From positions 2,369-66,368 of the IMG/VR virus record IMGVR_UViG_3300043436_003448: a DNA stretch of 64,000 nucleotides, one strand, 5' to 3'. Source of the stretch: a virus. A program made the position numbers and the translations under genes. The notes beneath the pieces were generated by a model, which ran no database searches, had not been told where the DNA came from, and saw only the letters and a program-made list of their open reading frames with translations. Shown piece by piece: positions 1-64,000 of the stretch (position 1 is its first letter; the number at the start of each line of letters is the position of its first letter).

Positions 1-3000
1 TTGTGATATGGAAGTAACATGGCAATCTCTTCATCAACCGCCGCCCGCAGATCATCGTGATTCAGATCATTCTGCCCGGCAATCTCTGGGATCAGGTCCG
101 CGTTCGCCCGTTTCTTGATAGTCGCCTGTTTTGCGCCGGTTGACCGATTGTGCTTCTCGACTGCCTTTTCATAGTCTTTGGCTGAATCGAAATCCTCCTC
201 CTTTGGAGCTTCTCCAGCTGGCTCAACATCGTCGGCCATTGGTGTTTCGAGTTCCGCAGGATTAAAGGAAGTCGCTTTGGCCAGTTCTTTGGCCTGCTTC
301 TTTTCGGCTTTGGCGGATTCCTTCTTTTCAGCAACCTGCTGGGCCATTCCCTGAAGATGTTGTTCCCATGCTGCTTTCCGGGATTGACGAACTGGGGGAT
401 CAATCGACCGTTCCGGAGGCGAATAGTTGGTTTGCTCGCTGGCAGGTTTATTGAGGTTGTCAGGGTAATTGCGGGGTGAAGGAGTTTCTGAATCGCCGAC
501 GGCCGGAGAGGAAGAGTCTGCCGGCGCGGATTCACCCGATGAAGATCCTGATTCAGCACCATTCTTCGGGGCAAACTCGCCGCCCCGGCTTTCACTCGCC
601 CCCGCTGGTTGTCGCGGGTGATCGGAGTTGCTGAAGTTTCCGCCGCCAGAATCGCCGGGATCCCGCAACGGTCGAACCCCTGCCTTTCCGGCCGCCTGCG
701 TTTGTTGTTGCGTTACTGCTGGAGTTTGTGCCTGCTGCTGAGATCCCTGAGCCGGACCAACAACAACCCGTCCAGGAATACCCGCCGCATTTGCCCCAGA
801 CAAAGGCCGAACACCCGGAACCCCTGCCTTCCCGGCCGCCGCTGCTGAAACTGAATGAGCAGCAGTCTGAGCAGGCGAGGGAGGAGCATTTGCCGCCGCC
901 TGAGTATTGGCAGCATGTTGGTTAATGGCATTTTGAATGATCTGATTGACAACATTGTTTCCCATTTGCTGCTTTTGAAATGCAGACGCTGGAGGAGAAA
1001 CAGTAGCCACATTTGCGGCCGGAGAGGAAGGAGCCTGCGCGGGCTGAATCCCATTCGCTGCCATCGCTGATTGCATCCAAGCCGCCATCGCCGCCCCGAT
1101 CGCTGCATGAGCTACAGAACGAAGAGGACCGGAACGGAAGGCTTTGTTCGCGAGAGCCATTGCACCAGCGCCGACGGCTGCATGGATGAGCGGGTGAGCG
1201 TATTTATCAACCTGAACTTCCGACATTTCCGGCCGGACATACCGATCAATCACACCGTTCATCGTTTCGTAAATGTGCAAACGAGAATACTTTTCAGCCC
1301 CGGGAGCTTCTGGTTTCTTCAAAATCACCAGAGAGGTATTCACACCGGTTTGTCTTGGCGCGTCACTCCCGGCAAAAGAGGATTCTGGAAGTTCCTCAAA
1401 CTCTCCATGTTCATCAACAAATTCTGAAAATTCCGTTCTCTTCTTTCGGCTTGCTTCACGGTAAAGACGATCGCCGCCGGGAACAACCGCCACCAGTTTC
1501 CCGCCAGGCTTCAACAGACTGAAGGCGTGTTTTACGTGATCAATCGCCTGATCGTTTTCAAACGGTGGATTCATCACGATTCGATCGTATTCCCCTTTGT
1601 GCTCCAGAAAATCGCTGTGGTCAACATCATGGCCCTTCATCTTCAGGAGATCCTGAAGGCTTGAATGATGTTCAATTCCCTTCAACGTGACAGAATCACC
1701 GTGAGCAGCCTTCACCGCGTCCATGATTCGACCGGAGCCCGCTGAAGGTTCCAGAACGCTTTGGCCGTCGCGAATGTCGGCATGTTCCATCAGCCGATCG
1801 ATCACGCGAGGAGGAGTTGGATAGAAACCCTGTTCCCGATGTTCTCGGTGGATCTTCTTTTCAAGTTCCTTCACTGGATCTTTCTGGACGCTGCCATGTC
1901 GTTTCGCCTGATGTGGAGCCAGTTCTCGGAGAGCGGATCTCAATTCATGATCTTCCTGAATCCCCATCGCATAGAGTCGCTGGAAGTCGTCCTTGCTGCT
2001 AAACCCGCTCCAATCATGTTTCACGCCCTTTGACTTTGCACGATTCGCAAAGTCGAACCAATCTTTGGTCGATTGTTTGTTCAGGGTGATTCCGCGGTCT
2101 TCTGGATCTGAATGAGAATTCAATAACTTTTTCCACTTCGTTGCCTCTTGTTTCAGGCCTGGCGTATTGGCAGCAGCATCCAAAAACTTGCCGACATTGG
2201 ACGGGTAGATAATCTGACGAGGCATCTTTGCAAATGCCGCAGAATCAGCAGTCACGCCAGCCTGATACGTGTTTTCACGTTCCTGATAAGTAGCGTTCTT
2301 GCTCCAGTCGTCGCCGTATTTGTCTTTCAGTTTCTGTTCTTCATGCTTTCGCTGGGCCTGTTTCCAGATTCGCTGAAGGGATTCCAGTTGAGTCAGGGCA
2401 TTCATGCCGCGAAGGTGTTTTACTTCCCCGTTCTCCATCGCTTCAGAGATTGAGCGAAGACGAACAGCCTGATTCAAGTCGTGTTCCGCCGATGCCCGCG
2501 CACTGGCAGCCTGACCTGCTCGCTTATTTGTGTTTTCCTTCCGTTCGGCCGAGTAGGAAGCTGCCGCGCGTTCCTCGAGACGTTCGGCATGATCGGCCAA
2601 CTTTTCCCCAACCGTCTTTTCACGTTCTTCCTGCTTTGCTCCAAGGATGTCCGACCGATCAACCTTTTCGCCGGCCATAGCCTGCAGGAACCGGTTTCGC
2701 TTGTCTTCGTCCGGGAAGTGGAAGCCGCCAGGAGTTCCGCCGAACTGCTTGTAGTACCAGCCGCCAAGACGTTTAGCCGCCGTGTTCATTTTGTCGTATT
2801 CGTCGCGCTCGACTCGGTTTTTCGGCGATGCCGTGAAAATATCCTGGCCGCGTTTCGAGTGAAAATTCTTAGTGAGTTCGAACCCGCCATGATCGCCGGA
2901 AACATTAACCTGAACTGCAGTTGGCTTCTTTACTTCTTCCCGGCCGGAACGAGTCTTTTCAGACAGCAGGTTGTCATAGGCTTCTTGTTGCTCTGAGGTG

Positions 3001-5072
3001 AGTTTTTCGTAGCTGCCGACTTTCTTGATTGCCAGTTCGAAGTCTTTCAGGGTTTTCGGGTTTGCCGCTGCTTCCTCATTGGCTGCATTTGCTGCCTTCC
3101 AATCCGCAATGTTCTTTGCTTCCTTCTCGACGTGAGCCGCCAAGGATTCAGGAGTTTGTTTTGCAACGTGAGCAGCCAGCCGACGGACGGCAGCGCCATT
3201 CATTCCGCCAGCACCCCTGATATCGGAATCGGAGTAGATGTTTGAGATCCCATCGCCAACATTGAACGCTCGACTCATCATCGTTGCATAGACAGATTCC
3301 GCGTTCTCGCCTTTCTTGCTTTCACCGCGGATTGCTCGCCAATCACCGAGATTCGCTGCCATGTTCCGAAGTTGTTTTGCGTCGTATCGTTTCCCGAGAT
3401 CCGCAACAAAGGCTTCTTTGTTGTCGGTGTAGAATTTGTGGGCCTGCTGGAACTCATCAAAAGGAAGCTCGCCGGAATCGATCTTCCGGCTGAGTTGCAT
3501 CAGGGACCGGTAATCGCCGTGCGTTTCGGGATTGAACGAGCCGGAGAAATCTGAGTTTGATTTTTCTGGTTCTGACTGAGGCTCAGGTTCTGATTGCTGT
3601 TCAGGTTCAGGATCGGCCGGAGAGGAGGAAGCTTCCGGCGCTGGCTGTTCTTCTTCGTCTCGATGCCATCGGCCATCACGGAAAACCAGCCCTTCGGCGT
3701 TTGTGTCGCCGTCGTTTGGGCCGTCATCAGCTTTTGGCGTTTCCTGCCCATTCTTCCAGTCATTCACCGCAGAAATAACTTCCTTTGGAGTCATCGGTTT
3801 GCCGTCTTTCAACGGGACCAAATCTTGATACATCCATTTCGATCCGCCCTCAGACGTGATTCCGGTTTTGTTTACCCGCTTCACTGTTACAGAGTTTGAG
3901 GGGTTTTCGGCCAACGCCAATGAATCACCGGGCTTCAACGTTGCCTTCAGATATTCAGCATGAGAATCCCAGAAGTTTTGAACGGACTGTTTTTTCTCCT
4001 GACTCTTCGCCAGTTGTTCAGCGTCTTTCTGCTTTCCGAGTTCCGTTCTTCCGCCATGCTGATCAATCTCGCCACGGTCAAAGGCATCTGCCTTGCCCTG
4101 CAATAAGTTGGCTTGTTTGCGAACTTCAATTGACTTCAGGGCATTGTTTACCGATTGATCAATCCGCTTTGCTGCCTGCTTGCTGGTTCGCTGGGAAGAC
4201 GCATTTCCGGAGCGACCAACGCCGAGCGGAAAGGCAGACGCCATTGATTTGTCGAATGCAGAACCGCCAGGAGTCAGGGAGTCAGCTTTGTGGTTCAGTG
4301 AATCCATTTTTTCGCGGAATGGATTAACCCGATTCTCCATCGTCTTCGGGTTATTCAGATCCCCGGCATCCGAGTTGAACAACAGTTCCTGCCCCTTCAG
4401 ATCCCCAGTCCCCTTGCCGGTATCGAACAGCGCCCCCTGTTTCGTGGCAGCATCCGGCTTGCTGAAATCAACAGGTTTCGCGGGTGAAGGTTCTGGCGTG
4501 GAATCGAGCTCAAATGATTCACTCTCAGAATCACCAGTTGAATCATCAACGAAAATATCGGCCGGAGAGGAAGGATCTTCAGCCATCGCCTCTTCGAAGT
4601 CTTTCCCCATCGCCTCTTCAAAATCCATCGGCTCAACAGTCTTGAAATCCTCATCTTCATCGTCTTCAAACTTGAAGCCGGGATTCAGTTCCTCAAACAG
4701 TTTTCCCTGTCGATTATCAGGCCGACCACCCGAGATCCGCCCCATTTCCGCCAATGGCTTTGGTTTTGGCGCTGGCCCTTCCTCTCCGGCCGCCCCTTCC
4801 TTCTCAATCTGCTCCTTCGTCTTCCCCATCAGAGCCTTTGGCCCCTTCATGATCCGGCCATCTTCCCCGCTGATGAATACGCGAGCCCCGCGCATCGTTA
4901 CCCATTTCCCGGACTCATCATCGACCCGCTTCGAGAATAGCGGCTTCTGGCGTTCTTCTGGCTTCTCAAACAGTCCCAATTGACCGGCCGCCGGTTTTTG
5001 TCTCCGAGCGTATTCGTCGACGATGGCGTTTATCGTGTCACGGATTGAGAATTGAGCAGTTGAAGCCGTCAT
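1..5072 (-). CDS. Giant (>1690 aa, runs off window) polyvalent head-associated protein with N6-adenine DNA methyltransferase domain
   Basis: Not in the ORF track, consistent with no stop before base 1. ATG at 5072 with GGTGG RBS; hand translation MTASTAQFSIRDTINAIVDEYARRQKPAAGQLGLF. MTase motifs VLEPSAGSG (~1731-1758) and IVMNPPF (~1560-1580). HPRQPAG..GGEF motif (~580-620), typical of head-associated phage proteins. The same frame is still open at bases 3-65. Confidence 0.85.
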   Translation of the reverse strand, partial: MTASTAQFSIRDTINAIVDEYARRQKPAAGQLGLFEKPEERQKPLFSKRVDDESGKWVTMRGARVFISGEDGRIMKGPKALMGKTKEQIEKEGAAGEEGPAPKPKPLAEMGRISGGRPDNRQGKLFEELNPGFKFEDDEDEDFKTVEPMDFEEAMGKDFEEAMAEDPSSPADIFVDDSTGDSESESFELDSTPEPSPAKPVDFSKPDAATKQGALFDTGKGTGDLKGQELLFNSDAGDLNNPKTMENRVNPFREKMDSLNHKADSLTPGGSAFDKSMASAFPLGVGRSGNASSQRTSKQAAKRIDQSVNNALKSIEVRKQANLLQGKADAFDRGEIDQHGGRTELGKQKDAEQLAKSQEKKQSVQNFWDSHAEYLKATLKPGDSLALAENPSNSVTVKRVNKTGITSEGGSKWMYQDLVPLKDGKPMTPKEVISAVNDWKNGQETPKADDGPNDGDTNAEGLVFRDGRWHRDEEEQPAPEASSSPADPEPEQQSEPEPQSEPEKSNSDFSGSFNPETHGDYRSLMQLSRKIDSGELPFDEFQQAHKFYTDNKEAFVADLGKRYDAKQLRNMAANLGDWRAIRGESKKGENAESVYATMMSRAFNVGDGISNIYSDSDIRGAGGMNGAAVRRLAAHVAKQTPESLAAHVEKEAKNIADWKAANAANEEAAANPKTLKDFELAIKKVGSYEKLTSEQQEAYDNLLSEKTRSGREEVKKPTAVQVNVSGDHGGFELTKNFHSKRGQDIFTASPKNRVERDEYDKMNTAAKRLGGWYYKQFGGTPGGFHFPDEDKRNRFLQAMAGEKVDRSDILGAKQEEREKTVGEKLADHAERLEERAAASYSAERKENTNKRAGQAASARASAEHDLNQAVRLRSISEAMENGEVKHLRGMNALTQLESLQRIWKQAQRKHEEQKLKDKYGDDWSKNATYQERENTYQAGVTADSAAFAKMPRQIIYPSNVGKFLDAAANTPGLKQEATKWKKLLNSHSDPEDRGITLNKQSTKDWFDFANRAKSKGVKHDWSGFSSKDDFQRLYAMGIQEDHELRSALRELAPHQAKRHGSVQKDPVKELEKKIHREHREQGFYPTPPRVIDRLMEHADIRDGQSVLEPSAGSGRIMDAVKAAHGDSVTLKGIEHHSSLQDLLKMKGHDVDHSDFLEHKGEYDRIVMNPPFENDQAIDHVKHAFSLLKPGGKLVAVVPGGDRLYREASRKKRTEFSEFVDEHGEFEELPESSFAGSDAPRQTGVNTSLVILKKPEAPGAEKYSRLHIYETMNGVIDRYVRPEMSEVQVDKYAHPLIHAAVGAGAMALANKAFRSGPLRSVAHAAIGAAMAAWMQSAMAANGIQPAQAPSSPAANVATVSPPASAFQKQQMGNNVVNQIIQNAINQHAANTQAAANAPPSPAQTAAHSVSAAAAGKAGVPGVRPLSGANAAGIPGRVVVGPAQGSQQQAQTPAVTQQQTQAAGKAGVRPLRDPGDSGGGNFSNSDHPRQPAGASESRGGEFAPKNGAESGSSSGESAPADSSSPAVGDSETPSPRNYPDNLNKPASEQTNYSPPERSIDPPVRQSRKAAWEQHLQGMAQQVAEKKESAKAEKKQAKELAKATSFNPAELETPMADDVEPAGEAPKEEDFDSAKDYEKAVEKHNRSTGAKQATIKKRANADLIPEIAGQNDLNHDDLRAAVDEEIAMLLPYH

Positions 5073-5132
5073 TGAAAACCACCTATCCAGATTTCAAAAA
5101 TCACACATATCACATGCATGTCACAACAAAGA

Positions 5133-7448
5133 TTAGCATTCAACTTTGGCCAATGACTTAGCCCGCATCGGCCCACCCTTGGCAATCCACTTTTTGAACA
5201 ATTCAGCCGTCATGCTCGCCGCCGGCCCGCACTTCCAGCCCTTCGGATAATTGGCCAGATACAACTTTTTGGCTTCTTTCCGATTCAGGCACCCAACAAC
5301 AACTTTGAATTCATCAAAATCCCCATCCTGATCAACCTGCTTGATCACCAGCACGAAATCTGAATCAGGGTGATTCCCAACGTAAACGTCCAGATTATCG
5401 CCGTCATTTGCTGCAGTCCGACGGAAATAGCCGTAGTGGCTGGACATTGTCCGAGACCATTCACGGCCGGAATCTGAGCAGCCCGAGCGAGTTGAGCCCT
5501 TCGGATTCTCGATGGCAATTTCCAGCCCCTTCCAAGGGAAGATTCCCTTTGAGTAGTTCCCGGCTTCTCGCTGGGCGGGAGTTGGGGAAGTGTGGGTTTC
5601 ACTGGCCGCGCTGTTCAGGAGTCGGGAAGATCGGCGTTGATATTGATCAGGTTTTGCGGCCGGAGAGGAAGGAGGCCCGGATTCTTCGCCCTGATCCCCA
5701 TTCACCTTACCCGCCACATGATCAATTACTCCCTGTTTCGCCGCCTTCACCTCTCCGGCCGCCTTCACATGCTCATGAGCAGCATCAATCTGGTTTCCGA
5801 ACCCAGTTCCTTTCGGGAATTGCATCCCGTTATTCATCCCGGCCGCAGCAGCCGCCGCATCCTGATCAGACTTCCTCAGCATTCTCTCATTCGGATTGTC
5901 TAGGCTCACCCCGATTGCCTCAGCAACATCCTTTTCAGGAATCCCGAGCCCCATTTCCCAAGCCGTCCGATACCCGTCCAACTTGTCTTTGACGTTGTCA
6001 CTTTCCAACTCATGCTTCAGATCAAACTGCCAACTTTCCGTTTCCGGCCAATTCGCCAGCTGGATCGGGCGCACCAATTCATGGGTCAACGTTTCCTGAA
6101 GATTGTTGCTGTCATACATCACAATCTGAGCCAACGAATCTTTCTGGAAGTCAGCCACTGAACTCCCCAAACCCGTCGCATCCGCTTCCGTGCTCAATGT
6201 CTGCCCGATGATGTATCGCTTGATCCGATGGCCGAAATACTTGTCCTGGATGTTTACGAGCATATCCATGCCCGCAAAACCCGGCTCCACGATCCGCAAA
6301 TCGTAAACAGCTGAATCCATGCCCAGAGGCTTCGGGAAGAAGATTTGATTCCTTCCGAACGCCATTCGGTTTTTCGCCGCTTCCATCACTGAGCGTTTCG
6401 CCTCAGCATCCCCGGACGGGTATTCATAAATTTCAATGCCGCCGGCCGAGCGTTCCATGTACTCCATCAGGAAGCCAAGAATCTCCTGCTTCAGGAACCA
6501 TTCGTTGTAAATTCGGTCCCTGATCCCGACGCCGTGAATTCGACCGGCCTTCCGAGGATTGTGGTATTCCGCATCTTCAATCATGTGCTTGTGGCAAATG
6601 ATCGTTTGGCGTTCGGCCGGAGAGAGGAAGATTGCCGCGCCGCTGTTCGTGTACTCAATATTTTGAATGCCGCGGATTCGGGCATCCTTCGGAATCACTG
6701 GAGAAACGCGGACGCCCATTTGATCGGGAAAGGCACCGGGAGGCATTTTTTCGCCGTCATCATACCGAAAAACAACCTTATCCCCGTGAATGTGCTTCCA
6801 GCCGTTCGAATCAGCATGTTTCGCGCGCGGGTAGCAGTACATTTTCCCGCCGATGTTCCCGTGCCCGTAGGTATGCTGAATTGCCGATCGGCCAATCCAA
6901 ATCCCATCCATTAGGCAACGACGGTATTCCGTCCAACGGCGAATTCGCTTGATGATCTTTGTCAGTTCGGCCGCCACAGACTTCTGAGCAGGGCTCTTTG
7001 TGTCTTCCGGGACGATTGACCAATCCAGAAGTGCCGTCATTCGCTGGCGAATCTCCAGGCATTCCATAATGCCCAGATCCTTGCGCATCAACAGGGCATC
7101 ATTCGGATTCGCTTCCAAAGACTCATCGGACGGGAGGTAAGTTTTGGCCTGACTCCCGATCTTGCTGGCAAACGTCATCGCATGAGGGGCAACGTCCTGG
7201 CCGAACAATGGAGGAGCCCCGGGAATATCGCTCGCCGGATCTTTGGTTCTTTCAATCCAGTTGTTGACGAAGCTTGCAACCTTTTCCCGCTCGCCAGCAT
7301 TTTTCCCGCCGCCGTAGCCATCAGGATTCAGGCGAAACGCGATTCCTCCGGGAGCATCGAAAACATGGTCGGCAGACTTATTGAGCAAAGCCGCCGCGCT
7401 GAAGGATTCCGCACGGTTGAATTTGTTGGAATTTCCTGAAGTATTCAT
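5133..7448 (-). CDS. Portal protein (Mu gp29/DUF935-like) fused to C-terminal inorganic pyrophosphatase-like (InPase) domain
   Basis: Portal-like core (IKRYIIGQTLSTEADATGLGS, ETLTHELVRPI..NWP). C-terminus PTPAQREAGNYSKG..IAIENPKGSTRSG..HYGYF..DGDNLDVYVG..FDEFKVV matches the polyvalent-protein InPase domain. Start may be ATG 7448 or TTG 7463. Confidence 0.8.
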   Translation of the reverse strand: MNTSGNSNKFNRAESFSAAALLNKSADHVFDAPGGIAFRLNPDGYGGGKNAGEREKVASFVNNWIERTKDPASDIPGAPPLFGQDVAPHAMTFASKIGSQAKTYLPSDESLEANPNDALLMRKDLGIMECLEIRQRMTALLDWSIVPEDTKSPAQKSVAAELTKIIKRIRRWTEYRRCLMDGIWIGRSAIQHTYGHGNIGGKMYCYPRAKHADSNGWKHIHGDKVVFRYDDGEKMPPGAFPDQMGVRVSPVIPKDARIRGIQNIEYTNSGAAIFLSPAERQTIICHKHMIEDAEYHNPRKAGRIHGVGIRDRIYNEWFLKQEILGFLMEYMERSAGGIEIYEYPSGDAEAKRSVMEAAKNRMAFGRNQIFFPKPLGMDSAVYDLRIVEPGFAGMDMLVNIQDKYFGHRIKRYIIGQTLSTEADATGLGSSVADFQKDSLAQIVMYDSNNLQETLTHELVRPIQLANWPETESWQFDLKHELESDNVKDKLDGYRTAWEMGLGIPEKDVAEAIGVSLDNPNERMLRKSDQDAAAAAAGMNNGMQFPKGTGFGNQIDAAHEHVKAAGEVKAAKQGVIDHVAGKVNGDQGEESGPPSSPAAKPDQYQRRSSRLLNSAASETHTSPTPAQREAGNYSKGIFPWKGLEIAIENPKGSTRSGCSDSGREWSRTMSSHYGYFRRTAANDGDNLDVYVGNHPDSDFVLVIKQVDQDGDFDEFKVVVGCLNRKEAKKLYLANYPKGWKCGPAASMTAELFKKWIAKGGPMRAKSLAKVEC

Positions 7449-7799
7449 AGATTCAGCTTTCAAATACCGTGCAGATTACATGCATGTGACATCAGGAGTC
7501 GAACAAAAGGCACGTTTCACAGACAGCCAAATTCTGCTTCAGTTCTTTCACGCCCACCTTTTCGGCCGAAGAGGAGTGGCGACGATCAATTTCGCGCTCA
7601 AAATCAATGGAATCTCTGACGGTGCTCATGTTCTGGAGTTGACAGCGAAAGATAGTGATTGTCGCACCGCAGGAACAGGCGTTTGTGGCAACTACGCCTC
7701 CAAGATAGCCGCATTTCTTGGCCATTTTTACATTTCATTTATGTTGCATGGTTGTTATTATGTTGTCATGTGGGCGGGTTGTGCATGTGTTAAACGCGG

Positions 7800-8081
7800 T
7801 TGATTGTGTGCCTTTTTAAGAGGGTTTTTGAGATGGCTGGCAAGATTTCATTAGGTGTCATAATTCTGGCCTGTGCGTTTGGACTTGGATGGTATCGACG
7901 AGAAAGCACAAAGATAGAATTTGAAGTAATCAACGTTGTCCACGAACTCCCGGAAGGCCACGTAAACACACGAGGAATCGACCCGCCGTTTACAGTCGTC
8001 GGGCGAAACCTAAAGGCCGAAACTCACATTCTCCCCGGAGTGCTCGGACAAAAGGGCGAGACGGTTAAGATTCACCAGTAG
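7800..8081 (+). CDS. Small hypothetical membrane-anchored protein
   Basis: 93-aa ORF with N-terminal hydrophobic helix (ISLGVIILACAFGLGWY); lone plus-strand gene in the structural arm. Confidence 0.5.
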   Translation: MIVCLFKRVFEMAGKISLGVIILACAFGLGWYRRESTKIEFEVINVVHELPEGHVNTRGIDPPFTVVGRNLKAETHILPGVLGQKGETVKIHQ

Positions 8082-8754
8082 CGAACCGGGATGAAAGCCC
8101 CTTGCCTTCTGGCTTCCACGAATTCGATAGATTAGCCGTCCTGAAGTAGTTCAGGTTTTCCTCGTCGAGATTTTCACAGTCCAGATACCACGGCATATGC
8201 CTAGCTGTGTAAGGCATCGCTGAGCGTACTGTTTTGATTCCGCCAATACTCATTGCAAGCCTATGAGGCAAATCACTGCGATACATGCAAAGCGTCGTAT
8301 CGATTATCGCCCAGTAATATCGATTGTCTGGAGTTGGTTTTTTCCAGAAACGTTGCTCCCAAGTAACAACGCCACTTTGCCATTCCGGAAGATCGTCAAT
8401 TCTCAGACTAATCCCTGACTTTTCCGCGATGCCTGCACGTAGCGGTTCGCGAAGGACTTCCATCAGATCGAGCGGAACGCCGGCCAGATCCAAATCGCAG
8501 TCTGTCACGCAGTAAAACGCTTTGTCGGCATACTGATCGACAGCGCCGCATTTCCACGGTGCATGATGCCCAATGTTTTCCTCAAGCCTGATTACTTCAT
8601 GCGGGCAGTCTGTATCGTACCAGTTCAGGAGAGGAGCCCAATCAGAGTTGTTATCAACGATCACCACTCGCACATCTGGCATTTCAGCCAACTGGCTGCA
8701 AAGAGTCAGCGTAGTGGTCAGTCGATTGAAGACGTTGACGAAAACAGGAATCAT
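8065..8754 (-). CDS. Glycosyltransferase family 2 (GT-A fold)
   Basis: N-terminal VFVNVFNR, VVIVDNNSD, EENIGH and DxD motif (VTDCDLD). Confidence 0.75.
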   Translation of the reverse strand: MIPVFVNVFNRLTTTLTLCSQLAEMPDVRVVIVDNNSDWAPLLNWYDTDCPHEVIRLEENIGHHAPWKCGAVDQYADKAFYCVTDCDLDLAGVPLDLMEVLREPLRAGIAEKSGISLRIDDLPEWQSGVVTWEQRFWKKPTPDNRYYWAIIDTTLCMYRSDLPHRLAMSIGGIKTVRSAMPYTARHMPWYLDCENLDEENLNYFRTANLSNSWKPEGKGLSSRFATGES

Positions 8755-10298
8755 CTTGCCGCCTTCCAGAAATCAAACTCCGATTCGATCGTCTTCCAGT
8801 CTGCCAGAATATCACGGTCCATATGATCGAAAAACAGACACGCCGCATCGGCTTTGTCGCAAACGATCTCCGGCCAGGCTTCGATATACCATCGCGTCGG
8901 CTCAGTTCGCTCCCAGTCTCGCTGAAAGATTTCGCGGTTCCTGAACCAATAGAATGTTCCCGCATAGAACCATTCGCCCTTTCGATTCGCGACGAGCGGC
9001 CTGTGGCACTTCAATGCTCCAGCCATCGTATGTGATGCCAACGCGTCTTCAACGCTCTGGATGTCCATACAGGCCCGCCACATCATTTCTGCCCACGGCT
9101 GCTCAATCCCGTCTTTTCGGTGAGTCACGCCCTTGCAGTGTCCTCGAAAGGTGATCGTGTTCGGATCATCCGTTTTGACGATCCGCAGCAGGTCAGTCAT
9201 CGTGACGGTTTCGCCAAGTCTGGTGTTCTCCGCGATGACCCAATCAGTGACGCGGATTCCGTCCATGAGTCTTGTTACGTTTTCAGGGGCCGCCAGTCCT
9301 TTCCCGGTTACAACTGCGATGGCAATTTTCCCGTTGAACAAGTGCTGATGTCTGCGAATGCGATCAATGTGTTCGTGCCAATTCCATTCGGCACCCAGTT
9401 TCGGGTAAATGTGGAAAATCAGATTTCGCGTCGGGTTTATCAACGGACGGTAATTGTCGCCGTGAGTATGCCATTTGTAAGCCGGACAGTAAGCCGATCG
9501 GGCTTTGACTTTGAGTGCGAGATTGCAACCGCATCCACCGCGTTCCTGATCACAGGTTCCGTTGTTGTAAATCGGGCAGGATTTGCAGATTTCCAGCCGT
9601 TTAGCCTGCTGTTCATCACTAGCAACCGTCATGCCATCTTGCCAGAAATCAATGGCCGCATTCTTCAAGTTGGTGAGTCGATCAACTTGCTTTCCAACCC
9701 ATGAGCGGCGTTTCTCGATTCTCTTCGCGACAACATCGGATGAAGCACCGCCCCCACATGCTGAACAACCAGTGATCTTCTCGCCCGTGAATACGTTCAG
9801 TCTTTTTTCACGACGATCGGCAATGATCTTTTCGCATTCATCAATTGCGAGGACAATATCTTCCGCAATTCGAGCAGCGAAGGTTTCCGAAATTCGATTT
9901 TCCGCCACCCATGAGGACACATGAGGCGTCAGATCCTCCGTGATTGTCTCCAGTTGTGCGCGGCATCCAGACACGCCCCAATTGTTCATCTGCTGAAACA
10001 GGTCTTTTGCGAGGTCGTATGATTCAATGCCGGCTGCCTGGTAGATTCGTTGCAGCTCAGTTCCCGGCCCGTAGATATTGCTGGCAACAAACGAATTCGG
10101 ATCACTGATCGAATGACCGTGAAAAATGAACTCGGTTGAATCAACGGGCTTCGGTTCGCTGATGATTTCAAGCAGAGGCGGGAGCCCCCATTGAACTCGG
10201 TATGCATTTGTTTTGTGAGGCGTAAGCCCGGCTTCATTTCGGCAGATTTTCCACCGCCTGCTGCCAACCTCGAACACCTCACATTCAGCCAGGCTCAT
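8751..10298 (-). CDS. Cys-rich domain (RLEICKSCP..CGC..CP..KW, DUF6171-like) plus C-terminal putative glycosyltransferase-like domain
   Basis: Cys cluster in the middle. C-terminal HCKGVTH..GTFYWFR..RWYIEAWP pattern resembles viral GT-like proteins. Translationally coupled to the GT2 gene. Confidence 0.5.
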   Translation of the reverse strand: MSLAECEVFEVGSRRWKICRNEAGLTPHKTNAYRVQWGLPPLLEIISEPKPVDSTEFIFHGHSISDPNSFVASNIYGPGTELQRIYQAAGIESYDLAKDLFQQMNNWGVSGCRAQLETITEDLTPHVSSWVAENRISETFAARIAEDIVLAIDECEKIIADRREKRLNVFTGEKITGCSACGGGASSDVVAKRIEKRRSWVGKQVDRLTNLKNAAIDFWQDGMTVASDEQQAKRLEICKSCPIYNNGTCDQERGGCGCNLALKVKARSAYCPAYKWHTHGDNYRPLINPTRNLIFHIYPKLGAEWNWHEHIDRIRRHQHLFNGKIAIAVVTGKGLAAPENVTRLMDGIRVTDWVIAENTRLGETVTMTDLLRIVKTDDPNTITFRGHCKGVTHRKDGIEQPWAEMMWRACMDIQSVEDALASHTMAGALKCHRPLVANRKGEWFYAGTFYWFRNREIFQRDWERTEPTRWYIEAWPEIVCDKADAACLFFDHMDRDILADWKTIESEFDFWKAAR

Positions 10299-12277
10299 TC
10301 CGTAATCTCCGCTTCCCAGCGATGGAAGATCGTAGCCGTATCTCCGAAGAAACAGTTCTGAAGTGAAGCCAACGTGAAGTAATAACCGTAATACGGATTG
10401 CAGGTTTCGGTATCGAGAGAAATGAACTTCTCAGCCCCGGCCGCATTACCGGGACCAATGTACGTTCTTGTGATCCGAAGCTGTCCAAGATTCAGTTTGG
10501 CCGTTATCAGGAATGGGCCTGACGATGGTAAACCAGTGACAGTATCGGTGAAAAACGAATTCACTACCGCATACCCAATGTACTCGCAGGTGATCAGAAT
10601 TCCCGACCCTGACACGACAACGGTTTGGTAGTAAATCAGATCCATTTCCAAGGTACATGAACCAGTCGCGGGTGGTGGCGGAATATCACTCGGAAGCGAC
10701 CACCCGTACAATCGTAAATGCAGAATTGGGGGATGAGATCCGCAATCTGCGTAACATGGAGTTGCGGTTACGCATGTCAGCAGCAATTCACAATCGCCAT
10801 CGAATGACGTTGTAAGGTTCAGTGTGAAATAGTCATCCATCGCATAATTTGCGCCAGACAACGTACCGCTGATAACCGTGTTGGTGTCCCCAATTACGGC
10901 CGAAGAGATGGAGTAATCTTCGTAGTCCACCGACAACTGGCATTGACCCTCATCGTTCTGAGTGAGGCACACATGCAGATCAAATGGCATCGGTGAATCA
11001 TCGAGATCGACACCGCCAGATGAAACCCAGCACTTTAACGAGTTGCTCCAGGTAAAGAGGATGTTGCGATACAGAGTTTGATTAACGTACAGGAAGCCGC
11101 AAAGGTACTTCGGAACGCATCGTCGCTTGCCGCAGTGATAGTCCCAGCATCCGCACCGACCGCCGCGGATGTCGATTCCTGCCAGATCCTCAGCGATGGA
11201 TTGCCCAGGTAGCGACGGTGGTGAAGGATCGTCGACCGGCCGAACGTCCAAACTCTTGAAGTCACATCCGCAGCTTGTGAGGGGAACTCGCTGGTAGGTT
11301 TCGCCTTCCCCGTCCGTTGTTGCTGGAGATTCGAAATCCGGCTGAAGAAACGTGCTCCCGTACAAATCCTGAATCAAATGCAAATGCTGAACGAATGCCG
11401 TCGTATCTTTTGGATTATGAATCCATCGGCCAATAATCCACTCCTGCTGATCTTCGTCAAATCGCGGTTCAAAATACTCATCCCATGCGAAATCTCGCCA
11501 CCATTCGATTTCCCAAGATATCCGAGGCGATCGAATTCGATTGATTCGATTGTGTTTCTTTGTGATGCAGATGTACCTTGGCAGGTCAGTACATTCGTAG
11601 GTTTCAAACCCTTCTGGAAACGGCACCGTGATGCTAAGAGTGTCGTCCACTGAATCAGATGGAAATCGCGTTCTGAATGGCACCTTCACTGTGGCGTAAT
11701 TGTTGAGTGAAATGGTCCCGACGCATCCATCATAGGCCGTCACTCCCGTTACTGAAATCGCCGGTACTCCAAGGCACGTCACAACTGTGTGATCAATGCT
11801 AACTTCCTCACTGATCCCAAGCGATGGAATCAAAATCGTCCATCGGCACCCTGTGTCGTACAGGTCCGCATATGCTCCAATTGCGGCATTCGAGAGGTAA
11901 ATCGTGATACTGTGCCCGACGATCGAGCCAGAATAGACAATGACATCTTCGCCGCCTGTTGTTCCAACTCCGGCCAACATCGGCACCACGACATTTCGAC
12001 AACATGCATTGCCATTGGTCGCAGTGAACTTCGCAAGAATCAACCGAGGCAGACACCGGCAACAATGCCGCAATTCCGGTTCTGTTGCACTTTCATTCTT
12101 CCGAACGTAGTTACATGGATCGCAACAACAGCAGTAATCCTTGATTCCCGTCCTCACTCCCGCATGGTGAGACGCGCAGCCGGGATGGATGTTGAACCGG
12201 TCCGGCCCATTGCTTTCACGGACTGTGTCAATTCTAGCCACTGATAATTTCCTCTTCGGAACAGCACAGCGTGTCAA
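10295..12277 (-). CDS. Cysteine-rich virion (tail tip/fibre-associated) protein
   Basis: 660 aa with many Cys clusters (CCCCDPC, CCRC, CGCW); located in the tail module. Confidence 0.5.
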   Translation of the reverse strand: MTRCAVPKRKLSVARIDTVRESNGPDRFNIHPGCASHHAGVRTGIKDYCCCCDPCNYVRKNESATEPELRHCCRCLPRLILAKFTATNGNACCRNVVVPMLAGVGTTGGEDVIVYSGSIVGHSITIYLSNAAIGAYADLYDTGCRWTILIPSLGISEEVSIDHTVVTCLGVPAISVTGVTAYDGCVGTISLNNYATVKVPFRTRFPSDSVDDTLSITVPFPEGFETYECTDLPRYICITKKHNRINRIRSPRISWEIEWWRDFAWDEYFEPRFDEDQQEWIIGRWIHNPKDTTAFVQHLHLIQDLYGSTFLQPDFESPATTDGEGETYQRVPLTSCGCDFKSLDVRPVDDPSPPSLPGQSIAEDLAGIDIRGGRCGCWDYHCGKRRCVPKYLCGFLYVNQTLYRNILFTWSNSLKCWVSSGGVDLDDSPMPFDLHVCLTQNDEGQCQLSVDYEDYSISSAVIGDTNTVISGTLSGANYAMDDYFTLNLTTSFDGDCELLLTCVTATPCYADCGSHPPILHLRLYGWSLPSDIPPPPATGSCTLEMDLIYYQTVVVSGSGILITCEYIGYAVVNSFFTDTVTGLPSSGPFLITAKLNLGQLRITRTYIGPGNAAGAEKFISLDTETCNPYYGYYFTLASLQNCFFGDTATIFHRWEAEITE

Positions 12278-13883
12278 TCATCCAGATGCACGGCACCGCT
12301 CTGATTTCATCAAGGCAATAAAGGACATAGTCCAAACCGGCTTGATAGTTCTCGCTTTTCATCAGCGTGGCCGTTCCGCTTAGGCCAACCAGCAGTTCGA
12401 TCGGTAAATTGAAATGGCAATACTCGGGATCGTAAACCTTCTTTTCATCTCCAACCGCTACGCCAGTTCCACCGCATGAAACATGCTTAACGAGCACAAC
12501 AACGTGATCACAGCCGAGAGCGCCAAGGCCAACCGTGAACGAGGCGGAAAGAATCGTAAACCTCATGCGAGGCGCACCAGAACCAGCAACCGCCCGCGGC
12601 TGCTCAGGCAACAAATTATGCTGCCAACTTCTTAGCCTGCTCTGAACCCTCATTCCTTCCGGAAACATTGCCTGACTCAATATCAGACAATCATCAAACG
12701 CCGTCGGCTGCCACTTCTGAATTCCGCTGAACGTGTAATCGTGAACCTTGTAAAATCGGTTGTAGTAGTCTTTCGCCGCCTGAGTCGCGATCTCATCCGT
12801 CACTTCGTCATAGTAGACCCGCAAAACGGCAGACGTTCCCGCAACAGTCTTGACATCCGATAGCCCCAGCCCCGTAGCGGTCTTCTCGTAATACTCTGAA
12901 CTATCGGCACCTTTTGGGATTAGGATCTTTGCCGGAAGGAAGGCGCTTCCCTGGCTGGAAGTCGACATCTGGCCGCCCATCTTCTGATTCGGGAAACCAA
13001 CGTCCTCAAACCCGGAATCAGGAGAAGTCACAGTTCCATAAACATCCCGAGCGCCAAGATTTATCCCAACCTTGCCCTGCAAATTGTTCTCGTGAATAAC
13101 CCTTGAGTCATCCACTGAGATGAACGCGAAATTGGTATCGGCCAATGATGGAGTTCGGCCATTCGTTTCACTGATCTCAGGGATAATCTGGCACCCAATG
13201 TGCCACGCCAGAGTTTCAATGAAAACTGCCATGTTCTCGTAATCGTTACTTTCACGGATGTCCGGCAAGCTCGAGTATTTGTCGTTCTCGCAAGTCATCC
13301 ACAGATCGCCCGTGTCGTTCATTCTGTCGTTCAGGTAGTCAATGATTGCCTGAACGTCTGCAAACTCTTCACCGCTGATTGCTTCAACGTTCAGCCACTG
13401 CCACCAATACCGCTGATCAACCAAAGGCAACAACCAGCAGTTTTGAACGTCGACATTTTCAGGTAGCCCCGTCGGGGTGATCGGCCGAGGAGGAAGGGGG
13501 CTCACGGTCAGCGACAAATCGGGCGACCAGTTTTCCGAGCCTTCCGGCTGAACTTTCCAGTTGTCGCGGCTGGAGAATCTCAGTTTGAGCTTGTTCGAAT
13601 TGGCCGCCGCTTCAGTAAGAATCGCTTCCTTCTGGAGCGTATTGACCAGAAAAATCCCGTAGCTCCAGCGAGTTGCGCCCGTCGGAATAACAAGCTGATT
13701 CAATTTCGGTCGAGGCAGTTCCGGATAGTTCGGGAAAAGCAGATTCCGCCCGCGCGGAGTGTTCACGGCAGCAGGCTTGCCAAAGAACCGCATCATGTCC
13801 AACGAATGGTGAGACTCGATGTAGCGGTCAATTGCTCCAGTCGGATCCTGCAGAAGAATAGGAGTTTCGCCAACCTTGATCAT
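12234..13883 (-). CDS. Putative tail/baseplate hub protein
   Basis: 549-aa ORF in the tail module, coupled to neighbours; function from position only. Confidence 0.45.
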   Translation of the reverse strand: MIKVGETPILLQDPTGAIDRYIESHHSLDMMRFFGKPAAVNTPRGRNLLFPNYPELPRPKLNQLVIPTGATRWSYGIFLVNTLQKEAILTEAAANSNKLKLRFSSRDNWKVQPEGSENWSPDLSLTVSPLPPRPITPTGLPENVDVQNCWLLPLVDQRYWWQWLNVEAISGEEFADVQAIIDYLNDRMNDTGDLWMTCENDKYSSLPDIRESNDYENMAVFIETLAWHIGCQIIPEISETNGRTPSLADTNFAFISVDDSRVIHENNLQGKVGINLGARDVYGTVTSPDSGFEDVGFPNQKMGGQMSTSSQGSAFLPAKILIPKGADSSEYYEKTATGLGLSDVKTVAGTSAVLRVYYDEVTDEIATQAAKDYYNRFYKVHDYTFSGIQKWQPTAFDDCLILSQAMFPEGMRVQSRLRSWQHNLLPEQPRAVAGSGAPRMRFTILSASFTVGLGALGCDHVVVLVKHVSCGGTGVAVGDEKKVYDPEYCHFNLPIELLVGLSGTATLMKSENYQAGLDYVLYCLDEIRAVPCIWMIDTLCCSEEEIISG

Positions 13884-14452
13884 GGGGCAGTAATTCCCTC
13901 AGGCTCATTGTCGCTGTCGCCTTCAAGGTTCCATTTGAAGTCAACGGAGAAATCAATAGCCAATGTCGCCTTCTGGACCGTCGCGCCCTTACCCTCTCCC
14001 TTTCCGGCCGATTGCGGTTGAGTGTCCGACATAGGCTTGATGCAATCGATCAGGCAAGGCGTGTAACCATCGCCGCCGGCTTCCAGTTCCTGCAAATAGC
14101 TTCCCATCAATGCTTTCAGAATCTTCGTTTGAAGTCTCAGCAATCCACGGCCGGAGAGGGTGAGCATGCCCGTTGAAACGCCAGATCTATCAACGCGATT
14201 TGCCGACCATATTGCTACTCTCAGAGTGCCTTGATACGGGAGGACAGCAGCCCCACCGCCGGACATGGCGCCGAAGTCAAACGTGCCGCCAGTAATCTGG
14301 ACCGTCAGCACTTCGTTGTTCTGAAGTGATTGAGGAATTTCGTCTTCAATAACGATGTGGATTCGATTGGCAAATTCCGGAAGCTTTGATTGAAGCAAAG
14401 AAGATGCCCGGAGCAGGACTTCGGCTTTTGTTGTCGAGCTTGCACCGGGCAT
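13880..14452 (-). CDS. Putative tail completion/terminator protein
   Basis: 190 aa; size and alternating beta pattern similar to tail-completion proteins; position. Confidence 0.4.
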   Translation of the reverse strand: MPGASSTTKAEVLLRASSLLQSKLPEFANRIHIVIEDEIPQSLQNNEVLTVQITGGTFDFGAMSGGGAAVLPYQGTLRVAIWSANRVDRSGVSTGMLTLSGRGLLRLQTKILKALMGSYLQELEAGGDGYTPCLIDCIKPMSDTQPQSAGKGEGKGATVQKATLAIDFSVDFKWNLEGDSDNEPEGITAP

Positions 14453-14505
14453 AGGTCACCAATGTTTAAGAAATCGCAGGACGGCCGGAAAGAAGGGAGG
14501 CCTGA

Positions 14506-15033
14506 TCAAACTTCCATGTTCGTGGCAAGCACTTCCATCAGGTCAACAACATTCTCTTTGAACATGTCGCCGCCCATTGGGTGAAGAGTCTTGCGGGCAA
14601 ACTCCTCAACTTCCGTCAGAGTCCGAACCGGAGAACCACCAGTCATTGACAGAGTTGTCGTGACGGTGATGTCCGCTTTTGTTCCCTTGAACTGAATCGT
14701 GTGAGTGAAGTTCGGCGTTGAACCCGTCGCGCTGACAGCCGTTGTGCTGAGTCCTTCACCGGAAAGCAAACGCAGAGCAGCCTGAACAGTCGCCGCGCTG
14801 GCGTTGTAGGCCAATGCTGACGTGGTTCGAGCGCCGTTGACATCATCCGTCAGAGTGATGGTGTATGTGCCACCTGTTGGCGTTCCAGCAATCTGCAAAG
14901 TCCATTGCTGAGTATCACCCGACACTGCCTCATCAATCGCCGCCAACAAAGCATCAGCAGCCGCGATGATGGCCGTTTTGTCGTCCGAGGAAGGGGCAAG
15001 GCTCATTGCCTGGGTAGGAGTTTTCGCGACCAT
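14506..15033 (-). CDS. Virion structural protein with GTPTGGTYTIT..LAYNASAATVQAAL domain
   Basis: Domain is also present in the neighbouring 545-aa protein (GTATSGTYRIT..LNYDATPSTVAAAL); a motif common in phage tail/decoration proteins. Confidence 0.55.
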   Translation of the reverse strand: MVAKTPTQAMSLAPSSDDKTAIIAAADALLAAIDEAVSGDTQQWTLQIAGTPTGGTYTITLTDDVNGARTTSALAYNASAATVQAALRLLSGEGLSTTAVSATGSTPNFTHTIQFKGTKADITVTTTLSMTGGSPVRTLTEVEEFARKTLHPMGGDMFKENVVDLMEVLATNMEV

Positions 15034-15077
15034 CTTTCAAGTTCCTTTCAGTTCAACAATCAATCAGTAAATCGAAA

Positions 15078-16715
15078 TCAAAGCGGGGTGAAATCCGCAA
15101 TAGTTCCCGTCGGATCAGTCGGAATCAGAATCCCGAGTCTTCGCATTCCAAAATTCCGCTCCATACCCCAATGCATGGTTCCGCCGAAATCATTCGCGAC
15201 CGCAACGGCCCAGCTATCTCCAGTCGTGAAACCAACCGGACCTGTGAATGCAACCAGATAGACACCGCCCGCATACAAGGGCGAAATTTCCGCACAGACA
15301 GGGTTCTCAACAAACACCTTTCGGGTATTCGGAAGAGTTGTTGAACATCGAATTCGAAGGTAAACAGAAGCTGGAAGCTGAAACGGAGTCATGAACACCG
15401 GGGAGCCGCTGGCCGCATTGTCAGCCGCCGCCTTAAACGCCGTCCCGAGGCTTGTCGCCGCAACCGTGTATTTCAGATCATTTCCAGCATCGTCCTGGAT
15501 GACCGAACCCCCGACGCCATTCGTTAGCGATATTTCAACGACACCGGACGCCGCCGCAGTATTGACCGCCAGCCACGCGTTCACAGCGTATGGCGTATTG
15601 ACTTTCAGGTGAGTCAGAAGATGACTCACGGAAACCAGCGTAGACCCATCAGATACGAGGACCAGCGGAGAACTGCCAAGACTCGGAGACGCAAACGCCG
15701 TCGGAGTGGCAACTACAAAGCTTCCGGAATCGGTTGATTCAATGACCGCCGTCGTGACCGCTTCCCGCATCCCATAGAATTTGATTGTGTGGACGTAGTT
15801 CGGGGAAGTTCCTGTTGCCGAAACACTGACTTTCGAGAACCCGGAAAGCTGAGCCAGAGCAGCCGCTACCGTTGATGGCGTTGCATCGTAATTCAGATTG
15901 CCCGTTGATTGAGTGCCGAGAATCGAGGTTGTAACCGTGATTCGATACGTTCCAGAAGTTGCCGTTCCGGTAATCGTGATTGTGTCAGTTTGTGGCTGAC
16001 CGCTCAAAACGGCAGTCCCAAGAACCCCGACATTCGCAATCCAACTGCCAGGCAGAACGCTGTCCGATGTTGTGAATGAATTCAGCGAGCCGCTTCCCGT
16101 CAATCCGGTAAACACGGTGAAAACAGAAAGGGAAGTCTGAATTCCAGCGCCGCCAAAACCGTTCGGCGAAAGCCCATCAGAACTCGCATCACAATTAACC
16201 TGAAGATACCCGCCAGAAACCGCCACAACATCAATGGATTCAGGCAATAACTGAGGGTTATCAATTCCCTTGATCGTCTTTTTACTGGACACCAAGATGC
16301 AATCGCCAGCATTCCCGCCATCAGGCGTCACACCCACGCTAACAGTCGGAGCAATCAGGGACTCAGTCCGATCGTCCATCTGGAATGCCAGTTCGACCAA
16401 AGCATCCGTGACCGTCTTTGATGGCAGGCTAACGGCTTCATCGACTTTCAGAATCAGGATTTGTTCCGCCACTGTCTTCAACGCGGAAACAGCACTTGAA
16501 ACCGTCGATTCTTCGTTCGCAATCGCCTTTTCGGCCGAAGAGAGGGAGGCCAACCACGCGGAGGTTGAAAACTCAGCAGTAACGGCAGTAGCAACGGAAT
16601 CCCATGCGGTTCGGCGATCCTCAACCGAGGAATCAACCTGAGTTTGCAGCGCGAACACCTGGCCGAGCAGGTCAAAAAGCCCGTCCGTCCCATTTTCTAA
16701 GGTGATGTCTGCCAT
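15078..16715 (-). CDS. Virion structural (tail-associated) protein
   Basis: 545 aa, Ser/Thr/Gly-rich beta protein sharing an internal domain with 14506..15033. Confidence 0.55.
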   Translation of the reverse strand: MADITLENGTDGLFDLLGQVFALQTQVDSSVEDRRTAWDSVATAVTAEFSTSAWLASLSSAEKAIANEESTVSSAVSALKTVAEQILILKVDEAVSLPSKTVTDALVELAFQMDDRTESLIAPTVSVGVTPDGGNAGDCILVSSKKTIKGIDNPQLLPESIDVVAVSGGYLQVNCDASSDGLSPNGFGGAGIQTSLSVFTVFTGLTGSGSLNSFTTSDSVLPGSWIANVGVLGTAVLSGQPQTDTITITGTATSGTYRITVTTSILGTQSTGNLNYDATPSTVAAALAQLSGFSKVSVSATGTSPNYVHTIKFYGMREAVTTAVIESTDSGSFVVATPTAFASPSLGSSPLVLVSDGSTLVSVSHLLTHLKVNTPYAVNAWLAVNTAAASGVVEISLTNGVGGSVIQDDAGNDLKYTVAATSLGTAFKAAADNAASGSPVFMTPFQLPASVYLRIRCSTTLPNTRKVFVENPVCAEISPLYAGGVYLVAFTGPVGFTTGDSWAVAVANDFGGTMHWGMERNFGMRRLGILIPTDPTGTIADFTPL

Positions 16716-16799
16716 GATCTCAATCCGAAAGATTCGAAGAAGGAAAACCCATGAATCTCACATGCATGTTGCATGGATGTCAATAGAGTATCAGGTTTT

Positions 16800-18767
16800 T
16801 CAGACCATTGGATGATCGGACTTGTAAATGTTGGTCAAACTGAACGAATACGGGCCAGTCCCATATTGCCCAGAGGACACCACCGGATCGTAATCAGGAA
16901 CTCCGAAGTGCAATTCAGTCGGAGCTTTCGCCAGCCCGTATTTGTATTCAGCGCGAACGATGTAATCCTTTGTGTCATCCGGAAGCCGCTGGGGTTCGCA
17001 GGTCAATTCCGTTTTTGACAGCAGAACATGAAGGTTGTTTTTGAAATCCCGAAACGTCGCTCTTGGTTCAGACAGGCGAGGCGGGGCGTTGTGCCGCTTT
17101 GCCACAACTCTGACAATTCGCTCCCACTGCGAAGGACCGAGACGCATGAAAACCGTCGAATCTCCATCTTCCGGAGTTGTGCTTGAGCCCGGAGACGATG
17201 GAGACCCGGACCCCGGAGAAGTACCAAACGGATCCAGCCCGAGCGATGACGGAGACATCGGAGCCGAGAAGTACAACGGGCGCTCAGTTGTTTGAACGTC
17301 GATTTCAAACGTCTGATAAATGCCGTCTTTTGTGTGCGATTCGTTGAACGTTGTATCCGGCAAAGGCTGGATTTCAGGGACCGTTTCAATGACAACTTCC
17401 GGCAACGTCGGACGAGCTCCAGTTGAATCCTTCAAGCCATAATCGTAATCCGAGGATCCGGGGTAGTTCTTCGACTGAACCCCTGAGTTCATCGAGAAGT
17501 CTTTTGTGCAGGCTCCCTGAAGATGTGCAGCAAATGCCCCAGCAACAGTGATTCCGCCCATGATGTCAGGGGATTCATTGTTGCGATTTCCACGCGTCAA
17601 AGTGTTGTTGTAATCAGGAATCATCGTTCCGTCGATTTTCAGGCCGAACCGGCGAGTAATCCCAATTAACCCGTTCGGATCCTGTGGATTCGGCAGGGGA
17701 TTCGCCTTTTCTGTGATTCGCTTCGTGTTGTAAACAACCGTGACCTGGCTATCCTGAGACGTGCCGGACTCATCGGACATTTCATAGCGAATCAACCGGA
17801 ACGTCTTATTGTTCAGTAAGTCAGTTCTGAGTTTCCCGTCAGCAATCCGAGCAGCCAAACCCACCAAATCCGACTTTTTAACGTCCCGCGGCCCTTTCAG
17901 GGTAATTGCCAAAACTTCGTCAATCTCAATGGCGTATTCCGCATGAGAAACCTTGTGAGAGATCCTCAAACTTGTTGCCGGATGTGGCGCGGTAACATGC
18001 ACTTCCTCATGAACTACAGTGTACTGCAGATTGAGTTGATCCTGAGATTGGCGGAAGGACATTGACTTCAACCGCATTCCAGGACTGATTGCCGGAACAA
18101 CCAGTTCCCGGAAGTCATGAGGATTCTTCAGGGGATTTGCGAGCTTCAATTCCCCCACAAAAACACGACTTTTCAGGTAGAGGTTTTCGTCGATGTCATC
18201 CGCACAGGTCCATCGATTCGACAGAATGCCCTTCCGTCGCTGGATGGTATCGGAAACAGAACCAAAATTCGTGCAATCAGGAGAGACGCAGACAGTCACC
18301 TCCCAGACAACTTTAATCGCCGCATTCCCGGCAATGTGCTCGACTGACAAGACTTTGGGAATCGGTCCACCCTGACAATCAAATTCCTGCGAAAACTCAT
18401 CGTCCGTCGAGGACATTGGTTTTGCCTGCAGAATGGTTGTCGGGTTCAATCCCGTGACGCCCAATGTCATTTTGAAGTTTTGACGGGGTTTCGCCAGCAG
18501 ATCACGAAGTTTCAAGTGCTGGCTTCCGGCCGTCTGAGCCGTCGCGCCCTGCATTGCTCCCATTTGTGGCTGAATCATCACATAGGCTTCAGTCTGGGCG
18601 AGGAAGTAGCCACTGACTCTAACCAGAAACCTGTCATAGATGTGGACCAACCCAGAGGCATCGTGAACCGCCTCTTGCTTGAATTCCAACGTCTGACAGT
18701 TTGAGATTTTCACCGGGTTTGTCGGAGGCCCGTATTCAATTTCCGTGTATCCGTCAGACATGATCAA
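16800..18767 (-). CDS. Putative distal tail/baseplate protein
   Basis: 655-aa ORF immediately downstream of the tape-measure-like gene. Confidence 0.45.
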   Translation of the reverse strand: MIMSDGYTEIEYGPPTNPVKISNCQTLEFKQEAVHDASGLVHIYDRFLVRVSGYFLAQTEAYVMIQPQMGAMQGATAQTAGSQHLKLRDLLAKPRQNFKMTLGVTGLNPTTILQAKPMSSTDDEFSQEFDCQGGPIPKVLSVEHIAGNAAIKVVWEVTVCVSPDCTNFGSVSDTIQRRKGILSNRWTCADDIDENLYLKSRVFVGELKLANPLKNPHDFRELVVPAISPGMRLKSMSFRQSQDQLNLQYTVVHEEVHVTAPHPATSLRISHKVSHAEYAIEIDEVLAITLKGPRDVKKSDLVGLAARIADGKLRTDLLNNKTFRLIRYEMSDESGTSQDSQVTVVYNTKRITEKANPLPNPQDPNGLIGITRRFGLKIDGTMIPDYNNTLTRGNRNNESPDIMGGITVAGAFAAHLQGACTKDFSMNSGVQSKNYPGSSDYDYGLKDSTGARPTLPEVVIETVPEIQPLPDTTFNESHTKDGIYQTFEIDVQTTERPLYFSAPMSPSSLGLDPFGTSPGSGSPSSPGSSTTPEDGDSTVFMRLGPSQWERIVRVVAKRHNAPPRLSEPRATFRDFKNNLHVLLSKTELTCEPQRLPDDTKDYIVRAEYKYGLAKAPTELHFGVPDYDPVVSSGQYGTGPYSFSLTNIYKSDHPMV

Positions 18768-20848
18768 TTCCCCCCGAGTGGTGGCAATGGCGGCCGAGGA
18801 GGAGCAGCAGCCGGCAGATTGGCGAACAGGTTGTGCAATGGAGCCGCTTCAAGGTTTCGCTGAGGACCGTTACCGTTTTTCAAGTCTTCCAATGCCTTCA
18901 CCATGTTGTCATTGATGAAATCAAACCCTAATCCCTTTTCGATCTCATTGAATGCTTTGACGATTCCAATACTTGAATTCCTGACAGCTTCAAACACATT
19001 ATTGACCATGTTCAGGCCAAACGTCAGAGCGTGCAAACCGGCCAACATCGCCCCGTCAGTGATCGGCCGCAAGTTTTCCTCGAGCCGGTTGATTGCTTCC
19101 ATGTGATTTGCCCCGGCATTGCTCAGGGTTCTTGATGTCTGGATGTCTCGGAGTAGTCTCGAAACATCCAATTGAGCTTTTGCCGCGGTCAATCCGCCGT
19201 CCAGATGCGCAACGCGGAGAGCAGTTTCGTAACCCTGCTTGCCAAGTTTCATCAGTGCGTAAACTGCAATGCCAATAGCAGCAACAAAGGCGACAACAGC
19301 AAGAACTGCGCCAGCCGCAACGGCACCACCTGCAGCAACTCCACCACCTCCGGCCGCCGCTCCTGCTCCAGCGCCACCGCCTCCCGCAGCAGCCCCGCCA
19401 CCACCAGCACCACCACCAAACATCCGAGCGAAGAAACCACCACCGCCGCCGGCACCGCCACCAGTTCCCGCAGCCCCGCCACCAGTCGCCCCGCCAGTTC
19501 CACCAGCACCACGCATCAGCCGCCGCCCGTTCACAACGCCGCGACGAAACCGACGAGCCAGAATCCTCCGACCTGCCCGGCCAATTCTCGTTCGAATTTG
19601 ATTCTTCAGACCACGAAAGAACCCTTGCCCTGAGTTCCCCTGATTGTTTCCACCATCATCATTACCGTCATCATTCCCATCATCACCGCCGCCATTGTTC
19701 CCGCCGCCGGACCCACCAGACCCACTAGAACTATTGCCGGAGCTACTCGCGCCCGAGCTTCCCCCACTCCCGGCCGACATGCCGCGAAACATTCCCCAGG
19801 ACTGAGCCAGCAGCTTATCAAAGGATTCTCCGATTCGGCCGGAAAGAGAGGAGGCCCCGCCGCCGCCAGAAACATTCCCAGCGCCACCATTGGCCGAAAA
19901 CCCGCCATTCAGCAGACCGCCGACATTCGCCGTCATCGACTTCAAGGATTGACCGACATTTCCAATCATTGCCCGCATGGAATCTGCGATCGAGGAAGAG
20001 TTGAGCCAGTTCTGAACAGGCCCAGCGTTTCCAGCATTTCCAGAGGACGGAAGAAACGCAGAAGCCGTCGGCCATGAGCCCCAAGGAATCACGCCGGCCA
20101 TTGGTCGAGATCTCCCGACGCTGGTTCCGGCCGGAGAGGAAGGGGCTTCGCTTCTCGCTGAATCTATCCCGTCGTGCTCCCCAAACCACGAAGCAAAGGA
20201 CTTTGGAGCCTTCAGGATCTTTCTCACTGCCGCAGTAACAGCCCCGTCGACAGAGTTACTCTGTCCTGCCTGTGACGCCCCGGTAGATGGATCACCTCCC
20301 TTCCCTATTCCAGAGATTTGAGAAACAATCGAACTGGCCATCTTTGCGAGAGGACCAGTCACAGAGTCAATTGCAGGAGCCGCCCCGCCAGCTGAGTCGG
20401 CCATTTCCGTAACAGCATCTTTGAACGCATTCGCTGCTTCAGGGATTCCGCTGAATGCCCTGCCAGCCGCCGCAATCTGCTGAATCACAGCAGTCCCAGC
20501 ACCGCCGACCGTTCCGAGGACATTCATGTCATCGGCAAGGGTTGTTTTCCTGTGACGATCGGCCGGAGAGGAGGAGAATTCGCCATCGGCTGAGTTAGGC
20601 CCAGAATTGCCATCATCGACCGGAGAGGGCAATTGATTTTGAGACAGTTGAGCCCGCTGAGCCATCGCCGCCGCAGTGCTGGCCGATCGGATGTTCTCAA
20701 GAGCCGACGCCGCCTGCTGAAGATGACTCACAGAACCGGAATCTGGATCACGCAACGGCCGTTTGCCAGTCGCAACGACAACCCTTTGAGCAGTCGTCTC
20801 AGCAGCATTCTGGAGAACGCGGTTCAGGATGTCGTTGAGACTATCCAT
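18764..20848 (-). CDS. Tape-measure-like protein, Gly/Ala-rich with hydrophobic segment
   Basis: Follows the tail tube and frameshifted chaperone. Ala/Gly-rich with a TM-like stretch (AVLAVVAFVAAIGIAVYAL). Likely start MDSLNDIL at 20848 rather than 20911. Confidence 0.65.
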   Translation of the reverse strand: MDSLNDILNRVLQNAAETTAQRVVVATGKRPLRDPDSGSVSHLQQAASALENIRSASTAAAMAQRAQLSQNQLPSPVDDGNSGPNSADGEFSSSPADRHRKTTLADDMNVLGTVGGAGTAVIQQIAAAGRAFSGIPEAANAFKDAVTEMADSAGGAAPAIDSVTGPLAKMASSIVSQISGIGKGGDPSTGASQAGQSNSVDGAVTAAVRKILKAPKSFASWFGEHDGIDSARSEAPSSPAGTSVGRSRPMAGVIPWGSWPTASAFLPSSGNAGNAGPVQNWLNSSSIADSMRAMIGNVGQSLKSMTANVGGLLNGGFSANGGAGNVSGGGGASSLSGRIGESFDKLLAQSWGMFRGMSAGSGGSSGASSSGNSSSGSGGSGGGNNGGGDDGNDDGNDDGGNNQGNSGQGFFRGLKNQIRTRIGRAGRRILARRFRRGVVNGRRLMRGAGGTGGATGGGAAGTGGGAGGGGGFFARMFGGGAGGGGAAAGGGGAGAGAAAGGGGVAAGGAVAAGAVLAVVAFVAAIGIAVYALMKLGKQGYETALRVAHLDGGLTAAKAQLDVSRLLRDIQTSRTLSNAGANHMEAINRLEENLRPITDGAMLAGLHALTFGLNMVNNVFEAVRNSSIGIVKAFNEIEKGLGFDFINDNMVKALEDLKNGNGPQRNLEAAPLHNLFANLPAAAPPRPPLPPLGGN

Positions 20849-21445
20849 TTTTGTCGGCCTTCTCCCGTTCAGCCAGAGCCATCGCCTCTTGGACTTGGAA
20901 TTCGTTTTCAATCAAGGCTCGAATGAACTCTTCAGACATTCCGCCAAACGCCGCACCAACGCCGAGCGAAATTGGTAGGGCTTTTACAAAGTTGATTCGG
21001 TAACAGTTGAGGAACAGGCCGAACTTTCGTTCGTGCTTTTCTGCTCTTGTGAGTCGCTCACTGGGACTGGTGGCATCGTTGTAGGTGGCAACGATATCTG
21101 ATTCGATTCGCCATTTTTTTTTACAGCGTTCATGAACTCGCTGAACTGAGTCAGCAGGTTCACGCATTCCAGTTCCGCCAATCCGCCTTTCTCGAATGGT
21201 TTCAGGTTGAAGATTTCCCGGACACCTTCAGCGATGTAGGAAATTTTCTTCGAGATGATCTTTGGGTCAGGGATCTGCAAATCTTTGATATCATTGTCCG
21301 GGTCAAACTTTTCAGTGTTGACCAAGGCCCGAAAGATCACAAAAGGATCTGCAGAAACGTACCGGCTTCCGTCCCAGTAACGGAACAGAAGCCGATGTTT
21401 GTTGATGACAGTTCGGAATAGCCAGTTCTTAAAAAACTCAATCAT
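20841..21445 (-). CDS. Tail assembly chaperone G/GT pair with programmed -1 frameshift
   Basis: ORF 20984..21445 (..AVKKNG..) overlaps ORF 20841..21167 (..CKKKWR..) at an A9 run (T9 at 21114-21122 on +), giving slippery A-AAA-AAA. Lies between tail tube and tape measure. Confidence 0.8.
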
Positions 21446-21490
21446 TTCAGCCAGCCAGTTTGAATTTCAGTTGGTTAATCGATTCAAAAA

Positions 21491-22072
21491 TTATGTCGCC
21501 GCAATTGTGCGATTCCAGAGAACCACATTACCGCTGACAACTCCCTGACGAGCTTTAAGCGTCAGGCTCGCTCGAGCGTATCTTGATCCAACATTCCGCG
21601 AAGTCGCGTCAACCACTTCGCAAAACGGATAGTTGCGAGGCGTCAACAGTTCCACAGTCGCGACAGTCGCCGCCACCGCCGCAATATCCAGAATGCCGTT
21701 CAGTAGACATCGAACAAGCCCACCGCCAGCAGTATTTGAAAACTTCAATGTACCAGGCGTCAGGATCTGACCGGGAGCAGACGCCGCCAGAGAGTTCCGA
21801 GGCATCCGGCTTTCGAGCATGTGAAAATACTCTGCATTGAACTCAGTCAGATTCAGCCGAATGATTGCTTCCCGGCCGAGACTCTGAACGTCAGCAGGCG
21901 GCCCCTGTTCGCCGCCGTAACGATCGGTTTTACATTCGATGGTGAATTCTCGTTCTTCGATTTCAACCCCGTCGTTCGTGTAACCAAGGCTTGCGAGCCC
22001 GGAAACTCCAGACAGACCCTCAATCTTCACGTCAATGGCACCTGGCACATTGAATTTCACAGAACTGGCCAT
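21491..22072 (-). CDS. Major tail tube protein
   Basis: 193 aa with LGYTNDGVEI motif typical of tail tube proteins; directly upstream of the chaperone/TMP. Confidence 0.7.
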   Translation of the reverse strand: MASSVKFNVPGAIDVKIEGLSGVSGLASLGYTNDGVEIEEREFTIECKTDRYGGEQGPPADVQSLGREAIIRLNLTEFNAEYFHMLESRMPRNSLAASAPGQILTPGTLKFSNTAGGGLVRCLLNGILDIAAVAATVATVELLTPRNYPFCEVVDATSRNVGSRYARASLTLKARQGVVSGNVVLWNRTIAAT

Positions 22073-22584
22073 TAGTAATTTCTCCCGTTGGGATAAACGC
22101 GACTAGGGAAGTATCGGGACCGATCGCGGACCATATTGAGGTTCGCTGTTTCGCCGAGCGTCGCGCCATCGATTGACGGACGAGACGCAGAATCATCAGT
22201 GTTTTCATCAGCAAGGATCATGTTTCCTTGCTGCAGTCGCTCCAGCCATTGACTGCGAATTTTCTCGTGTCGCTCAAGGTCTTCTGAGCTAAGATCAGGC
22301 CGACGGACAATCAAATTGATCATCGCAATTTCGGCAATCACACGCTTCAGAAACGATTGAGCAGATCCCGTCAGAAGAGACAGAGAATCAATTGTGTACC
22401 GGCCAAAAGCCTGCAGGTTTCCAACAACTTCGCCTTCAGCATCTTCCAGGGCAATCAAAACCTTTGGATGATTCGCAACAGCAGACTCTGCAACGGGAGA
22501 TCCGCTATCCGAAACGAGATCCGCAATTGTGCGGGCATCCTTCCGGGCAGTCAGATCAGATCCGTTTATGAGAGTTGCTGCCAT
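22072..22584 (-). CDS. Head-tail adaptor (Mu gp36/DUF1320-like)
   Basis: ALEDAEGEV..GRY..LKRVIAEIAM..WLERLQQG pattern; located between capsid and tail genes. Confidence 0.7.
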   Translation of the reverse strand: MAATLINGSDLTARKDARTIADLVSDSGSPVAESAVANHPKVLIALEDAEGEVVGNLQAFGRYTIDSLSLLTGSAQSFLKRVIAEIAMINLIVRRPDLSSEDLERHEKIRSQWLERLQQGNMILADENTDDSASRPSIDGATLGETANLNMVRDRSRYFPSRVYPNGRNY

Positions 22585-22605
22585 TGACTTGAATCATCCA
22601 GATAT

Positions 22606-22633
22606 AAAAAAAGCCCGCCCATGAAGGACGGGC
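22606..22633 (-). terminator. Rho-independent terminator after capsid operon
   Basis: Minus strand GCCCGTCC-TTCAT-GGGCGGGC followed by T7. Confidence 0.75.
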
Positions 22634-22655
22634 AACCGGTTTCATCCGGGAGGAA

Positions 22656-23030
22656 TTACTTTGCTTCCAGAGCCGCCAATCGAACTTCAAGAAGTTCAAT
22701 CCGCTGAACCATCGTCAGAGCCGCAGGAGGCTCAACAAATGGCGAATTGAATCCACCGCCCGCTGCTGGTTCTTCCACTGGAGAAGGAGTTGCAGGCTCA
22801 ACAATCGCAGGTTCGGCCGGAGAGGAGGGGGCTTCCGTTGCTCCCTCCTCGCTGGCCTTATCCTTCGAGGTAGGATCACTTGCAGGCTCAGGAAGATCAG
22901 GAGAAGAAGAGGCACTTGCATCCACGGAGACGGCTGGCTGGTCCATGGCCGCTGATGTAGTTGCCTCAGTTTCAGGAGCTTCGGAAACAACAGGTTCCGG
23001 AGCAGGATTCGTTGCAGCTTTCTTTGCCAT
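22656..23030 (-). CDS. Pro/Ala/Glu-rich hypothetical protein with C-terminal coiled coil
   Basis: 124-aa ORF directly after the MCP gene. Confidence 0.6.
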   Translation of the reverse strand: MAKKAATNPAPEPVVSEAPETEATTSAAMDQPAVSVDASASSSPDLPEPASDPTSKDKASEEGATEAPSSPAEPAIVEPATPSPVEEPAAGGGFNSPFVEPPAALTMVQRIELLEVRLAALEAK

Positions 23031-23113
23031 TGTCAGTTCACTTTCAGATCAGAAAACAGGTTCAAGAAGAGAAAGGCCAGCCAGCCAAAAGACAGGACAA
23101 AGGCCAACAGAAA

Positions 23114-24157
23114 TCAGATCGCGTTGCCGAAGATGATTCCGGTAGCTGGGGCAGTCATCACGAACGCCCAGTTTTCTTCGACAGCACCGTCAACCAGTTT
23201 GTTCCAGGTGTCAGTCTTCGCCTGAATGTCCATTTCGGTGTGAGCGAAGCAGGTGATTGTTGAGAAGGACGGAGCCCCGTACTTCCCTTCAATTCCACCC
23301 GGACGGGCAGTGATAAACGGAGTGTCACCGGCCAGAACGTATGAGCTGGCCAGAGTTGCCCCGGGCTTGCTGGTTACGCGAACCGTGTCTTCAATGACCA
23401 GTTCAACGCCGAACAGATACTTCGGCAGGTCATAGTCGACGTTTGGATTTTCGTTCATCGCTTCACCCTTCAAGCTCGCCAGGGCGAACGGGCTCTTTGC
23501 GATGAAGTCAACCACTTCCTGACACTCAGAAATCTGAGAGGCACAGTCAGGACCGATAACCAACTGAAGATCCTTCTTCTTCACGGCACCCAGAGTGCTC
23601 TTGTGAATCTGCTTCACGGCCGCATTGATGGACTTGCGGATCGTTCCGCGAGCCACCGTAGACGCGCCCCATCGGCTGGAGTCACCGGAGATCGAAGTAA
23701 CGTCGATCTGATGAGACGAGGCATAGTTGCCAGTCGTCGTTGCCACCGCGATTGCTCGGGTAGCTCGATGAGTCATCGCCTTTTGCTGCTGAATGCGGGA
23801 GTGGCGTTCAACATTGTCCCAGCTTGCATTCTCGACGCCCAGCTGACCGAGCGTGAAACCGAAGTTCTTTCGGCGAGTGATGTAAGACAGGAACTCATGT
23901 TCCGCCGTACCATCGACACCGGAAGGACGCGGAGCCCCATCCGGCCAGTCGACTTCAAGGCCTGTTGCAGAAATGCGACCGGCCGCCGCAATATCCAGAT
24001 TCAGGTAAAGGCCAACAGTTGGAGCATCAGGAACAACCTGAACGTATCGGTTCAGCGGAAAGCTGGAAGGCTTTCGGGCGAAGTCGATAATCAGAGAGCG
24101 TTTCTGCTCGAAAGTTGGGACAAAGGTGTTATTTCCACCTGGATGAACCATAGTCAT
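23114..24157 (-). CDS. Major capsid protein
   Basis: 347 aa, downstream of scaffold and decoration genes; HK97-like size and C-terminal APATGIIFGNAI ending. Confidence 0.8.
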   Translation of the reverse strand: MTMVHPGGNNTFVPTFEQKRSLIIDFARKPSSFPLNRYVQVVPDAPTVGLYLNLDIAAAGRISATGLEVDWPDGAPRPSGVDGTAEHEFLSYITRRKNFGFTLGQLGVENASWDNVERHSRIQQQKAMTHRATRAIAVATTTGNYASSHQIDVTSISGDSSRWGASTVARGTIRKSINAAVKQIHKSTLGAVKKKDLQLVIGPDCASQISECQEVVDFIAKSPFALASLKGEAMNENPNVDYDLPKYLFGVELVIEDTVRVTSKPGATLASSYVLAGDTPFITARPGGIEGKYGAPSFSTITCFAHTEMDIQAKTDTWNKLVDGAVEENWAFVMTAPATGIIFGNAI

Positions 24158-24268
24158 GGCTGGAGATCCTTCAAAGTTTTCAGAGTTTCAAAGAGTGTTT
24201 TGGGGTGGCCTATGTCACATCCCAGCCAGATGCATGTGACATATGCGATTCAGTTTCAGGGTTCAGGA

Positions 24269-24673
24269 TCAGGCAAGAATGCCGGAAATCGGGGTACAGC
24301 GAATGTATTCACCAGCCGCCCCGGATTCGTCAGCAATTGCCCCGTAATACTTGCCAGTCGTGCAAGTGATCGCCTTGCCGTCCGCATCCGGCATCAGGTG
24401 AGCACCGCGAGTAACACCACCGGAACCAACCATGATCCAGACCGTTGAATCGTGGCCTTCACCGGACATGCCCGGTTGATGAACCTGAATCAATCCGCCG
24501 GAAGTTCCGGCAGCACTTGCAGCACCAACCAAAGGAGCCACTTCAGCCCATCGCTGAGAAACACCACAAGGGAACGAATCAGCATCAGCCTGCAATACCG
24601 TAAAGTCTGCAGCAGTGCTGCGCTTCACAAATCGAGCAGGTTCGATTGTCCCACCACACGCAAAAGCTTTCAT
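24269..24673 (-). CDS. Capsid decoration/cement protein (DUF2190-like)
   Basis: GGVTRGAHLMPDADGKAI..GAIADESGAAGEYI pattern. Confidence 0.7.
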   Translation of the reverse strand: MKAFACGGTIEPARFVKRSTAADFTVLQADADSFPCGVSQRWAEVAPLVGAASAAGTSGGLIQVHQPGMSGEGHDSTVWIMVGSGGVTRGAHLMPDADGKAITCTTGKYYGAIADESGAAGEYIRCTPISGILA

Positions 24674-24758
24674 TTTTCAAACTCCAGATCGGCGAGAAAC
24701 ACTATCAAAAAACGGCTTCAATCAGCCGACGATTTCACTTTTCAGATTGCCTGAGCAA

Positions 24759-26426
24759 TCAGGATTTCGCAGGAAATGACTTGTTGTTGCGAATGTAAAG
24801 TTCCTTCGCGTCCGCATAAGCCACGTCATACTCAATGCAGTATTTTTCGATCTTTGGAAGATCGGTTTTCGGATCGATTGAGTTCTCCGACTTCGCTGGG
24901 CCTGCATTGCCCTTACCAGTTGAAGAAACATCAACGCCATCAGACAGACCGGCATAGTCCGGCATGTTGGTAAGAGTTCGCTGATAGTTGTCAGTGATGA
25001 TCTGAACGTGAGCGTCGAACTGCTCAGGCGTGTAGCCAGCAGTCCGGTCAAGTTCAACTTCAGGCTTCAGGATGTAATCCGTTGAAAGCTTCTCAAGGCG
25101 TGAGTAACGCTCAATCCGAGTCTTCTCGCCGTCAATCTGTGCAATCCTTGCGAGTGCATCAGCCAACTGCTTGCGAAGTTGGACGTTTGCATCCATCACG
25201 TCACGAAGATCACGAGAGTATTTGTCTTTATCGTTGTCTGGACCCATTGGAGGCATTCCGGGTTTAGGAGGAATCGGAGGAGCCCCCGCCGCCGGAGCAG
25301 TTGGAGCAGGTTTTTGAACAGGAGGAGCAGCAGCCGGAGCCGCTGGAGGTTCGGCCGGAGAAGGAGAGGCCATTTGCGCGGGAGCACCGCCACCACCGGC
25401 CGCAGCTGGATCAGGTTGACCCGCCGCATTCGGATCCTGACCAGCAGCACCGGGAGCCGGAGCAGTAGGATCAGGAGGAATCTCATTCGGAACCGCAGGA
25501 TTAGGCATTCCGGATTGACCAGACTGCCGCATCAGGCCCAACAGGAATTGCTGGGGCTGAGTTTCCATGAAGATTTCAAGGAACTCTTCCAAAGTCAGAT
25601 CGGAGAGTTTTGTTCCGCCGCCGCTGCTGACCGGAGTTTGTGAAGGATTCGCGGAATACTGATCGGCCATTGGTTTCCGCCCATCGGGTGAAGGCTTGAA
25701 CGATGGAACAAACGTGTTATTCCCGCCTGGGAAGACAGCCGAATAACACTCAACAAAAACCGGCGATTCATCCGCGGATCGTCGCGAATAGTGAGCCGGA
25801 GGGAGATTCAATCGAGGCATCTCTTCGCCGAGCGTTGCAATCGGATAAAAGAACCGATCACGCATCCGGGAGTAACGCCAAACTTCAGGAGACCGGCCGA
25901 CTCGCTTTTTGAGTTCCGGAACCGCGTCTTTCATGTGGTATTCGGTCCCAAAGATTGCCCATCGGGGATTCTTGCGACCGATCATTCCCAACTTGTACGG
26001 ACCGGCAAACCCGAGAACCTCTGGCATTTGCCTGTCACCATCCTTCGCGCCCGGCTTTTGGCCGGTATGCCCGCGAGTGATCGGAGAAAATTCGTCATGG
26101 TCCAAAATTCGGTCATTCATCCCGTCAACCATTTCGGCCAGTTCATCGCGGCCGTAATGCTGAGCAGGGACTTCTTTATCCTGAATCTTCTGAGCTGGCA
26201 CAGTGTGTTCGTGGAACATCGCCACGTCATTCAGCCGCTGGTATTGATCAGGAGTAAACCGGGATTCAACGAGTTCGCTGATTGTTGGATCATCGCCGCG
26301 ATGTTCATCCCAAGCAGCAAAACAAGCTTTGTTTCGCTTTGAGGTATCAGTCATTTCACCCGCCATCGCTTCATGAAAGCGAATCGCGAATTGAGGCTGA
26401 GTCTCGTTTTCGTTTGGAATGAGCAT
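24759..26426 (-). CDS. Prohead protease/scaffold protein
   Basis: N-terminal domain with GHT and RSPEVW (His/Ser, Mu-type protease-like), Pro/Ala linker, C-terminal coiled coil; upstream of decoration and MCP genes. Confidence 0.7.
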   Translation of the reverse strand: MLIPNENETQPQFAIRFHEAMAGEMTDTSKRNKACFAAWDEHRGDDPTISELVESRFTPDQYQRLNDVAMFHEHTVPAQKIQDKEVPAQHYGRDELAEMVDGMNDRILDHDEFSPITRGHTGQKPGAKDGDRQMPEVLGFAGPYKLGMIGRKNPRWAIFGTEYHMKDAVPELKKRVGRSPEVWRYSRMRDRFFYPIATLGEEMPRLNLPPAHYSRRSADESPVFVECYSAVFPGGNNTFVPSFKPSPDGRKPMADQYSANPSQTPVSSGGGTKLSDLTLEEFLEIFMETQPQQFLLGLMRQSGQSGMPNPAVPNEIPPDPTAPAPGAAGQDPNAAGQPDPAAAGGGGAPAQMASPSPAEPPAAPAAAPPVQKPAPTAPAAGAPPIPPKPGMPPMGPDNDKDKYSRDLRDVMDANVQLRKQLADALARIAQIDGEKTRIERYSRLEKLSTDYILKPEVELDRTAGYTPEQFDAHVQIITDNYQRTLTNMPDYAGLSDGVDVSSTGKGNAGPAKSENSIDPKTDLPKIEKYCIEYDVAYADAKELYIRNNKSFPAKS

Positions 26427-26456
26427 CAGGAGTAAAACCCGTAATCCGTAAACGAC

Positions 26457-26498
26457 AAAAGCCCCATCAAAACCGGTTAAGGCTTTGATGGGGCTTGC
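26457..26498. terminator. Hairpin/terminator upstream of protease-scaffold gene
   Basis: AAAAGCCCCATCAAA..TTTGATGGGGCTT inverted repeat, with a T-run on the minus strand. Confidence 0.6.
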
Positions 26499-26597
26499 TG
26501 CTGACCATCATGTCAAAGTGTCAATCTGAAATCTGAACATTCAGAAGGTATGCCTGAAACGCAAATTGCCTACGTTCCATGCATGTGACATCCAAGT

Positions 26598-26927
26598 TCA
26601 GAGATGTTGAATAAATTCCGTTCGAGTGTCAACAACACTGCCAAGAAAAAAAGAATATGTCACAGAAATTTCAGCATCCTCATTCGGAAGGCCGTCTTTC
26701 GGCAGATCCTTTTCCATGTCGCGGATGATTTCGGCCGGGAGGAGGAGCTTCGCGCGATCGGTCACAGGTTCACGATTCAGGACCGGACAAACGAGAACCC
26801 GGATTGTTGCTCGCCTTGACTTGGCATTCCGATAGCAGACCCGGCATTCAATGATGCCGGTAAACTTCTTGCGTTCTGACCTGGCAATCGTTGCGGTCGA
26901 ACGCTGAGTGAAAATCTGCCAATCCAT
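26598..26927 (-). CDS. Hypothetical protein
   Basis: 109-aa ORF, co-oriented and coupled with neighbours. Confidence 0.55.
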   Translation of the reverse strand: MDWQIFTQRSTATIARSERKKFTGIIECRVCYRNAKSRRATIRVLVCPVLNREPVTDRAKLLLPAEIIRDMEKDLPKDGLPNEDAEISVTYSFFLGSVVDTRTEFIQHL

Positions 26928-27079
26928 TATTTGTTTCCCGCAGCCTGATTATTCTGCTGATCTGCTTCCGGATTGTCTTTGAACCCCTGAGATGCCATCG
27001 CGATGAGCATGTAGATGATCAGGAAAATCCCGATGAAAACACCCGCTGCAATCGCAACGATTTGCTTGAGAAGCTTCAA
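26927..27079 (-). CDS. Small single-TM protein (~50 aa)
   Basis: Hand translation (TTG)KLLKQIVAIAAGVFIGIFLIIYMLIAMASQGFKDNPEADQQNNQAAGNK fills the gap with overlapping start/stop codons. Confidence 0.5.
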   Translation of the reverse strand: MKLLKQIVAIAAGVFIGIFLIIYMLIAMASQGFKDNPEADQQNNQAAGNK

Positions 27080-27405
27080 TTTCCCTCTCCCGGCCGAAAC
27101 TTTCCAACCATGATATCGCGATGGCTCAGATACTCTTGAATCATCGCCGTTAGCCCTTCGATCGCTTTGGAGTTCCTGGTAAACGTGATGATCGTGAGCC
27201 TATTGGAAAGGCCAATCTGTTTCCAGCAAGACTGACAAACCGGAACCAATGTTGAGCCATCCGGCATGAATGGAGGGCACATTTCGAGGCAGCCTGCACA
27301 CCGGTATTGATGGCCGGTCAGATTGGGCGCACCCTGCTTGATTTTCTTCGGATTATGGGAATCCGGACCATTCGGAAGGCTGCCAGCCATTTTCAACCCT
27401 ACCAA
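27076..27405 (-). CDS. Hypothetical protein with CxxC..CxxC (Zn-binding)
   Basis: CAGC and CQSC motifs. Confidence 0.5.
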   Translation of the reverse strand: MVGLKMAGSLPNGPDSHNPKKIKQGAPNLTGHQYRCAGCLEMCPPFMPDGSTLVPVCQSCWKQIGLSNRLTIITFTRNSKAIEGLTAMIQEYLSHRDIMVGKFRPGEGN

Positions 27406-27432
27406 CTGCAGCCATCTTGGCGATTTTTGTGC

Positions 27433-28782
27433 CTACCTCACTCGCTGAGGAGTACCACGCTCCAGCCGGCCGCGATCCATGTTCCCAACATTCGGCCGAT
27501 GGGCAGTTGGAGAATATCGCCCCACTACAGCATTGGGCAATGGACTTGTCAGGGTTTCCGTCCTTCCATCGGAATAAACCGCCGTCCGGGTTCGCCGCTG
27601 AAATCGCTGAATCCCCATGTTGACCAGAGCCCGCCGAGGCAAATACCCCTGCGCCGCTCGCGTCAGATTGTACGTGAACTGGTGACCTGCGACCGTTCCC
27701 CGGATCCTGAGACGATCCCAGACCCATTTGCCTTTTGATCCCGCCTGCTGCAGATCATCAAACCAATCCGGATGAACATCATCGTATTCGTATGTTGGCC
27801 CGCCGACGGTCCCGGAGCGACCTGAACGCCGATCCTTTTGCTTGTAGCGAATGATGAGTTTGGATTTCAGGGGATAATCCAGGTTAAACCTGAATCCGAT
27901 TGAATGCACGTTGCTCGACTGAACGGCAATCATCACACCGGTCAAAACCGGATCGTCCGGGACCAAGATTCTGTGATACCCGGGACCGCGAATCTCCCAT
28001 CGGCCATCTGACAGAATCCTGACATTCGGATGAGGCCCGAGAGCGTAATCGGTAGCAGGAGGCAGGCGATTTGCCCCGTTAAATGGAACATTCCCACCAT
28101 TTCCAGAACCGCCGGAGTTTCGGCCGGGAGGAGAGGGGGAATTCTGGCGCGGAGGATTCGGTTGTCGTGGCTGCCGAGGCTGAATCGGAGGCAGATCAGG
28201 AACATTAGCCCCCTCAAACCAGTCTTCCACTCTCCGGCCGCCCGCCTGTTCAGGGCTGACAGGTTCTTCGGACAACTGAGGAGCAAACTGGCTCAACATG
28301 TTCAGAGCCTGCTGAACATTCTGGCGCATAGGATTCAGGGACTGAGACCCTTCCCGTCCCCGAAGCCACGATTGAAGCAGTTGGCCCGGAGTTCCCAGAG
28401 AATTCAGAACCTGAGAGACCAGAGAATTCGCCTGCTCCCTGGCTAATCGTTCCACCGATTCGGCCATTCGGACCAACTGAGAACCGACCGGCAGAGCGCC
28501 GCCAGTTCCCCGCAAGGCCGATGCCAGCTGGCGGGAATCGGATTGCAGTTGCTGAGCAGTCTGAGAAGTCGGGTATTGCAGAGCCCGTTTCATCCGCTCG
28601 AGTATTTCCGTTGCTCGCTGGGCGTTTTCGCGAGCCTGAGCGTTTCTGTTTGAGTTCGGGAATAGTTTGTTGTTTCGCATGGCCATCAATAATTCTCCTC
28701 TTGCTGATTCCCCTTCTTCCCCCGGCCGTACCTCCCGCCGAAAGAAGTTTCCATTCCACCGCCAGCCAGAAGATCCCGCCAA
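27433..28782 (-). CDS. KTSC-domain-containing protein
   Basis: VQSSNVHSIGF..LIIRY..YEYDDV..FDDLQQAGSKGKWVWDRLR matches the KTSC pattern; the true start may be at 28683. Confidence 0.65.
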   Translation of the reverse strand: MAGSSGWRWNGNFFRREVRPGEEGESARGELLMAMRNNKLFPNSNRNAQARENAQRATEILERMKRALQYPTSQTAQQLQSDSRQLASALRGTGGALPVGSQLVRMAESVERLAREQANSLVSQVLNSLGTPGQLLQSWLRGREGSQSLNPMRQNVQQALNMLSQFAPQLSEEPVSPEQAGGRRVEDWFEGANVPDLPPIQPRQPRQPNPPRQNSPSPPGRNSGGSGNGGNVPFNGANRLPPATDYALGPHPNVRILSDGRWEIRGPGYHRILVPDDPVLTGVMIAVQSSNVHSIGFRFNLDYPLKSKLIIRYKQKDRRSGRSGTVGGPTYEYDDVHPDWFDDLQQAGSKGKWVWDRLRIRGTVAGHQFTYNLTRAAQGYLPRRALVNMGIQRFQRRTRTAVYSDGRTETLTSPLPNAVVGRYSPTAHRPNVGNMDRGRLERGTPQRVR

Positions 28783-30533
28783 TTGCCGTTACTCTTCGCG
28801 ACACTTTGAGCCGCTTTGGAGCTCGACCGAGCCGACTCGATTGTCAGTCCGATCTGAGAATCATCAGAAAACGTAAGATACCTCAGAGCATCCATGCAGT
28901 GATCATCAAACTTCAGGGGCTCAGGCCGAGGATTCAAAGGATTGTCGCTTTGACCGTCGGCGCCCGATCCCTTCACCCACCGATATTTCTTCATTTCCCT
29001 GATTGTGTTCACGCACGAATAGTGAACAAACAACCGAGGCCGCTGAATCATCGATTCGGTGAACTCATTCCATTCCGGGATTGATCGTTTCAGCAACCAC
29101 TGAACATGCTCAATGCCTTCAATCACAGCATTCCGAGCCATCGACATGTTCAGGTTTGGAATTTCCTCGCCCATCTGCCTTGTGAGTCTTCCCAACTGCT
29201 GGGCAAGACGAATGTTCCCTGGCGAAGCAGGATCAGCGTAAGTCGTCCCGTACCAAGGCTGATTCGGCCAGGGATGCCGCTTCGTCACATCGATCAGGTG
29301 ATCGACCGTCGTTTTCTCCTGATCAGTCGAATAGAGTTCATCATAAACAAACCATTGAGACAGACGATTTCGAGCGCCCCACAAGCAGACGAAAGCATTT
29401 TGAGGACCGGCACCCCAGTCAATCGCCCGCCGATGGCTGCAATTCCCGGACAGAATCCAATCAAAGATTTCATCCCCGACCACATGAACAGTCGGATCAA
29501 ATGTCTTGTAAATCACTCCTTCAAAGGCTGCAAAGAGACCTTTCAGCCGCATCCCGAGCGATTCTTTTGGAATCATCCCAAAGTATTCGTCGAACCACTC
29601 TTTCGAGACGTGGCCCGCTTCCATCGCACATTCAGTGTTCGCATGGAAAACTTCCCAGTCATCGGGAAGGTGTTTCATATTTGAACGAAGAGTGATCTTC
29701 TCAGACTTGCCGTCTTCAGGTTTCGGCCGCTTCCCGTTCTGAATCATCTCCTCAATATCACCGGACAAATCCGGATCGACCGGCGTATACTCGACCATCT
29801 TGGAGCCGGGAAGATTGTATTCACGGCATCCGCGGAGAACTTCAGTAAACACGCCCCAAGGAAATTGCTCGACAAAGGCGAAACCGCCAATGGATCGAGC
29901 CATCATCTGGTGAGCACCCTGTTGCCAGCTTTTGAACTCCAGAGACCAATTACCCAGAGCAGTGTAAGGGTATTGGTCAGGGATCAGTTTTCGGAAGAGT
30001 TCCTTATCAGCCTGGCAGGCAGTTGGAAGCAAGGGAACACGGTAGGGCAATTGCTGTTTCGGCCGATACCACGAAACACGGTCCCAGTCGATATCTTCAT
30101 CCAGAATATGCCCGTGTCCGTAGAGCTTTTCCTTCCAGCATGTTTCCATCGACTGTTCATAAGAACCGCCGATCACCCAAAACGGAGTATCAACGCGAGG
30201 GGCTGGAGTGTTCAGAACGAACTTGGCGACTTTGGCCATAGTCGTTTCGGTTGTGCCGGCACCGTTTCCGCCGAGTAACCACACAACCCCGCGCGAGGGG
30301 CAATTGTAGAACGCAGTTTGCTGGTCGTATCGCTCAGGTTGATCCTTCCGGGGCTGCCATTTCAGTTGCGCCGGGAGTTCGATTCCAAATGCTGCTTCAG
30401 CGAGTTCCGCGAGTTCAGCGAGTTCGAATGAATCAGGATTTGCGTTGAAAAGCTTGTCAAAGAATTCGTCGTCAAGTTCCGGGAACTCCGGAAGTACGGC
30501 CGAGGAGGAAGGGGGACCGGCGAGGGCGATCAT
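28686..30533 (-). CDS. terL: Terminase large subunit
   Basis: N-terminal ATPase region (QTAFY, GGNGAGTT, FKSWQQG, YTP) and RNase H-like nuclease (RAIDWG, YADPA, DDHCMDALRY). Confidence 0.85.
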   Translation of the reverse strand: MIALAGPPSSSAVLPEFPELDDEFFDKLFNANPDSFELAELAELAEAAFGIELPAQLKWQPRKDQPERYDQQTAFYNCPSRGVVWLLGGNGAGTTETTMAKVAKFVLNTPAPRVDTPFWVIGGSYEQSMETCWKEKLYGHGHILDEDIDWDRVSWYRPKQQLPYRVPLLPTACQADKELFRKLIPDQYPYTALGNWSLEFKSWQQGAHQMMARSIGGFAFVEQFPWGVFTEVLRGCREYNLPGSKMVEYTPVDPDLSGDIEEMIQNGKRPKPEDGKSEKITLRSNMKHLPDDWEVFHANTECAMEAGHVSKEWFDEYFGMIPKESLGMRLKGLFAAFEGVIYKTFDPTVHVVGDEIFDWILSGNCSHRRAIDWGAGPQNAFVCLWGARNRLSQWFVYDELYSTDQEKTTVDHLIDVTKRHPWPNQPWYGTTYADPASPGNIRLAQQLGRLTRQMGEEIPNLNMSMARNAVIEGIEHVQWLLKRSIPEWNEFTESMIQRPRLFVHYSCVNTIREMKKYRWVKGSGADGQSDNPLNPRPEPLKFDDHCMDALRYLTFSDDSQIGLTIESARSSSKAAQSVAKSNGNWRDLLAGGGMETSFGGRYGRGKKGNQQEENY

Positions 30534-30535
30534 GG

Positions 30536-30772
30536 TTATTCACTACCCTTGAGTTCCACAGGCTCCACAGGTTCAACCAGCAGAGCCCCAGAAGGACATT
30601 CTTTGACCTGCTCAGTAATCTTCTCAGTCGTCGCGCCTTCCATATTGACCCACGGCCGCAGATCAGGATTGAAAACCTCCGGGAGGCCCAGCCAGCAACT
30701 TTTGCAGTGAACGCAAAGATCAGAGTTCCACAGGACGTTGATTTCGCCGTTTGTGTATGTCCGTTCGGCCAT
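30536..30772 (-). CDS. Divergent 4Fe-4S mono-cluster ferredoxin-like protein (YjdI-like)
   Basis: MAERTYTNGEINVLWNSDLCVHCKSCWLGLPEVFNPDLRPWV..CPSGAL. Confidence 0.8.
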   Translation of the reverse strand: MAERTYTNGEINVLWNSDLCVHCKSCWLGLPEVFNPDLRPWVNMEGATTEKITEQVKECPSGALLVEPVEPVELKGSE

Positions 30773-30969
30773 TACTTCAAAACCTCTGGAATGCGATCCT
30801 TCGCGAGTTCGGATTTCATTTCCCTGATCACTTCCATTCGGCCGACCGTCTTTCCGTGTTGGAATGAGCAATTGGCGTACTTCTGGCCAAACTTAAACCC
30901 AACGAATATCCAGATTGAATTGCATAGCAAGATGACCGAAACAATCAGGATTTTTTCTCTCATACCCAT
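30772..30969 (-). CDS. Small membrane protein
   Basis: 65 aa with an N-terminal TM helix. Confidence 0.55.
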   Translation of the reverse strand: MGMREKILIVSVILLCNSIWIFVGFKFGQKYANCSFQHGKTVGRMEVIREMKSELAKDRIPEVLK

Positions 30970-31424
30970 GTTTCATGATCCTTGTCAGGTTCATCATCCC
31001 CTTCATCCGGACCAATCGCCCACTGCTTCAGAAGCTCCATCAGGAACGGCAGCACAAACCACCGAATGAACATCCAACCGAAACCAGTTGGCAGAATTCC
31101 GACCTGTTGAAGCTGGCCAACAATCTTTGTCCGCTGGTTCTTCAGTTCTTTAAGCTGAATCTTCCGCCGGACTTTCGAGTTTACTTTTCTTCCCGGAGCC
31201 AGATCGACAACCGATTCAAACGCTGTCGCGAGCATCCCCGTTTTGTAAATCTCTGCAGCCGCGCAGAGGCACATATTGAACATCGAATCCGGGACATCGA
31301 TCAGGCATTCGTTGACGATCTTCTGATACGTCGGAAGGCCGCAGATTATCGTTGTTGCTTCAATGGCAGACTTGGCGAATGTTGCCCTGGGGAAGTCGAT
31401 GTGGGATGAGTGAAATTCGGTCAT
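30960..31424 (-). CDS. Hypothetical protein with C-terminal hydrophobic segment
   Basis: 154-aa ORF in operon. Confidence 0.55.
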   Translation of the reverse strand: MTEFHSSHIDFPRATFAKSAIEATTIICGLPTYQKIVNECLIDVPDSMFNMCLCAAAEIYKTGMLATAFESVVDLAPGRKVNSKVRRKIQLKELKNQRTKIVGQLQQVGILPTGFGWMFIRWFVLPFLMELLKQWAIGPDEGDDEPDKDHETWV

Positions 31425-31671
31425 GGTTCACCAAACAATCGGAATGCCGCAAAGCATCAAAGGTAAAGAATGTTCGGCCGCCAACTCCACATCGAAAGGC
31501 TTCGACGCATCAGGCGACCAAATGAACCGACGCCAAGCTGAACGACTCATGACGTGCAACCAACATAAATCAGGAACAAGATCCACAACAAAAACGGGAT
31601 GACATAACAAGACCCATCATCACCGGGAGTCATCTGAGGAGGTGGCGGAATCGGAGGTGGTGGCGGGCAAT

Positions 31672-32625
31672 TCATTTCAAGATCACTTTCAAATCCGGAA
31701 TCAATCGACCGCCCATCCGAACAACCACTTCCCGGCCGTTGACCTCAATAGCTTTCACCGTCGCCGACACTTCCAGAATCTTCCGGTAACTCACATCAAT
31801 CGGAGGATCGAAACTCACAACCCGCTTCCCGGCTGGCCAACTGATCTTTCCGCCGCCGAGTGTCATCCCTTCCCGAGACAAAAGCCCGTCCAGGACTTTC
31901 AACAATGGATCGTCCAAATCAACGTCGATTTCCGGCAGCCACGCTGAAGCAACGGCACCAGAGGGAGAAAGCTTCCCAGCCTTCATCAACTCAGATCGAG
32001 CCACGTTTTCCAGCATCGCGGCAATGACGGCCGAAGAGGAGGAGCCATCGACTTTCACGATCTGAAATCCTTTGACCTCTATTTCTTCCCCCGCATCTTT
32101 CGAAACTTCCGCTCCCGCTTTCTCCTGGTGTTCGCCAATCCACTTTTCGAGGGTTTTGGTGTCCATTGCACCGCTGAACGTTGTTCCGTCCGGCGCGAGC
32201 CAACAGGGGCAGGCTCCAGAGGGAGACGGCCCCGCCGCTGGGACCGGGATTGTCGTGAAGGCGAATTTTGGCTTAGAGGCTGAAAGATTCCTTGTTTGAA
32301 TGTCACATGAACCGCACGGCCATGTGCCATCCGTAGTAAAAAGAGTTGCGGTTTTCCGCCCTGCCTTTCCGGCCGAATCTTCCGCATCATCCTTCACCAC
32401 TTCCGGCGGGATAAACTCCATCCACTGAGCCGACAGCCGCGGAGGATCATTCTTCGCGAAGTCATCCGGCAGAACGGGAGCTTCCTCTTCAATGGCCTGC
32501 TGGACCGACAAATCAACGTCGATCAGCACTTTTGGAGGCGGCCCGCTTGCAATGCAGGTTCCCAGAGCGAGCCCGAAGACGAAGAAGAACACAATGCCGA
32601 TAAGAATGATTTCAGATAACTTCAT
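31672..32625 (-). CDS. Exported protein with thioredoxin-like CxxC (WPCGSC)
   Basis: N-terminal signal/TM; LFTTDGTWPCGSC..CPCW resembles a glutaredoxin/thioredoxin fold. Confidence 0.5.
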   Translation of the reverse strand: MKLSEIILIGIVFFFVFGLALGTCIASGPPPKVLIDVDLSVQQAIEEEAPVLPDDFAKNDPPRLSAQWMEFIPPEVVKDDAEDSAGKAGRKTATLFTTDGTWPCGSCDIQTRNLSASKPKFAFTTIPVPAAGPSPSGACPCWLAPDGTTFSGAMDTKTLEKWIGEHQEKAGAEVSKDAGEEIEVKGFQIVKVDGSSSSAVIAAMLENVARSELMKAGKLSPSGAVASAWLPEIDVDLDDPLLKVLDGLLSREGMTLGGGKISWPAGKRVVSFDPPIDVSYRKILEVSATVKAIEVNGREVVVRMGGRLIPDLKVILK

Positions 32626-33635
32626 GATGCCAGCCTTTCCATTTCACTGACTGATCGAGTTCCAGTTTCAGAGCTTCCATCAACCCTGTATTCCTGCCCT
32701 GGGCGAACGCAAATTGCATGAGCATCCCACCACTGAGACCGCCGCTGGGCTTTGATGAACTCACGTTCCTTCACCCCGTAGCATCCGGGAGGAAGCTTCA
32801 CTTTTGTTCCATCCTTCAGAACAATCTCTTCCGGCCCGGACGGCATATTGTCGCCCCACGACTGAGCATCAACGAAACAATCCTCGCCGTCCTGATCCAC
32901 GTAAACACCGATAACAGCCTGACAGTGAGCGCCGGTATCAGACGCAACACACTGGCCGTTTTTGTCGCGATTGCCGAACAACGTATCCCAGCACCGGAAC
33001 ACACCGAAGTAGCTGGCGATTGCATCCGCAATCTGATCATTCGAGCGAGTGGAATGAACTGAGCAAGTATGCTGCTGGAGTTCCGCCATCAGTTCGGCAG
33101 GCATCCGCTGATTCTTCGAACTGTACGAGACGGCCCAACTCTCATTGTTCTGACTCAAATCTGCCGAACCATAAACGCCGCGTTTCGCAAACCCGCCAAC
33201 GCCATTGATACCGGCCAGAAACTCAGCGATCCACGGACCGCATGATCCGTCGCCGCTTCCCAACTGACCCTTGCCAACGATGATTCGCGAGCCGACGTAA
33301 GCAGGCTCCCACGCGATTTCAACCGGCTTGCCAAACGCCAGTTTGTTGCCGAGCGAATGAAGATAGCTCGCATTCAATGCAGTATCAGCCCCACGGCCAA
33401 CGCACGTTCCCCGGCGCTGGTGGTGAGGCTTATACGGCCGAAACTTCATCCACTGATTCCAGAGGAAGACACCAAGAACACCTTTTGCCTTGAGAGCTTC
33501 CCACCGGCCATTGAACTGCGATTGACCAACTCGGAACTCAACCTTGATCCCGGCATCGGCCATTCTTTGATCAACTGCCTCAGCGTAAGCCTGAGAGAGG
33601 ATGCAGCCGAGTAGCGATTGATCGATTTTGGCCAT
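32622..33635 (-). CDS. Papain-like (C1 family) cysteine peptidase
   Basis: QRRGTCVG (Gln..Cys), GAHCQAVIG (His), AQSWG (NSWG equivalent). Confidence 0.7.
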   Translation of the reverse strand: MAKIDQSLLGCILSQAYAEAVDQRMADAGIKVEFRVGQSQFNGRWEALKAKGVLGVFLWNQWMKFRPYKPHHQRRGTCVGRGADTALNASYLHSLGNKLAFGKPVEIAWEPAYVGSRIIVGKGQLGSGDGSCGPWIAEFLAGINGVGGFAKRGVYGSADLSQNNESWAVSYSSKNQRMPAELMAELQQHTCSVHSTRSNDQIADAIASYFGVFRCWDTLFGNRDKNGQCVASDTGAHCQAVIGVYVDQDGEDCFVDAQSWGDNMPSGPEEIVLKDGTKVKLPPGCYGVKEREFIKAQRRSQWWDAHAICVRPGQEYRVDGSSETGTRSVSEMERLAS

Positions 33636-33693
33636 GATTGTTTGTTCCGGGTTTGGTCAAATGTTACATGCAGGTCACATGACAGGCAGTTGA

Positions 33694-33909
33694 TCAGGTT
33701 TTATCAGCCTGCTCAAAATGATCCAGAAGTTTCGTTGCCGCTTCATGACTGATCGGAATAACCATCTGGTTATTGTCTTCAGTTCTGACCGCCATTGTGC
33801 TTGATGTTAAGGAAGCAGCGCCCATCCCAGCAGAATTGGCTTCATGCCCACGGGAAACCAGAATCACAGTCGACGGATCAACAACCACGTCAGCAAATCG
33901 TTTCAACAT
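33694..33909 (-). CDS. Hypothetical protein
   Basis: ORF; probable start MLKRFADVVVDP at 33909. Confidence 0.45.
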   Translation of the reverse strand: MLKRFADVVVDPSTVILVSRGHEANSAGMGAASLTSSTMAVRTEDNNQMVIPISHEAATKLLDHFEQADKT

Positions 33910-33958
33910 TGAAATAACTCCAGCCAGAGAAATTAGAAAACCAACATCAACAAAACGA

Positions 33959-34561
33959 TCAATTCCCGCGCAACTTATTGGCAATAAAATGCCTGTTCGC
34001 GTCCGTGACTTCTGAGCGTTTCGCCTGGTACTCTTTCACCCGTGAATCGTCTTTGATGTTCTTCAAAGCCTTCTGGGATTCAACCACCATAACAATCTGT
34101 TCGGTGTTCGAGACTCGCCCGGCTTCAACGAGATCCGCCAGAGCGTTCCAGTAATCGGCTTCCGTGTATTCAAGAGGCTTCGGAGGTTCTGGTTTTGGCG
34201 GCTCAGGCTTCGGGAATGGCTCAGGCAACGGATCAGGAGAGGGAGCCGGGCCGGGATCAGGCTTCACGTCCTGATCATCTTTGTCCGGCTTGTCCGGCAA
34301 TGAGTTGAGCAGATTGCAACCGGACATTCCGCCGGACATGCCAGCCAGCAGAAAGGCAACAATCAGGAGACGTGCTAAGGAACTATTGCACTGCTGAAGG
34401 TGGATTTTTCCTATCACCGCGCCGTCTCCTGATTGGTGTTCGCTTTGAATGAATGACTGAAATGAAAATGAATGAAGGACAGGTTTACGATTGTTTCTGA
34501 ACGTCGGATGTTTGACCAGGTGGGGCAGGCTGAGCAGGCGGAACGGACCAAATCGCTTCAT
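33959..34561 (-). CDS. Putative Pro-rich lipoprotein (spanin-like position)
   Basis: Hydrophobic stretch LLIVAFLLAG followed by MSGC lipobox-like motif and PDPGPAPSPDP linker; the true start is probably downstream of 34561. Confidence 0.5.
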   Translation of the reverse strand: MKRFGPFRLLSLPHLVKHPTFRNNRKPVLHSFSFQSFIQSEHQSGDGAVIGKIHLQQCNSSLARLLIVAFLLAGMSGGMSGCNLLNSLPDKPDKDDQDVKPDPGPAPSPDPLPEPFPKPEPPKPEPPKPLEYTEADYWNALADLVEAGRVSNTEQIVMVVESQKALKNIKDDSRVKEYQAKRSEVTDANRHFIANKLRGN

Positions 34562-35018
34562 TTAGAGTCTTCCGGATAACCTCAGCAACTGCAGGATCCA
34601 TCTTTACCGCCGGAACATTGATCACGTTGACCGGCCGATTCTTCTCCAGCCATTCCGCTTTCGCTCGCCTGTTCTCCGCCAGCAACAAATCACCGGCCAT
34701 ATCCGCCAAATGACTCGCATGGTCCGGCGAAACATCCGGATCCCGAGCGAGCCCGAAAAGATTGTCCAGCCGCTCCCAGAGTTCCGGGCTCATGCCCTGC
34801 TTGACCGAGCGAGTTACCACCGTCCGACCGTTGAGCCACTTAACGCCGAGAGTCCCGCTGGATGCAGCCGCCACAAGAGCCGAGAACATCACCGAGATGT
34901 CCCGAGGCGACTTCCCGTTTCGCATCCCCACCGCCGCATCGGCCGAAGAGAGGAGGCCAATGATTGCGAGGATCACATTCAGCCAGTTGGATTTGAGTTT
35001 CTGGAGGAGGTTTTGCAT
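34485..35018 (-). CDS. Membrane protein (two N-terminal hydrophobic helices)
   Basis: WLNVILAIIGLLSSA and ISVMFSALVAAAS segments. Confidence 0.55.
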   Translation of the reverse strand: MQNLLQKLKSNWLNVILAIIGLLSSADAAVGMRNGKSPRDISVMFSALVAAASSGTLGVKWLNGRTVVTRSVKQGMSPELWERLDNLFGLARDPDVSPDHASHLADMAGDLLLAENRRAKAEWLEKNRPVNVINVPAVKMDPAVAEVIRKTLNEAIWSVPPAQPAPPGQTSDVQKQS

Positions 35019-35089
35019 ATCAGCCAGCTTTCAGCTTTCAAGGTTCAGGGAAGAGGACGGCCGGAGAGAGGGAGGAACGCGAAAATTGA

Positions 35090-35395
35090 TCAGACAGCTG
35101 CAGGCGTCTCGATGACTTCAATGCCAATGGCCTTGCACTTCTCGACAGCGAAGTCAAAAGCCTGCTCGAAGTTGTCGCCCTGATCATGCAGTTTCAACGA
35201 GTGACCATCCTTCACGGTATCGATCACGCCAGAAACTTGCCGATGCATGTGATCGTTCTCGGTCCCAAGTTTCGCTTCACTCATCCAGTTCGGCCAAAGC
35301 TTGAACTGCCAGAAGTTGAAAAACATAATGACATCGGCCGGATTGCCGGAGACTTCACCGAGCTTGCCGCCATGAGTTTTGATCGCACGAATCAT
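35090..35395 (-). CDS. Hypothetical protein
   Basis: Probable start MIRAIKTHGG at 35395; the upstream extension overlaps the tRNA-like gene. Confidence 0.5.
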   Translation of the reverse strand: MIRAIKTHGGKLGEVSGNPADVIMFFNFWQFKLWPNWMSEAKLGTENDHMHRQVSGVIDTVKDGHSLKLHDQGDNFEQAFDFAVEKCKAIGIEVIETPAAV

Positions 35396-35440
35396 CGAAG
35401 AGTTTCTTTCGGCCGGATAGGGAAGGGCACGTTTCGGAAA

Positions 35441-35521
35441 TAGCCAGAGCAGGAATCGAACCTGCGATCTTTCAGGAAGATGTTTCGCTTCCGAATGCTC
35501 TACCAACTGAGCTACCTGGCC
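35441..35521 (-). ncRNA. tRNA-like RNA with expanded 25-nt anticodon arm
   Basis: Minus strand: GGCCAGG TA GCTC-AGTTGGTA-GAGC A TTCGGAAG-CGAAACAT-CTTCCTGAA AGATC GCAGG-TTCGATT-CCTGC TCTGGCT A. Acceptor, D and T arms pair; there is no canonical 7-nt anticodon loop. Confidence 0.8.
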
Positions 35522-35531
35522 GATTGCAAAA

Positions 35532-35723
35532 TCAAATCACCTGTTCGGTCTTACCGATCGCACTTCGGATAGCGAGCAGCCCAGCCGCTTCGAGCCATCG
35601 GAAGATTTCCTGCCCAGTTGAAACATCGATGTAGCCCATCGACTGAGCGAAGGCCACCCCGCCCATCGCCAGAGCAGTGATGATTGTTTTCTTGCCCTGC
35701 AGGAACTTCCAAACTTTGCCCAT
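35532..35723 (-). CDS. Holin-like small membrane protein
   Basis: MGKVWKFLQGKKTIITALAMGGVAFA..LEAAGLLAIRSAIGK: basic N-terminus and two hydrophobic helices. Confidence 0.55.
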   Translation of the reverse strand: MGKVWKFLQGKKTIITALAMGGVAFAQSMGYIDVSTGQEIFRWLEAAGLLAIRSAIGKTEQVI

Positions 35724-36046
35724 ATCGCACCAGCCCTGATCTTTGAAACAAAAAGGCGACCGGCAACACACCGGCCGCCCGTACTGTTATTCCCCAACTC
35801 GTTAGAGCTAGAGTCGCGGCAGATCATGCCTCCTATCGGCATAGTTTGTCAATCCATGCTCCATGCATGTGACATGGATTGTGCAAAAGTTTCCGAGAAG
35901 CGATCGAGAGGAAGAGAAAGACAGGCAGAGATTCCGGCAGGCGGATGAGGCTTCACGGCGCGGACGGCCGGAGAGGTGAGGAGCCAGCTCGCTGGACACA
36001 AGCAACAACCGTTCCCAAATAAACTCCTACTGAACAGGTGTCTCTG

Positions 36047-36362
36047 GCACAGATCATCTGTGCGCGCGTAAGTCCTAGAGGCTCTAGGGAAAAAAACTTG
36101 AAAATAGTCAAAAAGAGCCGCGCACACTTTTTTTCTAATTGTAAACCGGTTCACAAAAATAGCACTTGTTCACTATCTCATTTTCTACCCATTACTCCCC
36201 CTCTACGAATCGTACCCACTATACCAAACTGCTGTGAATCTAAGAAGTTTCCAATATAATCTGTGCTTCTGTGCTGAATGTTTGTAAGTGTAAGTATTGT
36301 ATAGGGTTATGGCTGCACAGATATGGCACAGATCGAGCACAGTTTAAGGGTGGCATCTGTGC
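36047..36362. repeat. GCACAGAT iteron-like repeats (putative replication origin or accessory protein sites)
   Basis: Direct copies at 36315, 36326 and 36337 (11-bp phasing); palindrome GCACAGAT-C-ATCTGTGC at 36047-36063; inverted copies at 36259, 36267 and 36355; AT-richer intergenic region between divergent arms. Confidence 0.6.
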
Positions 36363-36640
36363 GAACGCTGGGAAATCTGGGTTTAGTCGAACGATGGGTA
36401 AAACAGGAAAGCGAATCAGAAATGAGAATGAACGTTTTGAATGGTTTTGTTTTACCGGCGAATGTGGGTGAAAGTTGTGATTTTTATGTAACATGGATGT
36501 TGCAAGCATGGTCGATAGTTGTAATTATCCATGTCTGATATTGATGAGTTGAATGAGGTTGGTTGAAGTTAAACGGAGTGGCAAACGGAGTTGAAGAACC
36601 TCACGGATGATTCCCCTGGAATCTTTATGTGAGTTGTTAA

Positions 36641-37858
36641 ATGTCAGCGGTTCTCAGTGATTTTCATTTCACGTTCGATGCAAGTTGTGCCGGCCAGATG
36701 CCTTTCAGGGTTTTCTCTGAGCCTCAATCAAAAGTGATTGAAGTTGTTGAAGTTGTGAAACCTGAAGTCGTGGATAACCGGAGTTTGGTGGATCTCTACA
36801 ACGAGTTATTGGCGGCCAGTGACAAGGAAAAGCGAGTGTCAGTCAAGACGATCCAAGACAATCGATCTGCGCTGGACAAGTTTGAGACTTGGGGAAAGGC
36901 TCAACATAGAGTCGTCGCCGGTAGACCGCTGAGCTTGCTCGAGCAGCCGAAGATTCTGAGGACATACGCGGAGGTTCTTCGAGCGAAGCCGAAGGGCAAT
37001 TCTTCGGCGATGGCCAGCAAAGCCTGCAGTTCAATTGGCAAGCTGGCTGCGGCATGTGTTCGGGCGGAACTGATCAAGCAGAAGCCTGAGACAGTCAGTA
37101 AATCAACGATCAACCTAATGAGGCCGCTGAGCGAGGAGCAGAGAAGAGTTAAGGCCGTTCCGGTCACGGTGGCTGAGCTCCAAGCGATGTTGTCAGTCGT
37201 CGACGGGTGTAAGTGGCCGAGACTTGGCAAGGTGAAGCCATCAGTATTCTGGCAGACTAACTTGTTGTCGCACTATGTGTACGGGTTCCGGTCCCAAGAC
37301 TGGTTCGCCGCGCGATCGGCAGTGAAGCAGGGTTTGCTGTGGTCTGGAGTCATCACAGAGAGTCAATGTCCTTTTCTTGATGATCTCCACAATGAAGCAG
37401 GGTGGGCGTTGTACTTAGTCCACAAGACTGCGAACAAAGATGAGGCTGCTGATCGACCGTCAGACGTGTTGGTCCCGCTGTCGTCGAAGATGAGGAGTCT
37501 GATTGAGCAGTTCCGCGGCTTGAATTCCGAGCGAGTGTTTCCGATGAAAAACAATTCACGGACATACTCACAAGAGTTTTCAAAGATTCTCGAACGTGCA
37601 GGCCTGTCGGATGAGATGAGACGCAAGGATAAAAAGCCGATCATCCGCCTGAGTTTAGGGCAACGGAAAGTGGCGAGTTTCCGGAAGGGATCGTCGGCCA
37701 TGTGGGCGAAGTATGTCAGCAGGGCGGCTTCGAGCTACATGCTTCATCATGCTGTGAGCGAAGAGGGCGTTGCGAAGATGACTCAGGAATCGTACCTGCA
37801 GAACGAAGAGATTCTTCGGGACATCTGCGCGAAGATTGAAACGCTTCCGATCTGGTAA
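36641..37858 (+). CDS. Divergent tyrosine recombinase (cassette-array-associated)
   Basis: Catalytic-order motifs YGFRSQD (R), VHKT (K), ASFRKG (xxxR), MLHH (H) and MTQESY (Y); N-terminal core-binding-like region (SVKTIQDNRSAL). Confidence 0.75.
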   Translation: MSAVLSDFHFTFDASCAGQMPFRVFSEPQSKVIEVVEVVKPEVVDNRSLVDLYNELLAASDKEKRVSVKTIQDNRSALDKFETWGKAQHRVVAGRPLSLLEQPKILRTYAEVLRAKPKGNSSAMASKACSSIGKLAAACVRAELIKQKPETVSKSTINLMRPLSEEQRRVKAVPVTVAELQAMLSVVDGCKWPRLGKVKPSVFWQTNLLSHYVYGFRSQDWFAARSAVKQGLLWSGVITESQCPFLDDLHNEAGWALYLVHKTANKDEAADRPSDVLVPLSSKMRSLIEQFRGLNSERVFPMKNNSRTYSQEFSKILERAGLSDEMRRKDKKPIIRLSLGQRKVASFRKGSSAMWAKYVSRAASSYMLHHAVSEEGVAKMTQESYLQNEEILRDICAKIETLPIW

Positions 37859-37924
37859 TGAGATCGAAATGAACATCCGCTGTTGATTGGTTTCGTTATG
37901 TGGAACACTAAGGAGTCGATTGAA

Positions 37925-38128
37925 ATGTGGGCGTGGATTAAAGCACTGTTGACGAGTCGGAAACCGAAAAAATCTATTGTTCCGCCAGTGGGGCGAAAGC
38001 AGTGGACACTCGACCAAATGCCTCCTGGAGATCCAATGATGCGAGAGGTCATGATGAGGGCATTGAATTCTGGAGAGCCAACGTTTGCCAGTCGCGACGA
38101 TAAGGGCAAGGTGACGTATCACGAGTAA
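37925..38128 (+). CDS. Cassette gene, hypothetical
   Basis: MWAWIKALL.. after AAGGAG RBS; its stop is the TAA of the site at 38126. Confidence 0.6.
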   Translation: MWAWIKALLTSRKPKKSIVPPVGRKQWTLDQMPPGDPMMREVMMRALNSGEPTFASRDDKGKVTYHE

Positions 38129-38173
38129 CAGAGGTAATTGCATCCGCTGTTCCTGAAAACATTGGAGATTTTA

Positions 38174-38968
38174 ATGCGTGTTCTTTCGTTTGGTGCTGGC
38201 GTTCAATCAACAGCATTGCTGCACATGATGATTGAAGGATTGATAAATCCAGTCGACCTGATCGTGTTTGCTGACACTGGATGGGAGCCGGAATCGGTGT
38301 ATTCTCACGTCGAACAGTGCAGAATCATTGCCGATGAGTATGGAATCGAGTGGTCGACAGTCTCAAACGATCTAGGCAATGCGGAACTGTCCGCAGTAGC
38401 AGGCGACGCCAATGGTGTTCACGTTCCATATTTCACTCGGTTCAGTGGCAAATCTGGAATGGTGCGGCGGACGTGTACGCGGCTATTCAAAATCGAGCCA
38501 ATTCGCCGTGAGATCAAACGTCGCATGGGTCTTCAGAAAGGCGAGCGAGTCAAAGAGAGCGTCGAAATGGTAATCGGTATTAGCTCAGACGAAAAACAGC
38601 GAATGACTCAGCCTGTCGAGAAGTGGCTCAAGCATGATTACCCGCTCGTGAACATGAGAATGACGCGACTGCAGTGCTTGGACTGGATGCGTGATCGCGG
38701 AATCACAATCCCTGCGAAAAGTGCGTGCGTGTTTTGCCCATACAAGAAGCGGGCAGACTGGCACGAGATGAAAATGAATGATCCGGAGTCGTGGCGAAAA
38801 GCAGTCAGTTTTGACAATGCGATGCGTGATAGGACCAATGACGAATCGCAGTTATTTTTGTTGGCGAGTCTTGAACCACTGGAAACCGCCAAGCTGATCA
38901 CCAGTACGCGAGAGGCGCAAACGGAGTTTGGTTTTGTTGACGAATGTGAAGGCATGTGCGGCGTCTGA
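38174..38968 (+). CDS. Cassette gene: PAPS-reductase-family (PP-loop) protein
   Basis: LSFGAGVQST, FADTGWE, RTCT..FKIEP, KSACVFCP, CEGMCGV. Confidence 0.8.
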   Translation: MRVLSFGAGVQSTALLHMMIEGLINPVDLIVFADTGWEPESVYSHVEQCRIIADEYGIEWSTVSNDLGNAELSAVAGDANGVHVPYFTRFSGKSGMVRRTCTRLFKIEPIRREIKRRMGLQKGERVKESVEMVIGISSDEKQRMTQPVEKWLKHDYPLVNMRMTRLQCLDWMRDRGITIPAKSACVFCPYKKRADWHEMKMNDPESWRKAVSFDNAMRDRTNDESQLFLLASLEPLETAKLITSTREAQTEFGFVDECEGMCGV

Positions 38969-39013
38969 AAGTAACAGCGGAACTTGTATTCGATAGTCGT
39001 TGAAAGGGCATTT

Positions 39014-39283
39014 ATGACACTGTGCATCGTTGTGTTTGATGATGAAAACGGGCTGTGCGTCCCGATGACTGCTGACGCTGATTGCGAGGGAGCAATCGAG
39101 GCCGGTTCTGGTCCGGTCATCGTGTTTGCAAATCGGGAAGCTGCTCGCAAGGCAATCAAAATTTCAAAGGCAAAAGCCGAGTTATTGAAGGCTCAAGGCA
39201 AACCTGCCAACGAAGACTTCTTGGCATCCTGCAAGTGCCTGAAGATCCGGCAAGTGACATCATGGATCGTGTCAGGACAATGA
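39014..39283 (+). CDS. Cassette gene, hypothetical
   Basis: MTLCIVVFDDENG..; its TGA lies in the site at 39281. Confidence 0.6.
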   Translation: MTLCIVVFDDENGLCVPMTADADCEGAIEAGSGPVIVFANREAARKAIKISKAKAELLKAQGKPANEDFLASCKCLKIRQVTSWIVSGQ

Positions 39284-39321
39284 GCAGCGGTATTCCGTTC
39301 CGATCGTCAAAAGGGACTATT

Positions 39322-39570
39322 GTGTCTGAATTCGTTTACCTCGTGAATCTCTGTCACTCAATGGATGACATTCCGATGCGAATGTTTGCCGATGTCGACG
39401 CTGCGTTTGAGTACGCGAAGCTGATCGACTGGGAAGTTCCAGACGAGATGTACAAAAGGCTAGAATTGCCAGCGTGCTCAACGCCGGTTTGTGTGACTGT
39501 GACAACGTTCTGTAACGGGGTTCCGATGAGTCGGGTGGTTGTTCGGTCGTTCGATGAAGATGATGAGTAA
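39322..39570 (+). CDS. Cassette gene, hypothetical
   Basis: GTG start after AAGGGA; its TAA lies in the site at 39568. Confidence 0.6.
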   Translation: MSEFVYLVNLCHSMDDIPMRMFADVDAAFEYAKLIDWEVPDEMYKRLELPACSTPVCVTVTTFCNGVPMSRVVVRSFDEDDE

Positions 39571-39606
39571 CAGCGGTTGTCGATGTCCGATCGTCTCAGG
39601 GAGTTG

Positions 39607-39825
39607 ATGATGCAAAAGGCAGCAGTTAAGAGGTGGTGCAAACGTGGCGACACAATCAGAACGGTCAAGCCTTTGCATTTAGCTCCGGGGCGGCATTTGC
39701 ACAGCATTTGCGACACTGCAGATTCCTGTGCGTATGCCAATGAATTGATCGCAAAGGGGCGGTGGGAAGTTAGTGCCTGTGGCTTGTGCGGTCGCAGCGT
39801 TGACTATTGCGACTGCGAGCAATGA
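39607..39825 (+). CDS. Cassette gene, Cys-rich hypothetical
   Basis: C-terminal CGLC..CDC; its TGA lies in the site at 39823. Confidence 0.55.
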   Translation: MMQKAAVKRWCKRGDTIRTVKPLHLAPGRHLHSICDTADSCAYANELIAKGRWEVSACGLCGRSVDYCDCEQ

Positions 39826-39867
39826 GCAGCGGTGTTGGTGTTCGCGTTTACTTTTGGGAGGTGAATT

Positions 39868-40086
39868 GTGGCAGTGGCAGCAAAGGTAAAGAGACCGTTT
39901 CAGAAGCTGAAAGGTGTAACGAAAGAGAATGACGAATACGCTATGTTCAACGATCGTCGTCCGTTCGTGTTCTCGATGGTGTTCCGGGACGGGAGCAAGG
40001 TTGAGAGTGAGGGCAGTGTCAGGCCAGAAGACTGCAAGCGGTTGGCGGAGATTTTCAAAGAGTTGATGGCGTTGGCGAAAAAGTAA
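39868..40086 (+). CDS. Cassette gene, hypothetical
   Basis: GGAGGTG RBS; its TAA lies in the site at 40084. Confidence 0.65.
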   Translation: MAVAAKVKRPFQKLKGVTKENDEYAMFNDRRPFVFSMVFRDGSKVESEGSVRPEDCKRLAEIFKELMALAKK

Positions 40087-40134
40087 ACGCGGTATGTTGG
40101 TCCGCTCGCATTGAAAGTTGAAAGACGGTGATTT

Positions 40135-40299
40135 ATGTATGAATTTGGCATCTATTGGGTGTGGTTTTACAACCACGCGGAACCACGAGTCATGAAGTTT
40201 TCGTCCGGTGGCTGGGAGAGTTTCCGCAGTGATCGGTTTATCCGTGACGAGATTGATTTTACTGAGCGAAAGCCTCAGAGGATCAGTGTTCCGGAGTAA
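40135..40299 (+). CDS. Cassette gene, 54-aa hypothetical
   Basis: Hand translation MYEFGIYWVWFYNHAEPRVMKF..RISVPE*; below the ORF-track cutoff; ends in the half site. Confidence 0.55.
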   Translation: MYEFGIYWVWFYNHAEPRVMKFSSGGWESFRSDRFIRDEIDFTERKPQRISVPE

Positions 40300-40329
40300 G
40301 TGCGGACTTGTAGTTATGGAGGTGATCAA

Positions 40330-40644
40330 ATGTCCGAGGCCAACACAGCAGTGAAGACGCAAGAGCACAAGCCAGATCTTTCACGACTTCCAGTCTGCGG
40401 AGGCGGCTGGCAACCGATGGACGCAAAGCGATCCTGGAATGATGGGACACAGGTACTCGTAGCCGTCCCAGTGCATAGCAAAATTCGGAACAGCAGAATG
40501 CGTGCTGTTGATGACTGGTTTTACGAGTTCTCTGTGATTGTGATCCGATGCGATGAGGACTACTTTGAGATCGAGACGGCTGACGGTGATGCCTGGGGCT
40601 GGGATCTTGACAGCGTTGATTTCTATGTGATCCTCAGTGAGTAA
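40330..40644 (+). CDS. Cassette gene, hypothetical
   Basis: GGAGGTG RBS; WQPMD..DGTQVLV resembles common small phage proteins. Confidence 0.65.
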   Translation: MSEANTAVKTQEHKPDLSRLPVCGGGWQPMDAKRSWNDGTQVLVAVPVHSKIRNSRMRAVDDWFYEFSVIVIRCDEDYFEIETADGDAWGWDLDSVDFYVILSE

Positions 40645-40690
40645 CTGAGGATAGGATCTGCACTCCGCTAGGCGCGGGAAGGGTAATAAA

Positions 40691-40933
40691 ATGCTAGGTC
40701 ACGTCGTTCAGTTAACGTACTCCCAGAACGTTAAGCAGTGGGAATTTCCGCCGTCGAAATTTGTCACCTACACGAAATCCGATGAAGCCTGGGCAAGGCC
40801 GCTCGGGTTCGGTCGAGAAGTCACAGTCCTGAGAGTGTTTACGATTCCTCGTGCGGTCTGTGTTGGGCATGAGAACCACACATACAATTTCCGAGCGTTG
40901 TTCTCTGATTCGGTGACCGGCGTTCAGGTTTGA
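40691..40933 (+). CDS. Cassette gene, hypothetical
   Basis: ORF bounded by the sites at 40650 and 40939. Confidence 0.6.
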   Translation: MLGHVVQLTYSQNVKQWEFPPSKFVTYTKSDEAWARPLGFGREVTVLRVFTIPRAVCVGHENHTYNFRALFSDSVTGVQV

Positions 40934-40973
40934 AGTAAACGCGGAGCACACTACCGCGTGTCAGGGGTCAATT

Positions 40974-41201
40974 ATGAGCAGGCTATTTTGGATTGAGCCA
41001 GCAGAACCGAAGCCAAGGCAAAAGCCTCGCAAACTGATGCACGTCATTGACGCTGGTGGTGGTGACTGCGGCGGAATGGAACGCGGCAAGCATCTTGTGC
41101 GGTTCGGGTGCGGGACATGCAAGCATAAAACCGAGTGGCAGACTGTGAAGAATATCACTGAGGGAAAGCGTGGGATTCCCTGTCCGAAGTGCAATGAGTG
41201 A
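40974..41201 (+). CDS. Cassette gene, Zn-ribbon protein
   Basis: CGTC..CPKC; its TGA lies in the site at 41199. Confidence 0.65.
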   Translation: MSRLFWIEPAEPKPRQKPRKLMHVIDAGGGDCGGMERGKHLVRFGCGTCKHKTEWQTVKNITEGKRGIPCPKCNE

Positions 41202-41239
41202 TATCGGTTGAGCGTTCCGCTGCTCATTGGGGTTTCTGT

Positions 41240-41455
41240 ATGCGATACGAGCAAAAGGCAGTGATAGAAAAAGCCGCCCCGCGAAAACTGATCGCGGGGG
41301 CACGGGGTCGGTATCGCGTTAAGTGTCTGTGTGGCAGGACGAGTATTTTCGACGCTTTCTCGTGGGCCGGTCACGGAGCACTGAGGTGCAAAGGGTGTAG
41401 GCGGTACATCAGCCAGGCTGGTGTGATTGCTGATAATCGAAGCGAGTTAAAGTAG
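41240..41455 (+). CDS. Cassette gene, Zn-ribbon protein
   Basis: CLCG..CKGC; its TAG lies in the site at 41453. Confidence 0.6.
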   Translation: MRYEQKAVIEKAAPRKLIAGARGRYRVKCLCGRTSIFDAFSWAGHGALRCKGCRRYISQAGVIADNRSELK

Positions 41456-41493
41456 CATCGGAATCGTGTTCCTCTAGGCGCTGTGGTGCAAAC

Positions 41494-41721
41494 ATGATGG
41501 CAGACCTGAAATGGATTCAGCCAGGATACGTTGTGGAACTGCATACGGGATGCTGGTTGAAGCAGGCTGGTGTCAATCACACAACAACACTGGAACTGAA
41601 GTGGGCAACGCGTTGGCCGACTGAACGGTCAGCCAAAAGAGCATTGAGCCGAACGCGGAAAGCATCAATGAAGAATTTTGCAGGCGCAAAGATTTACGGC
41701 ACGGATTTGGATAAAGAGTAA
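41494..41721 (+). CDS. Cassette gene, hypothetical
   Basis: Its TAA lies in the site at 41719. Confidence 0.6.
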   Translation: MMADLKWIQPGYVVELHTGCWLKQAGVNHTTTLELKWATRWPTERSAKRALSRTRKASMKNFAGAKIYGTDLDKE

Positions 41722-41758
41722 ACGCGGATCGTGGTTCCTCTAGGCGCAGAAAGGTTGA

Positions 41759-42034
41759 GTGATGGACGACCGAACGACGTGTAAAAAATGTGGATACTCC
41801 ACCTATGTTTGCCTCGAAGTGGTCGACGGCGTTCGGCTGTGCAGGGTGTGTAAGTCAAAGACTCTGCATCCACACTGGCCGCGAGGTCGCTGGAACGGCC
41901 AGAGGATCATGGGCGCTTCGGTGCGATGTGCGATCGATCTGGCCTATTGTCGCTGGAAGCCGCGATGGGATAAATACTCACATTGTTTTTCGTGGCTGTG
42001 GTTCCGAATGTGGCTTGAAGCGGTTTACGAATAA
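41759..42034 (+). CDS. Cassette gene, Cys/Trp-rich hypothetical
   Basis: CKKC..CRVC; its TAA lies in the site at 42032. Confidence 0.55.
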   Translation: MMDDRTTCKKCGYSTYVCLEVVDGVRLCRVCKSKTLHPHWPRGRWNGQRIMGASVRCAIDLAYCRWKPRWDKYSHCFSWLWFRMWLEAVYE

Positions 42035-42066
42035 CAGAGGACTGGTACTCCGATAGTGAGGTTCAA

Positions 42067-42372
42067 ATGTTTGAAATCGTTGTATTGATGTCCAATCTCG
42101 TAGTCATTGGCCTGCTGTCGTGGCATTGCTTTCAGCAGTCCGAGCGGATTGCAGAACTGAATAAAGACTACGATGCAGTTTTGATGGATACGCTGGGACT
42201 CAATGAGGAAATCGCGTACTACGACACCTGCATTAAAGAGATCGAAGGCGAGCGTGAGAGGCTGCAGCAGATGTGGGATGAACGGCCCGGAATGGTCGAA
42301 CATCGTGCCGCAGAGTCAATTCTGGATGCGTTGGACTTATTGAAGCGGCAGTTGAATTCAACAGAGGTGTGA
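42067..42372 (+). CDS. Cassette gene, TM plus coiled-coil protein
   Basis: N-terminal hydrophobic helix then heptad pattern; shares a cassette with 42377..42592. Confidence 0.6.
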   Translation: MFEIVVLMSNLVVIGLLSWHCFQQSERIAELNKDYDAVLMDTLGLNEEIAYYDTCIKEIEGERERLQQMWDERPGMVEHRAAESILDALDLLKRQLNSTEV

Positions 42373-42376
42373 GTCA

Positions 42377-42592
42377 ATGAAGAAGACGAGGCGGAAACGC
42401 AGGCAAGAGCGAGAAAAGCTGATAAGGATGTGTGAGGCGGCGGCGAAAAAGATCGGGCGTCTGTGGGCCGGTCACATACTCGGTCGACCATGTATCGTTT
42501 GTGGACAGGCTGGAACAGGAATTGGCGACGGGTTCGTGTACTGTCAGTCACATTGGAATGAAGCGTTCGCGGCCAAAGTAAACGCGGAGTGA
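42377..42592 (+). CDS. Cassette gene, basic Zn-finger-like protein
   Basis: CIVC..CQSH; reads into the site at 42579. Confidence 0.55.
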   Translation: MKKTRRKRRQEREKLIRMCEAAAKKIGRLWAGHILGRPCIVCGQAGTGIGDGFVYCQSHWNEAFAAKVNAE

Positions 42593-42616
42593 CGCTACCT
42601 CTGTTCTTTTGAAAGG

Positions 42617-42835
42617 TTGTTTGAGATGGGTTTTAAACGATATGACCTGATTGTGAGGCAGTCCGGAACTCGCATGGAAGAGAGGACGGATGGCGATTTC
42701 GTTCTTGCCGATGAGGCTCAGGCGGAAATTGATCGGTACAGAGCCAAACTTGCAGCAATCCGTGCCGTTCATGATTCGGCACAAGATGACGAAGCGGTAT
42801 GCCTGGAGATTGGTTTGATTCTGAGTAAAGAGTAA
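42617..42835 (+). CDS. Cassette gene, hypothetical
   Basis: KRYDL..MEERTDGDFVL; its TAA lies in the site at 42833. Confidence 0.6.
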   Translation: MFEMGFKRYDLIVRQSGTRMEERTDGDFVLADEAQAEIDRYRAKLAAIRAVHDSAQDDEAVCLEIGLILSKE

Positions 42836-42889
42836 ACGCGGAATAACTGCCCTCTAGGCGCGCAGAATTAAGAAAACAAAGGAGTTCTT

Positions 42890-43951
42890 GTGGCAGATTC
42901 GATAACACTGATGCCTCCGCATCTTGATTGCCTGACCATCGATCCGCACGCAATTCGTAAAGAAATCGAGGCTGGATACATTTCAGAGCAGCATCATCCT
43001 GAGTGGTCCTTGCGAATCCTGAACTACACTCAGCGGTGTCAGTTCGATTGGCGGTGGAATCCTCAGACCATGCAGTGTCGCGGCCTGATCGTCGATGATG
43101 CGTGGAATATCATCGCCAGGCCGTTTCCAAAGTTCTTCAGCGTAGAGCAGTTGGGCGGAGTCGTTCCTGTTGAACCGTTTGAGGCTTACGAGAAGCTCGA
43201 TGGTTCGCTTGGAATCCTATATTTCGTCGACGGCAAACCGCAGATGGCCAGCCGGGGCAGCTTCATCAGTGAGCAGGCTCAGCGGGCTACGGAGATGCTG
43301 GAAACCAAGTACAAAGACGCGAAGCTTGATCCGTCATTTACATACCTGTTCGAGATCATTTACCCGGAAAATCGCATCGTCGTTGACTACGGCGGGCGAG
43401 AAGAACTGGTCCTGCTCGCTATTATTGAAACAGAAACCGGCGTCGAGTGGCCGCTACACGGCTTCGATTCAGTGTTTCCAGTGGTGAAGCGATATGACGG
43501 GTTCAGCCAGTTCGATGAGCTTCTGGCGAATCAGGACAGCAGCCGGGAAGGCTTCGTCGTCCGGTTCGAGTCAGGACAGCGAGTCAAAATCAAGTTCGAC
43601 GAATACAAGCGGCTTCACAAGTTGCTGACCGGCGTCAGTCCAAAAGCAATCTGGGAAGTCCTGAAGTCTGGTTCTGACATCTCGAAGGTAATCGAGCGGG
43701 TTCCAGATGAGTTTTTCAAATGGGTCCGTGAGACTGAGAACGATCTGCGCGGGGCGTTCGCCTCGATCGAATCGGATGCCAGGTCGGAAATGCGGTACGT
43801 CGGGACTCGGAAGGAACTGGCAGAGCATTTCAAGACGTGCCGCTATCCTGCGGTGATGTTCAACATGCTCGACAACCGGGACTATTCCGAAACAATCTGG
43901 AAGCTGATCAAGCCATCCGGGAAGGCGTTTCGGTGTGACATTGACGTGTAG
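42890..43951 (+). CDS. Cassette gene: RNA ligase (T4 Rnl1-like)
   Basis: CRGLI, PFPKFF, motif I EKLDGSLG, SRGSF, FEII, EGFVV and VKIK. Confidence 0.85.
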   Translation: MADSITLMPPHLDCLTIDPHAIRKEIEAGYISEQHHPEWSLRILNYTQRCQFDWRWNPQTMQCRGLIVDDAWNIIARPFPKFFSVEQLGGVVPVEPFEAYEKLDGSLGILYFVDGKPQMASRGSFISEQAQRATEMLETKYKDAKLDPSFTYLFEIIYPENRIVVDYGGREELVLLAIIETETGVEWPLHGFDSVFPVVKRYDGFSQFDELLANQDSSREGFVVRFESGQRVKIKFDEYKRLHKLLTGVSPKAIWEVLKSGSDISKVIERVPDEFFKWVRETENDLRGAFASIESDARSEMRYVGTRKELAEHFKTCRYPAVMFNMLDNRDYSETIWKLIKPSGKAFRCDIDV

Positions 43952-44000
43952 GGTGAGGAGCGGATAACCATACCGATTTCACTGAGAACAGGGGGGACAA

Positions 44001-44276
44001 ATGGCGGCAGCGAAACAAAAACAACGGTTCAAGTCGATCGAGTCGGCTGAACGAAGAATCAGATTGCTGGAAAAACGGTTCGCGGAACTGGACGGCATTT
44101 GCGATCAGTACGTGGCAGAACTGAAGGCGCAGAAAAAGGTCTCAGTTGCTCTCGCGAAACTGGCATCAAAAGGCCCGGCGTTTTCGAATCCGCTTGACGC
44201 ATGGGAAGCGGAGCAGTGCAGGGATTTGATTCTGTCGCAGTGTGGTCTGAATCCAGACGGCACGGTCAAACAATAG
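44001..44276 (+). CDS. Cassette gene, coiled-coil hypothetical
   Basis: Its TAG stop forms part of the site at 44274. Confidence 0.6.
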   Translation: MAAAKQKQRFKSIESAERRIRLLEKRFAELDGICDQYVAELKAQKKVSVALAKLASKGPAFSNPLDAWEAEQCRDLILSQCGLNPDGTVKQ

Positions 44277-44319
44277 CGGATGACCATCACCGCGTTTACT
44301 TTTTTTGGAGAGTCAATCA

Positions 44320-44541
44320 ATGGGTATTTGTGCGGCTATCGATCATAAGTCGTTCCCAGAGCAGTCATCGTCCAGCCCGCCCGGAACAAAGGTGCGAGTG
44401 TGCTTCAAATATAACACTGGCTACATGATTGACGGTGAAATCGTCAGGAACGACATCGAAGAGCCAGGCGTTGGAATCATTCGTCTCAGTGACGGAAGGC
44501 ATGTATTGTTCACCGAGTGCATGTATTCGATCGTGAGATGA
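44320..44541 (+). CDS. Last cassette gene, hypothetical (SH3-like beta)
   Basis: FPEQ..GTKVRVCFKY..GEIVRND.EEP..IIRLSDGR; GGAG RBS. Confidence 0.6.
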   Translation: MGICAAIDHKSFPEQSSSSPPGTKVRVCFKYNTGYMIDGEIVRNDIEEPGVGIIRLSDGRHVLFTECMYSIVR

Positions 44542-44630
44542 GTAGCGTATCCGGAATGCTCTTTCACTTCAAACCAATATGTAACTTACAGGTAACATCC
44601 CTTTTTTTAACCATGAAAAGGCTGGCAAGC

Positions 44631-45731
44631 ATGACACTCACGAAAGAAACCGCGACGATCGAGAAGATTGATCCATCAAAACCCTTGGAAGTTTCCACGC
44701 CAGAAACGGCCATGAAGCTTTTCGAACCAGTAACGGCCGAACTGGGGATTGCCAAGATTCAGGAGTTCAAGGGGCTGACTCTGGAACTCAACGGGATCGA
44801 CAAAGTGAAGGCCAGCCGAATACTGGCAAAGAAAGCTCGCTGTGCTGTTACCAATCGCCAGAAGGAACTGGTTGAAGGTGCAAAGAAATTCCAGAAGGAT
44901 GTCGACGGAGCCGCCAAAAAGATCATCGGACTAATTGAACCCGTTGAAACTTACCTGGAAGGCGAGGAAGCCAAGCACCAGAGAATTCTCGACGAAGAAC
45001 GGAAGAAGGAAGAGGCGAAGAAGGCCGCCATTCTTCAGGAACGCTGCGATAGGCTGGCAAAGGCTGGTATTCCGGCTGGAAATCTCGTTGCCCTCGGAAA
45101 CATGACTGACGAGCTTTTCGAATGGCATTACAAGGATCAGGTTGAAAAGGCTGAAGCCGCCAGGGTGAAAGCTGAAGAGGAGAGAATTCAGCGGGAGAAA
45201 GAGCAGAAGGAACGAGAGGAGGCACTTCGGAAGCAGCAGGCAGAGTTGAAGGCCCAGAGGGAACAGCTGGCGGCCGAAGAGGAGAGGCTTCGACAAATCG
45301 AATTGAGCAGGGTGAATGCTGCTCCTTCCTCTCCGGCCGAAGAAGAGGATGTTTTTGAGATTGAAGACGATGAACCGGCAGAAGTGTTGATTCACAAGTC
45401 ACAGGGATGGACATCGCAGAAGGTCTACACGGAACCGCTGATTCCAGTTGAACCGAACGTTCCGCCCTCCTCTTTCCGGCCGATACCGGAGCCAGCACCA
45501 ATTGCCCCTGAAAATCCAATTCATACCGGTCGCAATCAGGTGTTTTTCCCGGCAGACATCGTTGACCAGTTGAGCCAGGCCGAAACATTAGCTCGAGCCA
45601 ATAAGAAAGAGGGGATTGCAAATCTGATGAGAGCGGCGAAGTTTGAGATTCAGAGACTCAGGAAATTACTCACTGAGAATTCTCAGCAGACTCAGCCGCC
45701 TGTTCTCGCTGGAGCTCAATCCTCTTCTTGA
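44631..45731 (+). CDS. Coiled-coil phage protein (DUF1351-like N-terminus)
   Basis: KARCAVTNRQKEL..KDVDGAAKKIIGLIEPVETYL; start uncertain (44613 or 44631). Confidence 0.5.
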   Translation: MTLTKETATIEKIDPSKPLEVSTPETAMKLFEPVTAELGIAKIQEFKGLTLELNGIDKVKASRILAKKARCAVTNRQKELVEGAKKFQKDVDGAAKKIIGLIEPVETYLEGEEAKHQRILDEERKKEEAKKAAILQERCDRLAKAGIPAGNLVALGNMTDELFEWHYKDQVEKAEAARVKAEEERIQREKEQKEREEALRKQQAELKAQREQLAAEEERLRQIELSRVNAAPSSPAEEEDVFEIEDDEPAEVLIHKSQGWTSQKVYTEPLIPVEPNVPPSSFRPIPEPAPIAPENPIHTGRNQVFFPADIVDQLSQAETLARANKKEGIANLMRAAKFEIQRLRKLLTENSQQTQPPVLAGAQSSS

Positions 45732-46476
45732 TCAGATCCAAAATCTTATGCTTTCGAACATCGCCGCCGGCCGGGACATCCAGAATCACTCTGGCGTTCT
45801 GAGCCGGTTTCATTTTTTCCGCCCACTTCATTTCCATTTCCAGAAGACTCTGGGCGACCGCGATAGCACCTGAATCACCTTTTCCGGAGGTGATTTTCTT
45901 TGTCTTTAGCTTCCCGTTTTCATCGTAAGTGCATTCGATTTTCGGCTTGATTGACTGCTCGACAACCAGTTGAGCAATTGCAGACAACCAACTAATACGG
46001 ACAGGAAGATATCGAGCCGCGCCGGAATGCCAGTTTGCCAATGCTGATTGATATTGATCCGGACCCGATACCGAAATATCGTTTGCCGTCGGAAGAAAGT
46101 CTTGATTCGTGCGAAGGAGAGATTCGCCGTATTCTTCAGCCTGAGCCCTGAACCGCGGATCCCCAAGGTGATCGAAGAAATTTGCCGGGATTTTGAAATC
46201 TGCCGGAATCCCGGAAGGTGTTTCAATTTTTACTTTCCTCTGAGGAGCCTTCTCCTTTTTAGCTGGCTTCTTATTTTCTACTGGTGGTTTCTCAACTGGT
46301 GGTTTCCGTGATGCTGGCCGCCCCTTCTTTCCGGCTGCCTGCAATTTCTTTTGTTCCTGCTGCCTCTTCTGTTCAGCTAACAATTCGTGAAAGCCCGAAA
46401 CGCCAACAGGACGGCCCGCCGGTTTCCCGTTGTTCCGTCCTGTCTGTTCGTTTTGGTTGTCGTTCGTGCCCGCCAT
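45670..46476 (-). CDS. Hypothetical protein (weak small-terminase candidate)
   Basis: 268 aa, basic N-terminus with GRP motifs; function unsupported. Confidence 0.45.
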   Translation of the reverse strand: MAGTNDNQNEQTGRNNGKPAGRPVGVSGFHELLAEQKRQQEQKKLQAAGKKGRPASRKPPVEKPPVENKKPAKKEKAPQRKVKIETPSGIPADFKIPANFFDHLGDPRFRAQAEEYGESLLRTNQDFLPTANDISVSGPDQYQSALANWHSGAARYLPVRISWLSAIAQLVVEQSIKPKIECTYDENGKLKTKKITSGKGDSGAIAVAQSLLEMEMKWAEKMKPAQNARVILDVPAGGDVRKHKILDLIKKRIELQREQAAESAENSQ

Positions 46477-46498
46477 CAGCCGCCAGCTTCAGGATTGA

Positions 46499-47713
46499 TC
46501 AGGACTGAGATTCTGATTCATTGCTCGCTGGGATTGTAGCAGATGGCCGAGCCCGCATAGCAGCCAACTTTCTCCCAACTGCCTGACCTGTGATCGTAAT
46601 GCCAGCAGTCTTTAAGGCCTGCATAGCCCTCGGGGTGTCAATATCCGGGTTCGCTTCATAGAGCCGGGCTAAAAGATCATCAGGTGAATCGACCGAGCCA
46701 GCTTCTTCATCACTGATTTCCGGAGGATCGGCAACAACTGAGACTTCGGCCGGAGAGGAGGGAAGCTCAGGAATTTGAACTTCAGCCTTCATCAGTTCAC
46801 CGGATCCGCCGGAAGTGTCATCGGCGCCGATCATCGATTCACGATAAACGTGATCGTCGGCCGCTCCCTGAAGTTGGGCCTTCTGATACAGATCCTCCTT
46901 TGACAAAGCAGTGATCTTCAGCCGATCGGCGACCGCTCGCACTTCATCCTCAGAAACTTTCTTCACTCGAGCAATCACGGAAACAAATTGCCCTTGTCGA
47001 AGTAGCTCCTCAATCGTTGCTGGATCCTCCGGAGCTTCCTGAATCTTGCCCTGGGCTTTCAAGTGCTGGCGGATGCGTGACAATGCTGATCCTGAATCGG
47101 CAATGATATTCTTCCGAGTCTTCTCGTTTTCGTCTTCTGGATGCCAGCCAGCCGGGACAACGGAACCGGGCTCCCGGGCTTCCTGTTCAATCAGGAACTG
47201 CATCACATTCCCATTCTGGAAGAACGGACCGCGCCAAACGTGATCTTCGCCGGACTTGTCGAGCCAACCGTAATCACGAGCGATGTACTGCCATTTCCGC
47301 CCGCCGTCGTTTTTGTACTCTTCCAAAAGCTCTTTCACCGGTCGCAGGCTTCGAGTCTTTGAAACGTCCATGCTTTTCATCTGGACTTCAACAGATTCGA
47401 ACAGCGCCCAGAACTGCCGCCCAGGGATGCCGGTTTTCTGGTCGAGGCCTTCCCCGTCGGTAACGATCCATCCCCATGCGTCGGCCAGCCGGACACAAGC
47501 AGTATGAATCTTGATGCAGCTTGCCGGGACATCGCCATTTAATGCGATGTTCAACGCCGCTGAAATGGCATTCTCAAGCCAGTCCGGGAAAAACCGATCT
47601 TCTGAGAGCGACCATTTTCGTTTCGCGTCGATCATGGTTTTTAAGGCCGATTTGATTTCCGTTTCACGGTTTACGGCCGGAGAGGAGGGGGTTGAGATCG
47701 TGCCAGCAGACAT
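46499..47713 (-). CDS. Hypothetical protein, possible C-terminal HTH
   Basis: Probable start MSAGTIST at 47713; the longer ORF-track start runs through attP. Confidence 0.6.
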   Translation of the reverse strand: MSAGTISTPSSPAVNRETEIKSALKTMIDAKRKWSLSEDRFFPDWLENAISAALNIALNGDVPASCIKIHTACVRLADAWGWIVTDGEGLDQKTGIPGRQFWALFESVEVQMKSMDVSKTRSLRPVKELLEEYKNDGGRKWQYIARDYGWLDKSGEDHVWRGPFFQNGNVMQFLIEQEAREPGSVVPAGWHPEDENEKTRKNIIADSGSALSRIRQHLKAQGKIQEAPEDPATIEELLRQGQFVSVIARVKKVSEDEVRAVADRLKITALSKEDLYQKAQLQGAADDHVYRESMIGADDTSGGSGELMKAEVQIPELPSSPAEVSVVADPPEISDEEAGSVDSPDDLLARLYEANPDIDTPRAMQALKTAGITITGQAVGRKLAAMRARPSATIPASNESESQS

Positions 47714-47830
47714 TGAATGTGCTCCAGAGTGCTTCAAAACTGAGAATGCGAGTTTCCCCGCTGAGTAGCACATAAGTAGCACAGAACCAATGCAATTGCA
47801 ATAACATTGGCAAAACGCAGCAAACCCACT

Positions 47831-47876
47831 GACTCTTAATCCGTAGGTCGTAGGTTCGAGTCCTACTGGGAGCACC
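47831..47876 (+). other. attP core = 3' half of tRNA-Lys(CTT)
   Basis: GACTCTTAATCCGTAGGTCGTAGGTTCGAGTCCTACTGGGAGCACC: anticodon loop CTT plus T arm, with no D arm or 5' acceptor strand; ~190 bp upstream of the integrase. Confidence 0.85.
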
Positions 47877-47883
47877 TCAAAAG

Positions 47884-47918
47884 AAGCTGGGAAATCGCAA
47901 GGTTTTCCAGCTTTTTTC
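47884..47918 (+). terminator. Terminator downstream of attP tRNA half
   Basis: AAGCTGGGAAA-loop-TTTTCCAGCTT followed by a T-run. Confidence 0.7.
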
Positions 47919-48065
47919 ATGCGCCGAACGGTTTTTTGGCCTTCCGACGCAATGTCACATACATGCTACAAGATGCGATTGGATAGCACTAGATAAGCCT
48001 CGCCAGTAGCATTTTGGTAGCACAGACGCACAAGGTAGCACCAAAATTCAGCCAGAGACCTGCCC

Positions 48066-49295
48066 ATGACGGACAAAATAAAGCTGACAAAAGCTGTAAT
48101 TGATAAACTGGAGCCCCCTTCCTCCGGCCGAATCTTTGTTTATGACTCGACCATCACCGGGCTCTGCGTCTGCCTGACATCGACCGGAACAACTACCTGG
48201 TACCTTTACAAGAAGGTGAACGGAAAGCCTGTTCGCCTAAAACTAGGACGATGGCCGGAAGTCACCGTTGAAGCGGCCAAGAATCTCGCGACAGAGGCAG
48301 CCGGCCGGATGGCAGGAGGCGAGGACATCCAAGCCGCTCGAGCTGCCAAGCGAAAAAAGGAAATGACCTGGGGGGAATTGTTTGAAAAGTATCTGGCCGA
48401 ACATGCGAAGATTCACAAGAAGACTTGGCGAGAGGATGAAGACAATAATCGCCGGAATCTATCAGACTGGGCCGAGCGCCCATTGTCCTCCTTCACCCGG
48501 CCGGTCATCGCCGAGAAACATCGCCAGATCGGAGCCACCGGAGCCACCACCACCGCCAACAGGATCCTGAGTTTGGTTTCCAAGGTGTTCAGCTTTGCCG
48601 ACGAGGCTGGACTTTGGGACAAAAGGAATCCGTGCAAGGGAATCAAGAAATTCAAAGAGGTGGAACGGGATAGATTCGTCCAGCCGAACGAGATGCCGGT
48701 TTTGCTGCTCCAGATTCAGAAATATCCGAATCCTACCCTGAGAGATTACTTCCTGATGTGCCTGCTGACCGGCGCCCGTCGTGCAAACGTCTTCACGATG
48801 AAATGGGTGGACGTGGACCTGCAGGAAGGTATCTGGAGAATTCCGGATACAAAGTCAGGTCAGGCAGTCAGGATCGCACTCGCCCCGGAAGCACAAACTA
48901 TTTTGTGCGAGCGTAAGAAAATTTGTGTGGCGGAAGGAGGATCTGAATACGTCTTCCCCGGCCGATACGGGAAGAGTCACCTGAAGGAGCCCAAAAAAGC
49001 CTGGGCGAAGATTCTGGAGAACTCCGGGTTGAAGGATTTGAAGATCCACGATCTGAGGCGAACGCTGGGAAGCTGGCAGGCGGCAGCCGGGGTAAGCTTG
49101 CCAATCATCGGAAAGAGTCTCGGTCATCGCACGACGACAGCCACGGCCATTTATGCAAGGATGAATCTGGATCCTGTTAGGCAAAGCGTATCGGCTGCAG
49201 TGACTGCGATGATGACGGCTGGAAAGAAGGCCGCCAAGAAGAAGGGAGCCAAACCACAAGATCCTGGGGTCAATAAAAATACCGACCGATCCTAA
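48066..49295 (+). CDS. int: Phage integrase (tyrosine recombinase with N-terminal arm-binding domain)
   Basis: KLTKAVI..YDSTITGL..LGRWP arm domain; LTGARR, HDLRRT, LGH and TAIY catalytic motifs. Confidence 0.95.
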   Translation: MTDKIKLTKAVIDKLEPPSSGRIFVYDSTITGLCVCLTSTGTTTWYLYKKVNGKPVRLKLGRWPEVTVEAAKNLATEAAGRMAGGEDIQAARAAKRKKEMTWGELFEKYLAEHAKIHKKTWREDEDNNRRNLSDWAERPLSSFTRPVIAEKHRQIGATGATTTANRILSLVSKVFSFADEAGLWDKRNPCKGIKKFKEVERDRFVQPNEMPVLLLQIQKYPNPTLRDYFLMCLLTGARRANVFTMKWVDVDLQEGIWRIPDTKSGQAVRIALAPEAQTILCERKKICVAEGGSEYVFPGRYGKSHLKEPKKAWAKILENSGLKDLKIHDLRRTLGSWQAAAGVSLPIIGKSLGHRTTTATAIYARMNLDPVRQSVSAAVTAMMTAGKKAAKKKGAKPQDPGVNKNTDRS

Positions 49296-49571
49296 AAATG
49301 AAAGTTGACAGGGAAAGGCAAGAGATTATCCTCTCAGAATACAAATTGCGGAACAACTGGACCGGTTTGGCCAGTGACATAAGGTGATGTTCATCATGCG
49401 GAACTTTGATCCACGCTGGCAGGCAATCGCCATCAAACGAGAATTCGCGGGCGACCGCTGGAGTTCTCCTCCCCCTTCCAGTCACTCGACTAGATCACGT
49501 CGAAAATCTCTTTCTCACCTTGCCTAGCTCTCTCTAATCATTCCCACGATTCGCAAACAGAAAGCACTTCC

Positions 49572-49817
49572 ATGACGGAAAGCATCCCGGCATTCATTGC
49601 GCCCGCATTTGCTGTTTTTGAAGACCGGCAATCCAAAACTCCAATCTTCCTTGTTGCAGGAACTGAACAAGAATCTTCTTTTCAACAGGCCGCCGCATTT
49701 GCCAGAGGCTTCAATGGTGATCGCAAAACCAGCAAGGCGATCGTTCGCCGAGCATCGGCGCGAGTAATTTTCGGTCGAGTAGAAGCAACCAGCGATAATC
49801 AGCTTCCAAATTGCTGA
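49572..49817 (+). CDS. Hypothetical protein
   Basis: 81-aa ATG ORF. Confidence 0.45.
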   Translation: MTESIPAFIAPAFAVFEDRQSKTPIFLVAGTEQESSFQQAAAFARGFNGDRKTSKAIVRRASARVIFGRVEATSDNQLPNC

Positions 49818-50164
49818 TCAGTCAGAGCCCGATTGAGATTCGCGGTAAATTCAGCGATGAGCTTTTTGCCGCGATTCCCTTTCGTTATTCCGTCTACCCG
49901 ATCACAGGTAGAGATAGCCAGCCGCTCCATATTCTTCGCGATACCATTTAGCGTTTGAGCTTGGCCGATCAAGAAATCAGCCAGTTCACGCACTTCCGTG
50001 AGCGTCACCACTCCGCGCCGCAAATGAGACGGGTGATTGGATTCCTCGCGATAATCAATCTGGACTTCTTCAATTTCCGCAACTGCTGGCATTTTGCTTT
50101 TCCCTGTCTTCTTTCCGGCCGTCTGTGGTCGTGGTTGTGGCTGTGCTTTCCCAGTCTTCTTCAT
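49799..50164 (-). CDS. Hypothetical protein at repressor-like position
   Basis: Divergent from the early operon, with operator-like motifs in the intergenic gap; no clear HTH seen. Confidence 0.45.
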   Translation of the reverse strand: MKKTGKAQPQPRPQTAGKKTGKSKMPAVAEIEEVQIDYREESNHPSHLRRGVVTLTEVRELADFLIGQAQTLNGIAKNMERLAISTCDRVDGITKGNRGKKLIAEFTANLNRALTDQQFGS

Positions 50165-50371
50165 TGCATGAATTCCAACAGCATGTAATAGGAATGTGAC
50201 ATCATGCAACATTTTGTTTTACAAATGTCATATTTGCAACGCAAAATCTGTGCCCGCAATGCCTTGCGACTATTGCGTTTTTCTTTTGTGATTTCTATGT
50301 TACATGCAGTTGACGTATATGCCGCGTCTTTGTAATCTTAGATAACGTTGCGTTGCAGGAGATGACGATAG

Positions 50372-50668
50372 ATGAGCGCTACCAAGAAGGAGTTCCGGAA
50401 ATGTCTTGTTCCGGAGTGTGACAGCGAAGGAACGAGGCGCGGGCTTTGTAGTTCCTGCCGAAATGCCGCAAAGCGTCAAATTGATGCCGGGCATACAACC
50501 GAGGATGAATTGATTAAACGGCAGTTGCTGCTCCCGAAAGGCAGGAAAGGGAAGCTTGCGGCTGCCCTAGACAACCGCAGAAAGAAAGAGAGTGAAAGCA
50601 ATGTCAGTGTCAGTGACTCAACCGGAGCTTCTGACTCCGAGGCAGGCAGCCGAAAAACTTCAGGTTGA
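50372..50668 (+). CDS. Small Cys4 Zn-binding protein, first gene of early operon
   Basis: CLVPEC..RGLCSSC; AGGAG RBS. Confidence 0.6.
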   Translation: MSATKKEFRKCLVPECDSEGTRRGLCSSCRNAAKRQIDAGHTTEDELIKRQLLLPKGRKGKLAAALDNRRKKESESNVSVSDSTGASDSEAGSRKTSG

Positions 50669-50810
50669 TGTGCAATTGCTCAACCAGTGGCGATCGGCGA
50701 GGAAAGGCCCCAGCTTCATAAAGCTGGGCCGATTCATCAGGTACAAGTCTGATGAGCTTCAGGAATGGATTGACAAGCGACAAGTTAAGACGAATCTGAA
50801 GTTGGTTTGA
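50601..50810 (+). CDS. Excisionase-like HTH protein
   Basis: LLTPRQAAEKLQV..LNQWR..GPSFIKLGRFIRY..LQEWI. Confidence 0.85.
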   Translation: MSVSVTQPELLTPRQAAEKLQVDVQLLNQWRSARKGPSFIKLGRFIRYKSDELQEWIDKRQVKTNLKLV

Positions 50811-50867
50811 GATTTGATTGTTCCATTGGTTATTCAATTGTTTTTTACTTTGAAAGGCTGGCTGCCA

Positions 50868-51883
50868 TGAGTGTTTCTCCCGGAACAAGTGTTGAAGATG
50901 ATTTCCGTCTGGATGATGATTTTGAGTTCGATATTGACCTGTCAGCGATCCAAACGACAGTTCGCCCCGAAGCAGTGATGAGCGACCGAAAGGCCGATGA
51001 AACCCTGTCAAATGTGGGCGAAATGGTGTCCGCGACGACTACGAGAATTCCTCTCTCTTCGGCCGGAGGAAGTGTGTTGTATGTCGACATCGAAACGATT
51101 CCGGACTATGAGCGTCAGCACTTGTTTGGGCTGGATCCGCTCCCCGTTGTTCCGCCAGAACTGACGACCGAAAACCTGATGACTCCGGCTGAATTCCTGA
51201 GTCAGACAATCACTGAAATCAATCAGTGGTTTTCGAAGAACAACCCGTGCGAGGAATGGCTTCAGCAGTTGGAAACTGTTGAGGCTGCAACCGGGGGAAA
51301 GAAGGGAAGCCGGAAGGGCGTCTTTGATTCGATTAAGGAAGCCAGAGAATCGAAGAATGCTGTCGCAAAGGCGATCAAGGCCAATCGAAAGAAGATGAGC
51401 GTAACGCCCGAGATGGCTCAGATTGTTGCAATTGGTTTCGCAATCGATGACGAACCCGTGATTGCATCAGTTCTTGGACAAGACGGAGCAACCGAAAAGG
51501 GAATGCTCGAAGCCTTCTGGTTTATGGCCAAACGCTGCCAGCACATTTGCGGATTCAATGTTGCCGGGTTTGACCTGCCAACGATTTTCTTCCGCTCGAT
51601 CATGCTTGGCATCCCAGCGACCAGGTTGGTTGATTTGAGTCCATACAAGGATCATGTGATTGATCTGATGGTGAGCCGCTTCGGACGCAACGGCGAAAGG
51701 GGCATGGGGCTCAAAAACGTCGCAAAACTTTGTGACATCCAAGTTCCATGCGAGGGGGTTGACGGTTCTCAGGTTGAAGAACTGTTTCGGGCAAACCCGC
51801 CGCTTGTCGGCCAGTACGTTGCAAGTGACATCATTGTCACGAGGAAATTGCACCGGCTTTATTCAGGGTTTTTCTGCGTTTGA
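50868..51883 (+). CDS. 3'-5' exonuclease (PolB-exo/DnaQ-like)
   Basis: ExoI YVDIET, ExoII GFNVAGFDLP, ExoIII YVASD. Confidence 0.8.
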
Positions 51884-51968
51884 GGCGAAAACCCGCTCTT
51901 TCCGGCCCATCTCAATTTCTAACTTCAATTTATCCGAGTTTCTCCAAATTTTCTGAAAGTTTTTTCAC

Positions 51969-53066
51969 ATGAGCACAGCACTTTCAACCCAAACGCAACC
52001 GGCCGGAGAGGGAAGGCCAAATTCTGGCACGATCACCCGCCCTGGCTTCAACTCTGCTGATTCTTACCGGCTTTGCCATCAGCTTTCGAAGGTATTCGCC
52101 GCGAGTCACCTGGTACCAACGTTGTACCGAGCCAGCGAAGCGAATTGCATGATTGCCATTAGCATGGCCAGTCGGATGCAAATGGATCCTCTGACCGTCA
52201 TGCAGAACCTTTTCATCATCCAGGGCAAGCCGAGCTTTTCCGCTCAGTTCCTGATTGCCAGCTGGAACGCTTGCGGCCGTTTCTCGCCGATTCGCTACCA
52301 ATGGACCGAGAAACGCGACGGATGCCGAGCGACTTCCCGGGATCTTCAAACCGGCGAAGAGTTGGTTGGAACACTGGTCACAATCGCGATGGCAAAGGCT
52401 GAAGGCTGGTACGGAAAGCCGGGGAGCAAATGGCAGACGATGCCGGAACTGATGCTTCAGTATCGCGCCGCCGCGTTTCTGGTCCGCACGTATGGGGCTG
52501 AAATCGCTCTGGGAATGAGCACAACGGAAGAGGCTGAAGACGTTTCCGGGACGCGAGCCGTTGACCCGACCTCCGGCGATATGGTGAAATTGGCGGTTTC
52601 GCCAATCGAGCCGCCAACGGTGAAGGTTGAGGTTATTGAGTCAACTCCTGAGACGGCTGAAGTGATTGAAGCAACGGTTGAACCCTCTTCCTCTTCGGCC
52701 GTAACTGTCGTTGAAGCTCCTGTTCTTTCGTCCGTGACTCCTGTTGTTTCAAATGCTGCTCCTGTTGTTTCAACCGAATCAGTATCCGCATCAGCAGTTG
52801 AGGACGAAGCCCCCGTTTCCCCTGAAACGCTGGCCTACCTCGGTGAACTGGTTAAAGAGATCAATCCACCGAAAGAAAAATGGGTGGCAACACTCCATAA
52901 GAAATACGGTGTGACCTCCGCGAAACTGCTCAATGAGAAGCAGGCTCAAGCCGTCGTGAAGTGGGCGAAATCTCAGGTTGAATCTCTTCGCCTCACAAAA
53001 TGGACGGCTGGACAAGGCGAAGCGAGGGAGGCGAGCGCAGAGGCCGCCCCCTTTCAGACAACCTGA
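51969..53066 (+). CDS. RecT-like ssDNA annealing protein
   Basis: ANCMIAI.MA.RM.MDPL.VMQNL..IQGKP..; MAKAEGW..SKWQTMPELML.YRAAAF. Confidence 0.7.
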   Translation: MSTALSTQTQPAGEGRPNSGTITRPGFNSADSYRLCHQLSKVFAASHLVPTLYRASEANCMIAISMASRMQMDPLTVMQNLFIIQGKPSFSAQFLIASWNACGRFSPIRYQWTEKRDGCRATSRDLQTGEELVGTLVTIAMAKAEGWYGKPGSKWQTMPELMLQYRAAAFLVRTYGAEIALGMSTTEEAEDVSGTRAVDPTSGDMVKLAVSPIEPPTVKVEVIESTPETAEVIEATVEPSSSSAVTVVEAPVLSSVTPVVSNAAPVVSTESVSASAVEDEAPVSPETLAYLGELVKEINPPKEKWVATLHKKYGVTSAKLLNEKQAQAVVKWAKSQVESLRLTKWTAGQGEAREASAEAAPFQTT

Positions 53067-53275
53067 GATTCTCGGAGTCAGCCGGGGAAAATACCCGACA
53101 CGATTAGACCAATGGCCGACGCCGCTTCACGCTCTTGTTCAGTCCCGTGGAATGTATGTCGTTTATCAAAAAGGACTGGAAGCACTTGGATATCCGCCGA
53201 CTTTGGCGACAGAAACCGAAGAAATCGTTTTGTTGGTTTCACATTTGAATAACTCCAATTGAGGGAATAAAGAAC

Positions 53276-54115
53276 ATGAACACAAGAACCGGAACTGGTA
53301 TCACTGCAGACGACATGGAAGCAATTGATGATCTTGGTGGTGACTTTGCACCGGGACCACAGGGAATCGATGAGAACTATGAGTTCGATTCCTCGGATGT
53401 TGATGAAAAGGAGTTGGATACGTCCGGCATTCTCGATCAGGAAGGCTGGTATCACTTCGAGATCACGAAAGTTGACTTGGTTCTCGGACTGTTGGGCGAT
53501 GACGGCAAAGAGAATACGCCGCATATCAATGTGACGTGCAAGTCACTTAACAGTGTTCGCGGTCAGAGTCCGGTAGGCAGTGTTCTTTGGCACAAAATCT
53601 TCGTCGGAGCCAAAGGAGGCGGGCCACCAAAACAGGGCTCAATTGATTCCATGTTCCGGTTCGGTGTTGGTGTCGGCCTGATGAAGTGGGGCAAAAAGAC
53701 GAATCCAGACGGGACTGAAAAGTCTGTTTTGGTTCTCGCCAGCAATAACAGCACGAAGGTTCCGCCAGCAGTCTGGAAAACCATCGTCGGCGCTCAGTTC
53801 ATCGCTCAGGTTCAGAAGGAAAAGCAGCAGGAAGGCTCAAACTACAAGCCTCAGTTCAAAATTCCAATGGGCAAAGCCTATCGCCCTGATCATCCGGACG
53901 TGAGCCACGTTCAGAAGAACATCGAAGCTCTGGAATCCATCGGCATTAAGATTTCGACGACTGCCCCGACCCAGACGGAGCAGAAGGCCAAAGCAGCCTA
54001 CAAGACTGCAGCCGATACCGCTGGCCCTTCCTCTTCGGCCGGAGGAGGACAGCCGCCAGCTAAGGTTGCGACTGCTGCGCCTGCAGGTGATAGCTTCGAC
54101 ATGGATTCTCTTTGA
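53276..54115 (+). CDS. Putative ssDNA-binding protein (DUF669-like)
   Basis: EGWYHFEITKV OB-like start, low-complexity linker and acidic tail (DSFDMDSL). Confidence 0.55.
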   Translation: MNTRTGTGITADDMEAIDDLGGDFAPGPQGIDENYEFDSSDVDEKELDTSGILDQEGWYHFEITKVDLVLGLLGDDGKENTPHINVTCKSLNSVRGQSPVGSVLWHKIFVGAKGGGPPKQGSIDSMFRFGVGVGLMKWGKKTNPDGTEKSVLVLASNNSTKVPPAVWKTIVGAQFIAQVQKEKQQEGSNYKPQFKIPMGKAYRPDHPDVSHVQKNIEALESIGIKISTTAPTQTEQKAKAAYKTAADTAGPSSSAGGGQPPAKVATAAPAGDSFDMDSL

Positions 54116-54160
54116 GATCCCTGATCCTTTCCCAGTCTCATGCAACATGCAGGTAACATC

Positions 54161-54385
54161 ATGACTCGAACGACCACACGATCAGTTTCAAAGTTGCCGC
54201 CGATGCCGACTGTTGAGTTTGCAAAGAAGCAACTGACGGAAGTGAAGATTCGCAAGGAATTCAAAGCCGTCTGGGGTTCTGATTGTGTGTTCATCGCCAG
54301 GCTTCATAAGGATCAGAGGAAGGATGTTCTGACCGATGATTCTTACTGGCTGACGATCAGAGATCTGATGTTGCATGGGTACTGA
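54161..54385 (+). CDS. Hypothetical protein
   Basis: Short ORF in the early operon. Confidence 0.45.
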   Translation: MTRTTTRSVSKLPPMPTVEFAKKQLTEVKIRKEFKAVWGSDCVFIARLHKDQRKDVLTDDSYWLTIRDLMLHGY

Positions 54386-54706
54386 TTGACAACCTGACGG
54401 GCTGAATACGCCAGAAGTATTTCGCGGGGATTGCTCAAGAAAGTTCCGCGTAAAGGCACAGTTGAGCAGACTTTTGAAGCCGATGGCAAGCGGGAAGGCG
54501 GGGAACAAGCCGCCACGAAGTTCCGGGAATGAACACAATCAAGCGGCCGGGGTTCAGCAGTTCGACCGAAAGGCGAGCGTAGCCACCCGAGCAGGAGCGT
54601 AGAAGAAGAGTCATTCCGACGTGGTTCGAATCCACGCAGAAGTCTTTCAAATCGTTATTTCATTTCGTCACGTTCAGCCCATTTAGAAAAGGAGCCCTTC
54701 ACCAAA

Positions 54707-55066
54707 ATGGAAACCCTCAAAACTTCAACCCTTCACCTTATCGCCAAAGGAATGCTTGCCGCATCATTCGACCAGCACTTGGCACTTGCACAACACGACA
54801 TTTCCGATCGGCCGAAAGTCAAAGGCCCGCGGAAAGTCATCCTAGAACTTATCCTGACTCCGACCGACTCAGGCGAAGACGTGGTTGATGCCGTTGATGT
54901 CCAGTTCAATGTCGACTGGAAGAAGCCGAAAACCACGATGAAAGGACGAATGGCAAGCTTCCCGAAAACCAAGTCATTCGGGTTTGAGACCGACACGAAC
55001 AAGGTTACTCACGCGCCGAATCAGCGAGCATTCGCGATTGATAATTCGGCCGAAGAGGTGGATTGA
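54707..55066 (+). CDS. Conserved phage protein (partner of downstream gene)
   Basis: AAAGGAG RBS; DI.DRP..GPRKVILEL.LTP pattern. Confidence 0.65.
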   Translation: METLKTSTLHLIAKGMLAASFDQHLALAQHDISDRPKVKGPRKVILELILTPTDSGEDVVDAVDVQFNVDWKKPKTTMKGRMASFPKTKSFGFETDTNKVTHAPNQRAFAIDNSAEEVD

Positions 55067-55152
55067 TCGGCACTCAGTTTTCTGAATCCTGAAATGTGAC
55101 ATCCAAGTATCTTCCAAGTTTTGTTATTCCAAATCTGAAAGCCCATTGACCC

Positions 55153-55953
55153 ATGAATGACCTACTCTCAAACGGACTGAAATCCATCGTTGAACTGGCC
55201 AGAACTGAAACCCTGAAACCAGCGTATGAGTGCGCTGAGCAGATCGTTTTCCTTGATCGATTCACCGGAAATCAAGTTGAAGTCGACAAGCAGAAGCCAA
55301 CCACAAAACACACGCTCGACAACATTGATTCGCTGATTAACTTTATCGACCAGCGAGCGGACGAAGACGGACATGTGCCCTACATCTTCATCCGGCCAAC
55401 CAGTATCGTCTGCATTCTGGACTACTCCGAATTCCGCGTTCATCAGATCACAGTCCCTCTCTCTCAATCGCCAATTCTCTCCTACCTCTCAAAGGTCGCC
55501 GGGAATAACTTCGAGCCAAAAGAGGCAATCCGCTCGCTGAAGTACAACCTGAAATCGGCGATCCTGACCGATAACCCGATTCCATCCCTTCAGACGCTGA
55601 AATTCAGTTCCTCCTCTTCGGCCGAACATGAAACCAACTGGACAAGCGAAGGCGTCTCGAAAAGCCTGCAATCGTCTGTCACCGGCGCGGCAACAGTCCC
55701 GGAAGAATTCTCGGTTCAGTTCGAGATGTATCCAGCAATCACCGTTGAACTGGAAGCCGCTGGTTCTGTCACCGTGGAAATGGAACTCCATGTTGACCCG
55801 ACGAAGCAAACCCTCTCTTTCCGGCCGTTCCCCGGATCGATCGATCGGGCAATCTTGATGGCCCAGCAGGACGTTCAGAAAACAGTTGTAAAGAAGCTAA
55901 TTGGCGCTCAACGCGAGCCGCTGTCTCACCTTGTCTTTCTCGGTCAGCCCTGA
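55153..55953 (+). CDS. Conserved phage protein (DUF2303/YfdQ-like)
   Basis: HTLDNIDSLINFI..; typical pairing with the upstream small gene. Confidence 0.5.
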   Translation: MNDLLSNGLKSIVELARTETLKPAYECAEQIVFLDRFTGNQVEVDKQKPTTKHTLDNIDSLINFIDQRADEDGHVPYIFIRPTSIVCILDYSEFRVHQITVPLSQSPILSYLSKVAGNNFEPKEAIRSLKYNLKSAILTDNPIPSLQTLKFSSSSSAEHETNWTSEGVSKSLQSSVTGAATVPEEFSVQFEMYPAITVELEAAGSVTVEMELHVDPTKQTLSFRPFPGSIDRAILMAQQDVQKTVVKKLIGAQREPLSHLVFLGQP

Positions 55954-55967
55954 TTATTGCTGATCTT

Positions 55968-56040
55968 CGCGGGGTGGAGAAGTTGGTAACTCGCCAGATT
56001 CATGTTCTGGAGATCGCAGGTTCGAATCCTGCCCCCGCAA
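55968..56040 (+). tRNA. tRNA-Met(CAT), initiator-like acceptor stem, atypical anticodon arm
   Basis: CGCGGGG/CCCCGCA acceptor with C1:A72 mismatch; anticodon stem CCAGA/TCTGG, loop TTCATGT; T arm GCAGG-TTCGAAT-CCTGC; CCA not encoded. Confidence 0.9.
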
Positions 56041-56096
56041 TGCCGTTTATCGGCTTTCACAGTTCATAGCCAAGCCCATTCAAGGACGTAGACATC

Positions 56097-56375
56097 ATGC
56101 TGGTTTTGTCTCGAAAACGTGGCGAGATTATCGACCTCCCGGAACTCGGAGTGTCATTCAAAATCATCGACTTCAAATCCGCTGGCATTGTTTCAGTCGG
56201 CATCGAAGCACCGGCAAACATTCGCGTTCACCGTCGCGAGATTCTTGAGAAGATCGAAGCTCAGGAAAACGACACGCCAGCCGCAGAAACTGAACCTGTT
56301 CAGCCCGCTCCACTCTGGGCGAAGAAGCAGAGACGAAACAAGAAAGAGAACAATAAGGAAGGCCAGCGATCATGA
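56097..56375 (+). CDS. csrA: Carbon storage regulator CsrA homologue
   Basis: MLVLSRKRGEII..VSVGIEAPANIRVHRREI. Confidence 0.9.
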   Translation: MLVLSRKRGEIIDLPELGVSFKIIDFKSAGIVSVGIEAPANIRVHRREILEKIEAQENDTPAAETEPVQPAPLWAKKQRRNKKENNKEGQRS

Positions 56376-57655
56376 CTCAGGAAACCCTCACGGGCGTACT
56401 GAGTAAGATTATTTGGTCCTCACCTGAAGACGGCAACGATTACAAAATTGCCAAGCTTTCAACCGGCCAAACAGTTCTCGGATATGCCCCGGAAAATGAA
56501 TTTGTCATCGGGCAAACTTACACATTCCAAGGGAACTCGAAACTTGGAAAAGAATATCGTGGAGTGAAAGAACGTCAGTTCCATTTCACGAAATTCGAAC
56601 GGCAGGAACCCCATTCACGGATCGGGCTGGTTCACTACCTTGAAAAGTTCTGTCCAGGAATCGGCCCCACACTGGCCGGAAGGATCTTTGACAAGTACCA
56701 GCAGGAAGCCGTCTCGAAGCTTCGCACCTCTCCGGCCGAAGTTGCTGAGGCTATTCCCGGCATTTCCTTTGAAGTCGCTCAGGCGGCATCTGAGGAGCTG
56801 CAGAAGAACGTGAAATTCGAGGAAACCCGGATTGAGTTGAACCAGTTGTTCGCCGGCCGCGGATTCAGCAAACAACTGATCAACATGACTCTTAAGAAAT
56901 GGGGAGTTCAGGCAGCCGCCAGAATTCGCCGAGATCCCTTTTGTTTATTGGTTGAAGGTTTCCCGTCCGCTGGCTTCGCTCGCTGCGATCGGCTTTACAT
57001 CGAACAGGGCAAAAAGCTGTACCGGCTGAAAAGGTTGATGCTGTTCATCTGGCATCAGGTCAGGGAATCACTGGAAGGGCATACCTGGCATGATGCCAAA
57101 GAGATCATCAGCAAGTTGCGCCGAGACGCCTCAGTGAGCGATGAAGGCCGGGATTCAATGATATCGGCCGACAAGAGGATTCTTCGGGCGATTGAGTTGG
57201 GTGTCAGATCCGGTTGGCTAGCCATCAAGAAAACGAGTCAGGGAATTTTCGTTGCCGAAGGTAAGTCGGCAGAGAATGAAAACACGATTTCCCAAGTCGT
57301 TTTGAACATCGTAAACGGCCGGGAAGAGGTGAGCCCGATTGAAGGGTTTTACTTGCTGACGGAGCAAAGAAGAATTGAGGAAGAGGCTGAGGAGGAGCAG
57401 GACGAATGGGAGGAATCTCAGAGGCCTGCTGAGGTCGAATTGTCGGCCGAGGAGAAGGCGGCAATTGGGCGCAAAACTGGGATCTGCCAGTTTTGCAATC
57501 GAGTTCTGACTCATCAGGAAAGCAAGGCCCGGGGATACGGCCCGACATGTGCGCAGAAAAACGGATTGCCCTGGTCTGCATGGATCGGGAATGGAGCTGA
57601 CGGCTGGGCTGACGGGGTTTCTTTGAGTCTTCAAGCAGAAGTGGGAGCAGAGTAA
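56372..57655 (+). CDS. RecD2-like N-terminal half (OB plus HhH) with C-terminal Zn finger (DUF6011-like)
   Basis: PGIGPTLAGRI, IPGIS, IRRDPFCL..GFARCD, GHTW; C-terminal CQFCNRVLT..S..RGYGPTC. Confidence 0.75.
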   Translation: MTQETLTGVLSKIIWSSPEDGNDYKIAKLSTGQTVLGYAPENEFVIGQTYTFQGNSKLGKEYRGVKERQFHFTKFERQEPHSRIGLVHYLEKFCPGIGPTLAGRIFDKYQQEAVSKLRTSPAEVAEAIPGISFEVAQAASEELQKNVKFEETRIELNQLFAGRGFSKQLINMTLKKWGVQAAARIRRDPFCLLVEGFPSAGFARCDRLYIEQGKKLYRLKRLMLFIWHQVRESLEGHTWHDAKEIISKLRRDASVSDEGRDSMISADKRILRAIELGVRSGWLAIKKTSQGIFVAEGKSAENENTISQVVLNIVNGREEVSPIEGFYLLTEQRRIEEEAEEEQDEWEESQRPAEVELSAEEKAAIGRKTGICQFCNRVLTHQESKARGYGPTCAQKNGLPWSAWIGNGADGWADGVSLSLQAEVGAE

Positions 57656-57657
57656 TT

Positions 57658-57909
57658 ATGAAAGTCAGAATCGAAGCAGTCATTTCAACCGCTGGCAATG
57701 ATGAAGCCTATGTTGGGCATCATTTGGGGCTTGCCACCATCGGACGACCATTGAAGAAAATGGTTGTCACGTTTGAGGAAGATATCTCCCGTGAAGAACT
57801 GAAGAGCTTTCTGAAAGTCGATGCTGATCAACTGGTGAAGTCGTTCGTCATGGGAGCAAACGCCATTCAGCTTCATTCCTTCTCTTTGCAGGTGATGCCG
57901 ATCCAATGA
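57658..57909 (+). CDS. Hypothetical protein
   Basis: 83-aa ORF between the two RecD2 halves. Confidence 0.5.
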   Translation: MKVRIEAVISTAGNDEAYVGHHLGLATIGRPLKKMVVTFEEDISREELKSFLKVDADQLVKSFVMGANAIQLHSFSLQVMPIQ

Positions 57910-58208
57910 ACTTTGAATTACACAAAACCAAGAACACCACATTTCCGCTGGTTCAAGATACCAACGAAAAAATAATCCGAGCATGGCACAAGGCTGTTGA
58001 GGAGTTCCTTCAGGATCTCGGAATCAACCGATTCAATGTCCATCAGTTTCGGATGCTGAAAAGTGAACATCTTGAGAAAGACAATTCAACAGAAACGTCA
58101 ATCGAATTTGATGGCAAAATCATTGGTGTCATTCGAAGCGAAATGAAACACACGGCCGCCGGTCTGAAATTCACCATCACCTGTCAAAAGGTTGTTCAAC
58201 CAGCATGA
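57906..58208 (+). CDS. Hypothetical protein
   Basis: 100-aa ORF, ATGA-coupled on both sides. Confidence 0.55.
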   Translation: MNFELHKTKNTTFPLVQDTNEKIIRAWHKAVEEFLQDLGINRFNVHQFRMLKSEHLEKDNSTETSIEFDGKIIGVIRSEMKHTAAGLKFTITCQKVVQPA

Positions 58209-59641
58209 TCCAAGCTACATCCCCTTCCCTGGCCGTAAACCGCCGTAAGACACTTTGGCCGGACCCGGCCACCATCACCAACATTTCAGAGCACCAGCGA
58301 GAACGCCTTGCCCTCGCCCTGTCAACGCGTTTCGGAATTCTCGGAGGAACGCCAGGCACCGGGAAGACTCACACCACGATTGCCCTGATCAAAGCCCTAG
58401 CCCGGCTGCATGGCTCCCACATGATCGCATTCGTTGCGCCAACCGGGAAAGCTGCCAATCGTGGGGCTGAATTACTTTCTTCCCATTCCCTGACAATCCC
58501 GGCAACCACGATTCACCGGATCTTGGAGGTTGACCGCAACGGCCGGGATGGAGAGGGCTGGAGCTTCAAGCGAAACAAATTCAACCGGCTGCAGCAGATG
58601 TTTTTCTTCGTCGATGAAATGTCGATGACAGACACGGACACATTCGCCAGCTTCTGTGAAGCCCTGCCAGATGAAGCCCACGTTCTTCTGGTTGGTGATA
58701 TCTACCAACTTCCACCCGTCGGACACGGTGCTCCTCTCCGTGATCTGATCAACTCCAATCAGGTTGGCTATGGAGAACTCACAGAGATCCGCCGCAACTC
58801 TGGTGACATCGTTATCGGATGCCAGAACCTGAAGAATGGCATCTACTTCCCGCCAAACACTTCCGGCCTGAATCTTGATCCCGAAGTAGGCATGAACTGG
58901 ATTCACAAACCTTGCTCCCGGCCGGAGCAGCAGGTTCAAACAATGCTGAAGCTTCTGGCAACGGTCCCCAAGACATTTAACCCGATATTTGACATCCAAG
59001 TCATCTGCACGACAAATGGGAAGCTTGACCAGGCATCGGAGAAGGAGGAGAACAACCCGATCTCACGGAACGCCCTGAACAAGATTCTTCAGCCGGCATT
59101 GAATCCATCAAATCCGATCACGGGGAAAAACAGATTCGCCGTCCGGGACAAAGTGATCTGCACAAAGAACGCCATCTTTGAACTGGTGGACATCATCCGG
59201 ACGGCCGGAGGAGTGGAGGTCGACGAAACCGGAACAAATGACATCGTAGCCAACGGTGAAATCGGGCAGGTCTGCGCGATTCAAGAAAAACGGGCGATCA
59301 TCAAATTGATGTTCCCGCAGCGTTATATCTCCTGCCCATTGTCGGCCGGAGGAGGAGGGGGCAACGGGACCGCCGGCAACTCTGGATGTTTCGATCTTGG
59401 GTATGCAATCACATGCCACAAGAGCCAAGGAAGCCAAATGCCAATCGTGATGGTCATGCTGGACGACTCGAACGGAGCCAACTGGGTGACCAGCCGCGAA
59501 TGGCATTACACCGCCATCAGCCGAGCCGAAAAAATCTGCATGACAATCGGAAAATGGGACACGTTGATGCGGCAGAGTAAGCGGGTGAGTCTGTCAGGCC
59601 GGAAAACGTTTCTCAGTGAAAAATTGCAGGGGGTAATGTGA
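58205..59641 (+). CDS. RecD2-like SF1B helicase domain
   Basis: GTPGTGKT, APTGKAA, TIHR, VDEMSM, VGDIYQLPPVG, GYAITCHKSQGS and YTAISRA. Confidence 0.9.
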   Translation: MIQATSPSLAVNRRKTLWPDPATITNISEHQRERLALALSTRFGILGGTPGTGKTHTTIALIKALARLHGSHMIAFVAPTGKAANRGAELLSSHSLTIPATTIHRILEVDRNGRDGEGWSFKRNKFNRLQQMFFFVDEMSMTDTDTFASFCEALPDEAHVLLVGDIYQLPPVGHGAPLRDLINSNQVGYGELTEIRRNSGDIVIGCQNLKNGIYFPPNTSGLNLDPEVGMNWIHKPCSRPEQQVQTMLKLLATVPKTFNPIFDIQVICTTNGKLDQASEKEENNPISRNALNKILQPALNPSNPITGKNRFAVRDKVICTKNAIFELVDIIRTAGGVEVDETGTNDIVANGEIGQVCAIQEKRAIIKLMFPQRYISCPLSAGGGGGNGTAGNSGCFDLGYAITCHKSQGSQMPIVMVMLDDSNGANWVTSREWHYTAISRAEKICMTIGKWDTLMRQSKRVSLSGRKTFLSEKLQGVM

Positions 59642-59762
59642 TGTTTTCAATTCTCAATCCAATGGAACTGTCAGACCTGCAATTCAACATTTTCCTGTCG
59701 CTCTTCGGCGGGATTTTCTTCCTCCTCCCGGCCGTCTTTACCCTGTACCTCCTTCACCTCAC

Positions 59763-60446
59763 ATGCAAAATCGAATCAACGAGAAAGGAAATCTCAGAAC
59801 CATGAGTATCCCACCAAACAGAGAAGAACGATCAGGACGCCGCAGGGGAACTGCCAAATGCAAATCCGATCCAAAGCCCGATGATCCAACCGACATCGAA
59901 TCCAGCCAGCCAGTTGTTTGCCCGTTCACGGTCATTGTGGATACCAGGGAACAATCGCCCTACCAGTTCCGCACGTTCAAGGCCGACGCGAAACACAAGA
60001 CTCAATCCGGAATCATTCGTTCGTTATATATCCCGGTTGAAATAGCGACCCTGAGAACGGCCGACTATTCAGTTAAAGGCTTCGAAACTGAAATAGCGAT
60101 CGAGAGAAAATCTCTCACGGACCTGTTCGGGACTTTAGGATCCGGCCGCGAAAGGTTTGAGCGAGAACTGGAACGCCTCTCCGAATTCAAGGTCGCCCAT
60201 ATTGTGATTGAGGCTGACTGGAAAACGATCCTCGAGTCACCGCCGGAACGAACGAAGCTTTCTCCGAAGTCCGTTTTCCGCTCAATCAACGCATGGGAGC
60301 AGGAGTTTCCAACGATTCACTGGCAATTCATGTGGATCCGAGCCATCGCCGAGCACAAGACATTCCGCATTCTGGAAAGATTCTGGAACCAGAAGCAAAA
60401 GGCAATCGCGGAAGAAAATCGACCATTGGGCGTGACAAGTATGTGA
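59763..60446 (+). CDS. ERCC4-type nuclease (putative resolvase)
   Basis: IVDTREQ, ADYS, ERKS..DL, RERFERELERL. Confidence 0.85.
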   Translation: MQNRINEKGNLRTMSIPPNREERSGRRRGTAKCKSDPKPDDPTDIESSQPVVCPFTVIVDTREQSPYQFRTFKADAKHKTQSGIIRSLYIPVEIATLRTADYSVKGFETEIAIERKSLTDLFGTLGSGRERFERELERLSEFKVAHIVIEADWKTILESPPERTKLSPKSVFRSINAWEQEFPTIHWQFMWIRAIAEHKTFRILERFWNQKQKAIAEENRPLGVTSM

Positions 60447-60525
60447 CATCCATGTAACAATCGCGACCCCCTTTCCAATTCGCGCTGCTGACCGCCCGAC
60501 GCTCCCGCTGGCTGCCTGACCGTCA

Positions 60526-63099
60526 ATGCTCAGGAATGGACTTCTGATGGCCGATTATTCGCTCTTTCCGATCCTTTCGAAGTTTGAACGCCTCACATGG
60601 CGATCGGACAACCCCAATCTGGGGGAATGCCGTTGCCCTGGGCACGATGACTCAACAAATTCGCTGCACGTCACTATCAAACACTGTGACGATGGCGTGA
60701 CAAAGTTGATGTTGAAGTGTCACGCGGGATGCCAGAACGGGGATATTCTTCGGGCAATGGGAGAGGTTTTTTCCTCGCTGTTTCCTGATCGGACAAGGCA
60801 ATCGAAATCCGGAAACCCCTCCTCTTCGGCCGGAAAGGGAGGAGCCGCGAGCGCGGGCAAGAACGAGCCCAAACTGGTCAAAGTCTACGACTACCACGAC
60901 TCAGACGGCCAGTTGCTCCATCAGACTCTACGCTGGGAACCAAAGCTTTTCACCCAAAGGCGCCGCGCTGAGCCGAACACCGTTTACCAGGTGAAGGGAG
61001 TTGACAGGAAATCCTTCAAAGATCCTCACGGAAACTGGTGGATCAATTCTCTCAGCGGAATTGAACCCGTCATTTACCGACTTCCCGAGATTCTTCGCGC
61101 TGACAATCGGAAATTCATCTTTCTTTGCGAAGGGGAAAAGGACGCCGATAATCTCAAGGCGAAATTCAATGTCTATTCAACCACCGTTCCAATGGGCGCA
61201 GGGAAGTGGCGACCGTCTTACACTCAGGTTTTCCGAGGCCGACGCGTAATCATCATTCCGGATACCGACAAGCCCCGGAAGGGACAAACGGATCCCGCCG
61301 CAAATGCTGGATACGATGGAGCTCGCCGAGTAGCCGCCGAACTTGTCAAAGTCGCTTTGGAAGTCCGGATTTGCTACCTCCCAAACGTCAACGACCAACT
61401 AAGCCCAAAATGGGACTTGTCAGATTGGCTTGCCGCGGGAGGCACAAAGGCCCAATTCCTTGACGCTTGCAACGATGCCCCAATTCTTCACCCCGGACAT
61501 CCGGGATTGATCCCGGCAGGAATGACGGCCGCGGAGTCCGAATCAGCAATGCAGATGCCCCCGCAGTCTGATACCGCTGAATCCTCCTCCCAACTCCCGG
61601 CCGTCATTCCTCCTTTTGCTTTAGACGTATTCAATCAGCCGATCCGCGGGCAAATTTACAACGTCGTTGAAACTGCCGACGGCTTTGAACCAATTTCCAT
61701 GAGAGGCATCATGCACCAGTTCCGAAAGGTCACAGACAATTGGCCGAAACGAGTTGGAAAGGCTTTGTTCTACGTGGACAAGGATAGCCCGAATCCGATT
61801 GATCCTCATTATTACCCGATTCAATGGCTGACTTCCTCTTCCTCGCTTTTCGGCTGGGCCGGGAGTTATTCAGGGAGCCCAATCGCATTCGCCAAAACCG
61901 CCGGCTGCCACAACAAAGAGGAAGTTTTTGCGGAGTTCCAGAGGACCGGCGAGCCGTTTGAATCAGTCGAGCAGTACCCGCATGAACCGCGAGTTCCAGA
62001 AGTTTACTACGCGTGCAAAGAGCAGGAGGAATGGAAGTCGACTCGCCCCGGTTGTCTTTACGAACTCGTTGCCCGCTTCTCTCCGGCCGAACCTGTTGAT
62101 TACGATTTGATCATTGCATTTCTGGCAACCTTAGTTTGGGGAGGAGCAGGAGGCCAACGCCCGCTTTTCGTCATCACTTCCGATTCCGGCCGGGGAGCAG
62201 GGAAGACGACATTTGCGAGCTTGTTGACTTCGATCGTCGGAGGTTCTTTAGCCCTGTCATCTCAGGCAGACGATCAGATTATCCGTCAACGCCTTCTCTC
62301 CCCGGAAGGACTGGAGAAGAGAGCCATTCTGCTGGACAATGTGAAAAGCCTGAAATTCTCCTGGGCGGAATTTGAGGCCTTGATTACCAGCGAGAAAATT
62401 TCCGGCAAACAAATGTATGTCGGCGAAGCTTCCCGAGTGAACCGAATCACCTATGTGATCACGATCAATGGCCCCAGTCTTTCAACTGACCTTGCGCAAC
62501 GAGCAATCACAATCAAACTGGGGAAACCAGTTCACACAGGCGATTGGTTGGCCGATACGGCGAAATTCATCAGTGAAAACAAAACAAACATCATCGCCGA
62601 GCTTCTGGAACTCCTGCGCCAGCCCATCAAACCGCTGGCCGCCAATACTCGCTGGGGCAACTGGGAAACCAATGTTCTTTGCCGCCTGAGCAATGCCGAA
62701 CGATGCCAAGAAGTTATTCGAGCCCGCCAGGCTGCACTTGATGCCGAGCAGGACGAATCGAATCTGATTCTGGAGCATTTCGAAAAGCAGTTGTTGAAAA
62801 ACAATATGCGGACGGATTATGACAAGATCCTGATTTCATCAGCAACGGCCGCCGAATGGTTGTGTGAGGCGCTGGGCGAGAAGCATTCAAAGGCATCAGC
62901 TGGGAGAATGCTGGCTCAGAAGATTAACGAAGGACGATTGCCACGAATTTCAAAGACCGAGAACCCTGAACGAATCGACCAGAGCAACCGGAGAGAAAGA
63001 GGTTTCTGGTGGACGCCAGAAAATTGGCAGGAAGGCGGCTCAGTTGTTCGGCCGGGAGGATTGGCGACGTTTGATGTTAATGATTTTGCAGTGTTTTGA
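60526..63099 (+). CDS. Primase-helicase (Zn-binding, TOPRIM and P-loop domains)
   Basis: CPGHDD..SL..CHAGC; CEGEKDAD, IIPDTD, DLSDW; GRGAGKTT, LLDN. Confidence 0.85.
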   Translation: MLRNGLLMADYSLFPILSKFERLTWRSDNPNLGECRCPGHDDSTNSLHVTIKHCDDGVTKLMLKCHAGCQNGDILRAMGEVFSSLFPDRTRQSKSGNPSSSAGKGGAASAGKNEPKLVKVYDYHDSDGQLLHQTLRWEPKLFTQRRRAEPNTVYQVKGVDRKSFKDPHGNWWINSLSGIEPVIYRLPEILRADNRKFIFLCEGEKDADNLKAKFNVYSTTVPMGAGKWRPSYTQVFRGRRVIIIPDTDKPRKGQTDPAANAGYDGARRVAAELVKVALEVRICYLPNVNDQLSPKWDLSDWLAAGGTKAQFLDACNDAPILHPGHPGLIPAGMTAAESESAMQMPPQSDTAESSSQLPAVIPPFALDVFNQPIRGQIYNVVETADGFEPISMRGIMHQFRKVTDNWPKRVGKALFYVDKDSPNPIDPHYYPIQWLTSSSSLFGWAGSYSGSPIAFAKTAGCHNKEEVFAEFQRTGEPFESVEQYPHEPRVPEVYYACKEQEEWKSTRPGCLYELVARFSPAEPVDYDLIIAFLATLVWGGAGGQRPLFVITSDSGRGAGKTTFASLLTSIVGGSLALSSQADDQIIRQRLLSPEGLEKRAILLDNVKSLKFSWAEFEALITSEKISGKQMYVGEASRVNRITYVITINGPSLSTDLAQRAITIKLGKPVHTGDWLADTAKFISENKTNIIAELLELLRQPIKPLAANTRWGNWETNVLCRLSNAERCQEVIRARQAALDAEQDESNLILEHFEKQLLKNNMRTDYDKILISSATAAEWLCEALGEKHSKASAGRMLAQKINEGRLPRISKTENPERIDQSNRRERGFWWTPENWQEGGSVVRPGGLATFDVNDFAVF

Positions 63100-63103
63100 T
63101 CAA

Positions 63104-63922
63104 TCAGGATCGTCTGATATTCCGCACAAACTCAATCTGGCCGTACGGCGCGAACGTAACCACCTTGCCATCATTCCAAACCGCTTCTGCCTGCATGTCA
63201 TACGGTCCCGGAATCGCCTTCACCGTTTCCGTTTTTGTGAACTCAACAATCAAATACGGTGGAACATCACCAACGGCCGGAAAGAAGGTGCAAGTTCCCA
63301 CTAGATCGGCCACCGTCGAAGGCTTCCCGGATCTTGCCAGCAGCAACTGAATTGAAATGCCAGCATCATCCAGGGCATGAGTACCGTAATCAACTTCCGC
63401 CGGATCTCCATCAGCGTCGAGCAGGTTGATTCTGACACTGCGATTCATGACCGTCAGGTAATCATCGCCAATAACTAACGGTTCTGTCGGCCCAACAATC
63501 ACGCCCGGAGAAATCCCGGCAACGGCTTGAAGTGTGACGATTGTCGTTGTTCCGCCTGCGCCGGATCCTGTGATCCAAGCAGCATCCCCACGGTCCCGGA
63601 TTGCTTCAGGTGAATCAGTCGTGTTGTTGTAACTGGTCCCGCCGGTTGTCGCATTGAATTCCGTGAGAGTAGTGGAGTCAGCCGTTTTCCCGCCGAGGAT
63701 TCCGAGCCAACGGGCAAGCAGTGTGATCCCCGTGAATTTGCCTAGAATCGTCGTGATATTCCCCGCAGCCGTAGACAACGCTGAAGATGTTGCGAGGGGC
63801 GATGTTGCCGCCGTAATTGCAGCTTCGACCGCTGATTGGTCTGCCGGATCAGATGGCAAACGAGCTTCCATAGCCGCCACGTCAGTATCGGTCAGCTGGA
63901 GGAGGGCGTAAGTTGTTGCCAT
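63104..63922 (-). CDS. Hypothetical (probably virion-associated) protein
   Basis: 272-aa Ala/Thr-rich ORF converging on the primase gene; a BppU-like C-terminal pattern is possible. Confidence 0.5.
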   Translation of the reverse strand: MATTYALLQLTDTDVAAMEARLPSDPADQSAVEAAITAATSPLATSSALSTAAGNITTILGKFTGITLLARWLGILGGKTADSTTLTEFNATTGGTSYNNTTDSPEAIRDRGDAAWITGSGAGGTTTIVTLQAVAGISPGVIVGPTEPLVIGDDYLTVMNRSVRINLLDADGDPAEVDYGTHALDDAGISIQLLLARSGKPSTVADLVGTCTFFPAVGDVPPYLIVEFTKTETVKAIPGPYDMQAEAVWNDGKVVTFAPYGQIEFVRNIRRS

Positions 63923-64000
63923 CGCCGCAGCAGTCGCCGGGGCGTAATCCGGCTGGCTCGCATCCAGTTTGACACGAGCAGCGGGGTCCAGTTCCGCTCT

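Follow-up and report, generated by a model that had tools for sequence, protein, structure and literature searches.

Position-specific dyad junctions between accessory-gene cassettes in a phage array headed by a divergent tyrosine recombinase

In integrons, a tyrosine recombinase gene heads an array of co-oriented, promoterless and mostly single-gene cassettes with very diverse cargo, the attC sites are folded and span 57-141 bp, and arrays devoid of recombinase occur as CALINs. Integrons have also been reported in phage genomes (PMC9892861). In T4-type phages, promoter-early stem-loops (PeSLs) are described as short conserved elements between small non-essential early genes of hyperplastic regions (PMC2839356; also PMC4122927). 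A PeSL reportedly combines a sigma-70 promoter with a terminator stem-loop, is alike at all positions and recombines by homology, with insertions, deletions and replacements between related phages occurring at these elements.

Small gene modules between core-type sites, mobile between replicons that need not encode a recombinase, are the pdif modules of Acinetobacter plasmids, reportedly treated by Blackwell and Hall in 2017; pdif sites consist of two arms around a short spacer (11+6+11), are bound by the host XerC/XerD and alternate in orientation around the modules. In recombinase-mediated cassette exchange, a laboratory design, heterospecific lox or FRT sites (13+8+13) recombine only when their spacers are identical; a molecule whose sites differ in spacer is protected from excision, and the segment between two such sites can be exchanged in a directed way. 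Finally, the stoperators of cluster A mycobacteriophages, reportedly described by Brown et al. in 1997, are asymmetric binding sites of 13-14 bp for a repressor; they look the same wherever they occur and are scattered genome-wide, with many copies in short intergenic gaps within operons, often overlapping stop codons.

Here we analysed a 64,000-nt stretch (the window) of a 66,368-base freshwater phage contig, in which a preliminary description had proposed an integron-like array of about 19 small co-oriented genes with a dyad at almost every boundary. Between 37858, the stop of a 405-aa gene, and the gene ending at 44541, 19 boundaries of co-oriented plus-strand ORFs were counted and all of them bear a dyad (37855-44301), 15 as complete sites and four in partial or irregular form; the proposed array was thus recovered, and all site coordinates quoted for it proved correct. 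The features are as follows.

36609..36623, plus: hairpin or palindrome (6+3+6) then a T-rich tail, 18 nt 5' of the recombinase start, listed as terminator-like
36641..37858, plus: P0001, divergent two-domain tyrosine recombinase, 405 aa, array head gene in this phage
37855..37888, plus: site 1, partial, 10-nt spacer type ending gaacat, degenerate left arm (ends TCG) overlapping the recombinase stop
38123..38155, plus: site 2, centre aattgca, found in 8 loci plus more in further arrays
38174..38968, plus: cargo, PAPS-reductase-like protein, 264 aa (PF01507, E 1.7e-7)
38969..39001, plus: site 3, centre acttgta, 8 loci, inner left arm and spacer identical in 8/8
39279..39311, plus: site 4, centre attccgt, type that comes first behind the recombinase in 11 other loci
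39565..39598, plus: site 5, 10-nt spacer, centre tgtcgatg (matrix scan, recurrence across loci)
39821..39853, plus: site 6, spacer also in L194 and L184
40081..40113, plus: site 7 (matrix scan, recurrence across loci)
40294..40326, plus: site 8, partial, left arm and spacer intact, right arm replaced by the ribosome-binding site of the next gene
40644..40676, plus: site 9, irregular, but conforming when 40644 is taken as the start of the left arm, stop codon 5 nt further upstream than usual
40933..40965, plus: site 10 (matrix scan, recurrence across loci)
41196..41228, plus: site 11, divergence point of X1, X2 and X4 contigs, recurs across loci
41450..41482, plus: site 12, spacer also in L155
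41716..41748, plus: site 13 (matrix scan, recurrence across loci)
42029..42061, plus: site 14 (matrix scan, recurrence across loci)
42356..42376, plus: remnant with only a left arm, followed by the next start codon (read from the sequence)
42576..42609, plus: site 16, 10-nt spacer, divergence point of X3 and X4 contigs, recurs across loci
42830..42862, plus: site 17, X2 and X3 contigs diverge at 42855, recurs across loci
42890..43951, plus: cargo, RNA-ligase-family protein, 353 aa (PF09511, E 2.5e-14)
43952..43984, plus: site 18, related spacers in L086, L154 and L242
44268..44301, plus: site 19, 10-nt spacer, last clear site (matrix scan)

The hairpin upstream of the recombinase belongs to a leader of about 75 nt conserved with that gene, its stem being kept and its loop variable in 8 of 10 aligned loci. 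Sites of the site-1 type stand behind the recombinase in 11 loci and behind an RHH-like gene in arrays lacking P0001. The spacer of site 8 carries a full right arm in L246, L189 and L175, and the spacer type of site 9 is also present in L001, L086, L246 and L152.

A complete site (n = 15) consists of a 12-nt left arm ending (C/A/T)GG, 9 or 10 nt, and a right arm that opens with (C/T)C(G/T); the preceding gene usually has its stop codon inside the left arm. The spacer measures 9 nt in 12 of the 15 and 10 nt in the other three; the preliminary description had counted 9 nt in 14 of 17. With an inner consensus of A-G-C-G-G-W in the left arm, mirrored in the right one, the sites form two inverted arms of about 13 nt each and span 33-34 bp; right arms are, as first noticed and seen again on rechecking, exact reverse complements of left arms at other sites, and the two arms of a single site agree no better than random arm pairs (6.20 vs. 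6.41 of 12). A weight matrix made from the complete sites and scanned over the whole contig on both strands recovered 15/15 with summed scores of 16-29, a circular result given that the matrix was built on these same sites; independent support comes from the arrays that it detects in other contigs. Reverse-strand matches were the same palindromic sites, one extra strong site was found outside the window (contig 770-803, minus strand), and 20 shuffles gave 4-12 matches at the lowest threshold. Within the window, the sites are confined to the gene array, comparable ones being absent from the other ~55 kb of the contig; the scan that the preliminary description had proposed thus restricts them to the array.

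A few sites can pair over 5-7 bp (e.g., 40933-40965) and a terminator-like hairpin on the minus strand overlaps site 14, as would suit signals acting on RNA or single strands, whether terminators, processing hairpins or folded attC sites of integron type. Such signals are highly improbable here: the arms do not covary at positions 3-6 across 226 distinct sites, Watson-Crick pairs staying at or below marginal expectation (observed/expected 131/138, 126/133, 160/160 and 53/73), the right arm takes three unrelated forms within one site type while the left arm is fixed, and terminator-like and promoter-like matches are not enriched (12 vs. 9.7 and 8 vs. 7.0). The lack of covariation gives the arms the look of a double-stranded DNA site for a protein rather than of a hairpin. 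Integron identity was rejected as well. This array shares with integrons the head tyrosine recombinase, the co-oriented, promoterless and mostly single-gene cassettes, the very diverse cargo and the existence of arrays without recombinase, but its sites are 33-34-bp dyads of double-stranded type with no RYYYAAC/GTTRRRY cores, as had been noticed, and no hairpin covariation, each position has an invariant centre in a fixed order, and the recombinase, which has no NCBIfam match, is not IntI. The term integron-like can therefore be kept only as an analogy.

Each site has a 7-8-nt centre unique to its position, all centres within one array being different, and our new point is that these addresses recur in fixed order: the same centres follow one another in more than 50 other phage contigs, where the genes between them are unrelated. 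Eighteen spacer types recur in at least two of 28 loci, with 85 concordant order pairs and a single discordant one, which is a false positive within a methylase gene, and the same order was seen in 12 further arrays. These ordered sites are common to different backbones, the window contig sharing no protein with G003 and two with G001. The extent of the invariant centre follows from spacer variation, as, among 29 pairs of 9-nt spacers with a single mismatch, 21 have it at an outermost position (1 or 9). Across 951 pairs, the run of exactly identical bases through cognate sites has a median length of 16 nt and is under 20 nt in 673 of them, a short stretch for homologous recombination to work on. 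Many right arms are closely followed by another conserved leader. The dyads are thus position-specific, or addressed, junctions between accessory-gene cassettes. Excision and reordering of cassettes, as previously suggested, found no support, since distinct centres in a fixed order point to collinear exchange between genomes rather than excision or shuffling within one.

This combination separates the dyads from their closest relatives. As at PeSLs, gene content changes at the junctions, but the dyads are devoid of promoter, terminator and stem-loop, their centres are position-specific and common identity amounts to only ~16 nt. Like pdif modules, the cassettes are small gene modules between core-type sites; here, in contrast, the layout is 13+7/8+13, neighbouring cassettes share a single site at their junction, and the addresses are ordered. 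Stoperators similarly overlap stop codons in short gaps, whereas the dyads have unique centres and are confined to a variable array. Heterospecific lox/FRT sites resemble the dyads in size, and their identical-spacer rule is the one proposed for the dyads, but they are artificial, while the dyads are natural, putative recombination sites; our literature search found no natural array of ordered heterospecific sites.

None of the ~19 cassette proteins of the window has a homologue in 34 related loci, and nucleotide similarity to relatives ends at 37856-37892. A cassette common to L001 and L143 starts in one site and ends within the spacer of the next. Among the contig loose ends listed from four water-metagenome runs, 22 of 24 lie within 12 nt of a site, as do 16 of 18 once a possible source run is set aside, for an expected share of 0.10; some breaks miss the arms and fall at the stop codon or beyond the right arm, and the end of similarity, by definition the edge of a shared block, cannot locate the point of cleavage. 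The claim of the preliminary description that the sites delimit cassettes is supported, these being the places where content differs between phages. In run X2, a near-identical PAPS-reductase-like gene stands directly behind a site-1-type site (loose end at 38156), and in run X3 a near-identical RNA-ligase gene has a site of the site-14 type behind it where the window has site 18 (loose end at 43949). A given cassette is found beside different centres, and a given gene occupies different slots; cassettes that lie beside non-cognate centres share no more than an arm (at most 12 nt) with any partner. Cassette exchange between phages at addressed junctions is well supported.

Mosaic boundaries could also coincide with the sites merely because these are intergenic, if a dimeric protein (phage repressor, RHH protein or host factor) bound all junctions to silence or time an accessory operon. 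The symmetric consensus without hairpin covariation, the stoperator-like position over stop codons in short gaps, and a likely DNA-binding protein (P0001 or RHH-like) encoded immediately ahead of site 1 in arrays of either kind would fit such operators or insulators. We consider them improbable, since a regulator reads arms and gives no reason for a position-unique centre invariant across phages sharing no proteins, the conserved gene block after the array in L001, L002 and L124 has no sites, and near-identical contigs diverge at sites far above the ~10% of the stretch that these cover.

As for the enzyme, P0001 matches Pfam PF00589 below the cut-off (E = 0.027) and nothing in NCBIfam, but its AF2 model (pLDDT 77.8) retrieves lambda Int, Cre, Xer and Tn1549 Int with Foldseek (E 6e-5 to 1e-3, probability 1.0), and R217, K262, R348, H369/H370 and Y385 are invariant across 41 homologues, A345 taking the place of the usual His. 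Predicted fold and conserved catalytic residues thus agree in making P0001, which has no arm-binding domain, a genuine, divergent two-domain tyrosine recombinase, as first assigned.

Its link with the arrays has two sides. In 25 of the 29 homologue loci, the recombinase stop codon falls within the first site, in line with the earlier statement that the first site abuts the gene, but no array was found in the homologue lineages L135/L136 and L138, nor any site downstream of the homologues in L135/L136, L138 and L146. Only 4 of 36 arrays found by motif have a P0001 homologue in the fetched locus and 32 have none, which weakens the link to the recombinase; homologues were likewise detected in 0/5 array-bearing whole records (positive controls 4/4), two of these five being 90% and 97% complete (CheckV) and only one encoding any PF00589 protein. 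P0001-less arrays begin with an RHH-like gene of ~57 aa and keep their arms equally well (CC given GG 71% vs. 67% in P0001-linked arrays; GG given CC 92% vs. 85%), in a sample contaminated by chance 7-mer matches.

The persistence of equally good arms in phages with no detectable tyrosine recombinase would suit short-homology recombination at conserved linkers, as in the modular theory of phage evolution, driven by a RecT-like annealing protein with an exonuclease or by host RecA, the dyad form reflecting a second function such as docking of a regulator like the array-head RHH-like protein. Homology-driven exchange keeps collinearity and position-specific sequence, the leader after many right arms adds common sequence, some breakpoints lie outside the core, and genes for a PolB-like exonuclease and, on a weak match (E 6.8e-5), a RecT-family protein lie at 50.8-53.1 kb in the window phage. 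Efficient RecA or Red recombination usually requires ~20-27 bp, more than the exact runs through most cognate sites, let alone the arms beside non-cognate centres. Homology alone also leaves unexplained the mirror-symmetric arms, the fixed 9/10-nt spacing, the invariant GG...CC and the concentration of variation at the two outermost spacer positions. Despite the precedent of PeSL cassettes (PMC2839356), we regard this explanation as rather unlikely.

We favour, at a probability of about 0.5, exchange of cassettes at the addressed junctions between phages by a tyrosine recombinase, in this phage most likely P0001. The 13+7/8+13 geometry and the identical-centre rule match those of a tyrosine-recombinase core site, and we infer that a recombinase, P0001 in particular, may bind and cut the sites. 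Being Cre-like and encoded beside site 1, P0001 would be the likeliest catalyst here, a role to which we give roughly even odds; P0001-less arrays may be served in trans or by another enzyme. Movement of cassettes between slots and beside different centres counts against strictly cognate exchange, from which the same gene in different slots cannot arise. The sites would act on two phage genomes present together, with a crossover between same-centre sites swapping everything downstream. Different centres within one array would prevent the loss of its own genes, and the contents of each slot would be replaced without disturbing the collinearity of the arrays.

The dyads that punctuate the gene array are most probably addressed junctions, where the phages of a community trade cassettes with one another, and we put the probability of this reading at about 0.9. 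Each dyad (hereafter site, numbered 1-19 in the window) consists of two inverted arms around a position-specific centre, its address; the genes between two sites form a cassette, occupying one slot. The window spans positions 2369-66368 of a viral contig 66,368 bases long. Late and structural genes lie on the minus strand up to about 36 kb of the window, and beyond the array are found a PolB-like exonuclease, a weak RecT match, RecD-like helicases and a second, canonical integrase. The relevant features are:

36565-36640, leader of about 75 nt before the start of the P0001 gene, conserved with that gene
36609-36623, 6+3+6 palindrome in the leader, with a variable loop and a T-rich stretch after it
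36641-37858, plus strand, P0001, the 405-aa tyrosine recombinase at the head of the array
36641-44541, plus strand, rightward operon made of P0001 followed by 19-20 small co-oriented ORFs
48066, canonical arm-binding integrase (PF00589, E 2e-21)
770-803 of the whole contig, minus strand, strong extra dyad about 1.6 kb before the window start, in the late region

The recognisable cargo of the window array comprises a PAPS-reductase-like protein and an RNA-ligase-family protein, and the remaining cassette ORFs match no Pfam family. These cassettes are promoterless, mostly single-ORF and co-oriented, with no enrichment in promoter-like matches (8, vs 7.0 in shuffles). Other arrays, found at loci designated by L numbers, carry an SNF2/DEAD-type helicase, N6/N4 and C5 DNA methyltransferases and a DUF6884 protein (L124:11309-15196, L001:13101-14447, L002:11258-11932), a content consistent with an anti-restriction or counter-defence toolbox. 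A 70-nt tRNA gene also occurs as cargo right after a junction site (L001:12013-12082, L143:2389-2458, L177:2732-2801); its anticodon according to ARAGORN is AAA (Phe) in L001 and AGA (Ser) in L143 and L177, the copies being otherwise near-identical, with a one-base difference.

Inspection of the 60 nt after each stop codon located the element at nearly every ORF boundary of the window array, with 15 complete and four partial sites and a total length of 33-34 bp. The left arm ends in (C/A/T)GG and usually contains the stop codon, often as GAG TAA or TGA G; 9 or 10 A/T-rich nucleotides separate it from the right arm, which begins with CC(G/T). The left-arm consensus mirrors the right-arm consensus, both in the matrix table and over 226 distinct sites. 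The weight-matrix scan proposed in the preliminary description was carried out, and a matrix built from the 15 complete sites recovers those sites only within the array, plus the one at contig 770-803. Clustering of spacers at up to two mismatches merged distinct types and blurred the per-position profile, and pairs of spacers differing by a single mismatch were counted instead. Among 29 such pairs of 9-nt spacers, the mismatch falls at position 1 in 16 and at position 9 in five, and for 10-nt spacers it falls at position 1 or 10 in 4/5 pairs. Since within-type variation is concentrated on the outermost spacer positions, the invariant centre is 7-8 nt long and the geometry of the element is approximately 13 + 7/8 + 13, the form of a tyrosine-recombinase core-type site (inverted arms of 11-13 bp, spacer of 6-8 bp).

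A dyad could also be thought of as a hairpin, a terminator or an attC-like fold, and this candidate was rejected: arm covariation is absent, and terminator-like and promoter-like matches show no excess. Watson-Crick pairs at arm positions 3-6 are equal to or below the expectation from base frequencies (226 sites), and the right arm can take unrelated forms within one site type, so that no hairpin is selected, whether as RNA or as single-stranded DNA. RNA signals are a very improbable explanation. Only one terminator-like hairpin (minus strand, overlapping site 14) and no promoter-like site coincide with a dyad, and the counts of both are at shuffle level. The two arms of the same site match at 6.20 of 12 positions, compared with 6.41 for random arm pairs. 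Such a pattern would be expected of two half-sites that degenerate independently of each other and are read on duplex DNA by a dimeric or two-protomer protein. Such a protein might be a regulator, and a purely regulatory site is an unlikely alternative, though less so than an RNA signal; compared with the consensus sequences of LexA, dif and other known operators, the dyads show no obvious resemblance. Interrupted palindromes of the restriction-enzyme kind, with unique overhangs, are likewise unlikely, because only GG and CC are invariant. For cassettes as transposon-like units bounded by terminal inverted repeats, the signal is weak (cassette ends match at 6.70/12 vs 6.41 for random pairs, p ~0.02).

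The extra site at contig 770-803 has on one side a 225-aa gene (minus strand, contig 798-1475) and on the other a gene running off the contig end, and a lone right-arm-type half-site is found about 30 nt beyond it, just before the ribosome-binding site of the latter gene. The 225-aa protein is 67% identical to a 222-aa protein which, in L001, L002 and L124, precedes a near-identical site followed by a 407-aa gene, the two spacers differing by one inserted base. A tail or host-range gene may be swapped at this site.

The Pfam family Phage_integrase (PF00589) matches P0001 below the gathering threshold (E=0.027, 14.7 bits vs 27.1), no NCBIfam family matches at E<=1, and a PDB sequence search returned nothing relevant. 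The protein belongs to a large, unnamed family with at least 165 members at E<=0.001 among the 8000 candidates scored, and none of the 120 family matches listed carries a precomputed Pfam domain. Of the catalytic set R-K-H-R-H/W-Y, the putative counterparts R217, K262, R348, H369/H370 and Y385 are invariant in a 41-member alignment, and the first-His position of P0001 is Ala345, residue roles being assigned by motif order. With the AlphaFold (AF2) model (pLDDT 77.8, pTM 0.66) as query, Foldseek retrieved 17 PDB matches at E<=0.001. They include the lambda Int core and catalytic domains, Cre, XerA/D/H and Tn1549 Int, which align over both domains (~340-385 columns); the IntI structure (2a3v) ranks only 48th among the fold matches. 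The Atlas neighbours of P0001 are tyrosine-recombinase clusters. On the strength of these fold matches, invariant residues and neighbours, P0001 is predicted to be a divergent two-domain tyrosine recombinase devoid of an arm-binding domain. The palindrome of its leader, kept in 8/10 aligned loci, also appears in a simple terminator-like scan, and the leader may be an attenuator or operator controlling both recombinase and array.

Homologues of P0001 were located at 34 loci (9 IMG/VR, 23 metagenome and 2 MAG contigs); because the titles of the two MAGs disagree (Gammaproteobacteria vs Chitinophaga), no host is claimed. In 25/29 loci the first site stands at the stop codon of the homologue and is of the gaacat or attccgt type, i.e., that of site 1 or site 4. 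It is absent from this position in L135/L136, L138 and L146. The homologues of L135/L136 and L138 (58-60% identity) have no array within 3.6-9.7 kb downstream, and the recombinase family thus exists apart from arrays too.

Comparison of these loci brings out the addresses. Nucleotide similarity between the window and L001-L009 is restricted to 36598-37892 and stops at the first site, and no homologue of a window cassette protein occurs in the 34 recombinase loci. In these relatives, sought as suggested in the preliminary description, the downstream regions nevertheless contain sites of the same kind. The 84 sites of 28 loci fall into 36 spacer types, of which 18 recur in at least two loci, two of these being false positives inside conserved genes. 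For the relative order of spacer types, 85 pairs are concordant and one, which involves a false positive, is discordant; the loci being related, these pairs are not independent. Genes between same-ordered sites are unrelated, as exemplified by L001, where a 448-aa N6/N4 methylase takes the place of a 90-aa ORF of the window. L137 and L139 have centres identical to those of the window, though their recombinases are only 57% identical to P0001. Slots may also be empty, site 1 being directly followed by site 2 in L003, L124 (about 11210-11265) and L148. In this empty form the right arm of site 1 abuts the left arm of site 2, with both sites kept and no gene between them.

Where cassettes are shared, the limits of the shared sequence fall at the sites. 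A cassette common to L001 and L143 (96% nucleotide identity) extends from the left arm of one site into the spacer of the next, after which the centres of the two phages differ; other shared cassettes behave alike, although some of their breaks coincide with the stop codon or lie beyond the right arm. A C5-methylase gene occupies slot 2/3 in L129 and slot 3/4 in L124. Contigs, in which rare junctions or circles would not show, were taken from four water-metagenome runs (X1-X4, one of them possibly the source and three from other lake or drinking water) and compared with positions 36000-46000. Among the loose ends listed (29 further ends exist), 22/24 lie within 12 nt of a site, and 16/18 of those listed do so when the possible source run is set aside, the padded sites representing 10% of the stretch. 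The RNA-ligase cassette has a site-14-type site after it in X3, and a site-1-type site precedes the PAPS-reductase cassette in X2. Contig joints with short sides of 20-38 nt and unknown letters between them are read as site-level matches, not deletions. Internal HSP ends of blast alignments lie near a matrix-defined site in both partners in 91/518 cases, which is not to be taken as a rate, since many of the other 427 ends fall in conserved backbone or at alignment splits. One X2 contig (window 39594 to 40937) carries the cassette before site 5, the site itself, 32 other letters and then a site-10-type left arm; these 32 letters hold a ribosome-binding site and a few codons, and the stretch is a mini-cassette or the remnant of one.

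The arrays extend well beyond the recombinase loci. Three motif scans of IMG/VR yielded 215 loci, the single-motif scans giving mostly chance single matches (114, 79 and 33 stretches), and 36/215 qualified as arrays, defined as having at least three matrix matches on one strand. These arrays display the same centres in the same order, and only 4/36 have a P0001 homologue within the locus. Where site 1 is included together with sequence upstream of it, the genes before it encode a DnaB-like helicase or a primase/DUF3987 helicase, and between helicase and site 1 stands a gene of about 57 aa, whose stop codon lies in site 1:

L194:4725-4892, ~57-aa RHH-like gene
L240:10127-10297, ~57-aa RHH-like gene
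L158:7425-7685, ~57-aa RHH-like gene
12 other contigs, ~57-aa RHH-like gene

By tblastn, this gene occurs at 19 subject loci, several of which share a contig, for a total of 15 distinct array-bearing contigs, and is absent from the window contig and the P0001 loci. Its RHH matches are sub-threshold (E 0.002-0.06). The product is basic, with an N-terminal KGRPK motif and sub-threshold likeness to NikA-like, RHH_10, MatP_C and RHH_1 families. This protein is a second candidate reader of the sites.

A profile of the P0001 family recovered a homologue in 4/4 controls and in none of five whole array-bearing records, of which one encodes a PF00589 protein; G001 and G003, two of the whole records, are 90% and 97% complete. 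With the --max filters, the same profile found nothing in G001-G003 (best E 0.05), and since it also misses the canonical integrase of the window (E 2.5), a distant recombinase there would escape it. The window contig has no protein in common with G003 and two with G001, while two cassettes of the window recur in G002 (92-98% amino-acid identity). Arm conservation in recombinase-less arrays equals that in P0001-linked arrays, according to rough conditional ratios; the underlying search with 7-nt centres was swamped by chance 7-mers, with both GG and CC in only ~35% of matches, and yields conditional ratios only. Co-occurrence of enzyme and sites is mixed, with 25/29 at the homologue stop codons and 0/5 among the whole records.

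What carries out the exchange is a separate matter. Site-specific recombination at the dyads, driven by the putative recombinase, has in our view an even chance of being correct. It fits a geometry resembling that of lox/FRT, a centre whose invariant 7-8 nt equal the length over which tyrosine recombinases require identity, and a conserved recombinase abutting site 1 in one lineage. It also fits the shortness of the homology, exact runs having a median of 16 nt over 951 cognate pairs that are not independent. Against it stand the many arrays lacking the recombinase, which would need an enzyme supplied in trans or one of a different kind. Short-homology recombination at linkers is doubtful but less so than a regulatory role; it needs no enzyme in cis and has a precedent in the PeSLs (PMC2839356), yet it accounts neither for the symmetry and constant spacing of the arms nor for where the variable bases lie. 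Site-specific recombination would take the form of ordered heterospecific core sites, with the same arms and a different 7-8-nt overlap at each position, common to unrelated phages. A Cre-like recombinase carried by some phages only would act in trans on the rest, and accessory and counter-defence genes would be swapped slot by slot, leaving the array neither scrambled nor deleted. Such a natural recombinase-mediated cassette exchange, with its enzyme partly in trans, is a tentative proposal to which we give somewhat less than even odds.

The element lacks the features that define integrons and PeSLs, and it differs from pdif sites in geometry. As in integrons, co-oriented promoterless and mostly single-ORF cassettes follow an integrase gene. 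P0001 is not of the IntI type, and cassettes of integrons enter at attI in a free order that records their history, whereas site-type order is fixed here. The attC sites are imperfect palindromes 57-141 bp long, fold as single strands and have RYYYAAC...GTTRRRY cores; the 33-34-bp dyads lack these core motifs, as was first noted. A proper integron is thus rejected on the recombinase family, the attC cores and pairing, and the NCBIfam result. Like PeSLs, the dyads lie between small accessory genes and mark points of insertion, deletion or replacement among related phages, but they lack the strong sigma-70-type early promoter and terminator stem-loop of each PeSL. The pdif sites are of the XerC/XerD type (11+6+11) and alternate in orientation, whereas the dyads occur once per junction in a single register. 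A search of the full-text literature returned no account of dyads that are ordered and position-specific and lie at gene boundaries of phages, the nearest papers retrieved being PMC2839356, PMC4122927 and PMC9892861.

Phage genomes are mosaics in which accessory early genes, such as those for methyltransferases, RNA ligase and helicases, undergo very rapid turnover, and the confinement of exchange to gene boundaries is a long-standing question. Here, these boundaries are marked by a defined element of ~33 bp with a position-specific address. Because this element is conserved to the nucleotide across phages with no proteins in common, sequence data directly reveal the network of exchange. If driven by a recombinase, the system would be a natural counterpart of heterospecific lox/FRT cassette exchange and would provide a new set of mutually incompatible sites. 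It would then join integrons and dif modules as a third type of site-specific system for gene cassettes, and would give a physical form to the 'linkers' that the modular theory of phage evolution proposes.
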